This document shows, one piece after another, positions 1 to 64,000 of a stretch of DNA of 64,000 nt. The translations under genes and the position numbers were made by a program. Position 1 is the stretch's first letter. Each line of letters starts with the position of its first letter. Source of the DNA: an uncultured Solirubrobacterales bacterium (lineage in GTDB: Bacteria > Actinomycetota > Thermoleophilia > Solirubrobacterales > 70-9). The notes beneath the pieces were generated by a model. That model saw only the letters and a program-made list of their open reading frames with translations. It was not told the DNA's origin and did not search any database. Location: positions 2,551,798 to 2,615,797 of the forward strand of contig OY970339.1 of the NCBI GenBank assembly GCA_963717495.1. The letters run 5' to 3'.

Positions 1-117
1 GGCGCCGGCGTCGAACTGGACCACCCCGTCCCCGTCCTCGAGGAAGTAGACGTTCATCCCGCCGCGGAGGTCCCCCCGCAGCAGCCAAACCCCGTCCGCG
101 ACCTTCTCCAGCGCCAT
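1..117 (-). CDS. MBL-fold (beta-lactamase-like) hydrolase, 5' end only; gene runs off the left edge
   Basis: The reverse strand reads ATG (115-117) then MALEKVADGVWLLRGDLRGGMNVYFLEDGDGVVQFDAGA, a typical MBL-fold N-terminus. The RBS ggtggagg lies just upstream (118-125 on the + strand). It is absent from the ORF track because it is truncated. Confidence 0.4.
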   Translation of the reverse strand, partial: MALEKVADGVWLLRGDLRGGMNVYFLEDGDGVVQFDAGA

Positions 118-339
118 GCCTCCACCTTAATAGGGTTCGACCGTGCCCTGGATCTGGAAAGCGGGAATGCTGGTGCTGATCATCTGTCTCGTCGCCTCGA
201 TGGCGATCGCGATCGTGCGCCTGGCGACGACGCCGACCGAGATCCTCGGCGACGACTTCCACGGGCTCCCCCAACGGCCCGCCGTGGATCGCGGCCGTTA
301 GTATCGGCCTCGTTCAGCGACCGGAGCAGAGGAGGCGGC

Positions 340-783
340 GTGTTCACTCGCATCGTGGTTGGAACCGATGGGTCCGAGACCGCCGCCGAGGCGGTGCGCC
401 AGGCGGTCGACCTCGCCAAGCTGGCGGGCGCGACGCTCAGCATCGTCAGCGCCTATGCGCCGGTCCCGAGCCGGCGCGTGCAGGGGGAGCAATCCGCCGC
501 CCCGGCCGACGTCCAGTACGAGATCGGCCCGCGCGAGGACGTCAACCTGGTCCTCGACGCCGCCGCCGCGTCGGCGCGCAAAGACGGCATCGAGGTCCAG
601 ACCCATCCGGTCGAGGCCGACCCGGCCGAGGCGATCCTCAGCGTCGCCGAAGAGACCAAAGCCGACCTGATCGTGGTCGGCAACAAGGGGATGACCGGCG
701 CCCGCCGCTTCCTGCTCGGCAGCGTCCCCAACAACATCTCCCATCATGCGCCCTGCTCCGTGATGGTCGTTCGCACTACTTAG
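340..783 (+). CDS. Universal stress protein (UspA family)
   Basis: GTG start preceded by ggaggaggcgg. 147 aa with 'IVVGTDGSETA' at the N-terminus and the ATP-binding tail 'VVGNKGMTGARRFLLGSVPNNISHHAPCSVMVV'. Confidence 0.9.
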   Translation: MFTRIVVGTDGSETAAEAVRQAVDLAKLAGATLSIVSAYAPVPSRRVQGEQSAAPADVQYEIGPREDVNLVLDAAAASARKDGIEVQTHPVEADPAEAILSVAEETKADLIVVGNKGMTGARRFLLGSVPNNISHHAPCSVMVVRTT

Positions 784-2191
784 GGCGCGCGATCCTCGGC
801 AGGGTTGCGAGGCCGGCGTCGATCAGGCCGGCTCCCTGCTGGACGGAGGGCAGGCCGAGGTCGCGGGCGGTGCGGCGGAGCTGTTTGGCGACCCCGTTCA
901 CGCGCGGTTTGGCGCCGTTCCTCGTTTCCGGGAAGAAGCGCGGGCCGGCGTAGGTGTCGGCGGCGAGGATCATCGCGGCGACGGCGCTGACGTGGGCGGC
1001 GGCCATCGAGGTGCCGACGTAGCTGGAGGGGATCGCGAAGACCCTGGTGCTGCCCGGCTGCAGCGTCACCTGGTAGATCGGCCGGGCGGAGACCGACGGG
1101 CATCCGGGCAGCGGCATGCCGCCGCCGGGCGCGACGACGTCGATCCCCCTGCCGGCCAGTGAGTAGTCGCCGAGGCAGCCGCCCTCGGTGGTGCCGCCGA
1201 CGCCGATCACCCGCGGTCCCGTCGCCGGCTCCGAGACGCACGTCTCCGAGCCGAGGTTGCCGGCCGAGGCGACCGCGACGACGCCGCGATCGTAGGCTTC
1301 CCGCAGCGCTTCGTCGACCAGCGGCACGCTCTTGCCGCAGCCGAAGTTGAAGCTCATGTTGATCACCTGCGCGTGGTGGGCGACGGCGAAGCGGATGCCT
1401 TGGGCGATGTCGGTCGCCTGCCCGCGGCCGTGCCTGTCGAGGACCCGCACCGGCATTAGCTTCGCCCGGTAGGCGAGCCCGGTGACCGCGATCGCGTTGC
1501 CGGTCTTCTCGCCGATCGTGCCGGCGACGTGGGTCCCGTGGCCGTTTTCGTCCAGCGGCAGCCGGTCGCCGTCGATGAAGTCGTACCCGCGGACGAACTG
1601 CCCGGCGGCGAAGTCGGGGCTGCGGACGAAGTCGGCGCCCTCGTCGCGGTAGGCGATGCCGGTGTCGAGCACGGCGACGGTCACCCCTTCGGCCCCAGGC
1701 CGTCCGGCTTCGTCGAGGTTGCGCCAGGCCGTGACCGCGTCGATGCCCCCCGGGGAGACCGGCAGGTGGGTCGTCGCGTTCCCTTCCCAGGGCAGGAAGT
1801 TCCACTGCTTGAAGGCCCAGTCGCCGGCCGAGGCGGCCGCTTCAGAGGCGCCTTCCAGGGTGCCGGGGTCGTTGGGGAGCGCGGTGGGTTCGGTCGGGCT
1901 CGCCGCCGCGGCGACAGCTGGACGGGCGCTGGAGGCGGTGGCGACGTAGTCGGGCTCGGCGTAGGCGACGTCGGGGTTCTGCCGCAGCGCCACGGCGGCC
2001 TCCCGCACCCCGACACCGGCCGGCAGCGGCACCGCGCGCCCGCGCGGCTCCCCCGCGAACTTGACCACGAGCTGCCGCGGGGCGAATTCGCGAGCGGGGG
2101 AGAGCCCCGTCGAGGCCGCGGCCGGGGCGGCGCCCCCGGCAAACGCGGCAAGCAGGGCCAGGACGGCGATTATCGGCAGCAGTCGTTTCAT
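776..2191 (-). CDS. Secreted subtilisin-like serine protease (peptidase S8)
   Basis: Signal peptide MKRLLPIIAVLALLAAFAGGAAPAAA. Catalytic motifs are VAVLDTGI (Asp), HGTHVAGTI (His) and GTSMAAAHVSAVAA (Ser). An N-terminal propeptide-like region is present. Confidence 0.9.
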   Translation of the reverse strand: MKRLLPIIAVLALLAAFAGGAAPAAASTGLSPAREFAPRQLVVKFAGEPRGRAVPLPAGVGVREAAVALRQNPDVAYAEPDYVATASSARPAVAAAASPTEPTALPNDPGTLEGASEAAASAGDWAFKQWNFLPWEGNATTHLPVSPGGIDAVTAWRNLDEAGRPGAEGVTVAVLDTGIAYRDEGADFVRSPDFAAGQFVRGYDFIDGDRLPLDENGHGTHVAGTIGEKTGNAIAVTGLAYRAKLMPVRVLDRHGRGQATDIAQGIRFAVAHHAQVINMSFNFGCGKSVPLVDEALREAYDRGVVAVASAGNLGSETCVSEPATGPRVIGVGGTTEGGCLGDYSLAGRGIDVVAPGGGMPLPGCPSVSARPIYQVTLQPGSTRVFAIPSSYVGTSMAAAHVSAVAAMILAADTYAGPRFFPETRNGAKPRVNGVAKQLRRTARDLGLPSVQQGAGLIDAGLATLPRIARPK

Positions 2192-2288
2192 CTGATCGGT
2201 TGGCGCGCTCGAATCCCCCGGAGCGAGCGAGCCTTAGAGCTAACACCGGCAGGCCGGCGAAGTTGTAGGGGGACATACTCCCGGATCG

Positions 2289-2759
2289 ATGGGCGAAGGC
2301 AACCCCGCAGCCAGGCACGAGAACGGGATGGACCAGGCGCTCGTGCAGGCCCGCCGGGCGGAGGCCCACGGCGACGTCCCGATCGGCGCCGCGATCCTGC
2401 GCGACGGCGAGCTCCTCGCCGCCGCCGGCAACGAGCGCGAGCTGCGCCGCGACCCCACCGCCCACGCCGAGATCCTCGCCATACGCGCCGCCGCCGAGGC
2501 CCTCGGCGGCTGGCGCCTGCCGGGCACGACCCTCTACGTCACCCTCGAGCCCTGCGCGATGTGCGCCGGCGCGATCGTCCTCGCCCGCATCCCCACCGTC
2601 GTCATCGGCACCCCCGACCCCAAGGCCGGCGCCGCCGGCAGCGTCCTCGACGTTCTCGCGGAGCCCGCCCTCAACCACCGCCCGGAGATCATTTCCGACG
2701 TGCGTGGGGAGGAGTGCGCCGCGTTGCTGCGCGCATTCTTCAGCGCCCGCCGAGGCTGA
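2289..2759 (+). CDS. tadA: tRNA adenosine(34) deaminase
   Basis: Zinc/CDA motifs HAEILAIR and TLEPCAMCAGAI. 156 aa. The start could instead be the internal Met (MDQALV). Confidence 0.9.
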   Translation: MGEGNPAARHENGMDQALVQARRAEAHGDVPIGAAILRDGELLAAAGNERELRRDPTAHAEILAIRAAAEALGGWRLPGTTLYVTLEPCAMCAGAIVLARIPTVVIGTPDPKAGAAGSVLDVLAEPALNHRPEIISDVRGEECAALLRAFFSARRG

Positions 2760-2786
2760 GAGCCAATACTCTTGAGCGAGCACCCT

Positions 2787-2876
2787 GGAGAGGTGTCCGA
2801 GCGGCTTAAGGAGCGCGATTGGAAATCGCGTGGGCGGGGTTAACCCGCCTCGAGGGTTCGAATCCCTCCCTCTCCG
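2787..2876 (+). tRNA. tRNA-Ser (anticodon GGA)
   Basis: Hand-folded cloverleaf. Acceptor GGAGAGG/CCTCTCC, anticodon stem CGCGA/TCGCG with loop TTGGAAA, long variable arm (class II), T-arm GAGGG-TTCGAAT-CCCTC. CCA is not encoded. Confidence 0.9.
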
Positions 2877-2887
2877 TTACCGGCCGG

Positions 2888-3232
2888 TTATTTCCCGTCC
2901 CCACTCGGTTCCGATTCGAGTGCGCTTTCGACCTGTTCGGTGACTTCTTCGGACACCTGGTTTGCCGCTGCTGAGGCGGCCTGTGGCGCTACTTCCTTGG
3001 CGGCGTTGTCGGCCGCGGTTTCTGCTGCCTTGGTGGCAAACAGCCCCCCAAGCCCGCCGGCGGCGAGCAGCCCGAACAACACCCCAACGGCGGTGAACAC
3101 CTGCTTCGAGGTTGCTTCCGGGGTGTTCGTGAGGAGGACGAGGGCGATTAACCCCACCCCTGCCGCGAGGACGAGGACGGCGAGGATGAGCGTGGCGAGA
3201 GTCGGATCGATCGATGCGAGGGGGAGCTCCAT
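2888..3232 (-). CDS. Hypothetical small membrane protein (two TM segments, acidic Ala/Glu-rich tail)
   Basis: 114-aa ORF with the strong RBS aaggaga upstream of its ATG, inside an AT-rich leader. TM-like stretches are LATLILAVLVLAAGVGLIALVLL and VFTAVGVLFGLLAAGGLGGLF. I do not recognise the family. Confidence 0.6.
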   Translation of the reverse strand: MELPLASIDPTLATLILAVLVLAAGVGLIALVLLTNTPEATSKQVFTAVGVLFGLLAAGGLGGLFATKAAETAADNAAKEVAPQAASAAANQVSEEVTEQVESALESEPSGDGK

Positions 3233-3349
3233 CTGTTCTCCTTAGTAAGAAAATTAACTAAGCAGAAAACCCTTATTGATAACTGTTAGATAAGCAACTA
3301 GAGGTGTCCTTATTTGGCACTCACTTGGAGTGCTCGACATGGGGAGGGT

Positions 3350-5281
3350 TCAGGCTGCCGCTGCCTGTGGAACCGGAAGCCCGATTGGGATCACGATCGA
3401 CTCCGACTCGGGCAGCGGCGCGGCGTTGGGGCGGTGGCCGCGCAGGCGCTCGTGGCTGCAGACGACGTAGCACCACTCCATCAGCCGCAGGCGGGAGTCG
3501 GGGTCGATCTCGGCGATCGTGGCGCCGACCAGGAAGCGCCCGTCGACCTCGCGGCAGCTGCGCACCTCGACCTGGGCGGTCACCTCGTGGACGGCGCCGG
3601 TGGCGTCGGACAGCTCCAGCAGGACCGCCGGGCGCATCCCGACCTCGATCGGCGCCTCGGCGACCAGGCCGACCCCGGAGGCGCTGGCGTCGACGAGCCG
3701 CGCCGGCACGTGACTGTCGGTGGAGAAGCAGTGCGCCTCGGCGTCGCCCTCGAAGCGGTAGACGAGCCGGCGCTGGCGTCGGCGCCCGACCGCGAACACG
3801 GTTTTCAGCAGCCGCCGCAGCTCGAACAGCCCCAGCAGCGGCACGATCACCGCGGCGATCCCGGGCAGGTCCGGCAACGGCCCGGCGCCGGCCAGGTCGA
3901 GCAGCCGCAGCAGCGTGCCCGTGGCGAGCAGGAAGGTGCAGAAGAGCACCAGGCGCAGCTTGCGCACGGCGTCGAGGCCGCCGCCGTCGCGGCCCTGCTT
4001 CGGCGTCACCACGAAGGCGGTTTTTCCTGGTCGCACGATGCAGCGCAGGGCGCGGGTGTAGATCTCCATCGTCAGCAGCTCGTAGTGGGCGGTCTCGGGG
4101 ATCCGCATGTAGCCGCGCGCCAGCGCCGCGCCGGCGCCGAGGTTGAGCAGCAGCGAAGGTAACCAGAGCGCGGCCAGCGCCACGATGCTGATCTTCATCG
4201 GCAGCTCGCCGGTCCACAGCACAAGCCCCAGGGTGAGTAGCAGCAGCAGCCGCATCGGCGGCGCCAGGTAGGCGAGCAGGCTGGCGAGGTAGGAGAGGCG
4301 CTGCAGCGGCCGCAGCTCGCGGGCGCGCAGGGGGGACTCGGGCAGGGTGAAGACGGCGAGGTTGCCGCGCGCCCAGCGGTCGCGCTGCAGCAGGTAGCCG
4401 TCGAGGTCGTGCGGGGCGAGGCCCTGGACCAGCACCTCGTCGTGGTAGCGGCTGCGCCAGCCCGCGCGCAGCAGCCGGATCGTCGTGTGGAAGTCCTCGG
4501 CGATCGTCTCGGTCGCGACGCCGCCGATCTCCAGCAGGGCGTGGCGGTTGATCAGCGCCGCCGAGCCGCACCAGTAGGCGGCGCCGTGGCGGTCCTTGCC
4601 GGGACAGACGACGCGGTAGAAGAGCGACTGCTCGTGGCGACCGACCGCGTAGTGCTGGGCCGAGTCGTGGTTGAAGAAGTCGTGCGGGGTCTGGACCAGC
4701 GCCATCCGCTCGTCGTCGAAGTAGCCGACCAGGGCGTCGAGCGCGTCGGGCATCGGCACGTGGTCGGCGTCGAGCATCAGGAGCAGGTCGCCCTCGGTGC
4801 GCGGCAGCGCCGCGTTGAGGTTGCCTGCCTTGGCATGGGAGTTGTCGGGGCGGGTCAGGTAGCGGGCCCCGGCCAGCTCGGCGATCTCCTTCATCTCCGG
4901 CCGGCGCCCGTCGTCGAGCAGGTAGGTCGTGTGCGGATAGGTGAGCGCGCGGCAACCGGCCAGCGTCGCCATCACCACCTCGTAGGGCTCGTCGTAGGTG
5001 CAGACGTAGACGTCGACCGAGCGCCCCGGCGTCGTCGCCGGCCGTACCGCCGCCGGCCGCGACCAGGAGAACCAGGTGAGGATCGCCAGCGCGTAGATCC
5101 CGTAGATCTCGGTCGCCAGCAGCATCACGAAGAGGACGGGGCTCGCCCCTTCGCCGCTCCAGCCGACCCGCCAGGTCAGGTAGCCGAGCCCCCAGATCAG
5201 GGCGCTCAGCGCCAACGTCCGCAGCAGGCGGGGATGGCGGTCGAAGAACCGCCCGGCTCTGGTCTGCTCGCCACTGGCCAC
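3350..5281 (-). CDS. Processive family-2 glycosyltransferase, cellulose-synthase (BcsA)-like, with C-terminal PilZ c-di-GMP-binding domain
   Basis: GT2 motifs YVCTYDEP, LLMLDADHVP, IAEDFHTT (TED-like) and LQRDRWARGN (QxxRW), with multiple TM helices. The C-terminus carries PilZ motifs RRRQRR ... DASASGVG. Confidence 0.85.
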   Translation of the reverse strand: MASGEQTRAGRFFDRHPRLLRTLALSALIWGLGYLTWRVGWSGEGASPVLFVMLLATEIYGIYALAILTWFSWSRPAAVRPATTPGRSVDVYVCTYDEPYEVVMATLAGCRALTYPHTTYLLDDGRRPEMKEIAELAGARYLTRPDNSHAKAGNLNAALPRTEGDLLLMLDADHVPMPDALDALVGYFDDERMALVQTPHDFFNHDSAQHYAVGRHEQSLFYRVVCPGKDRHGAAYWCGSAALINRHALLEIGGVATETIAEDFHTTIRLLRAGWRSRYHDEVLVQGLAPHDLDGYLLQRDRWARGNLAVFTLPESPLRARELRPLQRLSYLASLLAYLAPPMRLLLLLTLGLVLWTGELPMKISIVALAALWLPSLLLNLGAGAALARGYMRIPETAHYELLTMEIYTRALRCIVRPGKTAFVVTPKQGRDGGGLDAVRKLRLVLFCTFLLATGTLLRLLDLAGAGPLPDLPGIAAVIVPLLGLFELRRLLKTVFAVGRRRQRRLVYRFEGDAEAHCFSTDSHVPARLVDASASGVGLVAEAPIEVGMRPAVLLELSDATGAVHEVTAQVEVRSCREVDGRFLVGATIAEIDPDSRLRLMEWCYVVCSHERLRGHRPNAAPLPESESIVIPIGLPVPQAAAA

Positions 5282-5338
5282 ATGAGTTGATCGGCCAGGA
5301 ACGGGCGGGTCTTTAAGCGTGGGCGGCCCGTGGGCGAT

Positions 5339-5770
5339 CTACAGGTTGCGGACTCGCCTGCCGATCGCCTGATCCAGCGGATAGCCCGCCGCCGCCCAGA
5401 ACGCTCCCGCGACCTCGTCGTCATGGGCGACGAGCGCCGTTACGCGACGGCCTCCGCGCCCTCGCAGGTAGTCCTCGCCTGCCCGGACCAAGGCGAGCCC
5501 GATTCCCTGCCGACGTTGCCCATCGCGAACGGCGAGTCGGTACATGTTCCCTCGCCAGCCGTCCCAGCCGGCGATCAGGGCGCCGAAGATCACTCCCTCC
5601 CGCTCGGCGACCAGGAGGGTGGCCGGCGAATCGGCGGCGACCAGGCGCTCGACATCGTCGAGGCGGTCAGGCGTGCTCGCATGCCCGCTTCGAGCCTCTC
5701 TCCAGAGCTCCAAAACGGCCATGACATCGGTCTCTTGGCACTGACGCACTGTGATTCGCTCGCCCGCCAA
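5339..5770 (-). CDS. GNAT family N-acetyltransferase
   Basis: 143 aa with the acetyl-CoA motif region 'LAVRDGQRRQGIGLALVRAGEDYLRGRG'. Confidence 0.85.
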   Translation of the reverse strand: MAGERITVRQCQETDVMAVLELWREARSGHASTPDRLDDVERLVAADSPATLLVAEREGVIFGALIAGWDGWRGNMYRLAVRDGQRRQGIGLALVRAGEDYLRGRGGRRVTALVAHDDEVAGAFWAAAGYPLDQAIGRRVRNL

Positions 5771-5904
5771 GTCCGAAGCCTATTGCGATTCCGAACGCAC
5801 AGGTTCTACACGGCCGATCCTGGGGCAGCCGGATAGAGCTGCTCGCCATCAGCTGACGTTCCCTGCAGATTCGGCCTCGCTAGGATTCCGCTTGCTGAAG
5901 CCCT

Positions 5905-5991
5905 GGAGGGGTGCCGGAGTGGTTGAACGGGGCAGTCTCGAAAACTGTTGGCGTCGCAAGGCGCTCGTGGGTTCGAATCCCACCCCCTCCG
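5905..5991 (+). tRNA. tRNA-Ser (anticodon CGA)
   Basis: Acceptor GGAGGGG/CCCCTCC, anticodon loop CTCGAAA, long variable arm, T-arm GTGGG-TTCGAAT-CCCAC. CCA is not encoded. Confidence 0.9.
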
Positions 5992-5998
5992 CTTGACA

Positions 5999-6445
5999 TC
6001 AGTCCGAATGTACCAGCGAGATTCCCCAGATCGCGACGGGCGGTGGCGCCAGCAATAGCGCCAGGGTGAAGATCTCGGCGATCGCGTCGGCGGTGCCGAA
6101 GCCTGCCAGGTGGCCGGAGTGGAAGATCAGGTGGAGCGTGGCGGTCAGCAGCCAGGCCACGCAGACGGCCCGCACCAGCGTGCGCTCCAGCGTCCAGGCC
6201 GCCCAGGCGAAGAGGACGGCGAAACCGAGGTAGAGGCCGCCGACGTCGGTGACCAGGTGCTCGTTGTAGGGCGGCAGCAGCTCGACCCAGTGGGCGACGA
6301 AGGGGAAGTCGTCGTAGAAGGTCTGTGGCAGCACCGCTGCGGTCAGCCCGATCACGGCTGCTGAGGCGAAGAGGAAGCCCAACGCGGCTCGGGCTGTTGT
6401 CGGCGACCTCACCATCGCAGCATAAAGCTCCCTGCAAATCACCAC
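5999..6445 (-). CDS. Hypothetical integral membrane protein (4 predicted TM)
   Basis: 148-aa hydrophobic ORF. I do not recognise the family. Confidence 0.6.
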   Translation of the reverse strand: MVICRELYAAMVRSPTTARAALGFLFASAAVIGLTAAVLPQTFYDDFPFVAHWVELLPPYNEHLVTDVGGLYLGFAVLFAWAAWTLERTLVRAVCVAWLLTATLHLIFHSGHLAGFGTADAIAEIFTLALLLAPPPVAIWGISLVHSD

Positions 6446-6473
6446 CTTCTGTGCTCCATACCAGTCTCGTACC

Positions 6474-6503
6474 TTGACAATTACAAACCAGTATGTTTAC
6501 CTT
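6474..6503 (+). promoter_or_regulatory. Candidate sigma-70-type promoter for the giant secreted-protein operon
   Basis: TTGACA (6474-6479), an 18-nt spacer, then TACCTT (6498-6503, fits TANNNT), in a low-GC intergenic region. It is flanked by the related motifs ACCAGTctcGTACC and ACCAGTatGTTTACC, a possible operator. Confidence 0.3.
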
Positions 6504-6646
6504 CTCGCGACGCTTTAGGAACCAAAGTGTCAGTTCAGGGAACGCTCTCGTTTAGAGCGGGCAGCACAACAGGGAAACCGAGCCTCGAGATAGCGCCGCT
6601 CTAGGGAAGTGGCCGACAGGGGCTCAAGGGACAAGGAGAGCATTAC

Positions 6647-9600
6647 GTGAGACGCCCCACGAAGGCATCGGCTGCGGGATCGACCTCGAGCCGAGCAAGC
6701 TACTTCGGCTCGGTCCTCGATGGAGCCTTCGCTACCCCCAGGCTCTCCTCTGACGTTGATGGGAGTGGTGTGTCCTCATATCGAGGTGCCCGCCTTCAGA
6801 TTCTCCTCCTCTGTTTCGCCGTCGTTGCCGCGATGGCGCTCACAGCCGTCCCCGCCTCCGCCGATCTCACCCACCCCTACACAGGTCTCTCTTTCGGCCC
6901 GGACGGAACCTCAGCGACCAGCTTCGACAGCGTCCAAGGCGTTGCCGTAGACCAGGCGAGCGAAGATGTCTACGTCTATGACACCGGCGCCGGCGGCAAG
7001 GTCTACAAATTCGACTCCAGCGGTGCCCCGGTCAGCTTCTCGGCCCTTACCGGCAACGCGATCGAAGGCGTTGGCGGCACCAGCGGTGCCGAAAATGAGA
7101 TCGCCATCGCGCCCGCCGGAGCGAGCGGAGGTACCGCCGGGGACATATACGTCGCAAACAACGTCGCGGTCAAAATCTATGACCAAAGTGGCACCCAGCT
7201 TGGCGAACTGACCGCTTCGGAGCCCTGCGGCGTCGCGACCGACCCGGCCGGCCACGTCTTCGTCGGCGTCTATCCGTCAGAAGTCATCGAATACACACCC
7301 AGCGCCGACCCCGTCACCAACGCCGATCAAACCGCCATCTCCTCGGGGGTCGTCCAAGGAATCTGCAATGTCGCCGCTGACGGTCTCGGCAACATTTACG
7401 CTGCCAAATACAACGGCGAAGTCAGCAAGCTCGAAGGTCTGGGGGACTCCAGCGCCTCGCTCTTGGACTCAAGCGCCACCACCCTGGCGGTCGACCCCGC
7501 CACCAACGACGTCTATGCCAACCGGGAAGTGGCTGTCAGGCAGTACGATTCCTCCGGCACGCTGCTGGGCAGCTTCGGTTCCGACCGGCTCGTCGGATCG
7601 CGTGGGATAGCAGTGAATGCCGCCAAAGGTGAAATCTACGTCGGCAACGCCGCAACGAACCGAGTCGAGATCTTCGGTTCAGGGGTTGTTCTTCCCGGCC
7701 TCACTCCGGAACCAGTCACGGCGATCACCGGGACCAAAGCGACCCTGAACGCCAGCGTCAACCCCGACGGGGTTGCCGTCAGCGAATGCAAGTTCGAATA
7801 CGGTCTCACCACTGCCTACGGCAGCTCCAAACCCTGTGAAGGAGCGATTCCACCCGACTCCAGCGACCACTCCGTCAGCGCTTCACTGGCTGGCCTGAGT
7901 CCCGCCACTATCTACCACTTCAGGATCGTTGCCACCAACACCAACGGAACTAACGAAAGCGCGGATCAAAGCTTCGAAACCAGTGCGACGGTAGTCACGG
8001 GATCCGCGACCGCGCTTGTCGGTTCTACTGCCACTCTCAATGGCACCGTGAGTCCCGAAGGCGTCCCGTTCACCGATTGCAGCTTCGAATTCGGCCTGAC
8101 CAACGCTTATGGCTCGGTGGCCCCCTGCGCCGAGACCCCGGCGACGATCGGCGCAGGCTTCGGCCCGGTTGGCGTTCACGCCGACCTCAGCGGCTTGACT
8201 CTCGGCTCCGTCTATCACTACCGCCTCAGCGCGACCAATACCGACGGCACCGTTCAAGGCAGCGACCAAAGCTTCAAGACTCCTGGCGCTTCCATCGAAG
8301 CAGAGTGGGTGGCGAGTGTCGCTGCCAAAGAGGCGACCCTGAAGGCCATCATCAATCCCGAAGGCTCGGCGACGACCTACCACCTCGAGTACGGGACCGA
8401 CACCTCTTATGGCAACAGCACGCATGAGGCCGTCGTTGGCTCCGATGAAGTCGGACACACGGTGACCTCCCTGGTAGAGGGTCTGGCGCCGGGGGTTACC
8501 TACCACTGGCGCGTTGTCGCGACCAACTCGGTTGGCGCTTCCGAGGGACCCGACCGCACCTTCACGACCCATGCCATCTCATCGGAAGGGGAGCCGGGAT
8601 GTCCCAACCAGGAATTCCGCACCGGCTCCTCCGCCCATCTTCCTGATTGCCGCGCCTACGAGATGGTCTCTCCGGTGGACAAAAGCAACGGGGATATCAT
8701 CACGCGCCTCAATCTCACCGGGTTTTTGACCGCTCTGGATCAGAGCTCGGTCGACGGCAATGGCTTTACCTACTCCTCGTACCGCGCCTTCGCCAATCCC
8801 GAAGGCGCTCCCTACACCAACCAGTTTCTCGCTCGCCGTACTCCGGGAAACGGTTGGCAGACCAAAGCCATAGATCCGCCCCGGTTTGGCGACACCTTCA
8901 TTGCCAAGGTCGAACTTGAGAACGACTACAAAGCATTCTCGGGCGACCTCTCCAGCGCTTGGCTGGTTCACGAATCGGAACCAACTCTCTCGCCATGTGC
9001 GCCGGCGGGTTTTGCCAATATTTATCGACGGACTGAAGCGTCGGACACCTATGAGGCACTGAACTGCGCCACGCCCATGTTGGAAGCAAGGGGCTTCAGC
9101 CCTGAACTTCAGGGGTTTTCTGCCGATGGCAGCGCCGCGGTTTTCCGCGCCGATGACAAGCTCACGGCGAATGCCTCTGAAGCGACGACGTTCACTGAAC
9201 TTGGGCTTCGGACGAATTATCAAGTCTATGAGTCAATAGAGGGTGACCTACGATTGATTAGTGTCTTGCCCAATGGTATTGCCACTACCGCGAATGCTTC
9301 GGCGGGAACCGCCCTTAGCAATGACTTCACGAATCACAATCGCGAACAGAGCGTGAGTCATGCCGTCTCATCAGATGGAACCAGGGTCTTTTGGAGTACG
9401 GGACTCAGCGCTGGACCAATCTACCTACGCCTTAACACCAACGAGGAGCAGAGCGCTAGCGGGGCTTGCGACGAAGCAGATAAAGCGTGCACGATGGAGG
9501 TCTCTGGTTCCGTCACTTCCGAACCCGCCTACTTTCAAACGGCAAACTCGGAGGGAACCAAAGCTCTCTTTACCGTTATCGAAGGTCCACTTGCCGGTAA

Positions 9601-10777
9601 TCTCTATGAGTTCGATGCAACCGCCGAGCCACCCGCTTCGCACCTCATCGCCGAAAAGGTGCAAGTTCCCATTCCGGGTGGTAATGGAAGTAAGGCGTAC
9701 GGAAGTATTCTTGGCGCCAGCAATGATCTCTCTCGAATCTTCTTTGCCTCCGAAGAAGCTTCCTCCGCCGCAGAAGCTGAAGGGGCTGAGAAAGGCGAAG
9801 CAAATATCTACTTCTATAATGCTGGCGCCACCCGCTTTGTCGGTGCCCTCTCGACTGCGGACCTGGGCACCACCAACAACTACGGGAGTTCAATAAGGGC
9901 TCAGCCATTTAAGCGTACTGCACGGGTCAGTGCGGATGGCTGGTCGGCGGTATTCATGTCGAGCAGTAAAAGCACGAGCGAATCGGTGGGTTACGACAAC
10001 ACGGATGCGCTGAGCGGCGAACCCGATGCAGAGGTCTATCTCTACGATGCGAGGGCGGAAGGGCAAGCGGGGAAACTGCGTTGCGTGTCATGTAACCCTA
10101 CGGGTGCGCGGCCTCAGGGACGAGAAATTGCCAGTGGCCTTAATGGCCTACCCGGTCCCTGGGGTGCTGCCACTGTTCCCCCGTTCGAGACCCAGCTTTA
10201 CCAGTCTCGCTATCTATCTGACGATGGTAACCGAGTCTTTTTCAACAGCGTCGATGCTCTGGTTCTAGGCGATACCAACGGTAGGGAGGATGTCTATCAA
10301 TGGGAGTCGCCGGGTTCTGGGAACTGCAGTCTCCAACACTCCTCCTACACCGCTTCTTCGGAAGGCTGTCTCAACCTGATCTCCTCTGGGCAAAGCCCTG
10401 CCGACTCCCATTTTCTCGACGCTAGCCCAACCGGATCGGACGTCTTTTTCACCACCGTCGAGAGTCTCTTAGTCCAGGACTACGGCCTGATTGACGTCTA
10501 TGACGCCCGCGTTAACGGCGGTTTCCCGCCGCCACCGAACTCCGCGGCGGCCTGCGAAGGTGAAGCCTGTCAAGGCCCGCTTGAAGCGCCCAACGATCCG
10601 ACTCCAGCGTCGGCCGCCTTCCGGGGTGCCGGCAACGTCAAGGAGCCGGATAAGGCCCGCTGCGCCAAGGGCAAGGCCCGGCGCAAAGGTCGCTGCGTTG
10701 CCAAAAAACGCCACAAGCGCTCTAACGGGAGCGCTACTAAGCATCGAGCCAACGACACCCGGAGGGTAGGACGATGA
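6647..10777 (+). CDS. Giant secreted protein: NHL-type beta-propeller, 3 tandem FN3/Ig-like modules, PD40/TolB-like repeat region and a basic Cys-flanked tail
   Basis: - 1376-aa ORF with RBS aaggagag before the GTG. A signal-like segment [23 protein letters not shown] is present; GTG 6770 is an alternative start.
- Six NHL-like blades (e.g. '[18 protein letters not shown]', '[17 protein letters not shown]').
- Three ~95-aa repeats (nt ~7706-8569), each ending in YH[FYW]R[ILV]VATN.
- Repeated '[LV]S.DG..V[FV]F' PD40-like motifs.
- C-terminal '[20 protein letters not shown]'. Confidence 0.8.
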   Translation: [1376 protein letters not shown]

Positions 10778-13719
10778 GCAAGCGACTCGCACGAGTGGTG
10801 TTTTTGGCGAGCCTCTCCCTCGCAGCGAGCGCCGCCCTTTTCGCGGGCACGGCCTTGGCGGCCTTTGGCATTGAAGACTTCGATGTCGCCTACACCAACG
10901 CGGATGGCTCACCTGCGACCCAGGCAGGGTCCCATCCCTTCCAGATGACCACCTCGGTGCATTTCAATCTGCGCGACTCCGAACATGCAGAGGGAGCGTT
11001 TAAGGATGGGACCTTCGAACAGATCGCAGGTTTGGTCGCCGACCCCACCGCAGCTCCGCGTTGCTCGGCCGTTGATTTCGTCACCCTGATAAAAGGGGAA
11101 CGTGTCACCCTCTGTCCCAATATGACTGCGGTTGGAGCGGCCGCGACCGAATTAAACCCGGGTGGAAAGCAGTACAGTGCTGTCTATAATCTCGAGCCAC
11201 CGCCTGGTGTGGCCCTGAAACTTGGCTTTATCGCTTACAACACCCCGGTCACGATCGAAGTAGGGCTCAAGCAGTCCTACCCATACAACGGCACCGCTGT
11301 TGTTGTCAACCTTCCTCAGACCGCTAACATTCTCAATTCGATTATTACTCTTTGGGGGAATCCAGCAGATCCCGCTCACGACCCTTTCCGAGGAGCGTGC
11401 GTACAGGCTGCCGAAGCCAGCGGCCCACAGCAGAACCAAACCGAATATCCGGAACTTCCTTCGTTTGGGGAATGCCATATCAATACTCCAGCAGTGCCCT
11501 TCCTCACCCTGCCCCGTGCCTGTGAGGGCCCCCTCGCCACCACCTTCGCCGTTGACTCCTGGGAAAATCCCGGTGCGAGCTTGCCCAATGGCGAACCGGA
11601 CCTTGCCGACCCCGCTTGGGTCTCGGGCTCGGTCGTCACCCATGACGACGCCACCCCACCCAACCCCCAAGGCATGACCGGCTGCGCCAAACTCGGCTTC
11701 AGCCCGACTATCAAGGCGCAACCCACGACCAAAGCCGCCCAGTCGCCCTCCGGCCTCGACTTCTCCCTCGACGTCAAGGACGAAGGCCTGACCAGCCCTA
11801 CCGGCCTGGCCAACTCCGACATCAAGAAGACCGTCGTCACCCTCCCCGAGGGCTTCTCCACCAACCCCTCCCTGGCCGAAGGCCTGAACGTCTGCTCTGA
11901 AGCCGACCTGGCCAAGGAGACGCCCTTCTCAGATCCCGGCGCTGGCTGCCCCAATGCCTCCAAGATCGGCACGGTCGAAGTCGAAACGCCGCTGCTGGAT
12001 GAAAACGTCAACGGCTCCCTCTTCATCGCCACCCCCTACGAGAATCAGGCAGGGAGCCTGATCGCCCTCTACCTCGTGATCAAGAACCCGAAGCTCGGCA
12101 TCATCGTCAAGCAGGCGCTGAAGGTCGAAAACGACCCGCTCACCGGCCGCATCACCACCGTCGCCGACAACCTCCCCCAGCTCCCCTTCTCCCACTTCAA
12201 GCTGCACTTCCGCGAGGGAACGAGAAGCCCCCTGGCGACCCCACCCGGCTGCGGCACCTATAACGCCTCCGCCGTCCTGACCCCCTGGGCCGGAGGCTCT
12301 CCGATAACCACCAACTCCGCCTTCCAGATCATCACCGGCCCCAACGCCGGCCCCTGTCCCTCCGGCGGCACCCCGCCCTTCAAACCAGACCTCACCGCCG
12401 GCACGATCAACAACGCCGCCGGCACCTATAGCCCCTTCAACCTCCGTCTCTCCCGCGACGACGGCGAACAGGAGTTCACCCACTTCTCGATCAAGCTGCC
12501 CCCGGGCATCGTCGCCAAGCTGGCCGGCGTGCCCTTCTGCCCCGACACCGCAATTGCCGCGGCCAAAGCAAGGACCGGCCCCCACGGCGGCGCCGAAGAG
12601 CTGGCGAGTCCTTCCTGCCCTGCGGCAAGTGAGATCGGCCGCACCCTCGTCGGCGCCGGCGTCGGTCCAAGCCTCGCCTACGCCCCCGGCAAGGTCTACC
12701 TCGCCGGCCCCTATAACGGCTCCGCTCTAAGCATCGCGGCAATCACCGCCGCCAAGGTCGGCCCCTTCGACCTCGGCACCGTTGTCGTCAGAGAGGCGAT
12801 CAAGATCAACCCCGAAACCGCCGAAGTCTTCATCGACGCCACCGGCTCAGACCCGATCCCCCACATCATCAAAGGCATCCCCGTCCACGCCAGAGACATC
12901 CGCGCCTACGTCGACAAGCCCCAGTTCACGCTCAACCCGACCAGCTGCGAAAGAACCTCGACCGCTTCGACGGTCCTCGGCTCGGGCCTGAACTTCGGCT
13001 CCGAGGCCGACGATCAGCCGATCACGGTCACCTCGCCCTTCCAGGCCGCAGACTGCGCCAGCTTGGGCTTCAAGCCCAAGCTGGCCCTAAACCTCAAAGG
13101 CGCCTCGGGAAGAGGAGGCCACCCGCGCTTCAAAGCGGTCTTGACCCCAAGGAAAGGCGATGCCAACTCCGCCTTTGCCCAGGTCACCCTGCCCCACTCG
13201 GTCTTCCTCGACACCGAACACATCAAAACCATCTGCACCCGGGTCCAGTTCAACTCCGGGGCTTTCCCCGGCGCCAACTGCCCGGCCCAGAGCGTCTACG
13301 GCTACGCCAAAGCGATCACCCCGATCCTCGACGAAGCAGTTCAAGGCCCCGTATTCCTCAGATCCTCCAGCCACAACCTGCCCGACCTGGTCGCCGCCTT
13401 GCACTCCGGCAAGATCGACTTCAACCTCGTCGGCAGAATCGACTCGGTCAAGGGCGGGAGGATCCGCAACACCTTCGAGCTCGTCCCCGACGCCCCCGTC
13501 ACCAAGTTCACCTTGGAAATGCAGGGCGCCAAGAAGGGCTTGCTGGTCAACTCCACCGATCTCTGCAAATCGACCAACCGGGCGATCTCCGACTTCCGGG
13601 GGCAAAACGGGAAGCGCTCGCTGACTCATCCGGAGCTTGTGCCGGATTGTGGGAAGGGACGGAAGGGCAAGGCGAAGGCCAAGCGCTCCTCGGTTCGGCG
13701 GGTCCTTAGCTCCTGGTAA
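10774..13719 (+). CDS. Large secreted protein of unknown function, translationally coupled to the preceding giant
   Basis: ATGA overlap with the upstream stop, with RBS ggaggg. Signal peptide LASLSLAASAALFAGTALAAF. 981 aa and I do not recognise the family. Basic tail 'DCGKGRKGKAKAKRSS'. Confidence 0.8.
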   Translation: MSKRLARVVFLASLSLAASAALFAGTALAAFGIEDFDVAYTNADGSPATQAGSHPFQMTTSVHFNLRDSEHAEGAFKDGTFEQIAGLVADPTAAPRCSAVDFVTLIKGERVTLCPNMTAVGAAATELNPGGKQYSAVYNLEPPPGVALKLGFIAYNTPVTIEVGLKQSYPYNGTAVVVNLPQTANILNSIITLWGNPADPAHDPFRGACVQAAEASGPQQNQTEYPELPSFGECHINTPAVPFLTLPRACEGPLATTFAVDSWENPGASLPNGEPDLADPAWVSGSVVTHDDATPPNPQGMTGCAKLGFSPTIKAQPTTKAAQSPSGLDFSLDVKDEGLTSPTGLANSDIKKTVVTLPEGFSTNPSLAEGLNVCSEADLAKETPFSDPGAGCPNASKIGTVEVETPLLDENVNGSLFIATPYENQAGSLIALYLVIKNPKLGIIVKQALKVENDPLTGRITTVADNLPQLPFSHFKLHFREGTRSPLATPPGCGTYNASAVLTPWAGGSPITTNSAFQIITGPNAGPCPSGGTPPFKPDLTAGTINNAAGTYSPFNLRLSRDDGEQEFTHFSIKLPPGIVAKLAGVPFCPDTAIAAAKARTGPHGGAEELASPSCPAASEIGRTLVGAGVGPSLAYAPGKVYLAGPYNGSALSIAAITAAKVGPFDLGTVVVREAIKINPETAEVFIDATGSDPIPHIIKGIPVHARDIRAYVDKPQFTLNPTSCERTSTASTVLGSGLNFGSEADDQPITVTSPFQAADCASLGFKPKLALNLKGASGRGGHPRFKAVLTPRKGDANSAFAQVTLPHSVFLDTEHIKTICTRVQFNSGAFPGANCPAQSVYGYAKAITPILDEAVQGPVFLRSSSHNLPDLVAALHSGKIDFNLVGRIDSVKGGRIRNTFELVPDAPVTKFTLEMQGAKKGLLVNSTDLCKSTNRAISDFRGQNGKRSLTHPELVPDCGKGRKGKAKAKRSSVRRVLSSW

Positions 13720-13754
13720 GCGTTAGATGAGAGGGCGGGGGAGGCCCGATTCGC

Positions 13755-14513
13755 TTAGCCGACCCCGACCGCCAGCTCCTCGCTGGCCGCCTCGTGACCC
13801 TCGAAAGGCAGCACCAGGAAATACATCATCGACGGCAACAGGGAATCGAGATCGTCGAGTTCACCTTTGCAGAGCCGCGAGTAGAGAAGGGCTTCCACTC
13901 CGCCGACGATTCCCGCCGCGGTGATCGCCGAGTAGGAGGGGGCGTCGGGACAGAGCTCGCGAACCTGCGCGTCGATGCAGGCGCCGAAGTGGTCGAGCAG
14001 CTCGTCGCGACGCTGCACGGCGTCGGGGCTGGCGGCGCGCGCCTCGACGACGAGGGTGCGGGCGGCGTCGGGTTCGCTGGAGGCGAAGTGAAGGAGGGTT
14101 TCCAGACCGAAACGGAGTCGGTCCCGGAGGTTGTCGCCTCCCTTACCGGCGGCGGTGGCCATGCGCTCGCGCAGGCGGGTGGCGGTGACGTCGAAGGCTG
14201 TCAGGAAGCAGTCTTCCTTGTTGGCGAAGTGCTCGTAGAAGGTTGGGCGGGAGACGCCGGCGCGTTCGATCACGTTCTGGACGTTGGCATCCCGGTAGCC
14301 GAGTTCGGAGGCGGCCCGCAGCATCGCCGCGATCAGTCGCTCCCGTTGCACGGCGCTGACCAGGTCGGAGGGAAGCTTGCGAACACCGGACGGGAACTTG
14401 CCGTCGCTGGCGCGCAGCAGCTCGAGGGCGGCGTCGACCTGGGCCGGCGGCCAGTTGTCGCCGATGGCGTCGAGCAACTTTTCCTGACTCAGTTGAATCC
14501 GATCGAATGGCAC
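13755..14513 (-). CDS. TetR family transcriptional regulator (paralog 1)
   Basis: HTH 'ELGYRDANVQNVIERAGVSRPTFYEHFANKEDCFLTAF'. Confidence 0.9.
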   Translation of the reverse strand: MPFDRIQLSQEKLLDAIGDNWPPAQVDAALELLRASDGKFPSGVRKLPSDLVSAVQRERLIAAMLRAASELGYRDANVQNVIERAGVSRPTFYEHFANKEDCFLTAFDVTATRLRERMATAAGKGGDNLRDRLRFGLETLLHFASSEPDAARTLVVEARAASPDAVQRRDELLDHFGACIDAQVRELCPDAPSYSAITAAGIVGGVEALLYSRLCKGELDDLDSLLPSMMYFLVLPFEGHEAASEELAVGVG

Positions 14514-14619
14514 CGAGAAACCTGCCCGTTTCTAATAAGAACGATACGAGTTTCCTTACGGTACCAGAAGAGTCGCTGGCTGGCGGTCACTTTTGTAGCA
14601 CGCCGGTATTCTCTAACCG

Positions 14620-15282
14620 ATGCCATCCCCATCGGCGAGGGGCACGCAGACGAAGCCGGCGCGAGTAAAACCTACCCGGCCACTGCTGCCCAGAGAGTTC
14701 GTCGCGGTGCATAAGCGCCGTCGTGTCATGGATGCGATCGCCGAGCTCAGCGCCGAGCAGGGCTATGAGGCTACATCGATCGCGGACATCGTCCGTCGTG
14801 CCGGCATCGCCCGCAAAACTCTGTATGACAACTTCGAGGGCAAGGAAGAGGTTTTCCTGACGGCGCTCGATGGTGGGATAGAAGAGGCGCTGAGTAGAGC
14901 CGAAGCGGCCTGCGACGCCGCCGGCAACGACTGGCGCGAACGGATCGAGGCCGGCCTCGGCGCCCTTCTCACCTACATCGCCGAGCAGCCGGCCTATGCA
15001 CGGATGTGCATGATCGAGTCGCTCTCGGCGACACCGGCCTCGTCCGCCCGCTACGACCACGCGATCCAGCAGTTCATCGAGCTGCTGCGCCTCAATGCCC
15101 CTTCGGGCAGCGGCCGGCCGGACACGACAGAGGAGACGGTGGTGGGCGGAGCGGCCTGGATCATCAATCAGAAGATCCGTCGCGGCGAAGCCGAGCAGGC
15201 GCTGGATCTATTACCCGAACTCTCCGAGTTCGTCCTCTCTCCGTACCACGGTGTAGAGAATTCAGATTCGGGTACGAGCTGA
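14620..15282 (+). CDS. TetR family transcriptional regulator (paralog 2)
   Basis: HTH 'EQGYEATSIADIVRRAGIARKTLYDNFEGKEEVFLTAL'. The C-terminus is similar to the two neighbours. The start is uncertain. Confidence 0.85.
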   Translation: MPSPSARGTQTKPARVKPTRPLLPREFVAVHKRRRVMDAIAELSAEQGYEATSIADIVRRAGIARKTLYDNFEGKEEVFLTALDGGIEEALSRAEAACDAAGNDWRERIEAGLGALLTYIAEQPAYARMCMIESLSATPASSARYDHAIQQFIELLRLNAPSGSGRPDTTEETVVGGAAWIINQKIRRGEAEQALDLLPELSEFVLSPYHGVENSDSGTS

Positions 15283-15318
15283 CGAAACTGACAGTACGGT
15301 GGCAGACTCCATTCTCAG

Positions 15319-15963
15319 ATGGAGCGCCTTCCCCGCGGACGCCACGGTCTTTCCCCCGAGTTTGTCGCACGAAATCAGCGCGAAAGGCTGATCGCCGGGC
15401 TGACCGAAGTCCTCTACGAGGTGGGTTATCAGAAGACCACTGTGTCGCTGATTGGTCAGCGAGCAGCCGTCTCGAAGAGTGACTTCTACAAGCATTTCGA
15501 GAGTAAGGATGACTGTTTCTTCGCCGCCTACGAAGCGGCGATCGAGCAAATTCGCGAGCAGGTGACCACGGCCTGCTCGCAGCACGATCCGGAGGAATGG
15601 TCGTCGCGGGTGCGGGACGGCATCGCCTCCCTCCTCACCTTTCTTGCCGGCGACCCCGCCCTGGCCAGCCTCTCGCTGGTCGAGGGCCTGCGCGCCGGCC
15701 GCGGCGTCTACGACCGCTACCAGGCAGCGGTCGAGAGCTTCGTGCCTTACCTCCGCGGCGGCGCCCCGACCGCGCCGGACGGCGACGCGGTGCCGGCGGC
15801 GACCGACGAGGCGGTGGTCGGCGGCATCGCCTCGCTACTGGGGCGACGCATCCTCGCCGGCGAGGCGGAGCGGATCGACCAGCTGCTCCCCGACGTGCTC
15901 GAGTTCGCGCTGACGCCTTACCTGGGCGCCGCCCAGGCAAGGCGAATAATCTCTGCGGGATGA
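15319..15963 (+). CDS. TetR family transcriptional regulator (paralog 3)
   Basis: N-terminal 'LPRGRHGLSPEFVARNQRERL' and HTH 'EVGYQKTTVSLIGQRAAVSKSDFYKHFESKDDCFFAAY'. Its stop overlaps the next start (ATGA). Confidence 0.9.
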   Translation: MERLPRGRHGLSPEFVARNQRERLIAGLTEVLYEVGYQKTTVSLIGQRAAVSKSDFYKHFESKDDCFFAAYEAAIEQIREQVTTACSQHDPEEWSSRVRDGIASLLTFLAGDPALASLSLVEGLRAGRGVYDRYQAAVESFVPYLRGGAPTAPDGDAVPAATDEAVVGGIASLLGRRILAGEAERIDQLLPDVLEFALTPYLGAAQARRIISAG

Positions 15964-17135
15964 GCGAGCCGACCCCGGGCGTCTTCCCATCGCAGGAGCT
16001 GAACCGGGCGATCGAGGCGGAGTGGGTCAGCTCCGGCGACTACCGCATCCGTCCTGAGGCAATTCAGCCGGCCAGCATCGACCTCCGCCTCGGCGATTTC
16101 GCCTGGGCCCTGCGCTGCTCCTTCCTGCCGGACGTCGACTCCAGCGTCGAGGAGAAGATCGAGGGGATCGCCTTCCAAAAGGTCGATCTGCGCGACGGTG
16201 CCGTGCTCGAGCGCGACCGGCCCTACCTGGTGCCGCTGATCGAGGAGCTGGCGCTGCCCGAGGACGTGCGGGCCAAGGCCAACCCGAAGAGCTCGACCGG
16301 CCGCCTCGACGTCTTCACCCGCGTCATCACCGACCGGCATCACCGCTTCGACGACATCCGCGCCGGCTATCGCGGCCGGCTCTACCTGGAGATCGTCCCG
16401 CGCTCCTTCGCGATCCAGGTCAAGACCGGCCTCTCGCTCAACCAGCTGCGGCTCTCGCGCGGCGCCGTCCGCCTCGGCGACGCCGAGATCCTCGACCTCC
16501 AAGACTCCTCGCCGCTGCTCTTCCTGGACGCCGAGCCGGTGCCGCGCTCGGACCTGGCGATCTCCGACGGCCTCTTTCTCAGTCTCGACCTCTCCGGCCC
16601 CGCCGACCGCACCGTCGGCTACCGGGCGAAGAAGAACAGCCTGCCGGTCGACCTTTCGCGTGTCCGCGCCTACCGCTGGAGCGACTTCTGGGACCCGGTC
16701 TACCCCGAGCCCGGCGGTCGGGTGGTGCTGGAGCCGGAGATCTTCTATCTATTGCTCTCCGCCGAGGGGGTTTGCATCCCGCCCCGGATCGCCGCCGAGA
16801 TGATGGCCTACGACCCGACCGCGGGCGAGCTGCGCACCCACTACGCCGGCTTCTTCGATCCCGGCTTCGGCTACGACCCCCAGGGCGGCCGCCACGGCAG
16901 CCGCGCCGCGCTGGAGGTGCGCGCCCGCGACGTCTCCTTCATGGTCGAGCACCGCCAGCCGGTCTGCAAGCTCGGCCTCGAGCGCATGGCCGCCCCGGCC
17001 GAGCGCCTCTACGGGGCCAGTCTCGGCTCCAATTACCAAGGCCAGGTGACCATGCTCAGTAAACACTTCGAGGAGCAGATGGCGGGAGGAGGAGGGGGCA
17101 CCCCCTCCGAAACGCTCGGCGGGAGCCTCGCTTGA
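15960..17135 (+). CDS. 2'-deoxycytidine 5'-triphosphate deaminase-like protein (long, two-domain DCD family)
   Basis: Internal ATG at 15960 of track ORF 15597..17135; the upstream part is Arg/Pro-rich read-through of the TetR gene in another frame. 391 aa with 'QPASIDLRLG', 'NPKSSTGRLDVF' and 'HYAGFFDPGFG' (dUTPase-fold/DCD-like motifs). Confidence 0.8.
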   Translation: MSEPTPGVFPSQELNRAIEAEWVSSGDYRIRPEAIQPASIDLRLGDFAWALRCSFLPDVDSSVEEKIEGIAFQKVDLRDGAVLERDRPYLVPLIEELALPEDVRAKANPKSSTGRLDVFTRVITDRHHRFDDIRAGYRGRLYLEIVPRSFAIQVKTGLSLNQLRLSRGAVRLGDAEILDLQDSSPLLFLDAEPVPRSDLAISDGLFLSLDLSGPADRTVGYRAKKNSLPVDLSRVRAYRWSDFWDPVYPEPGGRVVLEPEIFYLLLSAEGVCIPPRIAAEMMAYDPTAGELRTHYAGFFDPGFGYDPQGGRHGSRAALEVRARDVSFMVEHRQPVCKLGLERMAAPAERLYGASLGSNYQGQVTMLSKHFEEQMAGGGGGTPSETLGGSLA

Positions 17136-17626
17136 GTGTTTCGGAGGGGGCGCCCGCCCCCACTCCTCGAACCTGGCTGGTGTATCTGGCTGGGGAGATT
17201 CACTCGGATTGGCGGGAGCGGATCGAAGTGGGGGTGCGGGAGGCTGGCCTGCCGGTCTCCTTCTCGGCTCCGGTCACCGACCACGCCGCCTCCGACGACG
17301 CCGGCACCGGCACCCTGGGCGAGGAGCTTGACCCATTCTGGCGTGACCACAAGGGCGCCGGGGTCAACGCGATCCGTACCCAGACCCATATCCGCGAGGC
17401 CGACCTCGTCGTCGTCCGCTTCGGCGACAAGTACCGGCAGTGGAACGCGGCCTTCGACGCGGGCTTCGCGGCCGCCCTCGGCAAGCCGATCGTCACCGTC
17501 CACGACCCCGATCTGGACCACGCCCTGAAGGAGGTCGACCGTGCCGCCCAAGCGACGGCGCGCGAGTCCGAGCAGGTGGTCGACGTCCTGCGCTACGTCA
17601 TCCGCGGCGAGCTGCCCATCGCCTAG
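17132..17626 (+). CDS. YtoQ family protein (nucleoside 2-deoxyribosyltransferase-like fold)
   Basis: TTGA overlap with the DCD-like stop. 164 aa with 'WLVYLAGEIHSDWRE', 'DHKGAGVNAIRT', 'DLVVVRFGDKYRQWNAAFDAGFAAALGKPIV' and 'ALKEVD', typical of YtoQ. Confidence 0.75.
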   Translation: MSVSEGAPAPTPRTWLVYLAGEIHSDWRERIEVGVREAGLPVSFSAPVTDHAASDDAGTGTLGEELDPFWRDHKGAGVNAIRTQTHIREADLVVVRFGDKYRQWNAAFDAGFAAALGKPIVTVHDPDLDHALKEVDRAAQATARESEQVVDVLRYVIRGELPIA

Positions 17627-17642
17627 GGCATAGGGTGGGCGC

Positions 17643-18131
17643 ATGCCCGCCGACGCAAACCGCGCCACGATCGAGCGCCTCTACGAGGCGTTCGGCCAGT
17701 GCAACGGCGCCGCGATGACCGCCTGCTACGCCCCCGGTGCCCACTTCCGCGACCCCGCCTTCGGTGACCTCGAGGGCGACGACGTCGGCGCGATGTGGCG
17801 GATGCTGACCGGCCGCGCCACCGATCTGAAGATCGAGCTGCACGAGCACGAGGCGGGGGAGGAGACCGGCTCGGCCCACTGGATCGCCCGCTACACCTTC
17901 TCCACCGGCCGCCCCGTCGTCAACGACATCCAGGCCAGCTTCCGCTTCGCCGCCGACGGCAGGATCGCTGACCACATAGACGACTTCGACTTTCGCGCCT
18001 GGGCCAAGCAGGCTCTTGGCCCAGGCGGCCACCTGGTCGCCCTGCTGCCGCCCCTGCGCCGCAAAGCTCGCGCCAAAGCCCTCGAGCAGCTCGAGGCCTT
18101 CAAGCGCGACGAGACCGGCTCCAGCATCTGA
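17643..18131 (+). CDS. SnoaL-like / NTF2-fold protein
   Basis: 162 aa starting 'NRATIERLYEAFGQCNGAAMTACYAPGAHFRDPAFG', an NTF2-like signature. It starts 16 nt after ytoQ. Confidence 0.75.
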   Translation: MPADANRATIERLYEAFGQCNGAAMTACYAPGAHFRDPAFGDLEGDDVGAMWRMLTGRATDLKIELHEHEAGEETGSAHWIARYTFSTGRPVVNDIQASFRFAADGRIADHIDDFDFRAWAKQALGPGGHLVALLPPLRRKARAKALEQLEAFKRDETGSSI

Positions 18132-18211
18132 GCGCATCTGCAGATTGAGCGATTGATGCCCCTCCAGGGGTGTCGAGCGCTCAACCTTGCCGCCGTTCGG
18201 TATGCGAACGT

Positions 18212-19273
18212 ATGTTCGTGCGCTGGGACGAACAGCGAGTCGAGAACGACCTGCGGTTGCCGGGAGTCGGCGACGGCACGGTCACCCGCACCTTCGACGC
18301 CCCCGAGGCGATGGGGGTCAACTTCCACGAGGTCCGGGCCCGCTCGGCGCTGAATCACGTGCCCGGCGGTCGCTACGGGTTCAGCTACACGGTCAACCAG
18401 TACAGGGGATGCACTCATGCCTGTGTTTTCTGTTTTGCTCGAAAAACTCACACCTACCTAGATTTCAACGCCGGTCGCGACTTCGAGCGGGAGATCGTGG
18501 TCAAGGTCAACGTGCCGGAGCTGCTGCGGGCGGAGCTGGCGCGGCCGAGCTGGAAGCGGGAGCTGGTGGCGCTGGGGACCAACACCGACCCCTACCAGTG
18601 GGTCGAGAGCCGCTACCGGATGATGCCGGAGATCCTCGAGGCGCTGGAGGCGGCGGAAACCCCCGTCTCGGTCCTGACCAAGTCGCCGCTGGCGATGCGC
18701 GACGTAAAGATCTTCGAGCGGATGGCGAAGAAGCTGCCGGTCTCGGTCAACCTCTCGGTGCCGACCCTGGACGAGGACGCCTGGCGGGCGACCGAGCCGC
18801 ACACGCCGAGCCCAGCCGCCCGCCTCGACGCGGTCGCCGAGCTGCGCCGCCGCGGCATCGACTCCGGCGTTCTCATCGCGCCGCTGATGCCCGGCATCAA
18901 CGACTCCCCCGACCAGGTCCGCCCGATCGTCGAACGGGCGAAAAAGGCAGGCGCCACGTTCCTGGGAGGCGTGGCTCTGCATCTGCGAGGAGAGGTGAAG
19001 GATGTTTTTTTCGCTTGGCTAGAGGAAAAACGCCCCGACCTCCTCCCTCGCTACGAGGCCCTCTACAACGATCGCGCCTACCTGCAGCCCGCCCAGCGAA
19101 AGCAGGCCACGAGAGCCGTCCCCGGCTGGGGCCGCACCCGCCTCCGCAAATCCCTAGCCGACCGCTCCGAGCCTGTCTCAGCTCACGCAGCCCAATCCGG
19201 CGCCGGGCCTTCGCCACCATGGCCTGCTCCTGCCTCTGCTCTCGAAGACCCACCCCAGCGCGCCCTCTTCTAA
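18212..19273 (+). CDS. Radical SAM protein, SplB/Rv2578c-like (DNA-repair-photolyase-type)
   Basis: CxxxCxxC cluster 'YRGCTHACVFCFARKT'. 353 aa from the internal ATG 18212 (track ORF starts at 18170). Confidence 0.8.
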   Translation: MFVRWDEQRVENDLRLPGVGDGTVTRTFDAPEAMGVNFHEVRARSALNHVPGGRYGFSYTVNQYRGCTHACVFCFARKTHTYLDFNAGRDFEREIVVKVNVPELLRAELARPSWKRELVALGTNTDPYQWVESRYRMMPEILEALEAAETPVSVLTKSPLAMRDVKIFERMAKKLPVSVNLSVPTLDEDAWRATEPHTPSPAARLDAVAELRRRGIDSGVLIAPLMPGINDSPDQVRPIVERAKKAGATFLGGVALHLRGEVKDVFFAWLEEKRPDLLPRYEALYNDRAYLQPAQRKQATRAVPGWGRTRLRKSLADRSEPVSAHAAQSGAGPSPPWPAPASALEDPPQRALF

Positions 19274-19307
19274 GCCACTGGCCGGAGCCGCTTATCCGGG
19301 TGGGTGA

Positions 19308-19361
19308 CTCGGGGGGAGGTGCCGAGAACGAATACTTCGCCCGCAGGCGCCTCCCCCCGAG
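19308..19361. repeat. G-rich palindrome (16-bp arms, 1 mismatch, 22-nt loop); possible bidirectional terminator
   Basis: Arms ctcggggggaggtgcc (19308-19323) and ggcgcctccccccgag (19346-19361). It lies between the convergent radical-SAM and ligase genes. Confidence 0.5.
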
Positions 19362-19376
19362 GCAGGCCCCGCCCGG

Positions 19377-20327
19377 CTAAGTGCCTTCGTCGAGCTGCTC
19401 GAACTTGCACTCCGCCGGCTCTTTGTCATCCCGAAATCGATGGAACCGAGCTCCATGCCTGATCCGTCCCGACGCCGCATGGTCGTACCCGACCTCGATC
19501 ACCAGCTCCGGCCGCAGCTCCACCCACTCGAGGTCGCGCCCACCCGTCCACCGGCTCGGCTCCGCGCTGCCGCTCTCGCCCGTCTCCAGCGGCGCCAGCA
19601 TCGTCCGCATGCTCCGTTTCGCCGCCGCCGAGAAGCCGGAGATGTGGCCGACCGAGCGCAGCTCGCCGTCGTCGTAGAGGCCGAGGATCAGCGAGCCGAC
19701 GGTGCCCTCCTCTTTGCCCGGCCGCCAGCCCATCACCACGCAGTCGATCGTCCGCTCGCGCTTCACCTTCGCCATGCCTTTGCGCTTGCCGGGTATATAG
19801 GGCGCGTCGAGCCGCTTCGCCATCACGCCCTCGATGCTGGCCAGCCAGCGTTCGGCCTGGGCGGCATCGGGGGTCAGCGGCGTCAGCTCCAGCCCGGCCG
19901 CCGGGGCGATCGCCTCCAGCCGCGCCCGTCGCTCCGACAGCGGCGCCTCCAGCAGCGACTCGTCGCCCTCGGCCAGGAGGTCGAAGACGATGAGGCCGGC
20001 CGGGATCTCCTTGGCGAGCAGATCGATCCGCGACTGGGCGGGGTGGATGCGTTCCTGCAGCGAGTCGAATTCGAGGTTGCCGTCGGCGTCGCGGATGACC
20101 AGCTCGCCGTCCAGCACCCAGCGCCCCGGCGCGAAGCTCAGCTCCGGGAAGTAGCGAGCCAGCTCTTTGCCGCCGCGCGACTGGATGTACGCCTCGTCGC
20201 CGTCGACGAAGACGATCGCCCGGAACCCATCAAGCTTCGGCTCATAAGCCCACCCCTCGCCCTCCGGCAGCGCTTTACGGGTCAGCGCCAACTGCGGCTT
20301 GATCGGTGGCGACAAAGGTAAACCCAT
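19377..20327 (-). CDS. ATP-dependent DNA ligase (stand-alone LigC/LigD-ligase-domain type)
   Basis: 316 aa with the adenylation motif 'EPKLDGFRAIVF' (KxDG) and an OB-domain C-terminus. Confidence 0.9.
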   Translation of the reverse strand: MGLPLSPPIKPQLALTRKALPEGEGWAYEPKLDGFRAIVFVDGDEAYIQSRGGKELARYFPELSFAPGRWVLDGELVIRDADGNLEFDSLQERIHPAQSRIDLLAKEIPAGLIVFDLLAEGDESLLEAPLSERRARLEAIAPAAGLELTPLTPDAAQAERWLASIEGVMAKRLDAPYIPGKRKGMAKVKRERTIDCVVMGWRPGKEEGTVGSLILGLYDDGELRSVGHISGFSAAAKRSMRTMLAPLETGESGSAEPSRWTGGRDLEWVELRPELVIEVGYDHAASGRIRHGARFHRFRDDKEPAECKFEQLDEGT

Positions 20328-20357
20328 CTACCCGCGACCTTACGCAACCTGCGGATA

Positions 20358-20436
20358 GGGGAGGCGGGCACCCCTCCCCAGACACTCAACATCGAGCCAT
20401 AGCGAGATGTGTCTGGGGAGGGGTGCCCGCCTCCCC
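20358..20436. repeat. Perfect 28-bp-arm palindrome with 23-nt loop (strong hairpin/cruciform; possible opp-operon terminator)
   Basis: Arms ggggaggcgggcacccctccccagacac (20358-20385) and gtgtctggggaggggtgcccgcctcccc (20409-20436). I checked them base by base. Each arm is itself partly self-complementary (ggggagg...cctcccc). Confidence 0.7.
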
Positions 20437-20437
20437 T

Positions 20438-21274
20438 TCACCGCCGCATGCGACGCTCGCGACTGCGCCGCGGGTCCGGGACCGGCACCGCGGCGAGCAG
20501 CTGCTTGGTGTAATCGGCGCTCGGCCGCTCGCAGACCTGGTCGGCGCTGCCCTGCTCGACGATGCGGCCGTTGTGCATGACCGCGATCCGGTCGGCGATG
20601 TGGCGGACGACGCCGATGTCGTGGGCGACGAAGAGGTAGGTGAGGCCGAGCTCGTCCTGGAGGTCGTCGAGCAGGTTGACGATCTGCGCCTGGATCGAGA
20701 CGTCGAGGGCGGAGACGGGCTCGTCGGCGACGACCAGCTTCGGCTTCAGCGCGATCGCCCGGGCGATCCCGATCCGCTGCCGCTGCCCGCCGGAGAACTC
20801 GTGCGGGTAGCGGTCGTAGTGCTCGGGGGAGAGGCCGACCCGCTCTAGCAGCTCCTGGACCTGGGTACGCAGCTGCGCGCCGGAGGCCGCGCCCTGCAGC
20901 TTCAAGGGGTTGCCGACGATCTGGCCGACCCGCTTGCGCGGGTTCAGCGAGGCCTGGGGATCCTGGAAGACCATCTGCATCTGGCGCCGCAGCGGCCGCA
21001 TACGGCGGCGCGAGAGCCCGGCGATCTCCTCGCCCTCGAAGCGGACCGAGCCCGAGGTCGGCTCGAGCAGCTGCAGCACCGCCCGGCAGGCGGTCGACTT
21101 GCCGCTGCCGGACTCGCCGACCAGGCCCAGCGTCTGCCCGCGCGGGATGCCGAAGCTGATGCCGTCGACCGCGCGCACCTGGTCGACCTCGCGCTCGACC
21201 AGGATCCCTCGCTTGAGCGGGAAGTGCTTGACGAGGTCGGTGACCTCGAGCAGGGGCTCGCCGGCGTCGCTCAT
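20438..21274 (-). CDS. Peptide ABC transporter ATP-binding protein (OppF/DppF-like)
   Basis: Starts at the internal Met '[18 protein letters not shown]' (ATGA overlap with the upstream stop). Walker A 'GESGSGKST', signature 'FSGGQRQR', Walker B 'LVVADEPVSALD'. Confidence 0.9.
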   Translation of the reverse strand: MSDAGEPLLEVTDLVKHFPLKRGILVEREVDQVRAVDGISFGIPRGQTLGLVGESGSGKSTACRAVLQLLEPTSGSVRFEGEEIAGLSRRRMRPLRRQMQMVFQDPQASLNPRKRVGQIVGNPLKLQGAASGAQLRTQVQELLERVGLSPEHYDRYPHEFSGGQRQRIGIARAIALKPKLVVADEPVSALDVSIQAQIVNLLDDLQDELGLTYLFVAHDIGVVRHIADRIAVMHNGRIVEQGSADQVCERPSADYTKQLLAAVPVPDPRRSRERRMRR

Positions 21275-22308
21275 GGCGCCGGTGCCTCCAGCCCGATCCG
21301 CCCTTCGACCTGGCGCATCTCGCGCTTCTGATCCGGGCCCAGCCAGCAACGATCGCAGTGCCCGGGAGCGTCCGCCAGGCGCGCCTCGAGCGGCGGCACC
21401 TGCACGCATTTGGCGAACTCGTGCGGGCAGCGCGGCCGGAAGGCGCAGCCCTGGGGCAGGTCGAGCAGCGAGGGAGGGGCACCGCCGATCAGCGGCAGCC
21501 GCCGCGGCCGCGGCTGGTCGAGCCGCGGTAGGGAGCCGAGCAGACCCCAGGTGTAGGGGTGCTGGGGGTCGTAGAAGATCTCGTCGAGGACCCCTTCCTC
21601 GACCACCCGGCCCGCGTACATGACCAGCACCCGGTCGGCCACTTCGGCGACGACGCCGAGGTCGTGGGTGATCAGGATCGTCGCCAGGCCGCGCTCGCGA
21701 TTGAGGTCCTGCAGCAGGCGCAGGATCTGCGCCTGGATCGTGACGTCGAGGGCCGTGGTCGGCTCGTCGGCGATCAGCACCTCCGGATCCAGGGCCAGGG
21801 CCATCGCGATCATCGCTCGCTGCCGCATGCCGCCGGAGAACTCGTGCGGGTAGTCGTCGACGCGCCGCTCGGCCTCGGGGATCCCGACCGAGTCGAGCAG
21901 CTCCACCGCGCGGGCGCGGGCCGCGGACTTGGAGACGTCGCGGTGGGCCCGGATCGCCTCGGCGATCTGGGCGCCGACCCGGTAGACCGGGTTGAACGAG
22001 GTCATCGGGTCCTGGAAGACCATCGCCACCCGGTCGCCGCGCACCTTCGTCAGCGCCGCCTCGTCGGCGTCGATCAGCTCGTCCCCCCGCAGCGTCACCG
22101 AGCCCTCGATGTGGGCGTTGCGCGACCGGGTCAGGCCGACGATCGTCTGCGCGGCGGCGCTCTTGCCGGCACCGGACTCGCCGACGATCGCCAGCACCTC
22201 GCCCGGCGCGAGCTCGAAGCTGACGCCGTCGACCGCCTGCAGCAGGCCGGCTTCGGTGGCGAACCCGACCCGCAGGTCCCGAACCGCGAGCAGCGGGGCC
22301 GCGCTCAC
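21271..22308 (-). CDS. Peptide ABC transporter ATP-binding protein (OppD/DppD-like)
   Basis: 'GESGAGKS', 'FSGGMRQR', '[11 protein letters not shown]' and a C-terminal oligopeptide-type extension with Cys residues. Confidence 0.9.
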
Positions 22309-23264
22309 CGCGCCACCGTCCCCAGCCGCACCCGCGGGTCCAGGTACGCGTAGGCGATGTCGACCAGGGCGTTGAAGAGGACGACGAAGAAGGCGGCGTA
22401 CAGGGTCACGCCCATGACCGGGGGGAGTTCCGAGCTGGCGACCGCGTTGGCCAGGTAGGCGCCGACCCCGTTGATGTTGAAGAGTTTTTCGGTGATGATC
22501 GCGGTGCCGCCGAGCAGCGCCCCGACGTCAAGCCCGAAGAGCGTCACGATCGGGATCAGCGAGTTACGCAGGACGTGCCGCGTCATCACCTGGCGCTCAC
22601 TCAACCCCTTTGCCCGCGCCATACGGACGTGGTCGTCGTCCATCGCGTCGAGCATGTTCGCGCGCAGGACGCGGCTGTAGAAGCCGATCGAGAGGACCGC
22701 GACCGTGATCCAGGGCAGGATCAGGTGGTACGCCCAGTCCGCCGGGTCTTCGCTCAGCGGCACGTAGCCACCGCTGGGAAAGAGTTCGAGCTTGTAGCTG
22801 AGGAGGTAGAGCAGGACCGGGGCGAGCAGGAAGACGGGGATCGAGATGCCGGCGATCGCGACCCCGGTCAGCAGCCGGTCGAGCAGGCCCCCCGCCCGCA
22901 CCGCCGCCAGGTAGCCGAAGAGGATGCCGAAGCAGAGCCAGAGCACGGCCGCGCCGATGCACAGCGAAGCGGTCGCCGGGATCCCGTCGAGGATCTGTTC
23001 GTCGACCGGGATCCGCGGTTCGTAGGAGGTCAGCTCGCCGCTGAAGGTCTTCTCCATCATCGTCAGGTACTGCTGCGGCAGCGAATCGTCGAAGCCCCAT
23101 TCTTCTTCGATGCTCTTGACCAGCCGCGGGTTGGCGTTCTTCCCCGCCAGCCGCTCCGCCGGCGGCGAGTTCGGAATCACGTTGAAGATGGCGAAGACGA
23201 TCAGCGAGACCGCGAAGAGGACGCCGGCCATCCCGACCAGCCGCTTGAGGGCGAAGCGGGCCAT
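22305..23264 (-). CDS. Peptide ABC transporter permease (DppB/OppB-like)
   Basis: 319 aa with the N-terminus 'MARFALKRLVGMAGVLFAVSLIVF'. BPD-transporter fold. Confidence 0.9.
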   Translation of the reverse strand: MARFALKRLVGMAGVLFAVSLIVFAIFNVIPNSPPAERLAGKNANPRLVKSIEEEWGFDDSLPQQYLTMMEKTFSGELTSYEPRIPVDEQILDGIPATASLCIGAAVLWLCFGILFGYLAAVRAGGLLDRLLTGVAIAGISIPVFLLAPVLLYLLSYKLELFPSGGYVPLSEDPADWAYHLILPWITVAVLSIGFYSRVLRANMLDAMDDDHVRMARAKGLSERQVMTRHVLRNSLIPIVTLFGLDVGALLGGTAIITEKLFNINGVGAYLANAVASSELPPVMGVTLYAAFFVVLFNALVDIAYAYLDPRVRLGTVAR

Positions 23265-24247
23265 CAGACCGCGGTGCCCTCCGGCTCGACCATGCCGGTG
23301 TGTGCCTCCAGCCGCACCTTCGCCCGCGGGTCGAGGGCGTCGCGGAGGCCGTCGCCGACGATGTTCAGCGAGAGCGCGGTCAAGAGGATCATCAGCCCGG
23401 GGGCGATCGCCAGGGCGGGGGAGGTGTTGAGCAGTTCGACCCCGGTCGAGATCATCGTCCCCCAGGAGGAGTTGGGCGACTGCACCCCGGCGCCGAGGAA
23501 CGAGAGCCCCGCCTCGAAGAGCATGTTGTTGGCGACGCTGAGGGTGAAGAAGACGATGATCGTCGAGCCGAGGTTGGGCAGCAGCTCGGCGAGCATCACC
23601 CGCAGCGGCCCGGCGCCCTGGGCCACCGCCGCCTCGACGAACTCCTTCTCGCCCAGCGAGAGGACCTGGCCGCGAAGCGGACGCGCCATGTAAGGGACGG
23701 AGACGACGCCGATGACCAGGATCGGGATCCAGAGCGAGCCGCCGGAGATTTCGACCGGCCCGAGCTTGAGCCCGCCGATCGCCAGCGAGATGCCCAGCGC
23801 CAGGCCCAGCAGGAACACGGGGATCGACCAGAGCACGTCCAGCACCCGCGAGACGAGCCCGTCGACCCAGCCCCGGTAGTAGCCGGCGAGCAGCCCCAGG
23901 GCGATCGCCAGGAAGGTGGTGATCAGCGCCGCCGAGACGCCGATCAGGAGCGAGGTGCGGCCGCCGTACATCAGCCGCACCATCTCGTCGCGGCCGAGCC
24001 TGCTGTCGGCGCCGAGGAAGAATTCGCCGCCGGCGTCGAACCAGACGGGCCCGATCGGCTGGCCTTCGACGTTGACCACGTCGCGCTTCTCGCCGTCGAT
24101 CGTCAGCTTTTGCAGCGTGTGGGTCTGGTTCGGTCCGCTGTGGGCTACGTGGTCAGCCCACAGCGGCGCCGCCAGTACGAAGAGCACGATCAGGACGAAG
24201 AGGCCGAGAAAGGCCATCGTCACCCGGTTGCGGAAGAAGCGCTGCAC
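23264..24247 (-). CDS. Peptide ABC transporter permease (DppC/OppC-like)
   Basis: 327 aa with an OppC-type N-terminal segment and the EAA-like region 'EFVEAAVAQGAGPLRVM'. Confidence 0.9.
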   Translation of the reverse strand: MQRFFRNRVTMAFLGLFVLIVLFVLAAPLWADHVAHSGPNQTHTLQKLTIDGEKRDVVNVEGQPIGPVWFDAGGEFFLGADSRLGRDEMVRLMYGGRTSLLIGVSAALITTFLAIALGLLAGYYRGWVDGLVSRVLDVLWSIPVFLLGLALGISLAIGGLKLGPVEISGGSLWIPILVIGVVSVPYMARPLRGQVLSLGEKEFVEAAVAQGAGPLRVMLAELLPNLGSTIIVFFTLSVANNMLFEAGLSFLGAGVQSPNSSWGTMISTGVELLNTSPALAIAPGLMILLTALSLNIVGDGLRDALDPRAKVRLEAHTGMVEPEGTAV

Positions 24248-24290
24248 CCCGCCTATCTTGCAAGCCGCACCGGGCGTCTCCGCCGCGGCG

Positions 24291-25919
24291 CTACTTGAGC
24301 TCGAAGCTGGTCAGGTCCTGGCCGTAGGTCGGGTTGAAGATCACCTTGTCGAGGTCGATCGCGCTGGAGACGAAGGTCGACGTGGTCCGCGTCCCGTAAG
24401 GAGCCCACGGGGCCAGTTCCATGTAGGCCTTGTCGAGGGCGGCGTATTCGGCTTCCTGCTCGGGCCCGAGCTCTTCCGCGCCGAGTTCGGCGATTTTCGC
24501 GTTCAGCTTCGGCACGTCGATTTCGGCCAGGTTCGTGTTGTTGTTCGGCTGGATGCTTTCGCCGTCCAGCAGCGGCTGGAAGAAGTCGTTCGGGTGGGGG
24601 TAGTCCTCGAACCAGTCGACCCAGCCGGTGTCGAGATCCGGCGTCGACTGGTTGCCGAGCACGGTGAAGTAGTTGGCGGCGTTGATCACTTTCAGCTTCG
24701 TGTCGAAGCCGAGTTTCTGCAGGACGTCGTCGTAGTATTCGCCCGCTTCCCTGTTTTCCGGTTCGCTGTTGGTCCAGACCGTGATGTCGCGGTCGCCGGG
24801 ATTTGCCTTGGCGATCATTTCCTTCGCTTTCGCCATGTCGTGCGGGTAGAGGTCGAGCTTGACGTGGCCCGGCATCCCCGGTGGCAGGATCTGCTGGTTG
24901 GCGGCGAGCTGGCCGGTGTAGATCCGTTCCAGCGCGTCCGTGTCGATCGCGTAGTTGACCGCCTTGCGGACTTCGAGGTCGTCGAACGGGGTGTGCGTCG
25001 TGTTCATCCAGAAGTAGTAGTTGCTGATCGTTTTCTCGACGCGGAACTGGCTGCCCTCGTATTTGGCCTTGACTTCTGGGTAGCGGTCCGGTGGGGGCGG
25101 TGGCTGCATCCAGTCGATCCTGCCCTGTTCGACGTCGTTGACCGCGGTCGAGTCGTTGCTGACGACGTTGATCTTGATCTTGTCGAAGTGGCCGGGTTCG
25201 AGGTCCGGCATCGCCTTGCCGTTGACCTTGGCCCACTGCGGGTTGCGGGCGTATTCCCAGCCGCGGCCCGGCTGGGACTTGGTGATCATGTAAGGGCCGG
25301 TGCCGGGCGGGGGGTTGGCCGAGAGGTCTTCGTCCGGAGTGCCGGCAGGCAGCGGCGCCACGAACAGCATCCCCAGCTCGTTGCTGAAGGTGCCCCGCGG
25401 CTGCAGCAGGTGGATGACGATCTCGCCGGTCTTGTCGTCGGCTTCGATCCCGGAGATGCTGTCGCTCTTCTTTTCGGCGAACTCCGTCGCCCCGACGATG
25501 GCTTCGTAGAAGGGCGAGCCGGGGGAGCTGACCTTGAAGGTGCGCTCGAGCGTGCGGGGAAAGTCGGAGGCCTTGACCGGCTGACCGTTGGAGTATTTGA
25601 GCCCCGGGCGCAGCTGCAGCGTGTAGGTCTTGCCGCCGTCGCTGATCTTCGGCAGGCTCTTGGCTAGGCCGGGTACGACCTTGCCGCCCTCGCTGCCGTT
25701 GGCGTGGGCGTAGGTCAGCAGCGGGATGTAGGTGTTGTACATCGCCGTCCAGCCTTCCTGCGTGTAGGAGAGAGCCGGGTCGAGGAAGTCGGGGAAGGCG
25801 GAGTAGGTCCCCGTCAGGGTGCCCCCGTCGCTGGAGTTGCCGCCACCGCAGGCAGCGAGCCCAAACACCGCTACCGCTGTAGATCCGAGCACTGCCGCGA
25901 AAATGCGAACCTTCTTCAA
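24291..25919 (-). CDS. ABC transporter substrate-binding protein, family 5 (peptide/nickel)
   Basis: 542 aa with the lipoprotein-like N-terminus 'AVFGLAACGGGNSS'. TTG start overlapping the upstream MFS stop (TTGA). Confidence 0.9.
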   Translation of the reverse strand: MKKVRIFAAVLGSTAVAVFGLAACGGGNSSDGGTLTGTYSAFPDFLDPALSYTQEGWTAMYNTYIPLLTYAHANGSEGGKVVPGLAKSLPKISDGGKTYTLQLRPGLKYSNGQPVKASDFPRTLERTFKVSSPGSPFYEAIVGATEFAEKKSDSISGIEADDKTGEIVIHLLQPRGTFSNELGMLFVAPLPAGTPDEDLSANPPPGTGPYMITKSQPGRGWEYARNPQWAKVNGKAMPDLEPGHFDKIKINVVSNDSTAVNDVEQGRIDWMQPPPPPDRYPEVKAKYEGSQFRVEKTISNYYFWMNTTHTPFDDLEVRKAVNYAIDTDALERIYTGQLAANQQILPPGMPGHVKLDLYPHDMAKAKEMIAKANPGDRDITVWTNSEPENREAGEYYDDVLQKLGFDTKLKVINAANYFTVLGNQSTPDLDTGWVDWFEDYPHPNDFFQPLLDGESIQPNNNTNLAEIDVPKLNAKIAELGAEELGPEQEAEYAALDKAYMELAPWAPYGTRTTSTFVSSAIDLDKVIFNPTYGQDLTSFELK

Positions 25920-27223
25920 GGCTTTACCTCCGAGTAGGACTGGTTGGCGCCCCTCCCGGGGATCAACTCCAACACAACGTCGTTATAGCGGTCAGGTTCG
26001 TCGGAATCGTCTGTTTCCCTCCGATCTGGCCATCTGTTGCCCAGAAGCGGGGCCATCAAGGCGACGATCACGAGGATCCCGATGCCGGCGAAGAGAAAGG
26101 TCGCGCGGGGGGCGAGGAGCGTGGCGATCAGCCCGCCGGCGACGAAGCCGATCCCGGGCATCGCGGTCGCGATCGACTCCAGCACGCTCATCACGCGGAC
26201 CTGCATCTCCGCCGCCGTCAGCTCCTGCACGGCGCTGACGACTGAGACCCACTGGACTCCGTTGCCGGCGCCGCCGAGCACCGCGGCAACACAGGCGACG
26301 GCGAGCGTCGGCGCCGCGGCGAGCCCGAGGTAGCCGGCCCCGATCACGATCGTGCTGAAGAAGAGCAGTCGCGGCAGGGGAGCGCGACGCGCCACCGCGA
26401 AGATGAGGCTGCCGAGGACCATCCCGGTGCCCCAACTGGCGAGCAGCAGGCCGTAGCCGGAGTCGCTGCCGCCGAGGGTCTCACGCACGTAGACGACCTC
26501 GACTGGGATCACCGCCGAGAAGAAGATGAAGGCCGCGCCCTGGGCAATCAGCAGCAGGCGCAGGGTCGTCCTTTCGCGCACGTAGAGGATGCCGGCGCGG
26601 ATGCGCTCGCGCATGCGCCCCGGTTCGGGTTCGGCTCGTGGCAGTGGCCCGGCGGTGATCAGGACCCAGCCGACGGCGTAGAAGGAGATTGCGTCGAGCA
26701 GCAGGGCCGACTGGACGCCGAAGCCGGCGACCACCAGACCGGCGACCGCGGGGCCCACGGCGGCGCCGCCGGTGAAGGCGACGTTGAGGATCGCGTTGCC
26801 GGCCCGCAGTTCGCCGGTCGGCTCCAGCAGCGAGGCCGCGACCCCGCGGGTCAAGGCCCGGGCGGCCAGCGCCAGGGTGCCGTCGACCACCGCGAGCGCG
26901 ATCACGCCCGGCAGCGAGAAGTCGCCGGCGAGCAGAACCAGGCCCGCGAACGCCGCCGCCTCGCCGCAGTAGATGACGGGCAGCGAGAAGCGGGGCGGCG
27001 GCTTCTCGACGCTGGCCACGAACAGGGGGGCCAGGGCCGCCGGCGCGAAGCCGGTCCCGATGAACAGCGCCGTCGTCGCCAGCGCGCTCCCGGTCTGGTC
27101 GTAGACGAGCACCGAGAGGGCGACGACCCCCATCCAGTCGCCGAGCTCGTTGATCGCGTAGCTGGCGGCCAGGCGCCGAAAGACGGGCCTTCTCAGGGGT
27201 GCTCTGAGGCTGGAGCTACGCAT
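25916..27223 (-). CDS. MFS transporter (EntS/MFS_3-like exporter)
   Basis: 435 aa, about 12 TM, N-terminal 'FRRLAASYAINELGDWMGVVALSVLVY'. Confidence 0.85.
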   Translation of the reverse strand: MRSSSLRAPLRRPVFRRLAASYAINELGDWMGVVALSVLVYDQTGSALATTALFIGTGFAPAALAPLFVASVEKPPPRFSLPVIYCGEAAAFAGLVLLAGDFSLPGVIALAVVDGTLALAARALTRGVAASLLEPTGELRAGNAILNVAFTGGAAVGPAVAGLVVAGFGVQSALLLDAISFYAVGWVLITAGPLPRAEPEPGRMRERIRAGILYVRERTTLRLLLIAQGAAFIFFSAVIPVEVVYVRETLGGSDSGYGLLLASWGTGMVLGSLIFAVARRAPLPRLLFFSTIVIGAGYLGLAAAPTLAVACVAAVLGGAGNGVQWVSVVSAVQELTAAEMQVRVMSVLESIATAMPGIGFVAGGLIATLLAPRATFLFAGIGILVIVALMAPLLGNRWPDRRETDDSDEPDRYNDVVLELIPGRGANQSYSEVKP

Positions 27224-27453
27224 CTCTCGCCCCCCTCTCTACTTGATTTCCGCACAAGTTTTCCTGCAGATGCACAAGTTTTGACAAGGTTGTGCTACAA
27301 AGTCTCCAGGCAGAAGGACTGTTTGCACAGGAAAGCGCTAGTTGCGCACCAGTTGATGCGGGCTTCAATGACGATGAAAGGGGAATGAACATGGGCTACA
27401 AATTCCACTAGACAGAACAGGCGAAGCTGAGCTTCGCCGACAAAAGCTTCTTT

Positions 27454-27485
27454 GAAGGGCGCCCTGGGGGCGCCCTTCTTGTTTT
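27454..27485 (+). terminator. Rho-independent terminator
   Basis: Perfect 10-bp GC stem gaagggcgcc/ggcgcccttc with loop ctgg, followed by ttgtttt. It lies about 245 nt upstream of the HD-GYP gene, just after a micro-ORF. Confidence 0.65.
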
Positions 27486-27729
27486 AGGGCTCCCTCGGCT
27501 CCTTCCCCATGGGCCGTCGCGGGCCTTCATTCGGGAGCGAGGATCGCGGCGGAAGGGTTATTGCAATGCGTCCAAGCGCCTTGCCAGCCCATTTGCTTGC
27601 GCTACCTTGCTAATGCGTAGATCGCACTGGCGACCCGCGCTTTCATGCGCAAAGCAGGGTAAAGGGCCGGGACTTTGAACTCAGACCAGAACATGTCCGT
27701 GTCCCAAATTCCGCAACTCTGCCAGCGCG

Positions 27730-29142
27730 ATGACTGAGGCCAGTCCGCTGCCCGAACGCAAACGCCGAACCGGCCCGGTGGTCGCGGCGATCTGCGTCAC
27801 CGCCGCGGTGGCGATCTGGGAGGCGCCGGAAGGCGACTGGAACCTGGCCCTGCTCGGGATTCTGCTTGCCTTCTCTGTCTTCAGCGACCTCACGGCGGTC
27901 CGCGTCGAAACCGGCCTCTCCGTCTCCGGCAGCTTCCTGGCCCTGGTCGTGGCGATGGTCTTCCTCGGCGGCACGCCGGCGGCGCTGATCGGGGTCCTCA
28001 CCCTCCTCGCCGGCTGGCTGCGCTGGCGCACCGAGTGGCACCTCCTGGTCGACAACCTGCTCGTCTATACGGTCTTCCCGCTGGTCGGGGGGATCGTCTT
28101 CCACCAGGTGATCGAGAGAACTGGATTGACCACGGCCGATCCGTCCTTCTACCTCTGCGTCTTCGGCCTCTTCGTGCTGGCGCTGACGGTCAACTTCACG
28201 ATGATCGCCGCCTACGCCTGTTACCTGGAACGCTCCTCCTTCGCCGAGAAAGTGCGCACGAGCCTGTTCCCGCTGCTGCCCTCGGAGCTGATGGCGGCGC
28301 TGATGACGGTCGGGGTCGCCTTCCTCTACGTCCAGGTCGGCCTCGCCGGGGTCGCCCTGTTCGGCATCGTCCTGGTCATCTTCCAGTACCTGCTCGGCGC
28401 CCTGCTGGTCTCGCAGCAGCGCGCGGCCGAGCTCGAGAAGCGCAGCAAGCAGCTGGCCAGCTTCCAGGTAGGGATGTTGAGCGCGATGCTGCGCACGCTG
28501 GACCTGCGGGATCAGATGACCGCTCGGCACTCGGCCGCCGTCGCCCGCTACTCGCGGGCGATCGCCCAGCGCGCCGGCTACTCGCGCCGCGAGGAGGAAC
28601 TGGTCCACATCGCGGCGCTGCTGCACGACATCGGCAAGTTCATCCTCCCCGACCGCATCCTCAAGGCCAACGTGCCGCTCACCGACGAGGACTGGATGCT
28701 GATCCGCCGCCACCCCCAGCAGGGTGCGCGCGTGGTCTCCTCGCTGGACGGCTACGGGCCGGTCGCCGAGATCATCCTCGCCCACCACGAGCGGATCGAC
28801 GGCAAAGGCTATCCGCGCGGTCTGGCCGGGGACGACATCCCCGAGCTCTCGCGGATCATCTCCGTCGCCGACACCTACGACGTGATGACCGCCCGCGACT
28901 CCTACCGCACGCCGATGTCCAGCCACGACGCGATCGTCGAGCTGCGCCGCGTCGCCGGCAAACAGCTGGACGCCCGCTTCGTCGAGGTCTTCATCGAGCT
29001 GCTCGAGGGCAAGGACGTCTCCTTCGCCCACGGCGAGGCGGCCGACTTCGAGAAGGAGCTGGCGCTGGAATCGCGGATCGCCGAGACCGCCAGCCCTGAT
29101 GGCGAGGCCAACCGCTTCCAGGTCGCCGGCGTCAACGTCTAA
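27730..29142 (+). CDS. Membrane-integral HD-GYP domain protein (c-di-GMP phosphodiesterase type)
   Basis: About 7 N-terminal TM helices, then 'AALLHDIGKFILPD' (HD) and 'HHERIDGKGYPRGL' (GYP). Confidence 0.9.
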   Translation: MTEASPLPERKRRTGPVVAAICVTAAVAIWEAPEGDWNLALLGILLAFSVFSDLTAVRVETGLSVSGSFLALVVAMVFLGGTPAALIGVLTLLAGWLRWRTEWHLLVDNLLVYTVFPLVGGIVFHQVIERTGLTTADPSFYLCVFGLFVLALTVNFTMIAAYACYLERSSFAEKVRTSLFPLLPSELMAALMTVGVAFLYVQVGLAGVALFGIVLVIFQYLLGALLVSQQRAAELEKRSKQLASFQVGMLSAMLRTLDLRDQMTARHSAAVARYSRAIAQRAGYSRREEELVHIAALLHDIGKFILPDRILKANVPLTDEDWMLIRRHPQQGARVVSSLDGYGPVAEIILAHHERIDGKGYPRGLAGDDIPELSRIISVADTYDVMTARDSYRTPMSSHDAIVELRRVAGKQLDARFVEVFIELLEGKDVSFAHGEAADFEKELALESRIAETASPDGEANRFQVAGVNV

Positions 29143-29152
29143 GCGCGGCGGT

Positions 29153-29223
29153 GAGAGAGGGTCGGGTGGGACTCGCCTGCGCGAACTGCGGGAGGCTTGG
29201 CGAGTCCCACCCGACCCTCTCTC
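29153..29223. repeat. Perfect 25-bp-arm palindrome with 21-nt loop (terminator-like hairpin after the HD-GYP gene)
   Basis: Arms gagagagggtcgggtgggactcgcc (29153-29177) and ggcgagtcccacccgaccctctctc (29199-29223), checked base by base. It overlaps the track start of the next ORF, which argues for the downstream GTG start. Confidence 0.7.
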
Positions 29224-29238
29224 GCGGGGCGGTATACG

Positions 29239-30282
29239 GTGAAACCCGTGCGCGCTGTCACTTTTCAGGGTCCCGAGCAGGTGCGGATCGAGGAGAAGGA
29301 CGATCCTGAGATCGTTGCCGCCGACGATGCGGTGGTGCGGGTCGAGGCGAGTGGGATCTGTGGGTCGGATCTGCATATCTACCACGGGAGGGTGCCGGTC
29401 GAGCCGGGGTTCACGATCGGGCACGAGTTCGTCGGCACGGTGCTGGCGGCGGGGGACGAGGTCGAGCGGGTCGCCGTCGGCGATCGCGTCCTCGGGACCT
29501 TCCACACCGCCTGCGCGACCTGCGCCTGCTGCTTGCGCGGCGACTACCACCGCTGCCGCAAGGGCCAGACCTTCGGCCACGGCGCCAACCTCGGCGACCT
29601 CCAGGGCGCCCAGGCCGAGCAGCTGCTGGTGCCGCGCGCCAACCTCACCCTGCGCCGCGTGCCGGAGGGGATGTCGAGCGACGTCGCCCTTTTCGCCGGG
29701 GACGTGATGGGGACCGGCTACCACGCCGTCGCCCACGCCGGGATGCGCTCCGGCGACACGGTCGCGGTCCTCGGGCTGGGGCCGGTCGGCCTCTGCGCCG
29801 TGCAGGCGGCGCTGGCCGGCGGCGCCGTCACGGTGTTCGCGATCGACTCGGTGCAAGAAAGATTGGAGATGGCTGCTTCCTTTGGCGCTACGGCGCTTCA
29901 CCTTGAAGAGCAGGAGCCGAAGCGGGCGATCCGCGCGGCCACCGACGGGCTGGGGGTCGACGTCGTCGTCGACGCAGTCGGCGATCCGGGCCCGCTGGCG
30001 CTGGCAATCAGCCTCGCCCGCGACGCCGGCACCGTCTCCGGGATCGGCGCCTACGCCGGCAAGGGGGAGGTGCCGCTGGGGCTGGCCTGGCTCAAGGGGC
30101 TCGACCTGCGGCTCGGCCTCGCCAACGTGATCGCCCACGTCGACCGTGTCCTCGCCCTGCTCGAGGCCGGCAAGCTGGATCCGGCGCCGCTGGTCAGCGA
30201 CCACATGCCGCTCGACCGGGTGGCCGAGGCCTACGAGATCTACGACCGCCGCGAAGCGCTGAAGATCGTCCTCACGCCCTGA
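29239..30282 (+). CDS. Zinc-dependent alcohol dehydrogenase (MDR family, formaldehyde-dehydrogenase-like)
   Basis: 'GICGSDLHIY', 'GHEFVGTV', structural-Zn Cys cluster 'CATCACCLRGDYHRC', NAD motif 'VLGLGPVG'. I chose GTG 29239 because the track start at 29197 lies inside the palindrome. Confidence 0.85.
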   Translation: MKPVRAVTFQGPEQVRIEEKDDPEIVAADDAVVRVEASGICGSDLHIYHGRVPVEPGFTIGHEFVGTVLAAGDEVERVAVGDRVLGTFHTACATCACCLRGDYHRCRKGQTFGHGANLGDLQGAQAEQLLVPRANLTLRRVPEGMSSDVALFAGDVMGTGYHAVAHAGMRSGDTVAVLGLGPVGLCAVQAALAGGAVTVFAIDSVQERLEMAASFGATALHLEEQEPKRAIRAATDGLGVDVVVDAVGDPGPLALAISLARDAGTVSGIGAYAGKGEVPLGLAWLKGLDLRLGLANVIAHVDRVLALLEAGKLDPAPLVSDHMPLDRVAEAYEIYDRREALKIVLTP

Positions 30283-30386
30283 GCTCTGCCGCGCGGTTCC
30301 TTATTCGCCTATCTGGTCGGTTTGGAACCGCGGAACGAGCGACGACGCTGTTTGTAAATGCGCGCGTTCCTCTCTAGGCTGGACCG

Positions 30387-30836
30387 GTGCCCGGGGGGCG
30401 CGTCGCCATCGCAGCGGTACTCGCCGTGCTGTCCGGCCTGGTCTTCGCCGGTAGCGCGCTCGCCTGTTCCTGCGCCCCTTCGCCGCCCTCGGAAGCGCTG
30501 GCCGGCTCCGATGCCGCGATCGTCGGGCGCCTGCTCGGGGTGACGCCGCACGGCGCCACGCAGGCGAAGTACCGCTACGAGGTCCTACGCGTATACCGCG
30601 GGCGTGGGTCGATCGAGAGCGGGGCGGGGCTGACCGTGCTGAGCCCGCGAGGCTCGGCGGCGTGCGCTCTCCCCGACCGGGTTGGTAGGCGCTACGGGCT
30701 CTTCCTGCTAGTCGATCGCGGCCGTTGGGCGTCGGGGCTCTGCGGGGTCATCTCGCCACGGCGACTGTGGTCGGTGGCGCGGCGCCCGGCCGGCGCCCGT
30801 GTCAGTGATCCTGGCGGTTCCAGCTGTACTAGTTGA
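30387..30836 (+). CDS. Small secreted protein with TIMP/NTR-like N-terminal 'C-x-C' architecture
   Basis: Signal peptide ending 'GSALA', then mature 'CSCAPSPPSEALAGSDAAIVGRLLG...YRYEVLRVYRG...SAACALP...YGLFLLVDRGRWASGLCGVISP'. See the finding for the comparison with TIMP-1. Confidence 0.5.
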   Translation: MPGGRVAIAAVLAVLSGLVFAGSALACSCAPSPPSEALAGSDAAIVGRLLGVTPHGATQAKYRYEVLRVYRGRGSIESGAGLTVLSPRGSAACALPDRVGRRYGLFLLVDRGRWASGLCGVISPRRLWSVARRPAGARVSDPGGSSCTS

Positions 30837-30869
30837 CTAGGACAGTAGGCCGAGTTACTGTGCCCATCG

Positions 30870-31604
30870 ATGGCACAGCAAGACACGGCCGCGCGGACAG
30901 CTCTCAACCCCTTCGCCACCGATCCCAGCGACGAGCTGCCGGTCGGTCTGCAGCTGACCTGGCGGCTGCGGGCCCTGATCTCCACCGGTCAGCTGCGCAG
31001 CGGCGAGCGGCTGCCGAGCTTCCGTGGCTTGGCCGTGTGGGCGGGGGTCAATCTCAACACCGTGCGGGCGGTCTACGAGGGACTCGAGGCGGACGGCCTC
31101 GTGGTCAGCCGCCAGGGCCAGGGCACCTTCGTGGCCGAGGGCGTCGAGGCGGCCCCCGAGCTGGAAGAGATCGCCACCGAGGCCCTGCGCCGCGCCGGCG
31201 AGGCGGGCCTCGGGCCCCGCGACCTGGCGATCGTCGCGCTGGCCTGCGCGAGCATTCCCGGCAATGCCGGAGGGGAGGTTCCGGCGCCACTGCCGCCGGG
31301 CCTCCCCGATCCCGGCGAAGAGAGCGAGGCGATCGAGGTGCGGCAGGAGCTGCGCCGCCAGATCGGCCGGCTCGAGGCCGAGCTGGCCAGCTACACCCGT
31401 TACCTCAGCGCCGGCGAGATGCCGACGGCGCCGCGGCGGGCGGTCGCCCACGTCGCCGGCGTCGAGGAGCTGGAGGAGACCCGCGACACGCTGATCGCCC
31501 AGCTCTCCGAGGCGCAGCGGGCGGCCGAGCGGCGGGTGCGGCAGGAAGCGAAGTCCCGCGGTCCCCTCGGCAGGGCGATGAGCCGGTGGCGCTCGAAGCC
31601 GTAG
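30870..31604 (+). CDS. GntR family transcriptional regulator
   Basis: wHTH 'LPSFRGLAVWAGVNLNTVRAVYEGLEADGLVVSRQGQGTFV' with a coiled, acidic/basic C-terminal half. Confidence 0.85.
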   Translation: MAQQDTAARTALNPFATDPSDELPVGLQLTWRLRALISTGQLRSGERLPSFRGLAVWAGVNLNTVRAVYEGLEADGLVVSRQGQGTFVAEGVEAAPELEEIATEALRRAGEAGLGPRDLAIVALACASIPGNAGGEVPAPLPPGLPDPGEESEAIEVRQELRRQIGRLEAELASYTRYLSAGEMPTAPRRAVAHVAGVEELEETRDTLIAQLSEAQRAAERRVRQEAKSRGPLGRAMSRWRSKP

Positions 31605-31621
31605 TACGCAAAGCCGGCCCC

Positions 31622-32392
31622 GTGGGCGAGTTCTTCGTCGAGGTGGGGACGATGGTGATCCTCACCCTGAAGACGATCGTCTCCGCGATCAGGGCCCCCT
31701 ATCCCTACGGCGAGGAGCTCGTCTGGCAGTTCCTCTTCGTGCTGAAGCTCTCCTGGTTCCCGCTGCTGATCTCCACCTTCGCCCTCAACCTCGGTGCCCC
31801 CGGGCTGCAGGCGGCCGGGGTGCTCTCGCTGTTCGGAGCGCTCGACCGGCTCGGCGGCTTCTTCGTCGTGATCGCGATTCGCTGGATCGCGCCGTTGGTC
31901 ACCGCGGTCGTGGTGGCGGGAGTGGCCGGCACCGCGATCACGGCCGACCTCGGGGCCCGCAAGATCCGCGAGGAGCTCGACGCTCTGCAGGTGCTCGGCG
32001 TCGACCCGGTCAAGAACCTGGTGGTGCCGCGATTCCTGGCGCTGATGATCGTCACCGGGCTGCTGGACATCTTCGCGATCGTCTTCGGCCTCGGCGCCGG
32101 GATCGCTGCCGAGCTCCTGTACAACCAGTCGCTCGGCGGCTTCTTCGCGACGCTCTTCACCAACGCCACGATCACCGACCTCTGGTCCTCGGTCCTGATG
32201 TGCACGATGTTCGGCGCGATCGTCGCGGTCGTCTGCTCTTACAAGGGGATGTCGGCTTCGGGCGGGGCCGCTGGAGTGGGACGCGCCGTCAACCAGGCCG
32301 TGGTCATCTCCCTCGTCGCGGTCTTCTTCTTCCAGTTCGTCGTCAGCTCGGTCCTGCTCGCCACCAACCCCGAGCTGCAGGCGGTCCGTTGA
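31622..32392 (+). CDS. MlaE/YrbE-family ABC permease (YrbEA-like)
   Basis: This is the hydrophobic C-terminal 256 aa of track ORF 30833..32392; the upstream part is another frame of the gntR region. 'DALQVLGVDPVKNLVVPRFLA' is the typical MlaE motif. The start (GTG 31622 or ATG 31652) is uncertain. Confidence 0.75.
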   Translation: MGEFFVEVGTMVILTLKTIVSAIRAPYPYGEELVWQFLFVLKLSWFPLLISTFALNLGAPGLQAAGVLSLFGALDRLGGFFVVIAIRWIAPLVTAVVVAGVAGTAITADLGARKIREELDALQVLGVDPVKNLVVPRFLALMIVTGLLDIFAIVFGLGAGIAAELLYNQSLGGFFATLFTNATITDLWSSVLMCTMFGAIVAVVCSYKGMSASGGAAGVGRAVNQAVVISLVAVFFFQFVVSSVLLATNPELQAVR

Positions 32393-33186
32393 TCGGCTGG
32401 CTCGACGTCCCGCGGAGCTGGTTCGACTCCTTCGGTGAGATCATCCGCTTCGGCCTGCAGGTATCGGGTCAGGTCTACTCGGGCCGGGTGCTCAAATTCT
32501 TCGGCGAGAGCCTGCGCCAGGCCGGGATCCTGATCTTCGGCTCAGCCCTGATCATCCTCGCCTTCGTCTTCATCCTCGGCCTCCAGTGCGGCCTCCAGGG
32601 CGCCTACTTCAATCGCTCCATCGGCGCCCCCTCCTTGGCCGGCCTTTTCTCGGCCTATTGCGATCTGCGCGAGGGGCTGCCCTACGCCTTCGGCTACATC
32701 CTCTCGGCCAAGGTCGGGACGGGGATCGTCGCCGAGATCGGCGCGATGCGGATCTCCGACGAGATCGACGCCCTCGAGGTGATGGGGATCCAGCCGGTGA
32801 CCTTCCTCTGCGCAACCCGCCTGCTCGCCGCCTGGATCGCGATTCCCTTCCTCTACCTGATCGGGATCGTGGTCGTGTATGCCGCCAGCTACCTGGCGGT
32901 GGTCAACCAGGTCGGTGACGTCTCCTCCGGCGGCTATCTGCTGATCTTCTGGATGTACCAGAGCCCGCCCGACCTGATCTTCAGCCTGGTCAAGGGGATG
33001 GTGATGGCGACCACGATCATCCTCGTCGGTTGCTACTACGGCTACACCGCCTCGGGAGGCCCCGTCGGCGTCGGTACGGCGACGGCCCAATCGATGGTGG
33101 TCAACATCGTCATGGTCCACATCATCGGCATGCTCGGGACGGTGGTCTTCTGGGGGGCGAACCCCCGGGCGCCGATCGGCGGCTGA
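32389..33186 (+). CDS. MlaE/YrbE-family ABC permease (YrbEB-like)
   Basis: TTGA overlap with the previous stop. 'DALEVMGIQPVTFLCATRLLA' motif. 265 aa. Confidence 0.75.
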   Translation: MIGWLDVPRSWFDSFGEIIRFGLQVSGQVYSGRVLKFFGESLRQAGILIFGSALIILAFVFILGLQCGLQGAYFNRSIGAPSLAGLFSAYCDLREGLPYAFGYILSAKVGTGIVAEIGAMRISDEIDALEVMGIQPVTFLCATRLLAAWIAIPFLYLIGIVVVYAASYLAVVNQVGDVSSGGYLLIFWMYQSPPDLIFSLVKGMVMATTIILVGCYYGYTASGGPVGVGTATAQSMVVNIVMVHIIGMLGTVVFWGANPRAPIGG

Positions 33187-33187
33187 G

Positions 33188-33985
33188 CTAGGGCCTCGCG
33201 CCCGCTGCTGCGACCGGCCGGGCCGGGTGGCGATGGCGGCGGAACGTCTCTTCGACCCAGAGGTAACCGGGGCGGTCGCCGATCTCGGCACGGAAGCGTT
33301 CGAGGGCTGGGGGAGTGGGGATCTCGGCCGGCAGTGGTCCCTCGTCCGGGCCGACCACGGGGTAGAAGAGAGAGGCCGCGGTGAGGTCGGCGACGCTGAA
33401 GTTGCCGCCGACCAGGAACTCGCCGTCGGTCGCGGCCAGCTCGGCCTCCAGCCGGTCCAGTGCGGCAACGATCTTCTCCCGCGCCGTCGCCGCTGCCGCC
33501 TCGTCGCCGACGCCGAAGCGCAGGCCGGTGTAGGCGCGGGCATAGAGCCCGACCAGGCCCCTGGCCTTGCCGAGTGGGCCCGGCACCGCCGCCGCCGCGA
33601 CCTCGGCGAACATCGCCGGCTCGTTGGTCAGCTCGTGGAAGGGGAGCAGGCGGGCGTGCGGCCCCAGCTCCTCGTCGAAGAAGTCTTCCAGCTCGAGGGC
33701 GCGGCGGCGCTGCTCGGGGTCGGCCGGGTAAAGGGGCGGGTCCGGGTAGCGCTGCTCGAGCGCGGCGAGGATCGCGGTCGAGTCGGAGATCGTGCGGCCG
33801 TCCATCTGCACCAGCGGCAGGTAGACGCTCTCGCCCCGCGTCAGCGCGAAGGAGATCGGGATGTGGGTCCCCGGCAGAGGGGAGCGGCGGGTGTGGGGGA
33901 CCCGCTTGTAGTCGAGTGCCCAGCGCACCTTCTCGCTGTAGTGCGAGATGTCGAGCTGGATCAGGGTCGGTTTACCGTTGCTCAT
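33188..33985 (-). CDS. Glutathione S-transferase family protein
   Basis: Start 'MSNGKPTLIQLDISHYSEKVRWALDYK' with a GGAGG RBS; thioredoxin-like N-domain followed by a helical C-domain. The track ORF extends further upstream (to 34096). Confidence 0.8.
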   Translation of the reverse strand: MSNGKPTLIQLDISHYSEKVRWALDYKRVPHTRRSPLPGTHIPISFALTRGESVYLPLVQMDGRTISDSTAILAALEQRYPDPPLYPADPEQRRRALELEDFFDEELGPHARLLPFHELTNEPAMFAEVAAAAVPGPLGKARGLVGLYARAYTGLRFGVGDEAAAATAREKIVAALDRLEAELAATDGEFLVGGNFSVADLTAASLFYPVVGPDEGPLPAEIPTPPALERFRAEIGDRPGYLWVEETFRRHRHPARPVAAAGARP

Positions 33986-34020
33986 TGCGCCTCCTCGGTG
34001 GTCCTGGCAGCATAGGCGCG

Positions 34021-34299
34021 ATGGCGCTCCTGAGCGATGGCGAGATCGAGGCGAAGCTGGCCGGAATGAGCGGCTGGGAGCGCTCGGGCGGGGCAATCGT
34101 CAAGCGCTTCGGACGCGGCGACTTCGTCGGCTCGGTGAAGTTCGTCGAAAGCCTGGTCGAGCCGGCCGAGGGGATGAACCACCACCCCGACTTGGAGATC
34201 TCCTGGGACGAGGTGAAGGTGACCCTCTCGACCCACTCGGAAGGCGGTCTGACCGTGGCCGACTTCGAGCTCGCCGCCAAGATCGACGCCCTGGCCTGA
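34021..34299 (+). CDS. phhB: 4a-hydroxytetrahydrobiopterin dehydratase (PCD/DCoH)
   Basis: 92 aa: 'LSDGEIEAKLAGMSGWE', 'MNHHPDLEISWDEVKVTLSTH'. Confidence 0.85.
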   Translation: MALLSDGEIEAKLAGMSGWERSGGAIVKRFGRGDFVGSVKFVESLVEPAEGMNHHPDLEISWDEVKVTLSTHSEGGLTVADFELAAKIDALA

Positions 34300-34306
34300 G
34301 CGTCCG

Positions 34307-34657
34307 ATGGCGAAGGGCAAGAAGCGGCGCCGGCCTCGCCAGAAGGCGCCGACCGTCGACTACGCCGATCCCGAGGGCAACGTCCTCACCCTGCGGCAGT
34401 CGCTCAGCGCCGCCACGATCGCCAAGGTCGGCGAGCCGCCGGCCGGCGACGCGGCCTCGCTGGAGGATGCCTGGCGGCGGCGCTCGGAGGCGCTCTTCGA
34501 GCGTCTCGCCGTGCGCTGGGAGATCGCCGGCCTGCCACTCGACGACCAGAAGATGCTGCTCGGCCGCTACCGCATGGCCGACGCCGAGACCCAGCGCTGG
34601 GTGCGGCAGACCTTGACCCAGCACGTCGAGCGCCACATCCCCGAGCTGGCGGGCTAG
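34307..34657 (+). CDS. Hypothetical protein with basic N-terminus (MAKGKKRRRPRQK)
   Basis: 116-aa ORF packed between phhB (8-nt gap) and arfB (2-nt gap). I do not recognise the family. Confidence 0.55.
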   Translation: MAKGKKRRRPRQKAPTVDYADPEGNVLTLRQSLSAATIAKVGEPPAGDAASLEDAWRRRSEALFERLAVRWEIAGLPLDDQKMLLGRYRMADAETQRWVRQTLTQHVERHIPELAG

Positions 34658-34659
34658 CC

Positions 34660-35076
34660 GTGGCCGACGAGCTGAGGATCGACGACCGCCTGGCGATCCC
34701 GCTGGCGGAGATCGAGCTGCGCACCAGCCGCTCCTCCGGACCGGGGGGCCAGCACGCCAACGTCACCGCCTCCCGGGTCGAAGCCGTCTTCGATGTCGCG
34801 GCCTCGCGGGCGCTGGACGAGACGCAGCGCGAGCGCCTGCTCGCTCGTACCGGCGCCACGGTCACCGCCGTCGCCCAGGACGCCCGCGGCCAGTCCCGCA
34901 ACCGCGAGCTGGCCCTGCGGCGCCTGGCTCAGAAGATCGCGGCCGGCCTCGCGACCCCGCGCCGCCGCCGTCCGACCAAGCCGACCAGGGCCTCGCGCTA
35001 CCGCCGCCTCGAACAGAAGCGCCGCCTCGGCGAACGCAAGCGTGGGCGGCGGCGACCGGGTGGGGAAGGGGAATAG
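34660..35076 (+). CDS. arfB: Alternative ribosome-rescue factor / peptidyl-tRNA hydrolase ArfB
   Basis: 138 aa with the GGQ motif 'SSGPGGQHANVTASRVE' and a basic C-terminal tail 'RRRRPTKPTRASRYRRLEQKRR'. Confidence 0.9.
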   Translation: MADELRIDDRLAIPLAEIELRTSRSSGPGGQHANVTASRVEAVFDVAASRALDETQRERLLARTGATVTAVAQDARGQSRNRELALRRLAQKIAAGLATPRRRRPTKPTRASRYRRLEQKRRLGERKRGRRRPGGEGE

Positions 35077-35140
35077 CGACGGTCGCCGATGAGTTCGGAT
35101 CGCTCCACGGGTCTAACGGGTAGAGAGGAATCCAAGAGCT

Positions 35141-35542
35141 ATGAAAGGACCCGACATGCTCGCCGACTCAAAAGCATTCAGCGGTTTCGCGGTTGACGAT
35201 CTCGACCAGGCCCGCCAGTTCTATGGCGAGACCCTGGGACTGAACGTAGAGCTGCTCGACGAGGAGAACGGCCTGATCACCCTCCACCTCGCCGGCGACC
35301 GCGACACCCTGGCCTATCTCAGCCCGGGAATGACCCCGCCCAGCTACACGATCCTCAACTTCCCGGTCGACGACATCGACGCGGCGGTCGACGGCCTCGC
35401 CGCCCGCGGCGTCAGCTTCGAGCGCTACGGCAACGACGAGCTGCCCCAGGACGAGAAGGGCGTGATGCGCGAGGGCGGACCCCTAATCGCCTGGTTCAAA
35501 GACCCGGCGGGAAACACGCTGTCGGTGCTGCAGGAGCGTTAG
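35141..35542 (+). CDS. VOC (glyoxalase/bleomycin-resistance fold) family protein
   Basis: 133 aa: 'FSGFAVDDLDQARQFYGETLGL' ... 'AWFKDPAGNTLSVLQ'. Confidence 0.8.
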   Translation: MKGPDMLADSKAFSGFAVDDLDQARQFYGETLGLNVELLDEENGLITLHLAGDRDTLAYLSPGMTPPSYTILNFPVDDIDAAVDGLAARGVSFERYGNDELPQDEKGVMREGGPLIAWFKDPAGNTLSVLQER

Positions 35543-35570
35543 CGCGACGGCATGCGGCTCCCGGTCCCAA

Positions 35571-35642
35571 TGGGCACGGCTGGTTTCGAACCAGCGACCT
35601 CTCGCGTGTGAAGCGAGCGCTCTCCCACTGAGCTACGCGCCC
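35571..35642 (-). tRNA. tRNA-Val (anticodon CAC)
   Basis: The reverse complement GGGCGCGTAGCTCAGTGGGAGAGCGCTCGCTTCACACGCGAGAGGTCGCTGGTTCGAAACCAGCCGTGCCCA folds as a cloverleaf with anticodon loop TTCACAC. Confidence 0.9.
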
Positions 35643-35772
35643 GGGAGCGCCGATCATACGACGCTCCCGGTCGTGCATCCGTCCAGGCTCCGTCTCCACC
35701 GCTAGGGCGTGGGTACCTGGGCGGCCTTAGCCTTGCCGGGCTTCGGTGGGCGGGAATCGAAAGGAGCATTCG

Positions 35773-36792
35773 ATGCGTTCCCTTAGAGGACACTCGGGAG
35801 TGGCGGCGTCCGCTTGCTGCGCGGCGTTCGCGGCGTTATGCCTGGTTGCCGGGCCGGCGACGGCCGCTGACGTCTACCCGGCCGGGGGTGGCACCTTTAC
35901 GGGCGGCGCCCAGGGCTGGGAAGCCACTGAAGCCAGCTGCAACGTGCCGGCCTCCTGCACCGCCTCGGGCGGGTACGACGGCGCCAACGGCAATCCGCCC
36001 GGCTCGATTGCGGCGAACACGACCATCGGCCTCAACCTGTTGGCGCTGTTCAAATCGACCGTGACCCTGCAGTCGCCGGACTTCAGCGTCACCGGCGCTG
36101 GCGACGCGACGCTGCACCTCGACCGCCAGTTCATCTCCGGCTCCCTGCTCGACCTGGCGCCGCAGGCGACTTACAGCGTCACACTGATCGACCGCACGGC
36201 GGGGACGAAATCGGAAGTCTTGACGGAGGCGATGCCAGCCGCGTCTGAATTCATCGGCAAGGACCATGCAGCGACGGTCAAAGCCGGGCATACCTACGCG
36301 CTCTCGATCAAAACGGAAACGAGCTCGACGGTTGCGGGGACGGCGCTGCTCGGGGGCACCACCATCCTCCGCTTCGACAACGTCTCGCTGACCGTCGACA
36401 CCTCGGGCGGGGGCAGTGGTGGAGGCTCCGGTGGCGGTTCTGGCGCAGGTGGCAACCTCACCGATCGGCAGCTGCGATCGCTGATCGGCGGCAGCCTGAT
36501 CGGGCCGGCGATCCTGAAGGGCAACACGATCACGGTCAAGGCCAAGTGCCCCACCAAGGTCGGGGTTACTTGTCGGATCGCCCTACGGGGGATGCTCAGC
36601 CGCAAGAAGGCCGCGACCTCGAGCCGCAAGGCCAAGGTGGCGAAGGGCAAGACCAAGAAGTTCGTCCTCCGGGTCAAGCCCAAGGGGCTGAAGAAGGTGT
36701 CCCAGAGCAAACGGCTCCTGTTCAAGGAGACGGTCCGCGCCGGCAAGGCGAAGGCGACTGTCTACAAGCGGCTGAAGCTAGTCCGCCGCTAG
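35773..36792 (+). CDS. Secreted protein with poly-Gly/Ser linker and Lys-rich C-terminal beta-module
   Basis: ATG 35773 after RBS gaaaggag. Signal peptide 'AASACCAAFAALCLVAGPATAADV', linker GGGSGGGSGGGSGAGG, and a tail 'TVKAKCPTKVGVTCRIALRG...KFVLRVKPKGLKKV...KATVYKRLKLVRR'. Confidence 0.75.
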   Translation: MRSLRGHSGVAASACCAAFAALCLVAGPATAADVYPAGGGTFTGGAQGWEATEASCNVPASCTASGGYDGANGNPPGSIAANTTIGLNLLALFKSTVTLQSPDFSVTGAGDATLHLDRQFISGSLLDLAPQATYSVTLIDRTAGTKSEVLTEAMPAASEFIGKDHAATVKAGHTYALSIKTETSSTVAGTALLGGTTILRFDNVSLTVDTSGGGSGGGSGGGSGAGGNLTDRQLRSLIGGSLIGPAILKGNTITVKAKCPTKVGVTCRIALRGMLSRKKAATSSRKAKVAKGKTKKFVLRVKPKGLKKVSQSKRLLFKETVRAGKAKATVYKRLKLVRR

Positions 36793-38001
36793 CGCGCCCG
36801 GAAGCTCGGCCTCGTCCTGCTCGCTCTCCTTGCGCAGGGCGAGGCCGACGAAGGGGAAGACCAAGGTCGAGAGCATCGCCGCCCCGACCAGCCCCGCCGC
36901 GGTCGAGGTTTTCATGTTGTCGGTCTCGGTCGCGATCGTCGTGATCGCGACCACGAGCGGCAGCTCCGTCGCCGAGTAGAAGGCAAGTGCGGCGCGGTCA
37001 CGGGTACTGAGCGCGCCGCGGTAGAGCAGCATCGCCGGCACCCCGCGCACGACCAGGAAGAGGACGAAGAACATCGCCAGCTTCGCCAGCGCTTCGACCG
37101 AGCCGAGCGCGGCCAGGTCGAACTCGATGCCGCTGGTGACGAAGAAGAAGGGGACGAAGAAGCCGAATCCGACGGCGGTCAGCTTCGACTCGAACACCTG
37201 CAGCTCCTGTCCCTGCAGGGCGACACGGGTGATCATGCCGGCGACGAAGCCGCCGAGCAGCAGGTCGAGGCCAAGCTTGTTGGCGAGCAGCACGAGGCCG
37301 AAGACGAGGACGACGGTGACCCGCACCGCCAGCTGACTGCTCGACTCGAAGGTGCGCTCCAGGGCCGGCCAGCCGCGCCAGGCATAGCGCACCGAGAGCA
37401 GAGCCAGGAACAGTGCCAGGGCGATGAAGGCGAGCAGGATCACCGACTCGTGCAGGGGGCTGGCGGTCGAGAGGACCAGGGTAACCAGCAGGATTGGGCC
37501 GAACTCGCCGGCGCCGCCGGCCGCCAGCAGGTAGGTGCCGAAGCGGGTCTTGAGCTCGCCATTGTCACGCAGGATCGGGATCAGGGTCCCGATCGCCGTG
37601 GTCGCCATCGCCGAGCCGGTGTAGAGGTAGGAGAGCACGATTCCCGCCGCCGCCAGGGCGCCGCCGATGCCGTAGGCCAGCGCCACCGAGAGCAGCCAGC
37701 CCAAGGCGCCGAGCTTCATCGGCTTGCCTTTGATCCGATTGAAGTCGATCTCGTAGCCGGCGAAGAAGAAGAGCATCCCGAGGCCGAGGTTGGAGAAGAA
37801 TTCGATGAACTCGTCGGCGTGCGCGAGGCCGAGGAGTTCCGGCCCGACGACGATGCCCAGCATCAACTCGACCACGACGACCGGCGGCGCGAAGCGTTTC
37901 GGCACCACCGCGACGGTGATCGCAGCAACAGCGGCAACGACGACGATCGTGAAGAAGGAACCCGTGTCGATCTCGATGGCGGCTGTCGGCAGGGCGATCA
38001 A
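36778..38001 (-). CDS. Cation:proton antiporter (Na+/H+ exchanger family, CPA2-like)
   Basis: 407 aa with about 11-12 TM, 'LGLGMLFFFAGYEIDF' and 'AGGAGEFGPILLV'. Confidence 0.85.
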   Translation of the reverse strand: MIALPTAAIEIDTGSFFTIVVVAAVAAITVAVVPKRFAPPVVVVELMLGIVVGPELLGLAHADEFIEFFSNLGLGMLFFFAGYEIDFNRIKGKPMKLGALGWLLSVALAYGIGGALAAAGIVLSYLYTGSAMATTAIGTLIPILRDNGELKTRFGTYLLAAGGAGEFGPILLVTLVLSTASPLHESVILLAFIALALFLALLSVRYAWRGWPALERTFESSSQLAVRVTVVLVFGLVLLANKLGLDLLLGGFVAGMITRVALQGQELQVFESKLTAVGFGFFVPFFFVTSGIEFDLAALGSVEALAKLAMFFVLFLVVRGVPAMLLYRGALSTRDRAALAFYSATELPLVVAITTIATETDNMKTSTAAGLVGAAMLSTLVFPFVGLALRKESEQDEAELPGALAAD

Positions 38002-38037
38002 GGATCGTGATCCTACGGCCGGCAGGGTAGGATCGTC

Positions 38038-38312
38038 AGCGGACCGTGCTAGGCGGGGAGTTAGCGGTGCCTTGTCACCCGCAATCCGCTTTAGCGGGGC
38101 CGAATCCCGTTCCGAGGGGCTGGCCGTCGGGGTCAGTGCGTCGCGGCGGCGTTGACGGCCGGGTCCTGCGCGACGTGGGCACGCGAATCAGGTCAGGTCC
38201 GGAAGGAAGCAGCCTTAAGCGGATGCCGCGGGTGCCGCAGGTGAGCCCGGCAGGAGCCAAAAACGACGGACACGCCCGGTGACCACGCTTCGAAGGCGGG
38301 CGCACGGTCCAT
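38038..38312 (+). ncRNA. ffs: Signal recognition particle RNA, long (Bacillus-type, Alu-domain-containing)
   Basis: - Domain IV core caGGTCAGGTCCGGAAGGAAGCAGCC (38189-38214).
- 5' Alu-domain block gtgctaggcggggagttagcggtgccttgtcacccgcaatccgctttagcggggccgaatccc closely parallels B. subtilis scRNA as I recall it.
- Closing helix ggaccgtgc (38041-49) pairs with gcacggtcc (38302-10).
- The ends are approximate. Confidence 0.85.
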
Positions 38313-38320
38313 ACCTTCGC

Positions 38321-38366
38321 CGTATCCAAGTTTGTCCCGGCCATAGCGGGGACAAACTTGGATACG
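38321..38366 (-). terminator. Hairpin (18-bp perfect stem, 10-nt loop) downstream of the ABC-2 operon
   Basis: Arms cgtatccaagtttgtccc and gggacaaacttggatacg. It is AT-richer than its surroundings and has no clear U-tract. Confidence 0.45.
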
Positions 38367-38375
38367 CGCCGTTCT

Positions 38376-39194
38376 CTAGTCGATCAGTCGCTTGCTCATA
38401 CGGCTGATCGCGACGCGCCAGGTCAGCACGGCGAAGGCGACGAGGAAGGCGAAGCGGGCGAGGTCGACCCACTCGAAGCCGAAGGCGCCGCCGCGGACCA
38501 GTTCGACCAGCTGGTGCAGCGGGTTCACCTGGGCGACGGCCTGGACCCCCTCGGGCAGGCCGCTGATCGGGAAGAAGGTGCCGGCGACGAGGAAGAGCGG
38601 CGTCACGAACAGTGCCGTCACGTAGTTGAACTGGTCGATCTTGGCGACGGTCGCCGCCATCGCCACGCCGAAGCCGGAGAAGCCGAGCGCGGTGACGAAG
38701 GCGAAGATCGGCACCAGCAGCATCCCCGGCGCCGGGTCCAGGCCCCAGAAGAAGGTGACGATCAGCGGCACGCAGCCGTAGACGGCGGAGCGGGCGGCGA
38801 TCCACAGCATCTCCGCGGTGACCAGCTCTTCGACGTCGACCGGCGCCGCCAGGATCGCTTCGTAGGTGTTCTGGAAGCGGTGCTTGACGAAGGTGCCGAA
38901 CATCGAGGGCAGGGCGCTGGAGAAGATCACCGCGGTGGCGACCATGCCGGTGCCGACGAACTGGATGTAGGGGACGCCTTCGACTTCGTCGACCAGCGTC
39001 GCCCCGAGGCCGAGGCCGAAGGCGAGCAGGTAGACCAGCGGTTCGAGCACGCTGGAGAAGGTCGTGCCCTTCCAGTAGGTGCGGAAGTTGGCGACCTCGC
39101 GGCTCATCACGCCGGCGATCGCGGCCGGTTCCAGCCGCCGCATCCGGCGCGGGGGCCCCGTCCTGACCGGGGCGCTTTCGGCCGTGGCGCTCAC
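38376..39194 (-). CDS. ABC-2 type transporter permease (DrrB/NodJ-like)
   Basis: GTGA overlap with the ATPase stop. 272 aa with 6 TM, 'SREVANFRTYWKGTTFSSVLEPLVYLLAFGLG'. Confidence 0.85.
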   Translation of the reverse strand: MSATAESAPVRTGPPRRMRRLEPAAIAGVMSREVANFRTYWKGTTFSSVLEPLVYLLAFGLGLGATLVDEVEGVPYIQFVGTGMVATAVIFSSALPSMFGTFVKHRFQNTYEAILAAPVDVEELVTAEMLWIAARSAVYGCVPLIVTFFWGLDPAPGMLLVPIFAFVTALGFSGFGVAMAATVAKIDQFNYVTALFVTPLFLVAGTFFPISGLPEGVQAVAQVNPLHQLVELVRGGAFGFEWVDLARFAFLVAFAVLTWRVAISRMSKRLID

Positions 39195-40099
39195 TCCGCC
39201 TCCTCGCCGGTCAGCAGGACGAAGACGTCCTCGAGCGTGGCGGCGCGGACCACGGCGTCCTCGGGGACGGCGCCGTCGCCGGCCCGCTCGGAGCCGACGA
39301 TGGCGATCGCCGGTCCGGCCGGGCGCACCCGCAGGCCCGCGGCCTCGGCGCTCGCGCGCAACTCGACGAGCCGGTCGGGGGGCGCATAGACCTCGGCCGT
39401 ATGGCTGCCGGCGTGCTCGGCGATCAGGTCGCCGGGCCGCCCGCGGCTGATGATCTTCCCCTGGTGCATCACCGCCACCTCGTCGGCGAGCCGCTCGGCC
39501 TCCTCTATGTAATGGGTCGACATCAGGATCGTCGTCCCCCGCGATTTGAGCTCGCCGATCAGGGTCCAGAGCTCGGTCCGGATCTGCGGGTCGAGCCCGA
39601 CCGTCGGCTCGTCGAGCAGGACCAGGCGCGGCTCGTGGACGAGGCCGCGGGCGAGCAGCAGGCGCCGGCGCATGCCGCCGGAGAGTTTGTCGACGGCGTC
39701 GCGGCGGCGGTCGCGCAGGCGGGCCAGGTCGAGGGCGCGGTCGACGGCGGCGCCGACGTCCCTGACCCGGTAGAGGCGGGCGTAGACGGCGAGGTTGTCC
39801 TCGACGGTGACGTCGACGTCGAGGTTGTCGAGCTGGGGGACGACCCCCATTTCGGCACGGGCCGGCTTCGACTGCGACGGCAGCTCGTAGCCGAGCACGC
39901 GCAGCTCGCCGGCGTCGGCGACCGCCTGGCCGGTCAGCAGCCGCATCGTCGTCGACTTGCCGGCCCCGTTGGGGCCGAGCAGGCCGAGGCAGATGCCCTC
40001 GGGGACGTCGAGGTCGAGACCGTTGACCGCGGCTATGGAGCCGAAGCGCTTGAACACACCGCTGAGTTCGATCGCCGCCATCGGCGCTGATGCTTGCAT
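39191..40099 (-). CDS. ABC transporter ATP-binding protein (DrrA/NodI-like)
   Basis: Walker A 'GPNGAGKST', signature 'LSGGMRRR', Walker B 'LVLLDEPTVGLD'. Confidence 0.9.
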   Translation of the reverse strand: MQASAPMAAIELSGVFKRFGSIAAVNGLDLDVPEGICLGLLGPNGAGKSTTMRLLTGQAVADAGELRVLGYELPSQSKPARAEMGVVPQLDNLDVDVTVEDNLAVYARLYRVRDVGAAVDRALDLARLRDRRRDAVDKLSGGMRRRLLLARGLVHEPRLVLLDEPTVGLDPQIRTELWTLIGELKSRGTTILMSTHYIEEAERLADEVAVMHQGKIISRGRPGDLIAEHAGSHTAEVYAPPDRLVELRASAEAAGLRVRPAGPAIAIVGSERAGDGAVPEDAVVRAATLEDVFVLLTGEEAE

Positions 40100-40117
40100 G
40101 GAGGCTCGCCGGGCGAA

Positions 40118-40164
40118 GCGTGGCTGTCATTTCCTCCGCTATCCGGGAGAAATGACAGCCACGC
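40118..40164 (-). terminator. Hairpin (16-bp perfect stem, 15-nt loop) between the membrane-protein gene and the ABC ATPase gene
   Basis: Arms gcgtggctgtcatttc (40118-40133) and gaaatgacagccacgc (40149-40164). It abuts the upstream gene's stop codon. Confidence 0.4.
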
Positions 40165-41051
40165 TAGAGAGAGGCGAGGCGCTCGGCCAGCCAGAGGTCG
40201 CAGAGCCAGTCGCGCTGCTCGCCCTTCCTGCGGGTGACGAGGACGCCTTTCGGGCCGGCCTCGATGCTGAGCCGCTTGCCCGCGACGGCGAAATCGGCGC
40301 AGGGCTCGCCGACGTAGATCTCGCTGGTCCCGGCGTCTTCATGGCCGCCCAGCCGCACCGCCACCCGGCGGCCGTGGCGCTCGCCGCTGAGCACGGTCCA
40401 GCCGCGCAGCCGGTAGTCGAAGCCCGGCGTCGCCGGCATCCGCATCTCGAAACCGCCCTGCGGCCGCTCGCTCACCTGCAGCCCGAGTGGCTTCATCGCC
40501 CGGTCGGTGCGCTCGTAGCTCTGGCTGACCTCGCCGCCGGGGCCGATCGCGCGGAAGGAGCCGTAGAGGGCGGCGATCGCGATCAGCGGCCCGCCGATCA
40601 GCAGCGGCACGAAGCTTTCGGTCAGGTAGATCGTCGGCACCGTGAGGAAGATCAGCGCCGTCACCGCCATCGCCAGGTTCTGGCTGCGGCGGCTGACGTC
40701 CCAGACTTCGTCGCGGGCGCGGACCGCGTCGGCGTCGATCGGGGCGATCGCCAGCGCCGCCCAGAGCTCGGGCTCGCTCATCGTCGTCGGGTTGTCGACG
40801 TGCCCGCCCCCTTCGGCCGCGGCGCGGCCGGTCGTGGCGGCGTCGCCGCCGGCGGCCCGCGTCAGGTCGGAGCGCTGGAGGAGGAAGAGGATCAGGCAGA
40901 AGATCGCGATCACGCCGAAGATCAGGCCCCGGGTCAGCTTCGGGTTCGCTTCGCCCTGGCCCGTGGTGGTGGCGATCGCGATCGCCAGGGCGGCGACGAC
41001 GAAGACGCCGACGATCCCGAACACCCCCGAGCGCTTGAATCCCCCGGACAC
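40164..41051 (-). CDS. Hypothetical membrane protein (4 TM plus a soluble C-terminal domain)
   Basis: 295-aa ORF. I do not recognise the family. Confidence 0.6.
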   Translation of the reverse strand: MSGGFKRSGVFGIVGVFVVAALAIAIATTTGQGEANPKLTRGLIFGVIAIFCLILFLLQRSDLTRAAGGDAATTGRAAAEGGGHVDNPTTMSEPELWAALAIAPIDADAVRARDEVWDVSRRSQNLAMAVTALIFLTVPTIYLTESFVPLLIGGPLIAIAALYGSFRAIGPGGEVSQSYERTDRAMKPLGLQVSERPQGGFEMRMPATPGFDYRLRGWTVLSGERHGRRVAVRLGGHEDAGTSEIYVGEPCADFAVAGKRLSIEAGPKGVLVTRRKGEQRDWLCDLWLAERLASL

Positions 41052-41109
41052 GCGCGGCAGGCTACTTTGCGCGGCTCAAGCCGGGCAAGCGGGTTGTCGA
41101 TGCGACGGC

Positions 41110-41592
41110 ATGCCCAATCGCGCGCGTCTCCTCAAGCTCGTCCCGCTCATCCTGATCGCCCTCATGCTCGGCGGCACGACGATTGCCGGCGCCCGCTACG
41201 TGCGGCCGGTGCCGGCCCAGGACGGGCGCTACGGCGGACTGACCCGCGCCGGCGATGAGCTGCTCGGTTTCAAGCTCCGCAACCGCGTCGTCAGCGACCT
41301 CTTCTTCAACATGCACATGGAATGCCACAACACCGACACCAACGAAGACTACGTACGCGATTTCGACGTTCGCGGCATCGGCGGTGGCCGGATCGCCTTC
41401 GACGGGCACTGGGAAAGCCGCTACACCTCGGAAAGCAACGGTCGCTACGGCGAGGGGCTGGTCGAAATCAACTTCCACCGCGATGGCCGGATCTACGCCG
41501 GGGCTACGATCACGGTGCCAGGGCGGGGCGCGGATCTCGAGGTCTGCACCGGCCTGGTGCACCTGCGCATGCAGCGCGGCCCGCTCAGCTGA
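41110..41592 (+). CDS. Small secreted hypothetical protein (paralog A of 42440..42964)
   Basis: Internal ATG of track ORF 40642..41592. Signal/TM 'LLKLVPLILIALMLGGTTIAGA'. Shares 'V.DL.FN....C' and 'LE.C.G...LR..RG' with the protein at 42440. Confidence 0.65.
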   Translation: MPNRARLLKLVPLILIALMLGGTTIAGARYVRPVPAQDGRYGGLTRAGDELLGFKLRNRVVSDLFFNMHMECHNTDTNEDYVRDFDVRGIGGGRIAFDGHWESRYTSESNGRYGEGLVEINFHRDGRIYAGATITVPGRGADLEVCTGLVHLRMQRGPLS

Positions 41593-41595
41593 GAG

Positions 41596-42384
41596 GTGGC
41601 GGCGGTGCTAGATGAGCGCTGGCTGCGCTCGCTGCACGTGGAGTCGATGCGGCGCGCCGACCTGCACGCCGAGCACCAGCCGCACGTCCTCTTCCAGGCT
41701 TCGACGATCGGCGCCCTGCTCGACGGCGCCTATGACGGTGACCTCAGCTTCGCCGAGCTGGCCGAGCACGGCGACCTCGGGCTGGGGACGCTGAACCGGC
41801 TCGACGGCGAGATGATCGCCCTCGAGGGCGAGTTCTTCCGCGCTGACGTCGACGGCGCCATCCACCCGATTCCCGCCGACGCGCTGACCCCCTTCGCGGT
41901 GGTGACGAGGTTCGCGGCGGAGCTCGACGAGCGGATCGAGGGCGCCTTCTCCCACGCGGAGCTGCTGGCCCGGCTCGACACGCTGGTGCCGGCGTACGCC
42001 TCCTCCTGCGCGATCCGCCTCGACGGCCGCTTTGAGCTGGTCCGCGCCCGCTCGGTTCCCGCCCAGAGCCCGCCTTACCGGCCGCTGGCCGAGGTCGTCG
42101 CCGACCAGCACGTCTTCGAGCTCGAGGACGTGGCCGGGACGATGCTCGGCTTTCGCTTCCCCGCCTACGCCGAGGGGATCGAGGTCGGCGGTTACCACCT
42201 GCATTTCATCGACGAGGATCGCGCCCGCGGCGGCCACGTGCTCGACTCGCGCTCGCACGACCTGCGGGTGCGGCTCGATCTCGCCAACGACCTCCACGTC
42301 GAGCTGCCGCCGCGGATCGAGCTGGCCGACCCCGATCTGGCCGCCGCCACGCACGCCGCGATCAGACGCGCGGAGGGCGGCTAG
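41596..42384 (+). CDS. budA: Alpha-acetolactate decarboxylase
   Basis: 'LFQASTIGALLDGAYDGDLSFAEL', 'GLGTLNRLDGEMIALEGEFF', 'YHLHFIDEDRARGGHVLD'. The start is uncertain (GTG 41596 or 41605). Confidence 0.85.
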   Translation: MAAVLDERWLRSLHVESMRRADLHAEHQPHVLFQASTIGALLDGAYDGDLSFAELAEHGDLGLGTLNRLDGEMIALEGEFFRADVDGAIHPIPADALTPFAVVTRFAAELDERIEGAFSHAELLARLDTLVPAYASSCAIRLDGRFELVRARSVPAQSPPYRPLAEVVADQHVFELEDVAGTMLGFRFPAYAEGIEVGGYHLHFIDEDRARGGHVLDSRSHDLRVRLDLANDLHVELPPRIELADPDLAAATHAAIRRAEGG

Positions 42385-42439
42385 CGTGGGAAATCGCGTG
42401 CAGGATTCAAGCTCCAGGCGGGGAACCCGATAGCCAGCG

Positions 42440-42964
42440 ATGCGGCGCACCCCCTCCATATCCCTGCGCGCCGTTGCCACCGCCCTGCTTGTCGCCCTCG
42501 TCGCGACGACCGCGCTGGCACCGAGCGCCGGCGCTCGTCGCACCACCGCAGTCGTCCCCAACGGCACCTACGGGGTGCAGGGCCCGCGCGGCGAGTACGT
42601 CGTCTTCGTCGTCCGCGACCGCAAGGTCCGCGACCTCAACTTCAACATCCAGGTCACCTGCCAGGCCTCCGACTCGTCGATCAGCGAACAGCGCTTCTTC
42701 ACGGCCGGCGCCGAGGCACCGCAGGGGCGCCGCATCCCCGACAGCGGGAAGCTGATCCTCAACTGGCAGGAGCGCGGCAACGGCCGCCTCGGCCAGGTCC
42801 ATGTCGAACTCAAGTTCGGCGTGCGCGACGTCGCCAACTTCGGCGTGATCGTGCCGGAGGAGCCGGGGCCGGAGCCGGTTCCCGACGAAGCGCTGGAGAG
42901 CTGCGACGGCGTCAGCTCGCTGCGCTTCCACCGCGGCTTCGAGTTGACCCCGCTGCCTTACTAG
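42440..42964 (+). CDS. Small secreted hypothetical protein (paralog B of 41110..41592)
   Basis: Signal peptide 'AVATALLVALVATTALAPSAGA'. 174 aa. See the paralog note for 41110..41592. Confidence 0.65.
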   Translation: MRRTPSISLRAVATALLVALVATTALAPSAGARRTTAVVPNGTYGVQGPRGEYVVFVVRDRKVRDLNFNIQVTCQASDSSISEQRFFTAGAEAPQGRRIPDSGKLILNWQERGNGRLGQVHVELKFGVRDVANFGVIVPEEPGPEPVPDEALESCDGVSSLRFHRGFELTPLPY

Positions 42965-44475
42965 CAGCGCCGGTAGACCTGCCAGGACTCGTTCTCGGCG
43001 ACGAGGCGGAAGCCGGTCGGTACCTCGAGGTCAAAGTCGGTCGGGTCGTTGGGGTCGAGGATGAAGTTGTGGATTACGAACTCGTCGGCGGGGGCGAGGA
43101 AGTAGCCGCGCCTGGGCACGCCTTCCTCGCTGGCGCTGACGATCCGGGTCGGCTTGACGTCGAGCCCGAAGGCGAGGCGAGGGATGGCGCGGTGGTTGGG
43201 GACGGCGATCGGTCCGCAGAGCGGATCGAAGGCGTCGGTGTCAACGAGGTCGCTGAGGTCACCCTCGATGCGGGCCTGGTTGGTGAGGTCGGTGTCGACG
43301 CGGGAGTCGAGGTCCCACTGGTTCGGCAACCAGACGAGGAACATCAGCGCGACCAGGCCGGCGAAGAGCTGCCAGCGCCGCCGCCAGGGATGGCCGACCT
43401 CCAGCAGCCGCCAGCCGAGCAGGGCAACCCCGGCGAAGATTGCCAGCACCGCGGCGGCGAGCATCGTGTAGCGGGGCAGGATGGCGAGGCCACCGCAGGC
43501 GAGCAGGGCGAAGGCGCCGAGGGCGAGGACGACCGCGACGGCGCCGAGGGCGGAGCGCCGCCGCAGGAAGGCGAGTCCCAGAGCGAGGCCGCCGAAGGCA
43601 CCGATCATCCCCGGCCACTGCAGTACCTCGCCGAGGCGCCGGGGCCCGTAGAGGACGAGGTCGACCGGCCCGGTCTGCCGTTCCAGGGTCTCGACCGTTT
43701 CTTTGGTGCCGGTCCACGAGTTGAGCGCGTCGCCGGCCGTGATCGCGTCGAAGAGGATCCAGAGGATTGGCCCGGCGAGAGCAAGCGCAATGAGCGCAGG
43801 AGAGGGTACGGAGAGGGCGCCCCTCGCTCGGACAAGTGCCGGTCTAATGAGACCGGCACTTTGAGTATCCGCCCGTTCGAGGGGCGCCCTCTCCGTACCG
43901 TCGGCATCACGATGGGGGTTCCACGCCAGGTAGACCAGATAGACGATTGAGAAGAGCCAGGCCTCGGGGCGCAGCAGCCCGGCCAGGGCCAGCAGCGCCA
44001 GCACCGGCCAGCCGGCGCGGGGGCGCTTCGCCTCGACCAGCAGGGCGGCGAGGCAGAGGGCGATGTAGGGGAGGTCGATGTAGGCGCGCAGCCCGTTGGA
44101 GAGGAAAGGGGCACGGGTGAGGACGATCGCGGCGGCGACGGCGCCGATCCAGCGGTCGAACCAGATCGCCCCGAGCCGGTAGACGAAGAAGCCGATCAGC
44201 CCCAGCGAGGCGTAGGCGAGCACCATCGTCACCGTGATCGCGCCGTTCCCGAGGGGGGTCGTCACCAGCCCGAGCAGCTCGGTCAGCGGGTGCGGGGTCG
44301 GGGGCAGCGCCGAGCCGACGTCCGGGCTCACCCCGTGCGCCAGTTCGCGTCCCCAGACGAGCGCGTAGATCGTGTCGTAGTTGGGGAAGCCGACCGGGAA
44401 GACGAGCAGCAGCACCGCCGTCACCGCGGCGACCCAGGCGGCCGGCGTCAGCCAGCTGGAGAGCCTCGATGGCAC
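42961..44475 (-). CDS. Polytopic membrane protein, GT-C (ArnT/PMT-like) glycosyltransferase candidate
   Basis: 504 aa with about 11 or more TM and a soluble C-terminal domain. The general architecture resembles dolichyl/undecaprenyl-phosphate-sugar-dependent glycosyltransferases. I did not verify any catalytic motif. Confidence 0.55.
   Translation of the reverse strand: MPSRLSSWLTPAAWVAAVTAVLLLVFPVGFPNYDTIYALVWGRELAHGVSPDVGSALPPTPHPLTELLGLVTTPLGNGAITVTMVLAYASLGLIGFFVYRLGAIWFDRWIGAVAAAIVLTRAPFLSNGLRAYIDLPYIALCLAALLVEAKRPRAGWPVLALLALAGLLRPEAWLFSIVYLVYLAWNPHRDADGTERAPLERADTQSAGLIRPALVRARGALSVPSPALIALALAGPILWILFDAITAGDALNSWTGTKETVETLERQTGPVDLVLYGPRRLGEVLQWPGMIGAFGGLALGLAFLRRRSALGAVAVVLALGAFALLACGGLAILPRYTMLAAAVLAIFAGVALLGWRLLEVGHPWRRRWQLFAGLVALMFLVWLPNQWDLDSRVDTDLTNQARIEGDLSDLVDTDAFDPLCGPIAVPNHRAIPRLAFGLDVKPTRIVSASEEGVPRRGYFLAPADEFVIHNFILDPNDPTDFDLEVPTGFRLVAENESWQVYRRC
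43805..43899. repeat. Nested palindromic element inside the GT-C coding sequence
   Basis: Outer 22-bp perfect arms ggtacggagagggcgcccctcg (43805-43826) and cgaggggcgccctctccgtacc (43878-43899). They enclose a second perfect 10-bp hairpin, agtgccggtc (43835-44) and gaccggcact (43851-60). The ORF reads through it ('GTERAPLERADTQSAGLIRPALVRARGALSVP'). Confidence 0.7.
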
Positions 44476-44602
44476 GCGCGAACGCTACCGGTGCGACCCC
44501 CGCCGGGGCGTGTCTGAGCTTGACGCCTGTATATGGCGGGTAACCTCAGACACCCCTCCTGGGGCGCCGCCGGGGCGTGGATACACTGGATCGAGTCCCC
44601 CG

Positions 44603-46435
44603 ATGACCGAGTCGACCTCTCTATATAGACGCCACCGCCCGGGCTCCTTCGACGAGGTCGTGGGCCAGCAGCACGTGGTCCGCACGCTGCGTAATGCGGT
44701 CGAGCAGGACAAGGTCCACCACGCCTATCTCTTCGTCGGCTCGCGCGGGACCGGCAAGACCTCGATGGCGAAGATCCTCGCCCGCTCGCTCAACTGCGAG
44801 CGCGATGGACCGACCATCACTCCCTGCGGCGAATGCGAGTCCTGCGTGACGATCGCCGCCGGCACCTCGATCGACGTGATCGAGATGGACGCCGCCTCCA
44901 ACCGCTCCGTCGACGACGTCCGCGACCTGCGCGAGCGGGTCGCCTACGCGCCCGCCGGCGGTCACTGGAAGGTCTACATCCTCGACGAGGCGCACATGCT
45001 GACCAAGGAGGCCTGGAACGCCTTCCTCAAGACCCTGGAGGAGCCACCCCCGAAAACGGTCTTCGTCCTCGCCACCACCGAGTCGCACAAGGTGATGGCG
45101 ACGATCGCCGACCGCTGCCAGCGCTTCGACTTCCAGCGCCCCTCGCTGGAGCAGATCTCCGAGGTGCTGAACCGGGTGGCCGCCAGCGAGGCGATCGAGG
45201 TCGACGACGGTGCCCTGGCGATGATCGCCCGCTCCGCCTCCGGCAGCTTCCGCGACGCGCTCGGCACGCTCGACCAGCTGGTCGCCTTCGGCGGCAGCCA
45301 CGTCGAACTCGGCGACGTGCTGGAGATGCTCGGCGCCGCCGACGCGGAGCTGCTGTTCGAAGCCGTCGACGCGGTGGTCGCCGAGGACCCGAAGGCGGTG
45401 CTGCTCGGGGTCGAGAAGATGGCCCGTTCCGGCCGCGATCCCTCCCAGTTCGCCCGCGACCTGCTCGCCCACTTGCGCTTCCTCCTGGTCACCCAGACGA
45501 CCGGCGAGGTGCCGACCTCCTTCGTGGTCACCGCCACCGACTCGGCCCGGCTGCAGAGCCAGGCAGCGGCGATCGGCACGGCATCTCTGATCCGGACCAT
45601 CGACGAGTTGGCGGTCGCGCTGACCGCCGTGCGCGAGGGAGACGACGCGCGCATGGCGGTCGAGATCGCCCTGCTCAAAGCGGCGCGGCCGGATCTGGAT
45701 CCTTCTACCGAGGGGCTGCTGCGGCGGATCGAGCGGCTGGAGGGACAGCTCTCCGGTGAGGGAGATAGGGCCGCGGGTCCTGTCGCGGCGGCATCCCCCA
45801 CGGTGCTCGGCGCCGGAGGCGCCTCCGCGCCGCGGGGGACCCCCGCCACCGCGCCACCCGCGGCAGATTCCGCACCGGAAGATGTTCAGCAACCGACCGA
45901 GCCGGAGGCGGAGCAGCCAAGTGAGCCCGAGGCATCTGACGAAGACGCCTCTCCGGCGGGTGGCGCGGCGGGGGGGGACCCCCGCGGCGCGGAGGATGCG
46001 GAGCATCCGGGCACCGTGGGGGTGCCCGCCGCGACAGGACCCGCCGGCCTGGCCGCCGATCTGGATTTGGAGGGGCTCACCCGAGCGTGGCCGGCGGTGC
46101 TCGAGAAGCTGGGGGAGGCGAAGGGGGCGGGGGCCCTGGCGGCGACGCTGGCGCGGGCGCGTCCGGTCGGGCTCGACGAAGGGGTCTTGGAGGTCGGCCT
46201 TCCCGCCGACGAACCCTTCAACAAACGCAAGGCGGAATCGGCGGAGCGACGCGAGGAGCTGATCGCGGCGCTGCGCTCGGTCACCGGCCAGGACCTGAAA
46301 CCCACTTACGTCCTCCTCGACAGCGAGAGTGAGGCGCCGGAGGCGCCCGCGCCTGCCCAGGGGGCCGAGGCACTTGACGAGGAAGAGCTGCTGGCGCGGC
46401 TGAAGAGCGAGTTCGATGCGGAGGAGGTCAGTTAG
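44603..46435 (+). CDS. dnaX: DNA polymerase III subunit gamma/tau
   Basis: Start 'MTESTSLYRRHRPGSFDEVVGQQHV'. Walker A 'GSRGTGKTS', 'YILDEAHML', Zn module 'CGECESC'. Low-complexity Ala/Pro/Glu tau region. Confidence 0.92.
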   Translation: MTESTSLYRRHRPGSFDEVVGQQHVVRTLRNAVEQDKVHHAYLFVGSRGTGKTSMAKILARSLNCERDGPTITPCGECESCVTIAAGTSIDVIEMDAASNRSVDDVRDLRERVAYAPAGGHWKVYILDEAHMLTKEAWNAFLKTLEEPPPKTVFVLATTESHKVMATIADRCQRFDFQRPSLEQISEVLNRVAASEAIEVDDGALAMIARSASGSFRDALGTLDQLVAFGGSHVELGDVLEMLGAADAELLFEAVDAVVAEDPKAVLLGVEKMARSGRDPSQFARDLLAHLRFLLVTQTTGEVPTSFVVTATDSARLQSQAAAIGTASLIRTIDELAVALTAVREGDDARMAVEIALLKAARPDLDPSTEGLLRRIERLEGQLSGEGDRAAGPVAAASPTVLGAGGASAPRGTPATAPPAADSAPEDVQQPTEPEAEQPSEPEASDEDASPAGGAAGGDPRGAEDAEHPGTVGVPAATGPAGLAADLDLEGLTRAWPAVLEKLGEAKGAGALAATLARARPVGLDEGVLEVGLPADEPFNKRKAESAERREELIAALRSVTGQDLKPTYVLLDSESEAPEAPAPAQGAEALDEEELLARLKSEFDAEEVS

Positions 46436-46783
46436 GTGGCTCGAGGAGGCGGACCCGGGGGCTTCGACGTGAACGCCCTGATGAAACAGGCGCAGCAGAT
46501 GCAGGACCAGATGCTGCAGGCGCAGGAGCAGCTCAAAGAGGAGACGGTCGAGGCCAGCGCCGGCGGCGGCATGGTCAAGGTCAAGATGGGCGGCGACCTG
46601 ACCCTGCGCGAGATCTCGATCGACCCGGAGGCGATCGACCCGGAGGAGGCCGAGATGCTGGCCGAGATGGTCCAGGCCGCGGTCAACGAGGGCCTGCGCG
46701 CCGCGCAGGAGCTGGCCAGCTCGAAAATGGGCGGCATCACCGGCGGTCTCGGTGGCGGCCTCGGGGGGGCCCTGGGCGGTTGA
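46436..46783 (+). CDS. ybaB: Nucleoid-associated protein YbaB/EbfC
   Basis: 115 aa with 'MKQAQQMQDQMLQAQEQL' and 'GGGMVKVKMGGDLTLREISIDPE'. Canonical position between dnaX and recR. Confidence 0.9.
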   Translation: MARGGGPGGFDVNALMKQAQQMQDQMLQAQEQLKEETVEASAGGGMVKVKMGGDLTLREISIDPEAIDPEEAEMLAEMVQAAVNEGLRAAQELASSKMGGITGGLGGGLGGALGG

Positions 46784-47382
46784 GCACGGAGGGCCCGGCC
46801 CCGCTCGCGCGCCTCGTCGCCGAGCTCTCGCGACTGCCGGGGATCGGCCAGCGGACCGCCCAGCGGCTCGCCTTCCACCTGCTGCGGGCCCCCGACGAAG
46901 AGGCCTTCGCGCTCGGCGACGCGATCCGCGAGATGAAGGAGAAGGTCGGGCTCTGCGAGGAGTGCTTCAACCTCGCCGAGGGGCCGCTCTGCCGGATCTG
47001 CGCCGACCAGAACCGCGACCGGGCCTCGATCTGCGTGGTCGAGGAGCCGGCCGACGTGATCCCGATCGAGCGCACCCACGAATATCGCGGCCTCTACCAC
47101 GTGCTCGGCGGCGCTCTCTCGCCGATCGACGGGGTCGACGCCCAGGACCTGAAGATCGCCGAGCTGCTGCGCCGGATCGAGCGCGGCGGCACCACCGAGG
47201 TGGTTCTGGCGACCAACCCGACCACGACCGGTGAGGCGACCGCCCTGCACATCGCCGACGAGCTGCGCGGCAAGGTCGCGGTCACCCGCCTGGCCAGCGG
47301 CCTGCCGGTCGGAGCGGACCTCGAGCACGCCGACGAGGTCACTCTCGGCAAGGCGCTCGCCGGCCGCCGCAGCCTCGATTAG
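46780..47382 (+). CDS. recR: Recombination protein RecR
   Basis: 'LPGIGQRTAQRLAFHLL' (HhH), the C4 zinc finger 'CEECFNLAEGPLCRIC' and a Toprim domain. Confidence 0.92.
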   Translation: MSTEGPAPLARLVAELSRLPGIGQRTAQRLAFHLLRAPDEEAFALGDAIREMKEKVGLCEECFNLAEGPLCRICADQNRDRASICVVEEPADVIPIERTHEYRGLYHVLGGALSPIDGVDAQDLKIAELLRRIERGGTTEVVLATNPTTTGEATALHIADELRGKVAVTRLASGLPVGADLEHADEVTLGKALAGRRSLD

Positions 47383-47479
47383 CTGCGAGCCGATTGAACA
47401 TCCGTCCTGGACGAAGATCTGCCCGCAAATAGCGGATTTCCGCGGCTCTTGCGTCCGCTGCTTTCGGGAAGGTCACAGG

Positions 47480-48208
47480 GTGGCGACCCAGCGGGATTCA
47501 GGCGACGGCTCAGACGGACGTTCGCCGGCGGGGCGGATCGCCCACGAGGTCTCCTCGCTGCAGGCCTCGCTGCTGGCCAAGCTGCGGCAGGAGCTGAACG
47601 GGGAGGAGCCCGAGCAGTTCGCCCTCGCGGCCGAGCGCCTGGCCACCGACTTCGGCTCGGTGGCGGCGACCGCGGTCGATGCCGCATACGAGCAGCAGGC
47701 GGCACCGGCGCAGACGAGCGACGAGCATCGCGAGCTGACCAGCCTCTACCAGCCGGGTCACATGCGCCGCCGTCTCGACCAGATGGCCGAGACCAACCGC
47801 CGTTACGGCCACCCCTTCGCGCTCGCCGTCTTCGACGCCTCCGGGCCGGGGACGCGCGACGGCGATGCCGGCGGCGGCCAGGAGACGGTGCTGGCGATCG
47901 TCGGCGCGGCGCTGCGCGACAGTATCCGCCTGGTCGACGAAGCCTTCCGCCTCGAGGAGGACGCGATCTGCGTCCTCGCCCCCAACCTGCGCACGGTCGA
48001 AGCGGTGCAGATGGCGGAGCGGCTGCTGGGCCAGCTGCAGGAGCTGGAGCGGGCGGGCGGTCTGCGGATCGCGGTCTCGGCCGGGGTCGTCGCCTGTCCC
48101 GAGCACGGCGCCGACGTCGATCTGCTCCTGCACAAGGCCGACGCGGCGATGTGGCGAGCGCGCGCGGTGGGGCAGCCGGTCGGCCTCGGCGCCTTGCAAG
48201 ATCGCTGA
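47480..48208 (+). CDS. Degenerate GGDEF-domain protein (active-site motif replaced)
   Basis: GGDEF-fold landmarks 'RRRLDQMAETNRRYGHPFALAVFD' and 'LLHKADAAMWRARAVG', but the GG[DE]EF position reads 'RLEEDAICVLAP'. GTG start 47480 inside track ORF 47231..48208. Confidence 0.65.
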   Translation: MATQRDSGDGSDGRSPAGRIAHEVSSLQASLLAKLRQELNGEEPEQFALAAERLATDFGSVAATAVDAAYEQQAAPAQTSDEHRELTSLYQPGHMRRRLDQMAETNRRYGHPFALAVFDASGPGTRDGDAGGGQETVLAIVGAALRDSIRLVDEAFRLEEDAICVLAPNLRTVEAVQMAERLLGQLQELERAGGLRIAVSAGVVACPEHGADVDLLLHKADAAMWRARAVGQPVGLGALQDR

Positions 48209-48309
48209 CAGATTCCGGAAATTTGTCCATAACCGATGTAAACCCGCGTTTGCGGTGGGAAACTGGCGTACGCGCGTCGAATGGGTCGCGCAACCACCCC
48301 TCTCTTCAG

Positions 48310-49149
48310 ATGCCAGGAATCCGAACCAACGCAGCGGCCGAAGTGCTCGGCGTCAGCCCCAACACGCTCCGCAGCTGGGAGCGTCGCTACGGCTACCCGA
48401 CGCCCAAGCGCACCGTCGGCAACCACCGCAACTACGAGCTGGTCGAGCTGCAGACCCTGCGCGATGCCCTCGCCCAGACCGGCAACATCTCTTCGGCGAT
48501 CGAGCTGGCGCGCCAGCGCCAGGAGGCCCCGGCCAGCGGTGGAGAGATCCTCGCTGCGCTCGAGAACTTCGACGAGGCCGCCGCCGACCGCGCGATCGAG
48601 GAGAGCCTGGCGCTGCGGCCGCTGGAGCGCACGGTCGAGGAGATGCTGCTGCCGGCGATCGACGAGCTCGCCGCCGACCCCGACCGCGAGGCCGAGCTCG
48701 AGTTCGCCTCGCGCTGGGCGACCGGCTGGCTGCACGGCGCCCGCCGCCTCGCCCCCGCCGCCTCGCGCCCGGCCGGGATCCTGCTGCTCGACTCGAGCGA
48801 CGGACAGGACGCCGAGGCGGTCCACACCCAGGCGCTGGACCTGGCCCTGCGCCGCGCCGGCTTCCGCGTCCTCGTCCTCTCCAACGGCCTCGGCGACGAG
48901 CGCCTCGAGCGCGCCCTCGGCGCCCTCGACCCGACCGCGATCGTCGTCTGCGGCCCCGGTGCCGACACTCAGGGCGCGGTCAAGCTTGTCCGCAAGATCC
49001 GCGAGCTCGGCTTCGTCGCTCCGCTCTTCGGCTTCCGCGCCGCCGGTCTGATCGGCGCCGCCGTACCTTCGGCGGGGGAGAGCCCCAGCCAGGTCACCGG
49101 CATGCTCAATGCCGACCTGCGCCGCCGTGCCGCCCAGGCTTTCGCCTAA
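48310..49149 (+). CDS. MerR family transcriptional regulator with C-terminal Rossmann/B12-binding-like domain
   Basis: HTH 'AAAEVLGVSPNTLRSWERRYGYPTPKRTVGNHRNY'. The C-terminus 'GILLLDSSDGQDAEAVHTQALDLALRRAGFRVLVLSNG' resembles LitR/CarH architecture, but I saw no canonical DxHxxG. Confidence 0.7.
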   Translation: MPGIRTNAAAEVLGVSPNTLRSWERRYGYPTPKRTVGNHRNYELVELQTLRDALAQTGNISSAIELARQRQEAPASGGEILAALENFDEAAADRAIEESLALRPLERTVEEMLLPAIDELAADPDREAELEFASRWATGWLHGARRLAPAASRPAGILLLDSSDGQDAEAVHTQALDLALRRAGFRVLVLSNGLGDERLERALGALDPTAIVVCGPGADTQGAVKLVRKIRELGFVAPLFGFRAAGLIGAAVPSAGESPSQVTGMLNADLRRRAAQAFA

Positions 49150-49205
49150 CTCCTCACCTTTCCCGAACCCCGTTGGTGACCCCCCTGTCACCAGCCGGAA
49201 ACGAT

Positions 49206-49260
49206 CTGGTTACGCGCTGGTAACGGTGCTGTAACGACCTCGTAGAAGTTCGGTGAACGG
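49206..49260. promoter_or_regulatory. Five phased 11-nt direct repeats (PHO-box-like) upstream of the PstS-like gene
   Basis: The units are ctGGTTACgcg, ctGGTAACggt, gcTGTAACgac, ctCGTAGAagt and tcGGTGAAcgg, in exact 11-nt register. The reverse strand of the last unit contains GTTCACC. Confidence 0.35.
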
Positions 49261-49331
49261 GCTTGACAGAGCCATATCCGGCGCACAACTCTGCCGCCGA
49301 AAGGGTTCAGTCAACGAAAGGAATCAATCGC

Positions 49332-51269
49332 ATGAGCGATACGACGAGTGCGCCGCAGAGGGGCGTGCGCGCAATCAGGGCCGGGCTTCTCGCCTTCGCC
49401 CTGGCGGCACTGGCAGCGATCGGACTTGCCTCCCAGGCGAACGCCGATTTCACCAGCGGCAAATGTGGAGGAGTGAACACGAACGCGAACGGCGCCAGCT
49501 TCGCGAAAGGCGCGCAGGAAAGCTTCAACTCCTACTTCAAAAGCTTCTATTGCGCCGGCAGCGGGCTCGGCGTCGCATACAACGCGAACGGCAGCGGCGC
49601 CGGTATCGAAGGCGCCCAGCTGCGCGAAGGCACCTCCCGTTTCTGGGGTAGCGACGATCCCCCCACGCCGGCTCAGGTGGCGCTGATGAACTCCGGCGCG
49701 AAAAAAGAAACCGTCGAAGGCAAACCGAAAGTCGTTCCGGACGGGGTTGAAGGCAACGAGGGCAAAATCCACGTATACCCGGTCGCCGCGGGGGCGATTG
49801 CCCCTCTGGTCAACTTCCCGCTGGGCTGCGACCCCGAACAGCTGGCTGACAAATACCGCACCGTCTCGGCTGCGCAGATCACCGGCAACGCCGCGCTGAA
49901 AGGCATTCTGCGCGTTCGCTTCACCAAGGTCCAATACGAGAAAGTCTGGGCCGGGGTGGAAAACGTCAAATGGAGTGAAGCTTTCCCCGAACTCACGGGT
50001 GCCCCCTGCGAAGTGCCGATCATCCGCGTCGTGCGCTTCGACAAGTCCGGCACGACCTTCGGGTTCAAGGACTACCTGCGCACGATCAACCCCGCACGGG
50101 GCTGGACCACCACCTTCGAGAGTGGGACCGGCGAAATCGGCAACCGCGAATGGCCCAACGCCGTTTTCGGCCCCCGCGCCGACTGCCCCGGCAAAGAAGG
50201 CCCCGGCTCCCAGGAAGACAGCATCGACCACCTCACCTCGGGTTGCGAAAACGGCAACGGCGAACTGGTCAAAAAAGTGATCGCCACCGATGGTTCCATC
50301 GGCTACGCGGATATCGCCACCGCCCGCAACGCGAGCCCGACCCTCGCGGTCAACGCCGCGCTGACCGAGGCCCCGACCACTCCTTACTGGACCCAGGTCC
50401 AGAACGGGTCGATCGGTGTCGGCTCCGCGCAGGAAGGGGAAGGCAAAGGGTTCACCGAGCCGACCCTCGACGAAGCCAACGGCTTCAAGACGACGGCGGC
50501 CACGACGCCGGGTCAGAAGGGAGCCAACTGCATCTCGGGGGCCATCTTCCAGAACACCCCCGCGAACAGCTTCGGCAACTGGGCGAATACCAGCGGCGTG
50601 AACGCGGCCTCGGGCTACGGGATCTGCACGCTGACCTACGCGCTCGTGTTCGACGATAACTCGGCGGTGTTCAAAAACACCCCCGAAGAGGAGAGCAAAG
50701 CTCGTACCGTCAAGGACTATGAGGAAGGCATCGTCACCGACGCGGCTCAGGCTCAGCTCCTCGCCGCGGACTATGCGCCTCTGCCCCCGTCGCTGCTGAC
50801 GCTCGCCCGGGTCGCGGTCGCACAGATCGGCTGGAACAAGGCCGGTTCCGGCGGCGGTGGTGGTGGTGGTGGCGGAACCACCCCCGCTGTCACTCCTGCC
50901 GCCGGTGGCGGTCCCGCTCCGGTGGTCATCAGCAACCAGTTCTCGGTTCCGCGCAAGACGATCTCGTCGAAAACCGGCAGCGCGACCTTCTCGGTCAAGC
51001 TGCCCGGCGCCGGCAAGCTCGACGTCGTCGGCACCGCCAAGTCCGGCAAAAAGACGATCAAAGTCGGACAGGTCGTCCTCACCGCCGGCAAAGCCGGCAC
51101 CTACTCGGTGACCCTCAAGCCCAGCGGCGCGGCAAAGCAGCTGCTGAGCAAAAACGGCTCGCTGAAGGTCAGCCTCAAGTTCACCTTCTCGCCCACCGGC
51201 GGGACGGCGAAGAGCTCGAACAGCTCGGTGACCCTGAAGCTGGTCAAAAAAGCCGGGAGCAACGCGTAG
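49332..51269 (+). CDS. Secreted PstS-family (phosphate-binding-like) protein fused to a poly-Gly linker and Lys-rich C-terminal beta-module
   Basis: ATG 49332 after gaaaggaa. Signal peptide 'LLAFALAALAAIGLASQANA'. PstS-like 'NGASFAKGAQESF', 'NANGSGAGIEGA', 'FWGSDDPPT', 'YPVAAGAIAPLVNFP' and 'GSIGYADIA'. G9 run 'GSGGGGGGGGGTT'. Tail 'FSVKLPGAGKLDVVG...SLKVSLKFTFSPTGG'. Confidence 0.75.
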   Translation: MSDTTSAPQRGVRAIRAGLLAFALAALAAIGLASQANADFTSGKCGGVNTNANGASFAKGAQESFNSYFKSFYCAGSGLGVAYNANGSGAGIEGAQLREGTSRFWGSDDPPTPAQVALMNSGAKKETVEGKPKVVPDGVEGNEGKIHVYPVAAGAIAPLVNFPLGCDPEQLADKYRTVSAAQITGNAALKGILRVRFTKVQYEKVWAGVENVKWSEAFPELTGAPCEVPIIRVVRFDKSGTTFGFKDYLRTINPARGWTTTFESGTGEIGNREWPNAVFGPRADCPGKEGPGSQEDSIDHLTSGCENGNGELVKKVIATDGSIGYADIATARNASPTLAVNAALTEAPTTPYWTQVQNGSIGVGSAQEGEGKGFTEPTLDEANGFKTTAATTPGQKGANCISGAIFQNTPANSFGNWANTSGVNAASGYGICTLTYALVFDDNSAVFKNTPEEESKARTVKDYEEGIVTDAAQAQLLAADYAPLPPSLLTLARVAVAQIGWNKAGSGGGGGGGGGTTPAVTPAAGGGPAPVVISNQFSVPRKTISSKTGSATFSVKLPGAGKLDVVGTAKSGKKTIKVGQVVLTAGKAGTYSVTLKPSGAAKQLLSKNGSLKVSLKFTFSPTGGTAKSSNSSVTLKLVKKAGSNA

Positions 51270-51297
51270 TCCACTCCCGACCCATCGCCGGCGCAAC

Positions 51298-51331
51298 GCG
51301 ACGCCCGGGCTCACCTGAGCCCGGGCGTCGC
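51298..51331 (+). terminator. Hairpin terminator after the PstS-like gene
   Basis: 15-bp perfect stem gcgacgcccgggctc/gagcccgggcgtcgc with loop acct. There is no U-tract, so it is the I-shaped hairpin type often seen in high-GC genomes. Confidence 0.55.
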
Positions 51332-51387
51332 GCCGGTGCTGGGGCTCACCGCAACTCAACGCAACCGAAACGGCAGCAAAGGGGCAG

Positions 51388-53424
51388 ATGAACGATCAGC
51401 ACGTAGACCAATCGGCGCGCAAGCGCTCGAGCCGCCTCCCTGTGCGGCCCCCCCAGGTGAACTTCAAGGACGCCGCCGGCGCCTTCGGCGAGCGACTCGC
51501 CGCGATCGGGCGGTGGTTCCTCAAAGACCCGATGAACACGATGCTGATCGCCGCCTCGATCTTCCTCTCCGCCACCTTCTTCATCCTCCTCGACCAGATC
51601 CAGCCCAGCTCGGCCGGCGAAAAGGTGCCGCTGAGCAAGATCTTCAAGCTGACCGAGGACAAGCAGGTCGAGGTCGCGACCCTGCTCGACCAGGACTCGC
51701 GGGTGGTGATCGACACCGCCAACGGGCGCACCGTCTACGCTGCCTATCCGAGCTCGGACGCGCAGACCAACTCGCTGGTCAAAGCCCTGGCCGAAAGCGG
51801 CGCCGTGGTCACGATCGACCAGCAGGCCGATATCCCCTCGAAGCAGATCATGGTCCAGTTCCTGATCCCGATCCTGCTGCTGGTCTGCCTCTTCGTCCTC
51901 TTCACCCGGCTCGGCCAGGACGGCGGCGCCGGGGCCTTCGCCGGCTTCTCGAAATTCACCGGCAAAGGGCGCAAGAAAGGCGCCGAGTCCCCCGATCGGA
52001 CCACCTTCGACGACGTCGCCGGCGCCGGCGAAGCCCTGGCCGAGCTGCGCGAGATCCGCGACTACCTGGCCAACCCGGGCAAATATGCGGCGGTCGGGGC
52101 GCGGGCGCCGAAGGGCGTGCTGCTGGTCGGCCCCCCCGGCACCGGCAAGACGCTGCTGGCGAAGGCAACGGCGGGGGAGGCCGAGGCGACCTTCTTCTCA
52201 CTCTCCGGCTCGGACTTCGTCGAGTCGCTGGTCGGGGTCGGTGCCGCCCGTGTCCGCGACCTCTTCGCCAAGGCCCGCAAACAGGCGCCGGCGCTGATCT
52301 TCATCGACGAGCTCGACGCCGCCGGGCGCAAGCGTGGCGCCGGCGTCGGCCAGGGCAACGACGAGCGCGAGCAGACGCTGAACGCGATGCTGGTCGAGAT
52401 GGACGGCTTCGGCGGCGACGCCGGCGTCGTCGTCCTCGGCGCCACCAACCGTCCCGACATCCTCGACCCGGCGCTGCTGCGACCGGGCCGCTTCGACCGC
52501 CAGGTGACCGTCGACGTGCCCGACGTCCACGGCCGCCTCGACATCCTCACCCTGCACTGCAAGGGGCGGCCGCTGGCCCCGGGCACCTCGCTCGACGAGG
52601 TCGCGAAACTGACCTCGGGCTTCAGCGGCGCCGAGCTCGCCAACGTAATCAACGAGGCGGCGCTGCTGACCGTGCGCGAGGGCCGGGTCGAGATGGACCA
52701 GGCGACGCTGGAGGAGGCGATCGACCGGGTGATTGCCGGCCCGGCTCGCAAAAACCACGTGCTCAGCGAGGAGGAACGCTGGACGATCGCGATCCACGAG
52801 TCCGCCCACGCCGTGGTGATCCGCTCCAGCGGCCAGAAGATGACCACCCAGAAGGTCTCGATCGTCGCCCGCGGGCGCCAGATGGGGACCGCCGCGAACA
52901 TGCTCACCGACCGCGACGCGGTGGTCATGCAGGAGCCCGACATGCGCCGCCACCTGATCGCGATCGTGGCCGGTTTCGCGGCCGAGCGGATCGAGTTCGG
53001 CGTCGCCTCGACCGGCGTCCACGACGACCTCCACGCCGCCACCGGCCTGGCCCGGATGATGGTCACCTCCTACGGGATGTCGCCGGCGCTGGGCCCGGTG
53101 ACGATCGGCGAGAAAGCCGGCGAGGTCTTCCTCGGCGCCTCGCTGCAGGACATGGGCCAGGTCGCGCAGGCGACGCTGGAGACGATCGACAGTGAGGTCG
53201 AGCGGCTGGTCGGCGACTCGGTCAACCAGGCCGAGGCGATCCTCAGGACCAACTGGAGCGCCGTCTACGAGACGGCCAACGCGCTGATCGAGCACGAGAC
53301 GCTCTCCGGCCACGCGCTCGACGCCGTGCTTGCCTCGGTCCAGCCGACTCTGCTCGACTTCGGCACCAAGGTCGACGCGGAGGTGGAGACGCGCGAGTTC
53401 GAGGCCCAGTCGGAAGGTGAGTAG
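51388..53424 (+). CDS. ftsH: ATP-dependent zinc metalloprotease FtsH
   Basis: '[18 protein letters not shown]' (Walker A), 'IIFIDELDA', the SRH '[19 protein letters not shown]' and the zinc motif 'HESAHAVV'. Confidence 0.95.
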
Positions 53425-55039
53425 AGCGGCGAAAACGGCGCTGGCCTCTCTCGCGGCGCTGCTGATCGCGGCGATCGGCTCAGGCTCTGCCCGCGCCGAC
53501 GCCCTGATCTGGCGCCTGGAGCAGCCGGCACCGCCGTCTGGCTCCCCCTTCAAAGTGCCGCTCGGAGCGCCGGGAGATCTCTCCTTCTGGGCCCCGAACC
53601 GCGGCTTGCTGACGGTCGAGGGCAACAGCACGATCCCGCGTGGCATCTTCAGCTGGAACGGCCAGAGCTGGCACCAGCTGGCGACCGTCTGTGGCGGGCC
53701 AGGCGACAGCGCGCGGATTGCCTGGGCCGGTCCCGACGAGTTCTGGGTGATCAGCGAACCAAGCCTGCCGCGCTCCGGCGCGGGCCTCGCCCTCTGTCGC
53801 TTCAAGGGCGGCCAGGTGGTCGGCTCCTGGAGCACCCGGGTCGACGCCGCCGACCCGTTCCGGCAGATGCTCTCGGCAACCTGCAACGGGCCGGGCGACT
53901 GCTGGTTCGGCGGTGTGGGATCTCAGGACGCCCTCGGCACCCGCATTGGCGCCTTCCACCTCCACTGGAATGGGTCCGACCTCGAATCGGTCTACGGCCC
54001 GCAGGGACGAGGGGTCAGCGACATGCAGTTCCACCAGGGCCGTCTCTATGAGTCCACCTATGTCGGGCGGGGTCCTGAAAACCGCGGCGAAGCGGTAGAG
54101 CTCGCCGAAACGGAGGCGGTGCCGAGGCTGATCCACACGGTCAGCGGCCATGCCTTCGCCAGTGATCCCTTCACGCCCGCCGCCCTGCCGGGCGTGCCCG
54201 GCGATGGCACCGAGCTGCTCGGCCTCGACAGCGACGGCACCGATCTCTGGGCGGTCGGCGGCGGGGCCGCGTCGGGGCCCTCGGCGCCGGCGGAAAAATC
54301 GGTGGCGCGTCCGCCCTTCGCCGCCAGGCTGGTCGCCGGTTCCTTCCAGGAGCTGGAGCTGACCGGCGGCGAATTCGGGCTCACCGACCGCCTCGGCGAC
54401 GTCGCCGCCATGCGCGGCAGCGAAGACGCGATCGCCACGGTGGTCCCCTTCGCCGACCGTCGCAGCACCAACAGCAAGGCGACCGTGGCCCGGATCGCGC
54501 CCGACGGCACGGCGACGACCACGCGCCTGCCGGCCTCGGGGGCGGGGCGCGGCAGCGCCGCCCGGGTCGCCTGCCCGGCCGTGAACGACTGCTGGATGGT
54601 CACCTGGGGCGGCTGGCTCTTCCACTACAGCGACGGCACTCCACTCGCGATCGACACCGACCCCAATTTCCAGGGCACGATCGATTTCCGCCCCAACGAG
54701 GCGGCCGAACAGTTCGTCCCCGATGCGCTTCCGGTCGACGATTCGCAGCTGTTCGCCCCGGCTCCGGTCGAAGACGCGAAAGCGAAGGAAGCGCGCATCC
54801 GCAAGCTGGCGCCGCTGCTGAAGCGGATCCGCTCGCGGCTTCAGGGGCTCGCGCTGACGGTCAGCTTCACCGTCACCCGGCGAGCGCGGGTCGCGCTGAT
54901 CGCCAAGCGCGGCGGCCGCACCGTCGCCCGCACGCCCAAGCGCACGTTCGGGCCCGGCCGCCACTCCCTCCTGCTCCACCTCAGCCGCGACCGCTACCCG
55001 ACCAAGCTGGCCTTCGACACCAAGGAGGTGAAGCGGTGA
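53417..55039 (+). CDS. Secreted beta-propeller-like protein with Arg/Lys-rich C-terminal module
   Basis: GTG 53417 overlaps the ftsH stop by 8 nt (start uncertain). Signal peptide 'ALASLAALLIAAIGSGSARA'. Trp/Gly-rich repeats ('FSWNGQSWHQL', 'HLHWNGSDLE', 'MVTWGGWLFHY'). Tail 'LALTVSFTVTRRARVALIAKRGGRTVARTPKRTF'. Confidence 0.7.
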   Translation: MSRAAKTALASLAALLIAAIGSGSARADALIWRLEQPAPPSGSPFKVPLGAPGDLSFWAPNRGLLTVEGNSTIPRGIFSWNGQSWHQLATVCGGPGDSARIAWAGPDEFWVISEPSLPRSGAGLALCRFKGGQVVGSWSTRVDAADPFRQMLSATCNGPGDCWFGGVGSQDALGTRIGAFHLHWNGSDLESVYGPQGRGVSDMQFHQGRLYESTYVGRGPENRGEAVELAETEAVPRLIHTVSGHAFASDPFTPAALPGVPGDGTELLGLDSDGTDLWAVGGGAASGPSAPAEKSVARPPFAARLVAGSFQELELTGGEFGLTDRLGDVAAMRGSEDAIATVVPFADRRSTNSKATVARIAPDGTATTTRLPASGAGRGSAARVACPAVNDCWMVTWGGWLFHYSDGTPLAIDTDPNFQGTIDFRPNEAAEQFVPDALPVDDSQLFAPAPVEDAKAKEARIRKLAPLLKRIRSRLQGLALTVSFTVTRRARVALIAKRGGRTVARTPKRTFGPGRHSLLLHLSRDRYPTKLAFDTKEVKR

Positions 55040-58000
55040 GCCGGGTGCAGGCGAATCGCCGCCGTCTCCTCGTCGCGACGAGCGTCTTCGCGGTCTCCAT
55101 CGCGCTCGCCTCGCTGGGGGCGCCGAGCGGTCGCGGCGAGCCATTGGCGCCCGGAGTGGGCCCGCTGCCCCTGCTTGGCACCGCCGACCCGGCGATGAGC
55201 CTGATGGGGGCGGCGCCGGCGGGCCAGCCAGGCGAGGCCTGGGGGTACAGGCAGCTGCCGGCCTCGGTCACCTCCGCCGAAGTCGGCACGCGGCCGCTCG
55301 CCTTCGGTCCTCCCCTGGAAGCGAGCAACCCGCGCGCCCAGCTCGCCTTCCTCCGCTACACCGACGCCAGCGGCTGGCAGGTCTACGAGACGCCGGTGGA
55401 CGCCTCCGGCAACCCCTACCGCGGCCCCACCCCGAACCGCCTCTCGGCGAGGATCACCCGCGAGGGCGGGGGGGTGCTCGTCGGTCGCGACCCGACCCGG
55501 CCGACGAGCGACCAGGTGGTTGTGCTCGACCACGATCCCGGCGGCCCCTGGAAAGCGCTGCAAGCGCCGCCGGCGACGGTCCTGCTCCCAGCCGAAGGCG
55601 AAAGACCGGCGGAGACCCTGGCCGCGGAGCTCGGTGCCGGCCAGATCGCCAACGCCGCCTTCGACGAAGGCGGCCACACCGGCCTCTTCTTCGCCCCAAC
55701 CGGCCGTTCGGTCGCCGACGCGGTTATCCGCTACGACGGCGCCAAAGCCGAATGGGCCCGCGAGCCGGTCAAAGTCCCGCTCGGCTCGGAGACCGAGTTC
55801 CAAATCCTCGCGATCGACGCCACCGGCCTCGGCAACGCCTGGGCGATCGCCGATGCGGCCGACGGGCTGGGGCGCTCGGTGGTCCTGTTGCAGCGGACCA
55901 TCACCCCCGAAGGCCCGCTCTGGGTCGAGCGGGGGCTGGGCGCCGCCCAGTTCGCCGACCGCGAAACGCCGGCGCTGGGAATCTCAGGACTGGCCCCGAT
56001 CGGCGGCGCCGCGCAGCCGCTGACGGTGACCGCGAGCGGGGTCTGGATTGATCTCACCGGAACGATCGGGGGCGCCAGCCGCGACGTCACGGTGTACTAC
56101 GACATCGGCGCCGGCGCCGTGACCAGCTCCTGGTGCGACGTGGAAGCGGTCTGCGGCACGCGCAGGCTCGGTGTCAAGCTCTCGCGCCAGGTCGGCTACC
56201 GCAGCTTCGCCTGGCCCGGCGCCGGCGCCGGCTCCAGGGTCGTCACCAACCCGCTCGACGTCGATGGCGGCGAGGAAACCAATCGCGGCACCTATCTGCG
56301 GCTGAGCGGGGAAAGCTTTGCGCGGATGCCCGGCGCCGGCGGCAACTTCCGCGCCGGCGGCGCTTTCTACAACGACCAGAGCGGCTGGCTGGACGGTCCG
56401 CTTGAGATCTCGGGCAAGGCCGCGCCCGACCTCCTGCGCCCCTGGCCGATCTCGCTGAGAGCGCCGCTGACCGCGGCGACGACGGCGCCGGGCTCCGCGC
56501 CGGGCTCGCTTGCCTCGGGCGCCCTGACGGTCGGAGTCGATGGCAGCGTCGCCCGCTACGCCCCCGGCAAGGGCTGGCAGCGCGAGTTCCTGCTCAGCGC
56601 CAGCGGCGCGGTCAGGAAGCCGGTCCTGCGTGGCGTCGCCTGGCCGGAACGGGGACACGCCTACGCGGTCGGGGACCTCGGGGCGATATGGGAGTGGAAC
56701 GCGAGCGACGGCCTCTGGATCGCCGATCCCGGGGTTCCGATCGGCTTCGAGGGCAACCTCACCGGCGTCGCCTTCGATCCCGCCGAACCCGATCGCGGCT
56801 TCGCCGTCGGCAAGGACGGTGTCCTGCTCCGCTTCGGCAAGAGCTGGGAGCAAGACGTCCTGCCCCCTGGTTTCGCCGGCCGCAGCTTCACCTCGATCGC
56901 CTTCGCCGGCCGCGAGGCGATCGTCGCCGCCGGCGGCGACCTCCTGGTCGAAGACGGTGGCGGCTGGCACGCCGACGCCTCGGCCCAGGCGCTGCTGCGC
57001 GGCGCCCCCGGCGCGCAGCCCTACATCTACGCGGTCGCGGGGCTGCCCGACGGCGGTGCCGTCGCGGCGGGCCGCGACGTGGTGATCGAGCGCGACGGTG
57101 GCCCCGGCACGCCCTGGCGCTTCTCCAAGCAGCCGATTCCGGGCTCGACCGCGATCGCCGCCGCCGCGGTGCGCGACGGTGGGGTCCGCGCGATCGTCTC
57201 GGTCGTTCCGCAGCTCTCCTTCCCGCCCGCCGACGATGTGCCGCCGCCCGACCCAACCGTGCCGCCGCCGATCCTGCCGCCGTTCGCGTTGCCCGGCGAC
57301 GGCTATCTGCTGCGCGAGACCGCGAACGGCTGGGAGGACGAGCAGCGGACCAGCTTCGCCGGCTCCGGAGCGGACCGGCCGCTGAAGAGCGACCCGGTGC
57401 TGGCGCTCCTGCTCGACTCCGCCGGCGCCGGCTGGGTGGTCGGCGGCTGGAGCGGCCACGCCGACATCACCGGCCGCGGCACCTCTGCCAGCGGCAGTGC
57501 CGCAAGTGCCATTCGCGCCCGGGTCAGGACCGCCTCGATCGCTCGCTTCGGCGCCGCCGCCGCCCCGGCCCCGGTCGCCGCCAGAAGCACGCCGGTCCCC
57601 CTGCCCGGCGGTCCGGTCCGTTTCGCCGTCGCCGGCAACGCGACCTGCGAGGAAGCCTGCGCCGACCTCGCCCCGCAGTCGATCGGGCCTGACAGGACCC
57701 TCAGCGCCGCCCTGCGGCTGGCCGGGGCGATGCACGGCGCGGCCGCCGGCCCCCGGGCGCTGCTTTACACCGGCAACCGGGTCGCCACGGGGCTCGGCCA
57801 GGCCGACGGCGAACGCTATGCGGTCCTGCTGGGCTCCGAACCGAGCCTTCCGGTGTTTCCCGCCGTGGGCTCCGGCGATGTCAGCAACGGCCTCGGTTCG
57901 AGCGTGTTCGCGACGTCCTTCGCCGGATTCCCGGCACCGCTGGGGACGGGCGCCGCGGCCGCGGGAATCTCGACCGCCGGCATTCCGGGCGCCCCCGCCC

Positions 58001-59511
58001 CCGCCGGCGCCCGCACCCACTACGCGTTCGACAGCAGCGGGCCGGGCGGCACCGTGCGCGTGATCGTTCTCGACAATTCGCACGGGTCGCTGGCCACCAG
58101 CGACCCCTATCAGAACCCGCCGGAGGCTCAGCTGCCCTGGCTCGAAGCGGTGCTTGCCGATGCCCGCGCCAGGGGAATCCCCACCGTGGCAATGGGCAAC
58201 CGCAGCCTCAACGCCAACTTCACGCCGAAGCTCAACGTTGCCGACGATGGCACCGAGGTGGCGCGGGTGCTGGTCGACGGCGGCGCCTCGGCCTACCTCT
58301 TCGACCGCCCTGAAGAGAACCGGACGATGCGAATCCCGGCTGGTGGCGCCACCACGATCCCCAGCTTCGGGACCGGCACGCTCGGCTATCGCTCCGAGCT
58401 CTCGGGCGTGGTCGGCGGCAGCGCCGCCGACTCCCTGTTCGGCGACAGCGGGATGATGCTGTTCGAACTCGACGCCTCCAAGCGCGATCCGGGCACGAAC
58501 CGGGCACCGGTCAACATCAGGCTGATCCCGGTGATCCAGGACCTCACGCTCGAGGCGACGGACGGGACCCTGCTGCGCCGTTCGATTCCGGCCCTGTTCA
58601 GCGGCCTCGGCCGCCGACCGCTGGGGGGCGACCGCTGGGGCGTCTCCTCAGCCGGGTCGGGGATTCCAAGCCCTTCCGGCAGCACTCCATACACCGCGTT
58701 CCCACCAGAACCGTGCCTGGTCGCGGGCTGTGCGGACCGGATCGCTCCCGAATACAGCTTCACCTCCTCGGATCCGGACATCGCCGATTTCGTGCGCCAG
58801 GATCCCGCCTCGGCCAACCTCCACAAGCCCTTCCTGGACCAGAGCGACAAGGTCGTCACCGACAACAGCTCCGGCCTGCTCTGCCCCTTCAACGCCGGCA
58901 CCACGACGCTGACGGTCAGCGCTGGCGGCTTCTCCTACTCCGAAGCGGTGACGATCCAGGGCGGCAGCGTCCGCCGTCCGTGCGGGACCCGGCCACTGCG
59001 GCCGGATCGCTTCAAACGCGCCGCCAGCGTCACCACCCCGCCGCCGCCTCCGCCGCCGCCGCCCGGATCCAGTCCGCCGGTGGATCTCGTCCCGCCCGCC
59101 CCGGCGCCGTTGACGCCCCCGGCCACCCCGCCGCCACCCCCGACCCCCGTCAACGTGATCCCGCCCGCGCCGCTGGCCCCGGCGGCGTTCATCCCCTTCG
59201 CCGGCCTCGTCGCCGCCGTGCCTGCGGCCGTGCTGCCGCCTCCGCCGCCGGTCGTGCGCCCGCTGCCCCCAGGCGGGGCGCCGGCACGGACCTACCAGGT
59301 CGAGGAAAAGCGCGAAGAGGAGGCGGCGATCGAGGAGTCCCAGGCCTTCTCCCGCTACGAAAGCGAGGACGAAGGCCTGACCGTGCCGCCCTACCTGCTG
59401 GGCCTGATCGTGATCGCCGCGATCGGCGGCGCCACGGTTCGCGGCGGCCCCCGCGACAAGCGCCGCGCGGCTCCGGCGGCCGCCAGCACGGGCCGGCGCC
59501 GACGCTACTGA
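55036..59511 (+). CDS. Giant (1491 aa) secreted/tail-anchored protein: beta-propeller repeats, metallophosphoesterase-like region, Big_2-like Ig domain, poly-Pro stalk and C-terminal TM anchor
   Basis: - GTGA overlap with the upstream stop; RBS aaggagg. Signal 'LLVATSVFAVSIALASLGAPS'.
- Ycf48/BNR-like repeats ('GNAWAIADAADG', 'HAYAVGDLGAIWEW', 'RGFAVGKDGVLLRFG').
- 'VRVIVLDNSHG...VAMGNRSL' is a degenerate GNHx motif.
- 'SSDPDIADFV...GTTTLTVSAGG'.
- Poly-Pro stalk 'PPPPPPPPPGSSPP...'.
- TM anchor 'YLLGLIVIAAIGGATV' followed by 'RGGPRDKRR'. Confidence 0.8.
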   Translation: MSRVQANRRRLLVATSVFAVSIALASLGAPSGRGEPLAPGVGPLPLLGTADPAMSLMGAAPAGQPGEAWGYRQLPASVTSAEVGTRPLAFGPPLEASNPRAQLAFLRYTDASGWQVYETPVDASGNPYRGPTPNRLSARITREGGGVLVGRDPTRPTSDQVVVLDHDPGGPWKALQAPPATVLLPAEGERPAETLAAELGAGQIANAAFDEGGHTGLFFAPTGRSVADAVIRYDGAKAEWAREPVKVPLGSETEFQILAIDATGLGNAWAIADAADGLGRSVVLLQRTITPEGPLWVERGLGAAQFADRETPALGISGLAPIGGAAQPLTVTASGVWIDLTGTIGGASRDVTVYYDIGAGAVTSSWCDVEAVCGTRRLGVKLSRQVGYRSFAWPGAGAGSRVVTNPLDVDGGEETNRGTYLRLSGESFARMPGAGGNFRAGGAFYNDQSGWLDGPLEISGKAAPDLLRPWPISLRAPLTAATTAPGSAPGSLASGALTVGVDGSVARYAPGKGWQREFLLSASGAVRKPVLRGVAWPERGHAYAVGDLGAIWEWNASDGLWIADPGVPIGFEGNLTGVAFDPAEPDRGFAVGKDGVLLRFGKSWEQDVLPPGFAGRSFTSIAFAGREAIVAAGGDLLVEDGGGWHADASAQALLRGAPGAQPYIYAVAGLPDGGAVAAGRDVVIERDGGPGTPWRFSKQPIPGSTAIAAAAVRDGGVRAIVSVVPQLSFPPADDVPPPDPTVPPPILPPFALPGDGYLLRETANGWEDEQRTSFAGSGADRPLKSDPVLALLLDSAGAGWVVGGWSGHADITGRGTSASGSAASAIRARVRTASIARFGAAAAPAPVAARSTPVPLPGGPVRFAVAGNATCEEACADLAPQSIGPDRTLSAALRLAGAMHGAAAGPRALLYTGNRVATGLGQADGERYAVLLGSEPSLPVFPAVGSGDVSNGLGSSVFATSFAGFPAPLGTGAAAAGISTAGIPGAPAPAGARTHYAFDSSGPGGTVRVIVLDNSHGSLATSDPYQNPPEAQLPWLEAVLADARARGIPTVAMGNRSLNANFTPKLNVADDGTEVARVLVDGGASAYLFDRPEENRTMRIPAGGATTIPSFGTGTLGYRSELSGVVGGSAADSLFGDSGMMLFELDASKRDPGTNRAPVNIRLIPVIQDLTLEATDGTLLRRSIPALFSGLGRRPLGGDRWGVSSAGSGIPSPSGSTPYTAFPPEPCLVAGCADRIAPEYSFTSSDPDIADFVRQDPASANLHKPFLDQSDKVVTDNSSGLLCPFNAGTTTLTVSAGGFSYSEAVTIQGGSVRRPCGTRPLRPDRFKRAASVTTPPPPPPPPPGSSPPVDLVPPAPAPLTPPATPPPPPTPVNVIPPAPLAPAAFIPFAGLVAAVPAAVLPPPPPVVRPLPPGGAPARTYQVEEKREEEAAIEESQAFSRYESEDEGLTVPPYLLGLIVIAAIGGATVRGGPRDKRRAAPAAASTGRRRRY

Positions 59512-59524
59512 GCCGGGGACCTAG

Positions 59525-59875
59525 CTACGCGATCCGTTCCGGGGTGAAGCGGTAGCCGATGCCGAAATGAGTGTGGATGTAGCGCCAGTCGGGGGCGGCC
59601 AGCTCCAGCTTGCCGCGCACCTTGCGCACGAGAACGTCGACCGAGCGGTCCCGGCGTGACATCTCCCCGCCCCACATCAGCTCGTAGACCTCGGGCCGCT
59701 GGACGACGCTGTCGAGCCGCTTCGCGAGCAGGAAGAAGAGCTCGAACTCGCGCACGGTGAAGCCGACCCGCCTGTCGCCGACCAGCACCTGCAGTTCGGC
59801 CGGCCGGATCTCGAGGTTGGCCAGGCGCATCACGCCCCCGCTGGGCGCGGCGGAGGTCGGCGGTTCGGCCAGCAT
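59525..59875 (-). CDS. Stand-alone OmpR/PhoB-type winged-helix DNA-binding protein (no receiver domain)
   Basis: 'LQVLVGDRRVGFTVREFELFFLLAKRLDSVVQRPEVYELMWGG...VDVLVRKVRGKLE...IHTHFGIGYRF' is the trans_reg_C signature. The start is uncertain (59875 or 59830; the track ORF extends to 59983). Confidence 0.75.
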   Translation of the reverse strand: MLAEPPTSAAPSGGVMRLANLEIRPAELQVLVGDRRVGFTVREFELFFLLAKRLDSVVQRPEVYELMWGGEMSRRDRSVDVLVRKVRGKLELAAPDWRYIHTHFGIGYRFTPERIA

Positions 59876-59979
59876 CGAGCCGTACCCTTTCCCGGCCGCG
59901 CGCCCAGACGGTGAAGGGCCTGTTTCGATTTGGAGAAGATTTGGTGAACCGACCCAGGAGGGCCTCCCGGGTGCGCTCG

Positions 59980-62007
59980 TCAATCGCTGGCGAAGGTGAC
60001 CGTGGTGGCGGCGTGGAGGCGCCTGCCACCGCCGGCGGGGGTGAACGTGACTTTGACCCGGGCCCGCAGCTCCTGCCCGCGCTTCAGCGCCGCCCGGTAG
60101 CGAGGGGCGGCCCGCATGACTACGTGGAAGCTTCCCTTGCCGCGAGCCCGCGTCTGGCGGGCGGCGATCTCCCGCACCCGCGGCGGTTTGCCGCGCCGCG
60201 TCGTCGCCACCGCCTTGATCGCGCCCGCCGCCGGAACCGAGATGGTCAGCACGATCACGCCACCGGCTTTGGCCTGCGCCCGAACGAAGACCCGGGCCCC
60301 CGCCCGGCTTTCCTTGACCGAGCTGGCGCCGCCAGCCGTACGCGCCGCGGTGGGCGCCCCTTCGATTGGCTGGGGGAGCCGGGTCGCGACGAAGGCGTCG
60401 GCGCGCTGGTTAGCGTCGCCGCGAAAGAGGTTGCCGGCGAAGGAGCTGAAGGCGACTCGGGACCCGTCGCCGGATATCGCGACACCGTCCTGGGCGCCGC
60501 CGTCGACGTCGCCACCGGAGATCGAGTGGGTGGCCCGCTCCAGCGTGCGGCTCTGGAGGTCGACCACGTAGAGCTCCTGGGGGCCGGGTACCGCGCGCGG
60601 GGCACCGGTCAGTTGCAGGGCGGGCAGGACAAATCTGGTGCGGCTGGTGGTCATCGCGAGAAAGCGACCACTTGACGACAGCGCGATCGAGCCCAGCGGC
60701 AGGTTGGTCGCGAGGTCGCCCGTCGAGGTATCGCGGGTCAGCTCGACGGTGCCCTGCTTACGACTCACGCCCGGCCGCATGTCGGTGAGATAGAGGTCGA
60801 GACCCGGGCCGCTCTGGACGACCGGACGGGGGCCGGCGCCGGTGAGGAAGGCGACCGTGTAGCCGTCGCCACTGAGCGCCGGCAGCTGCGAGCCGATGTC
60901 GGCGCGGTTGGCCTCCTGGTCGGTCAGCGGGCCGAGGCAGGGACCGGTCGCGCTGGGGCTGAACACGGTTTCCATGCCAGGGTTTTCCATTTCCATCTGG
61001 CGGCAGACCGGGTCATCCGGATCGGCGAGGCCGGTGATCCGGCGCGTCGGCTCCGTGGGCCCGAACGGGGCGCGGCGCCAGAGGTAGTAGTTGAAGCTGG
61101 GGTCCGGGTTCTCGCCCGCGAGGAGACGGGTCTGGACACTGGCGTTGCCGCCGGTCCAGGCGACGGTGGTGCCATCGGCGCTGAGTGCGGCGCCGATGGC
61201 ACCACCGGAGGGCTCGGCGCTCATCAGCCCCGTTTCCGCGTCGCGCACAGCGGTGACCAGGGTCGTCGTCTGCCCGGTCAGGTCACGGACGAAGATCTGC
61301 CCGGCGGCCGTTTCGACTCCCGGCCTGGCGGGCAGGTCGGAAACAGCCTCGGTGCGAAAGGCGATCCTGCCGCCGTCGGCGCTGATCGCCACCCCGGGGG
61401 ATACTTCAGCGCCAGGATCGCCCCCGGCGAGCGGGACAGCCGGAGGCGCGTAACTCGCCGGCGCTTCGCCGCCGCCGCGGGCCGAGACCAGGGTGTAGGC
61501 GCCGGGTTCGTTCGGCGAACGGCTCATATCCCTGCGGTAGACGTCGACGTTGTCGTTCCCGTCGGCGGGCACCAGCCGCTGGCCGGTCGAGAAGGCGACG
61601 AAGCGTCCGTCGGCGCTGATCGAGGGGTTCGAGGCGCCGCGGCGGAGGAAGGCGTTGTCGCTTTCGCGGAAGAGGTCCCCGTCGGCGACTTTTGCCAGCA
61701 TCCTCGTCTGCAGGTCGAAGCGGAAGACGCCGCCGACGCGGTAATCGCCGGCCGGGTCGGGATCGTCGTCGGCGAAGAAGTTGCGGGCTCGGGTCTGCAT
61801 CGCGACGTAGCGCCCGTCGGCGGAGATCGCCGCGAATTTGGTCGTGTCGTCGCCCTGTTCGAGGCGGCCGTAGTCGGCGGATATCAGCTGCGCGCCCGCC
61901 GCTCCGTCGACGGCGTTGCCGAAGAAGGCGCCGGCGCCGGCGGGCACGGCAAGCCCGAGAAGGGCCAGGACGGCAGACGTGAGATGGGCCAGTGCTTGGC
62001 GGCTCAT
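59980..62007 (-). CDS. Secreted PD40/TolB-like beta-propeller protein with Arg/Lys-rich C-terminal module
   Basis: Signal 'LTSAVLALLGLAVPAGAGA'. At least 7 repeats of '[IL]S[AG]DG..[VI]A[FWM]' (e.g. ISADGRYVAMQT, ISADGRFVAFST, LSGDGYTVAFLT, ISGDGSRVAFSS). Tail 'LTISVPAAGAIKAVATT...RARVKVTFTPAGGG'. Confidence 0.8.
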   Translation of the reverse strand: MSRQALAHLTSAVLALLGLAVPAGAGAFFGNAVDGAAGAQLISADYGRLEQGDDTTKFAAISADGRYVAMQTRARNFFADDDPDPAGDYRVGGVFRFDLQTRMLAKVADGDLFRESDNAFLRRGASNPSISADGRFVAFSTGQRLVPADGNDNVDVYRRDMSRSPNEPGAYTLVSARGGGEAPASYAPPAVPLAGGDPGAEVSPGVAISADGGRIAFRTEAVSDLPARPGVETAAGQIFVRDLTGQTTTLVTAVRDAETGLMSAEPSGGAIGAALSADGTTVAWTGGNASVQTRLLAGENPDPSFNYYLWRRAPFGPTEPTRRITGLADPDDPVCRQMEMENPGMETVFSPSATGPCLGPLTDQEANRADIGSQLPALSGDGYTVAFLTGAGPRPVVQSGPGLDLYLTDMRPGVSRKQGTVELTRDTSTGDLATNLPLGSIALSSSGRFLAMTTSRTRFVLPALQLTGAPRAVPGPQELYVVDLQSRTLERATHSISGGDVDGGAQDGVAISGDGSRVAFSSFAGNLFRGDANQRADAFVATRLPQPIEGAPTAARTAGGASSVKESRAGARVFVRAQAKAGGVIVLTISVPAAGAIKAVATTRRGKPPRVREIAARQTRARGKGSFHVVMRAAPRYRAALKRGQELRARVKVTFTPAGGGRRLHAATTVTFASD

Positions 62008-64000
62008 CCGACCCGCACCCTGCGCTCGAGCTGGACGGTGTTGCCGGCGTGGTCGCGGGCGCTGACGAGGAGGCGGTAGGTGCCGGCCTTCGCATAGGCG
62101 TGGCGGACCGTCTTGACGATCGGCTTCTTCTTGCCCTTGCCGCCCTTCTTGTGTTTGGCGGTGGAGATCACAGTGCCGCCGCCACCCTTCTCCTGGCCCT
62201 TTCCACCGCCCGTTCCGTCGCCGAAGAGGACCTTCGCCGAGCTGCTCTTGAGGCCGGAGGTCCCGAGCCTGCCACCGTCGGTAATCGAGACGGCGAGGCG
62301 CTGACCGTGCCGCCGCACAGTCACCTTCGGCGGCCGCCGGTCGATCCGTAGCACGGCATTGCGGGAGCCGGTCTGCTGGCCGGCGTCGTCGATTGCGAAG
62401 ACCTGGATGCGGTGGCGGCCGTCGCCGATCTCACCGCTGCGCAGCAGCGCGAAGAGCCGTTTCGTTTCCTTGCCGACCGGCTCGTCGTCGACGCTGACCG
62501 AGTAGTCGACGTGGCCGATCGCGTTGACCGCGGCGGCCCAGTGGATCGCGACCTCGGCCTGGCGCCTCCAGCCCGCCGGAGTCTGCACGAAGAAGGGGTT
62601 GGGAGGAGCGTTGACGATTGCGGCCGCGACCTGCGTGTTGGCGCCGCTGCCCTGGGTCCAGGCGACGATCGCGTCGCCGAGCCCGGAGCCTCCCATCCGC
62701 ACTCCGCCGACGGCACCGCCCAGCGGTGCGCTCAGCCCGGCCGGATCGACCACGCCGTCGGCCCGGCGCTCCTGGACCCCGACCGCGCCGGCGCCGCCGC
62801 GCAGTTCGCGCCAGGCGGCGACCGCGGCGCCGGTTTCGGAGAAGTCGACCTGGGGGTCGCCGGCGACGGAGCTCGCGCCTTCGTCGAGCCGCAGCACGCT
62901 GCCGACTTTGTCGTTATCACCGGTCCCGAGCAGCGTCGCCGAGTCGCTGCCGAAGCCGGCCACGAAGGCACCGTTGGGCTCGACGCCGATGCTCGGCACA
63001 CCCAGCCCGGCCCGGACGCCGCCGTCGGCCAAGCGGGCGCCGGCGAAGGCCGCGGCGCCGGTGGCAAAGGCGTCGGGCATCTCGTTGACGAAGAGACGCG
63101 GCGCGGTCAGCTTGCTCGACTGGCCCGGCTGCTGGCGCAGCGCCACGGCGGCCTGGCCGAAGCCGCCGACGTCGAGCGAGAAGGCGTCGGCGGGCCCGCG
63201 CAGCGGCACCCCTTCCAAGCTCGAGGGGCTGACCTGGAGGGGGATGCCGACGGTGGTCCCGAACAGTCGCCGAGCCCAGACGCGGTCGACGAATTCGTCA
63301 TCGGGCTCCTGCCAGGCGACGACGCCGTTGCCCTGGACGTCGATCCCGATCCGCGGTCCCGTGGCCTCGGTTGGCAGCCGCAGCGGCGCCGCCGGGTTGC
63401 GGTTGACCGGACTGCCGAGCGGCGACCAGAGCCGGTTGTTGTAGCGGGCGGCACGCACGCTGGCGCTGACGTAGCCGGGCGGGTTGGCGGCGCTGGTGTC
63501 GGTGACGACGAGATAGGCGAGATACGCCTGCCCGCCGGCATTCATCGCCAGGTCGGGAAAAGACGAGGTCGCCTCGCCGACGTTGAAGTCGACCGGCACC
63601 GGGGGCGAGAAGCCGCTCGCGCCCGGGTCGAGACCGGCCGAGAACATGCGGTCGCTGCCGACCCCGAACTCCTGCACCCAGGTGACCAGCAGGCGCCCAC
63701 GGTTGCCGGCCGCGATCCGCGGCCAGCTCGAGTCGAACGCCTGCCCAACGTCGATCCGCAACGGCGCGGTCCAGGCGTTGCCGTCGAAGCGGGTGACAAA
63801 AACATGGTTGCGCCCGTCCGCTTTTTTCAGATAGACGACACCACCGCTTCCGTCTTCGGCCATCGCCGCATCCGTCACTTCGACCAGGTCGGCACTGGGC
63901 CCCTCGATCAGGTGCGTGTCGGAGATTTCAGCACCGGCGGCAGCGGGCCAGACGAGCAGGAAGAGGCCGACCGCGGCGACTGGCAGGAAGCGAGGGCGCA
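62004..64000 (-). CDS. Large secreted protein (5' end beyond the window) with repeated Trp-containing beta-repeats, an FN3/Ig-like domain and a PKD-like C-terminus
   Basis: - The track ORF starts at 63878, but the frame stays open to 64000. I translated it by hand as ...RPRFLPVAAVGLFLLVWPAAAGAEISDTHLIEGPSADLVEVTDAAM, a signal peptide, so the true start lies beyond the window.
- The C-terminal 'VRHAYAKAGTYRLLVSARDHAGN' is PKD-like.
- There is a 4-nt overlap with the downstream gene. Confidence 0.75.
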   Translation of the reverse strand, partial: RPRFLPVAAVGLFLLVWPAAAGAEISDTHLIEGPSADLVEVTDAAMAEDGSGGVVYLKKADGRNHVFVTRFDGNAWTAPLRIDVGQAFDSSWPRIAAGNRGRLLVTWVQEFGVGSDRMFSAGLDPGASGFSPPVPVDFNVGEATSSFPDLAMNAGGQAYLAYLVVTDTSAANPPGYVSASVRAARYNNRLWSPLGSPVNRNPAAPLRLPTEATGPRIGIDVQGNGVVAWQEPDDEFVDRVWARRLFGTTVGIPLQVSPSSLEGVPLRGPADAFSLDVGGFGQAAVALRQQPGQSSKLTAPRLFVNEMPDAFATGAAAFAGARLADGGVRAGLGVPSIGVEPNGAFVAGFGSDSATLLGTGDNDKVGSVLRLDEGASSVAGDPQVDFSETGAAVAAWRELRGGAGAVGVQERRADGVVDPAGLSAPLGGAVGGVRMGGSGLGDAIVAWTQGSGANTQVAAAIVNAPPNPFFVQTPAGWRRQAEVAIHWAAAVNAIGHVDYSVSVDDEPVGKETKRLFALLRSGEIGDGRHRIQVFAIDDAGQQTGSRNAVLRIDRRPPKVTVRRHGQRLAVSITDGGRLGTSGLKSSSAKVLFGDGTGGGKGQEKGGGGTVISTAKHKKGGKGKKKPIVKTVRHAYAKAGTYRLLVSARDHAGNTVQLERRVRVG

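Follow-up and report, generated by a model that had tools for sequence, protein, structure and literature searches.

A long-form dCTP deaminase gene coupled to a local TetR regulator, with YtoQ and SnoaL-like genes as optional neighbours, in a genus of Solirubrobacterales

Four genes packed on one strand of an uncultured Solirubrobacterales genome encode a TetR regulator (TetR3), a dCTP deaminase-like protein of 391 aa (DCD), a YtoQ-family protein and a SnoaL_2-like protein. Their packing raises the question of whether they form one ligand-controlled nucleotide pathway, as the original prediction proposed, or whether an ordinary housekeeping gene stands here under a local regulator, followed by genes that it does not require. 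We investigated the locus in the window, by which we mean the whole 64,000-nt stretch of DNA that was analysed, and in related and more distant genomes. The features of the locus, with the neighbouring genes as context, are the following.

13755..14513, - strand: TetR1, a divergent TetR paralogue (context; PF00440, 8.1e-11)
14620..15282, + strand: TetR2, a TetR paralogue kept in near relatives (context; PF00440, 6.2e-14)
15281..15310, + strand: candidate promoter/operator block CGAAACTGACAGTACGGTGGCAGACTCCA, ~30 nt, near-invariant in relatives
15319..15963, + strand: TetR3 regulator (TetR_N, 1.4e-11)
15960..17135, + strand: DCD, a long-form tandem-domain protein annotated as 2'-deoxycytidine 5'-triphosphate deaminase, 391 aa (PF06559 and PF22569, NF005734)
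17085..17166, no strand assigned: palindromic hairpin element at the 3' end of DCD (-58.3 kcal/mol, z -4.6)
17132..17626, + strand: YtoQ-family protein with a nucleoside 2-deoxyribosyltransferase-like fold, 164 aa from TTG (PF11071, TIGR03646)
17643..18131, + strand: SnoaL_2-like protein, 162 aa (PF12680, 1.6e-16)
18170..19273, + strand: radical SAM protein, closest to the SplB-like families Rv2578c/PA0069 (context, outside the unit; PF04055, 5.8e-16)
19377..20327, - strand: stand-alone ATP-dependent DNA ligase of the LigC type (context, convergent; NF006078, 375.2 bits, cut-off 296)

The coordinates and open reading frames agreed with the predicted packing of the four genes. The TGA of TetR3 (15961-15963) overlaps the ATG of DCD at 15960, giving ATGA at 15960-15963; the TGA of DCD (17133-17135) overlaps the TTG at 17132, giving TTGA; and a gap of 16 nt (17627-17642) separates the YtoQ gene from the SnoaL-like gene. 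Domain models also bore out the identities that had been proposed for the TetR, DCD, YtoQ, SnoaL-like, SplB-like radical SAM and ATP-dependent ligase genes. TetR3 matched PF00440, the N-terminal helix-turn-helix, at 44.4 bits (cut-off 24), and no equivalog model reached its cut-off for this protein. The best model for the radical SAM protein was Rv2578c (NF038135), at 371.5 bits and under its cut-off of 430, and the SnoaL_2-like protein, whose presence varies among near relatives, had no NCBIfam match. Most near relatives also have TetR1 ahead of the block. The GC content was 0.65-0.70 over the locus and about 0.58-0.75 for the whole window.

We examined the family to which DCD belongs. DCD matched DCD_N (PF06559; 9.2e-63, 211.4 bits, cut-off 21.4), DCD_C (PF22569; 2.3e-65, 220 bits, cut-off 22) and, over its full length, the NF005734 equivalog (441.7 bits, cut-off 283). 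PF22769 matched each half of the protein, indicating a tandem Dcd fold, and residues 30-371 aligned with the solved Agrobacterium tumefaciens structure 2R9Q (E 3.9e-94), so that the proposed double-size protein with a tandem dUTPase-like fold was confirmed. It is not a canonical short Dcd, a single-domain protein of ~190 aa: the short-form model TIGR02274 gave 66.8 bits against a cut-off of 92.8, and DCD has 391 aa and two domains. Family-invariant positions were defined from an alignment of 38 diverse long-form members, and all 18 of them are present in DCD (S39, D41, K110, S111, S112, G114, R115, Q162, R292, H294, A296-G302 and E319), with the motif KSSxGR in the N half and the motif R-x-H-x-AGFxDPG and a Glu in the C half. 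The conserved motifs suggest that each DCD chain would carry one composite catalytic set, made up of the N-half KSSxGR, the C-half HYAGFFDPGF and the invariant Glu. By sequence, the 391-aa DCD belongs to the long-form dCTP deaminase family (PRK07559/NF005734) as one of its ordinary members.

A plain homologue search with DCD returned near relatives only (84-93% identity), and it was replaced by a representative search and an alignment-seeded locus scan. The representative search found the long-form family in about 713 clusters (50% identity, E <= 1e-30), and its range covers Alphaproteobacteria, Nitrospirota, Acidobacteriota and Actinomycetota. The family is thus widespread and has a solved structure, yet the literature library that was searched contained no biochemical work on a long-form protein. 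The enzymology is as poorly defined as had been stated, and because no such study was found, the name dCTP deaminase is to be read as an annotation of the long form.

The gene content of the window's genome (G000; uncultured Solirubrobacterales, 2.72 Mb, 94% complete) was searched for other enzymes of the route to dUMP and dTMP. The only Dcd-fold matches in this genome were the two halves of the long DCD and Dut. Neither a short Dcd nor a dCMP deaminase was found in it, and since the genome is 94% complete, one of these could still have been missed; its PF00383 deaminases are TadA and RibD only. ThyX and Dut are present, and ThyA was not found in the same genome. The long form occurred in 34 of 36 genomes of the genus, and a short Dcd (E ~1e-10) was detected in all 24 genomes that were sampled from the order's five other families. 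Among 401 Actinomycetota genomes, 14 contained the long form, each with a single match, and none showed both forms. Because each form replaces the other across genomes, we infer the same cellular role for the two, and the replacement pattern predicts that they are equal in function.

In the tree of long DCD proteins, Pseudomonadota, Actinomycetota and Nitrospirota each fell on one side of a branch (support 98-100), and in other lineages the gene stands beside unrelated core genes specific to each lineage (IHF/HU, FabH, ApaG, ScpB and a Cys/Met PLP enzyme). The tree follows the phyla, and on these comparisons the long DCD is vertically inherited and behaves as a core gene. Its activity being judged from gene content, DCD is most likely the housekeeping dCTP deaminase of the cell in this genus. 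From dCTP it would make dUTP, or dUMP directly; Dut would then produce dUMP and ThyX would produce dTMP. Gene content and the short/long replacement pattern therefore favour a plain housekeeping enzyme, the outcome that the original prediction had itself named as speaking against its proposal.

A different or wider activity of the long DCD is unlikely. On this reading, the protein would combine deaminase and dUTPase activities, as the enzymes of M. jannaschii and M. tuberculosis do, or would act on another cytosine nucleotide, and the TetR control would reflect a special role. The closest solved short form is indeed the bifunctional M. tuberculosis enzyme (2QXX), and a single composite active site kept per tandem chain, in a family for which the literature search found no biochemistry, would leave room for such an activity; but DCD has intact copies of the catalytic motifs that it shares with characterised Dcd enzymes, the genome still encodes a separate Dut, and the mutual exclusion of long and short forms across genomes points to a shared cellular role.

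We investigated the regulator and the DNA upstream of it. Among 76 loci from near relatives, 70 have TetR3 upstream of DCD on the same strand, the two genes overlapping by 4 nt at 56, and no TetR3 was seen beside a long DCD in the loci sampled outside this clade. The block CGAAACTGACAGTACGGTGGCAGACTCCA (15281-15310) ends 9 nt ahead of the TetR3 ATG and is near-invariant in 30 of 30 relatives, the remaining spacer being variable. It occurs once in the window when up to 3 mismatches are allowed, and it may serve tetR3-dcd as promoter or operator. No motif common to the TetR1/TetR2 and TetR2/TetR3 spacers was found, the block ahead of TetR3 being single-copy, and a promoter/terminator consensus scan returned nothing useful in this high-GC DNA. 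As delimited by sequence conservation, the conserved unit is TetR3-DCD together with the upstream block and the 3' palindromic hairpin. The proposed dedication of a TetR regulator to the operon thus holds for TetR3 and DCD within the genus, and it does not hold where strict coupling was extended to YtoQ. In this genus only, dcd appears to have come under local TetR3 control, with translational coupling through the ATGA overlap. A TetR regulator coupled translationally to a core enzyme of the dNTP pool is unusual, an observation that we counted against a housekeeping reading.

The identity of YtoQ was clear from the family models. It matched PF11071 (1.4e-62; model positions 1-140 of 140), TIGR03646 (209.5 bits, cut-off 155.35) and, over nearly its full length, the structure 8OF6, named YtoQ (E 1.6e-33). 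That TetR3, DCD, YtoQ and the SnoaL-like protein form one ligand-controlled pathway of deoxynucleotide or nucleoside modification or salvage, with DCD and YtoQ acting in sequence, is quite unlikely. In an example of such a pathway, a dU nucleotide made by DCD would be processed by YtoQ as an Rcl/DNPH1-like N-glycosidase or transferase. Nucleotide-binding folds in both proteins and the one-strand packing of the genes with overlaps agree with this model, but YtoQ did not reach the cut-offs for true deoxyribosyltransferases (PF05014, 19.9 bits against 28.8; PF15891, 23 against 30). Rcl/DNPH1 has its catalytic Glu in a YELG-type motif; YtoQ aligned weakly with DNPH1 (E 0.28), and the YELG site reads FDAG, with Asp for Glu. 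The published ytoQ phenotypes also speak against the model, being thiol stress and vitamin B6 suppression and not nucleotides, as does the control genome of B. subtilis, in which YtoQ is present and a Dcd was not found.

The distribution of YtoQ bears on the pathway model more directly than its fold. YtoQ was present in 34 of 61 genomes of the genus (13 of the 22 high-quality ones), and it was not found in the other 27, which mostly keep DCD. Two complete genomes (G007 and G015) contained DCD, with YtoQ not found, and in another (G029) YtoQ is split, a pseudogene. At 70 assessable species-level loci, YtoQ directly followed DCD in 29, often with overlapping stop and start codons, which favours a joint pathway; against it, inserted DNA parted the two genes in 17 loci (a convergent MerR-MFS cassette at the locus checked, L028), and no YtoQ lay within 5 kb of DCD in 24. 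Where the genes adjoin, they are tightly coupled, the junction being GTGA, TGATG or the TTGA of the hairpin. Outside the genus, neither co-occurrence nor adjacency was seen: the window's genome was the only one of the 401 Actinomycetota genomes with both DCD and YtoQ, the loci with YtoQ among 80 diverse long-DCD loci were those of Solirubrobacterales only, and DCD was not seen beside YtoQ at six other YtoQ loci.

These results indicate that the DCD-YtoQ link, as far as genome comparison defines it, is a local and often-lost arrangement of one genus. The strict coupling that had been proposed for the two genes is contradicted by the genomes that lack YtoQ or hold it apart from DCD, and the adjacency that was to be sought in other genomes was not kept in those sampled outside the genus, a result that the original prediction had set down as refuting it. 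With the link confined to one genus, the claim of a ligand-controlled nucleotide-modifying pathway is left unsupported. YtoQ and the SnoaL-like protein are passengers that lie downstream in the same syntenic region and can be dispensed with, and DCD does not require YtoQ as a partner.

We examined the junction between DCD and YtoQ in the window and its relatives. The hairpin there has arms of 33 nt and carries the DCD stop codon, a GGGAG Shine-Dalgarno-like motif and the in-frame TTG of YtoQ, with the TTGA overlap sitting in its loop; the element encodes the last ~18 residues of DCD and the first ~16 residues of YtoQ. Its core is kept in relatives, and its arms contain compensatory changes. 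It was found at the 3' end of DCD in 26 sequences (the window and 25 relatives), 11 of which have no YtoQ after it, and a second copy lies in the intergenic spacer ahead of hrcA. In all 14 hairpin-to-YtoQ junctions (the window and 13 relatives), the TTG is in frame with YtoQ although the arm lengths differ, which argues for selection for co-expression of YtoQ and DCD in those species and is a further point on the side of a joint pathway. A GTG at 17180 was considered as the YtoQ start and was rejected, since this codon reads GTT or GTC in several relatives, in which the TTG frame is kept. Co-transcription or translational coupling of the genes is probable in the window's genome, and YtoQ would probably be produced there by read-through, starting at the TTG of the hairpin. 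A small palindrome at a gene boundary can thus provide the stop of one gene together with a ribosome-binding motif and the start codon of the next, and operon overlaps of this kind can arise from inserted repeats and not necessarily from an old operon design.

A regulatory scheme built on the same elements is very doubtful. TetR3 would respond to a pyrimidine (deoxy)nucleotide, or to some related metabolite, and would gate transcription of the sole dCTP deaminase gene; YtoQ, where it is kept, would act as an N-glycosidase-type cleaner of by-products, and the hairpin would set the YtoQ:DCD ratio. If this were true, gating by TetR3 would amount to ligand-dependent transcriptional control of the dTTP supply.

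That the cassette is a nucleotide-depleting anti-phage system, with DCD destroying dCTP upon infection, is extremely unlikely, since an analogy of activity with defensive dCTP deaminases and a repressor that could in principle silence a toxic enzyme are set against the lack of a PADLOC match for any of the six locus proteins, the different fold of the known defensive enzyme, the standing of DCD as the sole Dcd of the genome and its presence in nearly all genomes of the genus, a tree that follows the phyla, neighbours (TetRs, YtoQ, SnoaL, the radical SAM protein and the ligase) that include no adjoining defence or mobile genes, and a locus GC content that lies within the range of the window. 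The defence analogy of the original prediction failed on the fold and on the PADLOC search. Recent horizontal acquisition of the locus, or its being a defence island, was ruled out by composition, phylogeny and PADLOC.

Taken as a whole, the locus probably represents an ordinary long-form housekeeping dCTP deaminase under a local TetR3, with YtoQ and the SnoaL-like protein as dispensable passengers. If this reading holds, one more lineage is added in which dUMP is reached through a long DCD in place of a short Dcd, and little else changes.

The long DCD shares with the canonical homotrimeric Dcd (E. coli Dcd and the M. tuberculosis Dcd:dut, 2QXX) the beta-barrel fold, the motifs KSSxGR and AGFxDPGF and the catalytic Glu, and it differs from canonical Dcd in being about twice as long and in consisting of two fused halves that are complementarily degenerate. 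Compared with the long-form family elsewhere, only this Solirubrobacterales genus has a gene coupled translationally to an upstream TetR and ended by a palindromic element, which adds a Gly-rich tail of ~18 residues. YtoQ of this locus and YtoQ of B. subtilis belong to the same family (TIGR03646, PF11071, 8OF6), above both cut-offs, but the B. subtilis gene is monocistronic, belongs to the Spx regulon and adjoins ytpPQR, whereas the gene studied here sits behind DCD. The defensive dCTP deaminase is a protein of 576 aa with a zinc-dependent cytidine-deaminase domain and an N-terminal kinase domain, and it is found in defence islands (Tal et al., bioRxiv 10.1101/2021.04.26.441389). In contrast to this architecture, the Pfam matches of the long DCD are Dcd-fold domains only. 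The two enzymes have only the nominal substrate dCTP in common, and the long DCD, which has no PADLOC match, is set apart from the defensive enzyme by its Dcd/dUTPase fold and its core-gene behaviour.

The genome that contains the window (G000) is a single contig of 2.72 Mb. Open reading frames and coordinates were re-derived, and the four-gene layout of the original prediction was recovered exactly, with an ATGA at 15960-15963 joining the TetR3 TGA to the DCD ATG, a TTGA at 17132-17135 in which the DCD TGA overlaps a TTG, and a 16-nt gap between YtoQ and the SnoaL_2 gene. The features of the locus are as follows.

13755-14513, minus strand: TetR1, a TetR paralogue upstream of TetR3
14620-15282, plus strand: TetR2, a TetR paralogue upstream of TetR3
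15319-15963, plus strand: TetR3 (TetR_N)
15960-17135, plus strand: DCD, long-form dCTP deaminase of 391 aa (DCD_N and DCD_C; NF005734)
17132-17626, plus strand: YtoQ (TIGR03646)
17643-18131, plus strand: SnoaL_2 protein (SnoaL_2)
downstream of the SnoaL_2 gene: radical SAM protein, nearest to the Rv2578c family
downstream, convergent: LigC-type ATP ligase

The family assignments of TetR3, DCD, YtoQ and the SnoaL_2 protein were unambiguous, with DCD scoring 441.7 bits against NF005734 (cut-off 283) and YtoQ 209.5 bits against TIGR03646 (cut-off 155.35). The radical SAM protein reached 371.5 bits, below the Rv2578c family cut-off of 430. The three TetR paralogues stand in a row (13755-15963) with pairwise identities of 30-37%, and this array is kept across the genus.

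The conserved unit of the locus is TetR3-DCD. In 70 of 76 loci TetR3 lies upstream of DCD in the same orientation, and 56 show the 4-nt overlap. No TetR was found beside the gene in L127, L155 and L174, the Solirubrobacteraceae loci that form the closest outgroups with a long DCD, indicating that the coupling arose in this genus. A block of ~30 nt (15281-15310), which occurs once in the window and ends 9 nt before the TetR3 ATG, was almost invariant in 30/30 relatives, while the remaining spacer varied. It includes a TANNNT-type hexamer (TACGGT) and may serve as a promoter or operator.

DCD itself is a typical representative of an established family, which comprised ~713 clusters at 50% identity in a representative search (E <= 1e-30). 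It matched 2R9Q from A. tumefaciens, named '2'-deoxycytidine 5'-triphosphate deaminase', at E 3.9e-94; a literature search on the long form found no paper. Alignment of 38 diverse long-form members placed the invariant positions in both halves of the protein, and the window DCD has all of them: K-S-S-x-G-R (K110-R115), S39, D41 and Q162 in the N half, and R292, H294, A296-G302 (AGFFDPG) and E319 in the C half. The N-half Glu (E144) was conserved in only 31 of the 38. When aligned with HMMER to 2QXX, the short enzyme of M. tuberculosis, each half retained residues that are missing from the other. The long DCD is thus a duplicated Dcd fold with complementary degeneration, so that each chain has a single composite catalytic set; we presume the catalytic role of the invariant residues from the E. 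coli and M. tuberculosis Dcd enzymes.

The short and long Dcd forms substitute for one another. Among the relatives drawn, the long form was present in 34 of 36 genus genomes (E ~1e-63); in its place, all 24 genomes sampled across the order's five other families had a ~200-aa Dcd (E ~1e-10). Among 401 Actinomycetota genomes, 14 carried the long form, with one match each, and ~185 others the short form alone. A tree built from 99 long DCDs separated Pseudomonadota, Actinomycetota and Nitrospirota, each by a branch with support of 98-100, and tracked families inside Alphaproteobacteria. The neighbours of the long DCD outside the clade are lineage-specific core genes. In Alphaproteobacteria, a Cys/Met PLP enzyme and ApaG were each common to 13-17 of the loci; Rhodobacterales have IHF/HU, FabH and ScpB, and Nitrospirota have a lysine-aminomutase-like gene. 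Together, the replacement pattern, the phylum-following tree and these neighbours indicate that the long DCD behaves as a core metabolic gene, not as a mobile or defence gene.

The only Dcd-fold matches in G000 were the two halves of DCD and a 143-aa Dut, and the only PF00383 zinc-deaminase matches were TadA (2289-2759) and RibD. DCD is therefore the only step visible in the genome that would turn cytosine into uracil in deoxynucleotides. ThyX is present, and a search of the genome, which is 94% complete, did not find ThyA; the pathway would run from DCD through Dut to ThyX. With the caveat of that completeness, the set of genes present suggests that DCD has a housekeeping role. Outside the window (G000:C1:2387493-2388758, minus strand), two ThyX domain matches (PF02511) share a single open frame of 557 aa, and this ThyX may therefore be tandem-domain.

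DCD and YtoQ are linked only locally, and the link is unstable. YtoQ was found in only 7 of the 401 Actinomycetota genomes, all Thermoleophilia, and in none of the 13 other long-DCD genomes of that sample; the six other YtoQ genomes had a short Dcd, on other contigs or far off. Nor did these loci have a neighbour in common with the window. When 80 diverse long-DCD loci were inspected with 6 kb on either side, homologues of YtoQ and TetR occurred only in Solirubrobacterales loci of the window's clade, and B. subtilis, the search control, had YtoQ and no detected Dcd family. Strict coupling, as originally proposed, was not borne out: adjacency is not kept outside the genus, and within it YtoQ was detected in 34 of 61 genomes (13 of the 22 of high quality) and was absent from two complete genomes with DCD (G007 and G015). 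Among 70 assessable species-level loci, YtoQ lay directly 3' of DCD in 29, at 0.5-2.4 kb in 17, and was not found within 5 kb in 24. SnoaL was as variable among near relatives. We consider it probable that DCD is a long-form dCTP deaminase with a housekeeping role, which this genus has brought under a local TetR, and that YtoQ and SnoaL are optional genes carried along downstream. The chief alternative, a true functional link between DCD and YtoQ confined to this genus, would fit the 29 adjacent loci and is improbable given the losses and separations.

In the one separated locus examined (L028, 6167-8124), a convergent MerR and MFS transporter cassette lies between DCD and YtoQ, which has its own start beyond it. 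A same-size gap of ~2 kb was seen in L029, L035, L037, L045 and others. In G029 (G029:C1:867310-867730), YtoQ is broken into two overlapping frame fragments and is probably a pseudogene; sequencing error is possible because the assembly is only 56% complete. In two sister genera (L105, 6957-8318; L110, 1040-2401), a 453-aa gene divergent from the adjoining YtoQ resembles, by eye, a TrpB2-type tryptophan synthase beta chain.

The DCD/YtoQ junction contains a hairpin (17085-17166; -58.3 kcal/mol, z -4.6) with the core CCGAAACGC.CG.C.GGAG.C.CGCTTGAGTGTTTCGG. The window and 25 relatives, 26 sequences in all, have this core at the 3' end of DCD, and their arms vary yet remain complementary. Eleven of the 26 lack a following YtoQ, and their DCD stop comes a few codons earlier, so the hairpin is primarily a 3'-end structure of the tetR3-dcd unit, possibly a terminator or RNA-stabiliser. 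YtoQ follows directly in 14, window included; every one of these keeps the loop TTG in the YtoQ reading frame although arm lengths are unequal, and the TGA of the loop TTGA is the DCD stop in 13. The element there provides the stop, a Shine-Dalgarno-like motif and the TTG start. In relatives without the hairpin, the junction is GTGA, TGATG or a short gap, and YtoQ begins with its native M-x-E-R-x-W. The TTGA overlap is therefore real and the product of a small palindromic repeat, which has taken the place of the native YtoQ start. The element is low-copy and palindromic; its loop core (AAACGCTCGGCGGGAGCCTCGCTTGAGTGTTT) is fixed, and its G/C-rich arms are variable and self-complementary. Locus L074 has two nested copies. 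A second core copy in G000 (C1:1184998-1185035; ~1480-1560 of L206, minus strand) lies in the non-coding spacer between a MaoC-like gene and hrcA.

YtoQ scored below the cut-offs of true deoxyribosyltransferase families, and a weak alignment placed an Asp at the position of the catalytic Glu of DNPH1. A YtoQ structure exists (8OF6), for which a literature search found no paper. In B. subtilis, ytoQ belongs to the Spx (disulfide stress) regulon, and YtoQ overexpression aids a non-native vitamin B6 route.

The suggested DNA/nucleotide theme extending to the radical SAM gene and ligase had no tie to DCD beyond synteny in one genus; these two genes remain together in relatives with or without YtoQ and SnoaL. 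The GC content of the locus (0.65-0.70) compares with ~0.58-0.75 across the window. Overall, the proposal of a nucleotide-modifying or defence pathway with strict coupling is unsupported, since adjacency is not conserved and a housekeeping DCD is favoured. An anti-phage role is opposed by the core-gene behaviour of DCD, by the lack of any match between PADLOC models and the six locus proteins, and by fold: the defensive dCTP deaminase consists of a zinc-dependent deaminase domain and a kinase domain (Tal et al., bioRxiv 10.1101/2021.04.26.441389), a fold different from the Dcd fold of the window DCD.

What the first reader, a model, noticed from the sequence alone, without database searches (positions are those of the whole stretch)
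30387..30836. Bacterial secreted protein mimicking the N-domain of tissue inhibitors of metalloproteinases (TIMP/NTR fold)
After a signal peptide ending ...GSALA, the mature protein would begin Cys-Ser-Cys-Ala-Pro. This parallels mature human TIMP-1, which begins [25 protein letters not shown].

Matches continue along the sequence (window protein vs TIMP-1):
- 'SDAAIVGRLLG' vs '[11 protein letters not shown]'.
- 'YRYEVLRVYRG' vs 'YQRYEIKMTKMYKG'.
- 'SAACALP...YGLFLLVDRGRWASGLCGVISP' vs 'ESVCGYF...[23 protein letters not shown]'.

The four Cys residues sit where the TIMP C1-C70 and C3-C99 disulfides are. The third disulfide is absent.

In TIMPs the free alpha-amino group of Cys1 chelates the protease zinc. 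A signal-peptidase-I cut after ALA would create exactly that N-terminus.

The gene sits directly upstream of a GntR regulator and an orphan yrbEAB pair.
Basis: partly seen in the sequence, partly recalled or inferred. Interest (0 to 1): 0.65.

Follow-up and report, generated by a model that had tools for sequence, protein, structure and literature searches.

The report
Secreted bacterial TIMP-like protein
This soil actinobacterium encodes a small exported protein that is a true relative of the animal TIMP metalloprotease inhibitors. It belongs to a large, uncharacterised bacterial family, but whether it inhibits any protease has not been tested.

Summary
The ORF at 30387-30836 (+) is a real gene. 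GC3 peaks in its frame, dN/dS is 0.24-0.48, and it has its own conserved promoter.

Its 149-aa product has a signal peptide ending A-L-A, and the mature protein starts Cys-Ser-Cys-Ala-Pro.

**Evidence that it is TIMP-like**
- Searches against the PDB find only TIMPs: E 4e-5 with the single sequence and 6e-7 with the family profile.
- Pfam TIMP scores 22.9 bits against a 23.1-bit cut-off.
- hhalign against human TIMP1-4 gives 95.8% probability.
- An AlphaFold model of the mature protein (pLDDT 86.7) matches TIMP-1/2/3 N-domains best (TM 0.65-0.69).

**The family**
- It has at least 1,678 clusters at 50% identity. The members that could be placed are mostly Solirubrobacterales, with outliers in other phyla.
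- It keeps an A-x-A signal-peptidase-I site rather than a lipobox, Ser/Thr at position 2, and the Cys pairs equivalent to TIMP C1-C70 and C3-C99.

- There is a fifth, conserved Cys in a disordered C-terminal tail. It aligns with TIMP Cys124, and its partner Cys13 is missing.
- This is a homologous bacterial family, not host mimicry.
- The GntR/MlaE neighbours are not conserved with it.
- No metzincin lies near any of the loci examined.

Inhibitory activity and the target protease remain inferred.

The parts
30352..30380 (+). Putative sigma-A-type promoter: -35 TTGTAA (30352-30357), 17-nt spacer, -10 TAGGCT (30375-30380). The -10 ends 6 nt before the GTG start, which implies a leaderless or near-leaderless mRNA.
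   Evidence: The AT-rich block TTTGTAAAT...TCTCTAGGCTG is nearly invariant in 10 of 11 aligned Solirubrobacterales loci, while the flanking intergenic sequence is not alignable. The consensus scanner did not call it because TAGGCT matches only 3 of 6 positions of TATAAT. Assigning it as a promoter is an inference from conservation and spacing.
30387..30464 (+). Sec-type signal peptide, residues 1-26: n-region MPGGR, h-region VAIAAVLAVLSGLVFAG, c-region SALA with A-L-A at -3..-1.
   Evidence: Sequence. Family statistics: -3 is A in 127/133, -1 is A in 130/133, and -2 is variable and often polar or charged. The window protein fails the G+LPPv2 and classic lipobox patterns. There is no twin-arginine motif.
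30465..30479 (+). Predicted mature N-terminus Cys27-Ser28-Cys29-Ala30-Pro31, equivalent to TIMP residues 1-5, the zinc-chelating inhibitory ridge.
   Evidence: C27 and C29 are invariant. Position 2 is Ser in 122 and Thr in 7 of 133 representatives. HMMER aligns these residues with TIMP-1 CTCVP.
30513..30752 (+). Five-stranded OB/NTR beta-barrel core, residues 43-122.
   Evidence: AlphaFold model of the mature protein: pLDDT 86.7, with most core 10-residue blocks at 93-97 (lowest 83). Foldseek best hits are TIMP-1/2/3, TMq 0.65-0.69, rmsd 2.3-3.3 A.
30654..30668 (+). Ser90-Ala-Ala-Cys93-Ala94, equivalent to the TIMP C-D connector (TIMP-1 E67-S-V-C70-G71), the second half of the inhibitory ridge. 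Cys93 is the predicted disulfide partner of Cys27.
   Evidence: C93 is present in 106/109 representatives. The next residue is G in 89/109 (A in the window protein), as in TIMP 'CG'. Alignment to TIMP C70.
30741..30743 (+). Cys119, equivalent to TIMP Cys99 and the predicted disulfide partner of Cys29.
   Evidence: Present in 106/109 representatives. Aligned to TIMP-1 C99.
30783..30833 (+). Disordered Arg/Ala/Gly/Ser-rich C-terminal tail (residues 133-149). It carries the conserved unpaired Cys147 (codon 30825-30827).
   Evidence: Tail pLDDT is below 50. The Cys is conserved in 94/109 representatives and usually lies 0-10 residues from the C-terminus. The family profile aligns it with TIMP-1 Cys124, whose partner Cys13 has no equivalent here.
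30387..30836 (+). Complete coding sequence (149 codons plus TGA) of the TIMP-like protein.
   Evidence: GC3 is 0.81 in frame against 0.73 and 0.66 in the other frames. dN/dS is 0.24-0.48 against 15 orthologues. Four hundred homologues have E <= 1e-3, the closest at 91% identity.

Best explanation
The gene encodes a small exported protein that is a bacterial homologue of the inhibitory N-terminal domain of the animal TIMPs.

**Proposed steps**
1. It is transcribed from its own conserved promoter, probably as a leaderless mRNA.
2. It is exported by Sec and cut by signal peptidase I after Ala-Leu-Ala. The mature protein therefore begins with Cys27 carrying a free alpha-amino group.
3. Two disulfides, Cys27-Cys93 and Cys29-Cys119, staple the N-terminal segment CSCAP to the SAAC loop on an OB/NTR beta-barrel. 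This forms the same wedge-shaped ridge as in TIMPs.
4. The most likely function is tight, non-covalent inhibition of an extracellular metzincin-type zinc endopeptidase. The ridge would slot into the active-site cleft. The alpha-amine and carbonyl of Cys27 would chelate the catalytic zinc, and Ser28 would point into the S1' pocket.

**Shown in silico:** gene reality, homology to TIMPs, the fold, the signal-peptidase-I-type site, and conservation of the ridge residues.

**Inferred:** the disulfide pairing, the free N-terminus in vivo, inhibition, and the class of target.

**Unknown:** the identity of the target and the role of the conserved tail Cys147. Because no protease is encoded beside it in any lineage examined, the target is either encoded elsewhere in the genome or is a foreign protease from competitors.
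For: **Homology to TIMPs**
- Only TIMP chains are found in the PDB: E 4.1e-5 with the single sequence and 6.4e-7 with a profile of 83 diverged members, which then hits TIMP-1, -2 and -3.
- Pfam TIMP is the only family hit for the window protein and for 24 of 83 diverged members.
- hhalign against TIMP1-4 gives probability 95.8%, E 7.8e-9.
- The shuffle control gives z = 19.

**Fold**
- The mature model has pLDDT 86.7 and pTM 0.77.
- The top 13 Foldseek PDB hits are all TIMPs. Other NTR modules (agrin NtA, PCOLCE, C3/C5 C345C, meteorin) follow.

**N-terminus**
- The A-x-A|C-S/T-C junction is conserved across 133 representatives, with polar or charged residues at -2.
- From established TIMP knowledge, non-inhibitory NTR modules do not have their first Cys at the mature N-terminus.

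**Ridge conservation**
- Six of the 15 most conserved columns in the family are C27, S28, C29, C93, G94 and C119.

**Real gene under selection**
- dN/dS is 0.24-0.48.
- The promoter block is conserved.
Against: - No metalloprotease gene is linked to it. The only HExxH protein in the 64-kb window is FtsH, 20 kb away.
- No HExxHxxGxxH/D motif occurs in 591 kb of flanks from 37 related loci plus the window.
- Gene neighbourhoods of diverged members share nothing. Known bacterial inhibitor-protease pairs (AprI-AprA, potempins, Listeria Mtz-Tim) are usually adjacent.
- The third N-TIMP disulfide is absent, and an odd, conserved fifth Cys is unexplained.
- The Pfam score is just under the gathering threshold.
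- No biochemical data exist for any family member in the literature searched.
Confidence: 0.55

Rival explanations
1. It is a secreted NTR/OB-fold binding module that recognises some non-protease ligand, such as a cell-wall polymer, another protein or a matrix component. This is what agrin NtA, PCOLCE NTR or complement C345C do. It would have no protease-inhibitory activity.
For: - The fold also matches non-inhibitory NTR modules with TM 0.6-0.65.
- No protease partner is found in any neighbourhood.
- Long-form relatives fuse the domain to a large uncharacterised C-terminal region and a membrane anchor.
- A Terriglobia relative fuses it to CarboxypepD_reg and Big_1 domains. This looks like a modular binding domain.
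Against: - Sequence searches hit only TIMPs, never Pfam NTR.
- Placing Cys-Ser/Thr-Cys exactly at the signal-peptidase cut is strictly conserved. That is the TIMP-specific feature and has no role in the other NTR modules.
- The ridge residues are the most conserved in the family.
Confidence: 0.28
2. It is a lipoprotein. Cys27 is diacylglyceryl-modified and cleaved by signal peptidase II, so the N-terminus is blocked and the protein is membrane-tethered. This would resemble the Listeria TIMP-like lipoprotein Tim.
For: - The permissive PROSITE-style lipobox pattern matches SALAC.
- The only experimentally studied bacterial TIMP-like protein is a lipoprotein (PMC8235301).
- With Cys27 removed from disulfide chemistry the remaining Cys count would be even.
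Against: - The -3 position is Ala in 127/133 representatives rather than Leu/Val/Ile.
- The -2 position is frequently Q, H, R, E, K or Y.
- Only 3/133 fit the classic lipobox and 21/133 fit G+LPPv2. The window protein fails both.
- By homology Cys27 is needed for the disulfide to Cys93.
Confidence: 0.05
3. It is a thiol- or metal-handling protein. The N-terminal Cys-x-Cys plus the flexible C-terminal Cys would bind a metal ion or take part in thiol-disulfide exchange, with the OB fold serving only as a scaffold.
For: - The Cys count is odd (five).
- The fifth Cys is highly conserved on a disordered tail (94/109).
- The CxC motif is invariant.
Against: - The four core Cys align one-to-one with structural disulfides of TIMPs.
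- A distant member (Omnitrophica, L031) lacks the tail Cys altogether yet keeps the CSC...C...C pattern.
- There are no His/Met/Asp ligand clusters and no metal-homeostasis neighbours.
Confidence: 0.07
4. It is a recent horizontal acquisition of an animal TIMP used to mimic or manipulate a host. This is the literal sense of the reader's 'mimicking'.
For: The first five mature residues, CSCAP, are identical to those I recall for human TIMP-4 (sequence from memory, used).
Against: - Identity to animal TIMPs is only about 17-25%.
- The family is huge and deeply diverged within bacteria: 1,678 clusters at 50% identity. Members occur in uncultured Solirubrobacterales, mostly metagenome-assembled genomes, plus Acidimicrobiales, Omnitrophica and Terriglobia.
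- G+C content and codon usage are native to the genome.
Confidence: 0.03

Closest known systems
Animal TIMPs, N-terminal inhibitory domain (Pfam PF00965, MEROPS I35; structures such as 1UEA, 3MA2, 1BR9, 3CKI)
   Same: - Signal peptide cut directly before Cys1.
- Cys-Ser/Thr-Cys-x-Pro start.
- 'S-x-x-C-G' connector.
- Cys positions of the C1-C70 and C3-C99 disulfides.
- 'SD..I/V..' first strand.
- OB/NTR barrel followed by a C-terminal helix.
- Detectable sequence homology and best structural match.
   Different: - Bacterial origin.
- Single domain, with no six-Cys C-terminal domain.
- The C13-C124 disulfide is missing, although a Cys aligned with C124 is retained on a disordered tail.
- Only about 20% sequence identity.
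- Target and activity are unknown.
Other NTR modules (netrin C-terminal domain, sFRP, PCOLCE NTR, complement C345C, agrin NtA, meteorin)
   Same: Same OB/NTR fold, TM 0.5-0.65.
   Different: - Those modules are internal or C-terminal domains without a free N-terminal Cys, and most do not inhibit proteases.
- Pfam NTR does not match this protein.
Listeria monocytogenes Tim, the TIMP-like partner of the metzincin Mtz (PMC8235301)
   Same: A bacterial exported protein with a predicted TIMP-like domain.
   Different: - Tim is a lipoprotein with an LTAC lipobox.
- It resembles TIMPs in predicted structure only, not in sequence.
- It sits next to its metzincin gene and is itself cleaved by that protease.
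- The protein here has an A-x-A site, detectable sequence homology and no adjacent protease.
Pseudomonas/Serratia alkaline protease inhibitor AprI/Inh (MEROPS I38)
   Same: A bacterial exported inhibitor of a metzincin. Its N-terminal residues enter the active-site cleft and approach the catalytic zinc. This shows that the proposed chemistry is used in bacteria (own knowledge; also cited in PMC8235301).
   Different: - Unrelated eight-stranded barrel fold.
- No CxC motif.
- Encoded in the same operon as its protease.
Tannerella forsythia potempin A (PMC9890683)
   Same: A small bacterial OB-fold inhibitor of an MMP-like metzincin.
   Different: - An outer-membrane lipoprotein.
- 'Bilobal' mechanism that does not use the N-terminal amine.
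- Encoded immediately upstream of its target protease.
- Unrelated sequence.

Membership tests
TIMP (Pfam PF00965 / MEROPS I35) | Sequence match to the family profile at or above the curated threshold | tested here: inconclusive
   - The window protein scores 22.9 bits against a gathering score of 23.1, E 8e-5.
- Close homologues carry precomputed PF00965 hits.
- 24 of 83 diverged members hit at E <= 0.01.
- A Terriglobia relative scores 28.8 bits.
- Family profile against the PDB: E 6.4e-7, TIMPs only.
- hhalign probability 95.8%.
TIMP (Pfam PF00965 / MEROPS I35) | OB/NTR five-stranded barrel fold of N-TIMP | tested here: met
   The AlphaFold mature model has pLDDT 86.7. The Foldseek top 13 PDB hits are all TIMP-1/2/3, with TMq 0.65-0.69 and rmsd 2.3-3.3 A.
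TIMP (Pfam PF00965 / MEROPS I35) | Cys1 is the first residue of the mature protein, with a free alpha-amino group after signal-peptide removal | tested here: met
   In silico only. The A-L-A|C junction is present. Across the family, -3 is A in 127/133 and -1 is A in 130/133, and -2 is variable. The classic lipobox fits only 3/133. Not verified on the protein itself.
TIMP (Pfam PF00965 / MEROPS I35) | Cys-Thr/Ser-Cys motif with Thr/Ser at position 2 | tested here: met
   The window protein has CSC. Position 2 is Ser in 122 and Thr in 7 of 133 representatives.
TIMP (Pfam PF00965 / MEROPS I35) | Disulfides C1-C70 and C3-C99 that staple the inhibitory ridge | tested here: met
   C27, C29, C93 and C119 align with C1, C3, C70 and C99 and are invariant or nearly so. 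The pairing is inferred from homology.
TIMP (Pfam PF00965 / MEROPS I35) | Third N-domain disulfide C13-C124 | tested here: not met
   No Cys occupies the C13-equivalent position (Gly40 here; at most 1 of 109 representatives). A Cys aligned with C124 is present, so it is unpaired.
TIMP (Pfam PF00965 / MEROPS I35) | C-terminal domain with three further disulfides (full-length vertebrate TIMPs) | tested here: not met
   The protein ends 30 residues after Cys119, and the tail is disordered. From my own knowledge, single-domain N-TIMP-like proteins also exist in some invertebrates.
TIMP (Pfam PF00965 / MEROPS I35) | Tight-binding inhibition of metzincin metalloproteinases | not testable with these tools
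   This needs biochemistry. No candidate target is encoded nearby.
Bacterial lipoproteins (signal peptidase II substrates) | Lipobox [LVI][ASTVI][GAS]C at the end of the signal peptide | tested here: not met
   ALAC fails the classic and G+LPPv2 patterns. Only the permissive PROSITE-like pattern matches. Family-wide, 3/133 fit the classic pattern.
NTR module (Pfam PF01759) | Match to the NTR profile; domain embedded in a larger extracellular protein | tested here: not met
   No PF01759 hit even at E <= 10. This is a stand-alone domain. Only the fold is shared.

The most novel reading that the evidence does not exclude
TIMPs are not an animal invention. A large, deeply diverged bacterial family, with at least 1,678 clusters at 50% identity, would consist of genuine N-terminal-amine zinc-chelating metalloprotease inhibitors. 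Its placed members are mostly Solirubrobacterales, with relatives in Acidimicrobiales, Omnitrophica and Terriglobia. These proteins would be secreted as orphan genes, perhaps as a defence against foreign metzincins. The extra tail cysteine could tether or dimerise the inhibitor. If so, the bacterial family would be either the ancestor or an ancient sister of the metazoan TIMP/NTR module.
Probability: 0.4. Interest if true: 0.75.

Novelty: new variant of a known kind. Interest (0 to 1): 0.55.

Why it matters
**What the literature says**
- The TIMP evolution papers I could search treat TIMPs as a metazoan family (PMC4860685, PMC9409782).
- A 2021 paper on a Listeria TIMP-like lipoprotein says it found no record of bacterial TIMP-like proteins (PMC8235301).

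**What a confirmed bacterial TIMP family would change**
- The family keeps every sequence hallmark of the inhibitory edge. That would change the view of where TIMP/NTR modules come from.
- It would add a new class of secreted bacterial metalloprotease inhibitors.
- It would provide small, two-disulfide TIMP scaffolds for engineering selective MMP/ADAM inhibitors.

**What tempers the interest**
- Automated pipelines already label some homologues 'Tissue inhibitor of metalloproteinase', so the resemblance is discoverable.
- Nothing here shows activity or a target.

Tried and rejected
- **NCBIfam:** no model matches.
- **Source contig look-up:** the exact window protein is not on record.
- **The search for related loci with diverse alignments A2 and A3:** The run with the close alignment A1 returned 27 loci, almost all Solirubrobacterales.
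- **Third homologue search,** seeded with the Terriglobia N-domain: only 3 hits.
- **Viral structure library:** only generic OB folds, nothing below E 1e-3.
- **Gene-neighbourhood search for a partner protease:**
  - The HD / Zn-ADH / TIMP-like / GntR / MlaE / MlaE synteny holds at about 70% identity.
  - GntR-MlaE is replaced by a GGDEF gene at 53% identity.
  - More distant members have unrelated neighbours.
  - I therefore rejected a functional link to GntR/YrbE and to the upstream alcohol dehydrogenase.
- **Motif scan for metzincins (HExxHxxG/NxxH/D)** in 591 kb of flanks: none.
- **The window's only HExxH protein** is FtsH. I rejected it as a target because it is 20 kb away and is a housekeeping protease whose catalytic domain is cytoplasmic (the last point from my own knowledge).
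- **Upstream ATG at 30358 as an alternative start:** rejected. It is out of frame, the ATG is not conserved (TAAATA or TAAATC in other loci), and the G6 run is invariant, so there is no frameshift.
- **Consensus promoter/terminator scan:** found nothing.
- **Seven literature searches** found no characterised bacterial TIMP homologue. The Brew & Nagase 2010 review was not retrievable.
Full report
**1. The observation**

The ORF at window 30387-30836 on the + strand is present as described. It has a GTG start and encodes 149 aa. The product reads MPGGRVAIAAVLAVLSGLVFAGSALA|CSCAPSPPSEALAGSDAAIVGRLLG...

It is a real gene:
- G+C at third codon positions is 0.81 in this frame, against 0.73 and 0.66 in the shifted frames.
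- dN/dS against 15 orthologous loci is 0.24-0.48.
- The protein has 400 homologues at E <= 1e-3, the closest at 91% identity.

The resemblance to TIMPs is not an artefact of reading by eye:
- phmmer against all PDB sequences returns only TIMP-1 and TIMP-3 chains, with a best E of 4.1e-5.
- That alignment begins exactly at Cys27 = TIMP Cys1.
- Pfam gives TIMP (PF00965) as the only hit: E 8e-5, 22.9 bits against a gathering score of 23.1.
- A Smith-Waterman score of 97 against N-TIMP-1 compares with 24.4 +/- 3.8 for 1,000 shuffles of the mature sequence (z = 19). Against TIMP-2, -3 and -4, z is 8-12.

**2. Fold**

A first AlphaFold model that included the signal peptide had mean pLDDT 73. It already matched TIMP-1/2/3 best in the PDB.

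A second model covered the mature protein only, using a 61-sequence alignment:
- Mean pLDDT is 86.7 and pTM 0.77. Most core 10-residue blocks score 93-97 (lowest 83).
- The last 10 or so residues are disordered.
- The model has an N-terminal helix, five long strands and a C-terminal helix.

In the Foldseek search of the PDB the top 13 hits are all TIMP-1, TIMP-2 or N-TIMP-3, with TM normalised to the query of 0.65-0.69 and rmsd of 2.3-3.3 A. Agrin NtA, PCOLCE NTR, complement C345C and meteorin NTR follow. No bacterial structure appears among the top 50 matches listed. A viral structure library gave only generic OB folds.

**3. The family**

An exhaustive profile search of 1.84 billion cluster representatives found 1,678 proteins at E <= 1e-3 and 293 at E <= 1e-10. 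Nearly all of the best 150 are about 140-180 aa and have a signal peptide followed by Cys-x-Cys.

Where the family occurs:
- Genome hits are mostly uncultured Solirubrobacterales, an order of Actinomycetota, class Thermoleophilia.
- More distant relatives occur in Acidimicrobiales, an Omnitrophica genome and a Terriglobia genome.
- The Terriglobia protein scores 28.8 bits on Pfam TIMP, above threshold. It carries a Cys near the TIMP C13 position and continues into CarboxypepD_reg and Big_1 domains.

A subset of about 390-540 aa 'long forms' adds an uncharacterised region of roughly 250-400 residues. Some of these also have a C-terminal membrane anchor.

Using the family instead of the single sequence strengthens the link to TIMPs:
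- A profile of 83 members at 29-54% identity to the query hits only TIMP-1, -2 and -3 in the PDB, with a best E of 6.4e-7.
- 24 of the 83 members individually hit PF00965, and none hits any other Pfam family.
- hhalign against an alignment of human TIMP1-4 N-domains gives probability 95.8% and E 7.8e-9.

**4. Signal peptidase I or lipoprotein?**

In 133 representatives that are at most about 50% identical to each other:
- Position -3 relative to the first Cys is Ala in 127.
- Position -1 is Ala in 130.
- Position -2 is anything, including Gln (16), His (12), Arg (7), Glu (4), Lys (3) and Tyr (4).

That is the classic A-x-A signal-peptidase-I site. Only 3 of 133 fit the classic lipobox and 21 of 133 fit the G+LPPv2 pattern. 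The window protein (ALAC) fails both and passes only the permissive PROSITE-like pattern. There is no twin-arginine motif. SignalP and LipoP were not available, so this is a pattern-and-conservation argument rather than a predictor output. I rate the lipoprotein reading at about 5%.

**5. Conservation of the inhibitory edge**

In TIMP-protease complexes the contacts come from three places (established knowledge from TIMP-MMP crystal structures such as 1UEA):
- residues 1-5;
- the C-D connector around residues 66-70, tied to residue 1 by the C1-C70 disulfide;
- the loop before C99.

The 15 most conserved family columns include C27, S28 (Ser 100 and Thr 6 of the 109 aligned short-form representatives), C29, C93, the following Gly (89/109; Ala in the window protein) and C119. 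Position 4 is Ala, Val or Ile in 91%. Ser or Thr at position 2 is the TIMP rule.

The most telling point is the strict placement of this motif at the signal-peptide cut. It distinguishes TIMPs from non-inhibitory NTR modules, and it is conserved throughout the bacterial family.

**6.

(a) *A fifth cysteine.* The mature protein has five Cys.
- Cys147 lies two residues from the C-terminus, at the end of a disordered Arg/Ala/Gly/Ser-rich tail.
- It is conserved in 94 of 109 representatives, almost always within 10 residues of the C-terminus and flanked by small residues.
- The family profile aligns it with TIMP-1 Cys124. Its partner Cys13 has no equivalent here.
- So the third disulfide is indeed absent, but half of it survives as an unpaired, conserved thiol. 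Its role is unexplained. It could form an intermolecular disulfide, tether the protein or bind a metal.
- The Omnitrophica relative lacks the tail and has four Cys.

(b) *'Mimicking'.* The word implies convergence or host manipulation. The evidence points instead to homology within a large bacterial family found mostly in metagenome-assembled genomes.

(c) *The neighbours.*
- The order HD-domain protein, Zn-alcohol dehydrogenase, TIMP-like, GntR, MlaE, MlaE is kept in orthologues of about 70% identity.
- In a 53%-identical orthologue the GntR-MlaE block is replaced by a convergent GGDEF gene.
- More distant members sit in unrelated contexts.
- The 'orphan' description of the yrbE pair is correct, but there is no support for a functional link.

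**7. Expression signals**

The 104-nt spacer upstream of the gene is mostly not alignable between loci, except for an AT-rich block that is nearly invariant in 10 of 11 loci. I read it as follows:
- -35 TTGTAA (30352-30357);
- a 17-nt spacer;
- -10 TAGGCT (30375-30380);
- 6 nt, then the GTG start.

That would be an actinobacterial-type promoter driving a leaderless mRNA. This is an inference from conservation and spacing, and the consensus scanner did not call it.

The same alignment shows that the out-of-frame ATG at 30358 is not a start. The ATG is not conserved, and the G6 run in codons 3-4 is invariant, so there is no frameshift.

**8. Target protease**

None can be named.
- The only HExxH protein in the window is FtsH at 51388-53424.
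- A scan of 591 kb, covering 37 related loci plus the window, finds no extended metzincin motif in ORFs of at least 150 codons.
- The Terriglobia relative lies between an M16 and an M20 peptidase gene. That is a single case, and neither enzyme is a metzincin.
- The characterised bacterial inhibitors (AprI, potempins, Listeria Tim) are encoded next to their proteases. The lack of linkage here is therefore the main argument against a dedicated inhibitor-protease pair.
- The gene is better described as an orphan. Its target would be encoded elsewhere in the genome or be foreign.

**9. Mechanism and probabilities**

Most likely (about 0.55): Sec export, signal-peptidase-I cleavage, two structural disulfides, and TIMP-like inhibition of a metzincin-type zinc endopeptidase through the free N-terminal Cys. 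Homology, fold and the type of processing site are shown in silico. Disulfide pairing, the free amine, inhibition and the target are inferred.

Rivals:
- a non-inhibitory NTR binding module (about 0.28);
- a thiol- or metal-handling protein (about 0.07);
- a lipoprotein (about 0.05);
- a recent animal-to-bacterium transfer used as a host mimic (about 0.03).

**10. Comparison with what is known, and novelty**

By sequence and fold the protein belongs with the TIMP N-domain. It meets the fold, N-terminal Cys, CxC, Ser2 and two-disulfide criteria. It falls 0.2 bit short of the Pfam threshold. It lacks the third disulfide and the C-terminal domain.

Some homologues are already auto-annotated 'Tissue inhibitor of metalloproteinase' by JGI and NCBI pipelines, so the resemblance is not hidden. 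I found no paper that describes or tests bacterial TIMP homologues:
- TIMP evolution papers treat the family as metazoan.
- The 2021 Listeria paper states that its authors found no record of bacterial TIMP-like proteins.

I classify this as a new variant of a known kind: a single-domain, two-disulfide bacterial TIMP with a tail cysteine. Interest is moderate (0.55). It would be higher if inhibition and a deep evolutionary relationship to animal TIMPs were demonstrated.

Noticed in passing
window 30825-30827 (Cys147), tail 30783-30833: A fifth, unpaired Cys sits on a disordered C-terminal tail. It is conserved in 94 of 109 family representatives and aligns with TIMP-1 Cys124, but the partner Cys13 is absent. 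Its function is unexplained.
   Followed up: partly
window 30352-30386: An AT-rich block (TTTGTAAAT...TCTCTAGGCTG) is nearly invariant in orthologous loci. It reads as a -35/-10 promoter placed so that the GTG start would be at or near the transcript 5' end (leaderless mRNA).
   Followed up: partly
P0195, P0207, P0224, P0234, P0257 (metagenomic proteins of 430-525 aa): Long-form relatives carry the N-terminal TIMP-like domain, a Pro-rich linker, and a region of roughly 250-400 residues with no Pfam match and a repetitive, strand-rich sequence. Two of them (P0234, P0257) end in a Thr/Pro-rich stalk and a membrane anchor.
   Followed up: partly
L033:7923-9332 (Terriglobia MAG), neighbours L033:4685-7495 and L033:9358-10956: A 469-aa protein has an N-terminal domain that passes the Pfam TIMP threshold (28.8 bits) and a Cys near the TIMP C13 position. 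It is fused to CarboxypepD_reg and Big_1 domains and is flanked by M16 and M20 peptidase genes.
   Followed up: partly
window 6647-10777 and 10774-13719 (+): Two very large adjacent ORFs. The 1,376-aa one has weak fn3, NHL and purple-acid-phosphatase-N matches. The 981-aa one has no Pfam match. Both failed my coding filter (GC3 > 0.80 and GC2 < 0.62).
   Followed up: no
window 53330-59511 (+): ORFs of 569 aa and 1,491 aa lie directly after ftsH and have no Pfam match at E <= 1e-3.
   Followed up: no
window 38044-38307 (+); 2787-2876, 5905-5991 (+); 35571-35642 (-): A bacterial large SRP RNA (158.7 bits) and three tRNA genes.
   Followed up: no
window 31586-33186 (+): Two overlapping MlaE/YrbE permease genes follow a GntR regulator. 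No Mce substrate-binding genes follow them, and no MlaF-type ATPase was called in the syntenic loci within about 8 kb. This orphan pair is conserved in several Solirubrobacterales MAGs.
   Followed up: partly
L002:12407-16447 (Solirubrobacterales MAG): In one orthologous locus, about 4 kb downstream, there is a cluster of exported proteins: PG_binding-M23 peptidase, a 575-aa HemolysinCabind protein and a PPC/P_proprotein-domain protein. The cluster is absent from the window and from L001.
   Followed up: no

Follow-up and report, generated by a model that had tools for sequence, protein, structure and literature searches.

The window analysed here, a stretch of 64,000 nucleotides from an uncultured Solirubrobacterales bacterium (contig OY970339.1), encodes four secreted proteins that end in strongly basic tails: a PstS-like protein (protein A), a PD40 β-propeller protein (protein B), a 339-aa protein (protein C) and a 540-aa protein (protein D). 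The first-pass annotation had placed these tails and quoted their peptides correctly, and its description of them as Lys/Arg-rich holds for all four (pI 10.9–12.0, net charge about +16 to +32 over 100–115 aa); poly-Gly linkers precede two of them, as it had stated, and the Cys-flanked basic ends that it had quoted from two giant proteins are present as well. The non-tail parts of all four proteins are acidic (pI 4.8–6.2), and a signal-peptide-like segment was found at the N-terminus of each. Among the ~45 likely genes of the window, a net charge of at least +16 in the last 100 aa is confined to these secreted proteins, protein H and one cytosolic GGQ-motif protein. The coordinates of the features are listed in Table 1.

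Table 1. Basic C-terminal tails of the 64-kb window, the proteins that carry them and other features mentioned in the text.
Feature	Coordinates	Strand	Remarks
Cellulose-synthase-like GT2 with PilZ domain	3350-5281	-	
Short Cys-flanked polybasic end of 1376-aa protein	10640..10774	+	CAKGKARRKGRC...; no HMM match; no folded domain copy
Short polybasic end of 981-aa protein	13642..13716	+	CGKGRKGKAKAKR...
C tail, C-terminal β-sandwich of 339-aa protein	36445..36789	+	Lys-rich (net +32); after (GGGS)n linker
GGDEF protein	47231-48208	+	
Protein A body: signal peptide and PBP_like_2 / weak PstS-like domain	49332..50840	+	Acidic, pI 5.3
Protein A flexible linker, PBP-like body to domain	50841..50921	+	G12, then Thr/Pro/Ala/Gly-rich
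(GGT)n run in protein A linker	50856-50872	+	
A-type copy of basic C-terminal Ig-like domain	50922..51266	+	Last 115 aa of PstS-like protein; family HMM matches aa 555-665
D tail, C-terminus of 540-aa protein	54803..55036	+	Arg-rich, ~78 aa
B-type copy of domain	59983..60312	-	Last 110 aa of PD40 β-propeller protein
Protein B body: signal peptide and PD40 (TolB-like) propeller repeats	60313..62007	-	PF07676, E 1.6e-8; acidic, pI 4.8
Protein H	62004-63878	-	Net charge at least +16 over last 100 aa

The signal peptide of protein A (aa 24–61) ends in AxA, a signal-peptidase-I site, and has no lipobox, unlike the SBP_bac_5 protein encoded at 24291–25919, in which the lipobox LAAC is present. HMM searches with the body of protein A indicated a match to PBP_like_2 (Pfam PF12849; E-value 8e-11, 42.6 bits, passing the cutoff of 27), and the score against the PstS phosphate-binding protein model TIGR00975 (55.6 bits) lies under the curated cutoff of 205; on these profile scores, 'PstS-like' is a superfamily statement and not an orthology call. 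The basic domain of protein A is composed of an 'SNQF' lead-in, a PGAG turn, an 'LKPS' motif with a helix, a 'TFSPTGG' hairpin and an 'LKLVKK' end, and 52 orthologous A tails were found in related loci. The B-type copy, for which 48 orthologous tails were found, is Arg-rich and possesses neither the PSNxF lead-in nor the polybasic end.

A blastp comparison of the A and B tails gave 25% identity over 79 aa. HMM searches clearly indicated their relatedness in both directions (B tail against the A-family HMM, E-value 3e-10; A tail against the B-family HMM, E-value 1.7e-8), as did the hhalign comparison (probability 96.7%, E-value 4.3e-10, 90 columns), and the broad family profile recognised both tails as members (E-values 1.7e-38 for A and 6.5e-21 for B). 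A resemblance due merely to the compositional bias of Lys/Arg-rich, β-rich sequence would suit the relation of C and D to the other tails, since their HMM scores fall inside the shuffled distribution; for A and B this reading is refuted, because the reciprocal scores of 41 and 34 bits stand far above the highest values reached by shuffled tails, 7.4 and 9.9 bits (1000 composition-preserving shuffles), and a compositional artefact was rejected as the source of the A–B match. The size of the family (236 library clusters at E ≤ 1e-10) also speaks against such a bias, which we consider extremely improbable as an explanation. At the level of sequence comparison, these results establish the C-termini of A and B as homologous copies of one domain of ~113 aa.

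The proposal of a single module shared by all four tails did not find sequence support beyond this pair. Of the expected profile–profile similarity only the A–B part was recovered; hhalign searches with the C and D tails against A, B, the broad family profile and each other gave probabilities of at most 0.6% (at most 0.5% for the C tail), and the addition of AF2-derived secondary structure still produced no match of C to the family. The A/B-family HMM recognised A and B but not C and D, and Pfam searches with the tails pointed to no consistent family; for the D tail, searches against PDB and Pfam found nothing. All 93 of the 93 matches of the C tail are orthologues of the same protein, 300–360 aa long, or their fragments, and the D tail was seen only in D orthologues. 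AlphaFold modelling predicts an Ig-like sandwich for A (pLDDT 79.8) and a β-sandwich for C (pLDDT 93.4), and the two models share an element order of five strands, a helix and two strands, so the conserved order of elements described in the first-pass annotation is retained, as a prediction, for C versus A, and D shares charge and position only. The descent of all four tails from one ancestral module, with C and D as divergent copies, might be argued from this shared order, from the overlap of the Foldseek lists of A and C (Fsx1 7p4l, GbpA 2xwx and complement MG domains), from weak C-HMM matches that lie on family members in structural register (median offset +8.5 versus ~+10 expected) and from the charge, linker and position that the tails have in common; it is nevertheless unlikely, given the hhalign result with or without secondary structure, the HMM scores within the shuffled controls and the restriction of C and D to their own orthologues, with no other proteins carrying them, and Ig-like sandwiches with such an element order are common. 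The C tail could be either a very remote relative of the A/B device or a convergent counterpart; the D tail, like the short polybasic ends of the giant proteins, is regarded as a separate basic C-terminus and not as a copy of the domain. The earlier observation is, overall, partly confirmed: a recurrent basic C-terminal module, read as one of surface retention or sorting, stands for the A/B-type family and not in the version that includes all four proteins.

An exhaustive search placed 3,533 clusters (50% identity) in the A/B-type family at E ≤ 1e-3; when the broad alignment was used in a search by word index, nearly all results were A orthologues, as low-complexity words dominated the candidates. 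The family consensus reads PSNxF...G..tLtV.vPGaG.l..vATA...(basic loop)..v.....AG.v.LtLKPS.AAk..Lrk.GkLkV.l.vTFTPtGG.....t..VTLKl.k.k, where the PSNxF motif, found in 93 of 134 domains, and the likewise conserved PGxG and TPTGG motifs are not basic. The domain ends at most 15 aa from the C-terminus of the protein in 134 of 139 full-length matches, mostly as one copy per protein and not as a repeat array. Across the 134 domains, the median net charge is +23 (minimum +8) and the median pI 12.0; the ratio K/(K+R) runs from 0 to 1, which indicates that conservation concerns the charge and not the choice of Lys or Arg. A terminal cluster with at least three K/R in the last eight residues is present in 110 of the 134, and a hydrophobic run of at least 15 residues in none. 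The 30 aa preceding the domain contain 21% Gly and 19% Pro, forming Gly/Pro/Thr linkers, and the passenger bodies (n = 88) have a median pI of 4.6, 99% of them being acidic. Nearly all matches originate from soil, and the domain closes thousands of secreted proteins of soil Solirubrobacterales that are otherwise unrelated; it is also carried by the cultured Patulibacter, for example Patulibacter americanus DSM 16676.

The model of the A-type domain contains seven strands and one helix, and Foldseek searches of PDB with the A and C models found generic Ig-like structures only (best E-value 2–3e-3). Searches with the tails and 40 diverse copies revealed no consistent family in Pfam, NCBIfam or PDB sequences, and no description of an A/B-type domain was found in the literature. 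These searches establish the A/B-type domain as a large family without a Pfam, NCBIfam or PDB counterpart that was uncatalogued before.

Among 95 full-length members, the Pfam domains located N-terminally to the basic domain include PBP_like_2, PKD, RTX, propellers, TIG, M36 peptidase, trypsin, GDSL lipase and β-helix. NCBIfam partners comprise the choice-of-anchor D and Q domains, M36 peptidase families dependent on T9SS, myxosortase or rhombosortase, and also ExeM, ScyF (PEP-CTERM) and MtsC (MYXO-CTERM), which in other lineages possess a signal for anchoring or sorting at the C-terminus. With these partners, the domain occupies the place taken by known C-terminal sorting signals in other phyla.

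The T9SS C-terminal domain (Por_Secre_tail; PF18962 / TIGR04183) is a sorting domain of Bacteroidota that is processed by PorU/PorV. Like the A/B-type domain as modelled, it is a β-sandwich of ~80–110 aa that follows a linker and forms the very end of many otherwise unrelated secreted proteins, whose N-termini bear a Sec signal, and the passenger families overlap (M36 peptidase, choice-of-anchor domains); unlike it, the A/B-type domain is extremely basic and has a K/R cluster at its end. Neither PF18962 nor TIGR04183 matched the 40 diverse copies or the four window proteins at E ≤ 1, no T9SS machinery (PorU/V, SprA, GldKLMN) was found among the scanned ORFs of the window, and the hosts, Actinomycetota, have no known T9SS or outer membrane. 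The signals of the LPXTG/sortase, PEP-CTERM/exosortase, GlyGly-CTERM/rhombosortase and MYXO-CTERM systems resemble the domain in position, promiscuous passengers and a terminal basic cluster. Such tripartite signals measure ~25–35 aa and consist of a motif, a hydrophobic helix and a basic cluster, whereas the A/B-type domain is a folded unit of ~113 aa; as none of 134 copies contains 15 or more hydrophobic residues in a row, its identity with a TM-type sorting signal was rejected. Non-covalent C-terminal retention is also achieved by the SLH, CWB2, LysM, WxL and SLAP domains that bind the wall of monoderm bacteria, but Pfam searches with the tails, the 40 copies and the 95 full-length members gave no match to these or to GW (PF13457), and NCBIfam models of such families did not match either. 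The absence of a classical anchor reported in the first-pass annotation is thereby upheld, as the A/B domain matches no LPXTG/TM-type anchor, SLH, GW, LysM or T9SS-CTD model. The fold of GW modules is SH3-like, unlike the Ig-like fold predicted for the A/B domain. Teichoic acids hold the likewise basic GW modules of Listeria InlB and Ami (PMC4010754, PMC7155027, PMC3415414); these modules retain Sec-exported proteins non-covalently at the C-terminus, which is the mechanism proposed below for the A/B domain.

The domain is read here, with somewhat better than even confidence, as a non-covalent, electrostatic anchor of the cell surface. The N-terminal signal peptide would direct export of the protein via the Sec pathway, after which the folded basic domain would bind an anionic component of the envelope non-covalently and largely by charge; a wall-linked polyanionic glycopolymer or anionic membrane lipids are the candidate ligands. 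The acidic passenger would then stay on the cell surface, tethered by the flexible linker, and in the PBP-type protein A the domain would take the place of the lipid anchor that the organism's usual solute-binding proteins bear. A precedent for retention by charge, without a covalent bond, exists in Listeria, where teichoic acids hold InlB through its GW modules (PMC4010754, PMC7155027). Fusion to a peptidoglycan hydrolase or occurrence in a phage lysin would be the classic signature of wall binding, and the absence of both counts against a wall anchor: no hydrolase fusion is among the Pfam and NCBIfam partner families listed, and no phage lysin with the domain was found, a scan of viral contigs having given 19 motif matches, of which 0 were confirmed. 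A tblastn search found no copy of the domain on plasmids.

Perhaps the domain is instead a C-terminal sorting signal for a dedicated export or attachment machine, and would then undergo cleavage or covalent processing like the T9SS CTD. It agrees with T9SS CTDs in size, in its Ig-like class of fold, in its linker and in lying at the very C-terminus; its partners belong to families that rely on sorting systems in other lineages, and the conserved non-charged motifs (the PSNxF lead-in, PGxG and TPTGG) might be explained by a dedicated machine that recognises them instead of by a folding constraint. We nevertheless find this doubtful: no Por_Secre_tail or sorting-signal model matched the 40 diverse copies at E ≤ 1, N-terminal Sec signals are already there, a non-systematic look at the adjoining genes (~20 kb per locus) offered no candidate processing enzyme, and Actinomycetota, the hosts, are reported as Gram-positive, so there is no outer membrane to cross. 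More specifically, and with little probability, it would be the recognition tag of an undiscovered sorting or attachment system of Thermoleophilia, a monoderm analogue of T9SS CTD/PorU, in which an enzyme would read PSNxF, PGxG and TPTGG and either cut the domain off or attach the passenger to the wall, with the C-type tail as a second tag of that system. The charge could also serve the binding of extracellular polyanions (DNA, acidic exopolysaccharide, polyphosphate, clay or humic surfaces), by which exo-enzymes and binding proteins would be fixed in the matrix or on soil particles and not on the wall of the producer. The extreme, position-independent positive charge and the soil origin of nearly all matches agree with this, and the GT2/PilZ and GGDEF proteins encoded in the window suggest c-di-GMP-controlled matrix production; a binding protein of the PBP type, however, gains little if it is fixed away from the cell, and the analogous choice-of-anchor and sortase-dependent families suggest attachment to the surface of the producing cell, which makes such a role improbable.

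Solirubrobacterales are among the most abundant Actinomycetota of soil, and the surface display of proteins in this order is, to our knowledge, essentially unstudied. A model of the family would improve the prediction of protein location in their genomes, and it would explain why public gene calls often split a 'hypothetical protein' of ~100 aa off the ends of genes. The presence of the domain in cultured Patulibacter makes the proposed function of a charge-based surface anchor directly testable, and a small, folded and highly basic tag of this kind may serve as a handle for surface display or wall binding.

By sequence comparison, only two of the four basic C-terminal tails that the first-pass annotation had united as one surface-retention or sorting module on unrelated secreted proteins, those of the PstS-like protein A and the PD40 propeller protein B, are copies of a single domain. 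BLASTP among the tails gave A-B as the sole match (25% identity over 79 aa). When tail profiles built from 48-58 orthologous tails out of related loci were compared with hhalign, A and B aligned with 96.7% probability (E 4.3e-10, 90 columns), whereas every other pair, two control tails included, reached at most 1.3%. When the A and B tail HMMs were run against the window translated in six frames, each hit the other tail (E 3e-10 and E 1.7e-8) and nothing else; the scores, 41.0 and 34.2 bits versus maxima of 7.4 and 9.9 bits for 1000 shuffles of the target tail, exclude pure composition as the source of the likeness. The HMM scores of the 339-aa protein C and the 540-aa protein D fell within their own shuffled distributions (1000 shuffles). 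A broad family profile detected A (E 1.7e-38) and B (E 6.5e-21) but neither C nor D, and a separate profile-profile comparison of the A/B family gave 0.6% with D and 0.2% with C. By every available test, the D tail appears unrelated to the others; the C tail is possibly a distant or convergent analogue. The annotated feature is thus genuine and useful, but was over-extended.

Coordinates of the features discussed (window positions unless a locus is named)
Feature	Position	Strand	Remarks
Family-2 glycosyltransferase	3350-5281	-	cellulose-synthase-like; PilZ domain at C-terminus
Two giant secreted proteins	6647-13719	+	1376 aa and 981 aa; 4-base coding overlap, 10774-10777
Solute-binding protein	24291-25919	-	bona fide; classic lipobox LAAC
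GGQ-motif protein	34660-35076	+	motif within SGPGGQHANV
Protein C	35746-36792	+	without known domain
C body	35746-36444	+	N-terminal ~190 aa
C tail	36445-36789	+	
GGDEF protein	47231-48208	+	
Protein A	49263-51269	+	PBP_like_2 domain, weak PstS similarity
A linker	50841-50921		(GGT)n run, 50856-50872
A tail	50922-51266	+	
Protein D	53330-55039	+	without known domain
D tail	54803-55036	+	
D stop/E start	55036-55039		overlap GTGA; E start codon GTG
H, B and 152-aa protein	59525-63878	-	head-to-tail, stop/start codons overlapping
Protein B	59980-62007	-	PD40 propeller
B tail	59983-60312	-	
Protein H	62004-63878	-	624 aa
D + E fusion	L061 9911-16150		single 2080-aa ORF
Patulibacter carrier	L064 5200-7512		PBP_like_2 protein
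Patulibacter carrier	L064 1722-5216		DUF5122 propeller protein

The quoted tail peptides agree exactly with the translation at the coordinates given, and the strong basicity ascribed to all four was borne out: the last 100-115 aa have a pI of 10.9-12.0 and a net charge of +17 to +32, the bodies have a pI of 4.8-6.2, and a signal-peptide-like segment opens each protein (4/4). In a window scan based on a crude gene list, strongly basic ends were found only in secreted A, B, C, D and H and in the final 50 residues of each giant, with the cytosolic GGQ-motif protein as the sole exception. This protein (C-terminus net +18), alone among the clearly cytosolic ones in being comparably basic at its end, resembles ArfB-type peptidyl-tRNA hydrolases and is unrelated to the surface tails; a basic tail alone is therefore not diagnostic. 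Acidic secreted bodies joined to a strongly basic C-terminus, seen in H and the giants too, are a real pattern in the window, reached via several unrelated sequences and perhaps habitual in the lineage. Big_13 is weakly matched by H, whose PKD-like end, 'HAYAKAGTYRLLVSARD', bears a Lys-rich insertion (last 100 aa, net +16); the sole domain of the neighbouring 152-aa protein is an OmpR/PhoB-type winged helix (Trans_reg_C). The giants, the larger with NHL, fn3 and PhoD_N/purple-acid-phosphatase-N-like domains, terminate in short Cys-flanked polybasic peptides, not in a folded basic domain.

A profile search of the kind proposed in the first-pass annotation, here restricted to A-type tails and the B tail, shows that the A/B domain is a large uncatalogued family. 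Exhaustive HMMER with an alignment of A-type tails and the B tail (A1) against 1.84 billion cluster representatives matched 3,533 proteins at E<=1e-3, 236 at E<=1e-10 and 8 at E<=1e-30. The best 150 of the 3,533, from which the broad profile was derived, are proteins of about 200-1,400 aa; 139 are full-length, and in 134 of these the domain terminates within 15 residues of the protein C-terminus. The consensus reads PSNxF ... G..tLtV.vPGaG.l..vATA ... AG.v.LtLKPS.AAk..Lrk.GkLkV.l.vTFTPtGG ... VTLKl, followed by a K/R cluster. Across the 134 copies, the median length is 113 aa, the median net charge +23 (range +8 to +45) and the median pI 12.0 (minimum 9.9); K/(K+R) varies from 0 to 1, at least three K/R occur among the last 8 residues in 110, and none has a hydrophobic run of 15 or more. 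The 30 residues upstream contain 21% Gly, 19% Pro and 12% Thr, and passenger bodies of at least 150 aa (n = 88) have a median pI of 4.6, 99% being acidic. No Pfam or NCBIfam model consistently matched 40 diverse copies at E<=1, and a PDB sequence search gave only compositional tau matches (E>0.1). In a subfamily represented by three library matches (P0167, P0174, P0252), the domain occurs two or three times in tandem; the final copy includes 'ESAWK' and 'LWVTYQPT' and has a hydrophobic end (...YYGLLIIL / YYGLFVTQ), not a basic one, so that this branch of the family may be anchored in another way. Gene calls of public assemblies often list the A-type tail as a 77-167-aa 'hypothetical protein' of its own (P0001-P0014), beginning inside or right behind the poly-Gly linker, and the A gene is broken at the linker in several related loci. 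Frameshifts, assembly errors or wrongly called starts at this G-rich stretch probably account for both.

AlphaFold2 modelling of the A tail from A1 (mean pLDDT 79.8, pTM 0.69) predicted E8-15, E20-27, E31-41, E44-55, E59-65, H69-78, E80-91 and E97-106. The C tail model (53 orthologues; pLDDT 93.4, pTM 0.83) contains H7-13, E18-25, E28-34, E43-50, E61-65, E70-77, H79-87, E90-99 and E102-114. Past its lead-in helix, C is thus predicted to have the order of A, five strands, a helix and two strands. Foldseek against the PDB found only generic Ig-like sandwiches for A (best E 2.8e-3, TM-scores 0.45-0.58), namely V-set Ig domains, complement MG domains, GbpA and Fsx1, and equally generic, overlapping matches for C (7p4l, 2xwx, C3/C5 MG domains). 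Adding predicted secondary structures to hhalign yielded no significant alignment of C with the family. Weak C-HMM matches on A/B family members have a median offset of +8.5 versus about +10 structurally expected; this agreement in register, an about one-in-ten coincidence, lends a relation of C to the family slight support, as the family members are mutually non-independent.

The C-type tail, among the matches found, is carried only by 300-360-aa C orthologues, and the D-type tail only by D orthologues. The C body, without Pfam or NCBIfam match, is strongly conserved in >90 metagenomic orthologues, one of which is annotated 'collagen-like protein' because of its (GGGS)n linker only. D has an identical copy elsewhere (P0031). 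A search with D gave 69 loci, nearly all from soil MAGs of Solirubrobacterales (Thermoleophilia, Actinomycetota), plus cultured Patulibacter, and these relatives assign the window to that order; the block A-FtsH-D-E-regulator-B-H keeps its synteny across the 69 loci. The overlap of D with the 1491-aa protein E and their fusion in L061, where the D tail is internal, indicate that D and E are at least translationally coupled and that the D tail is not invariably C-terminal.

At least two A/B-domain carriers share a single 21-kb locus in the cultured Patulibacter americanus DSM 16676. Among 95 full-length family members surveyed, Pfam passengers include PBP_like_2 (13 members), PKD (6), RTX repeats, Vgb_lyase, SBBP, DUF5122 and LDL-receptor-type propellers, TSP3, TIG, Big_13, the purple-acid-phosphatase N domain, Peptidase_M36, trypsin, GDSL lipases and beta-helix; NCBIfam adds PstS-like (24), choice-of-anchor D and Q, M36 metallopeptidase families named T9SS-dependent, myxosortase-dependent and rhombosortase-dependent, ExeM, ScyF (PEP-CTERM) and MtsC (MYXO-CTERM). 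Such protein kinds bear C-terminal anchoring or sorting signals in other phyla, and here the A/B domain instead.

C-terminal position, predicted fold class, charge, linker and promiscuity characterise the A/B domain; it has no membrane-spanning segment, and its carriers have N-terminal signal peptides. We lean, by a little, towards a non-covalent anchor to an anionic cell-envelope component: after Sec export, the basic domain would attach non-covalently to this component, and the acidic passenger would thereby be retained at the surface. This is the best reading because charge is conserved and protein A requires a tether. Members attain equal net charge via Lys or Arg, with basic residues scattered across many columns, so charge is the conserved property. 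A is PBP-type, with an AxA signal-peptidase-I site and without the lipobox seen in the bona fide solute-binding protein of the window; Solirubrobacterales are monoderm, and in a cell lacking an outer membrane a binding protein that has no lipid anchor needs another tether. The domain could also be a true sorting tag read by a dedicated machine, which the sorting-signal families among its passengers might recall, or could bind external polyanions or matrix, for which its charge would serve as well; both seem unlikely to us, and to a similar degree. The PilZ-bearing glycosyltransferase and the GGDEF protein suggest c-di-GMP-controlled exopolysaccharide synthesis, a possible ligand source for basic surface domains. 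For the non-covalent anchor there is a precedent in the GW proteins of Listeria, whose basic C-terminal modules are held at the surface by teichoic acids (PMC4010754, PMC7155027).

In working mode, the A/B domain would be nearest to non-covalent wall-binding modules of the GW, SLAP and SLH type, and in appearance it is nearest to the T9SS C-terminal domain, but none of these four is matched at profile level; LPXTG- and PEP-CTERM-type signals are defined by a hydrophobic helix, which the A/B domain lacks. It is therefore not assignable to any of these, and represents a new family within the already known category of C-terminal surface-anchoring/sorting domains.
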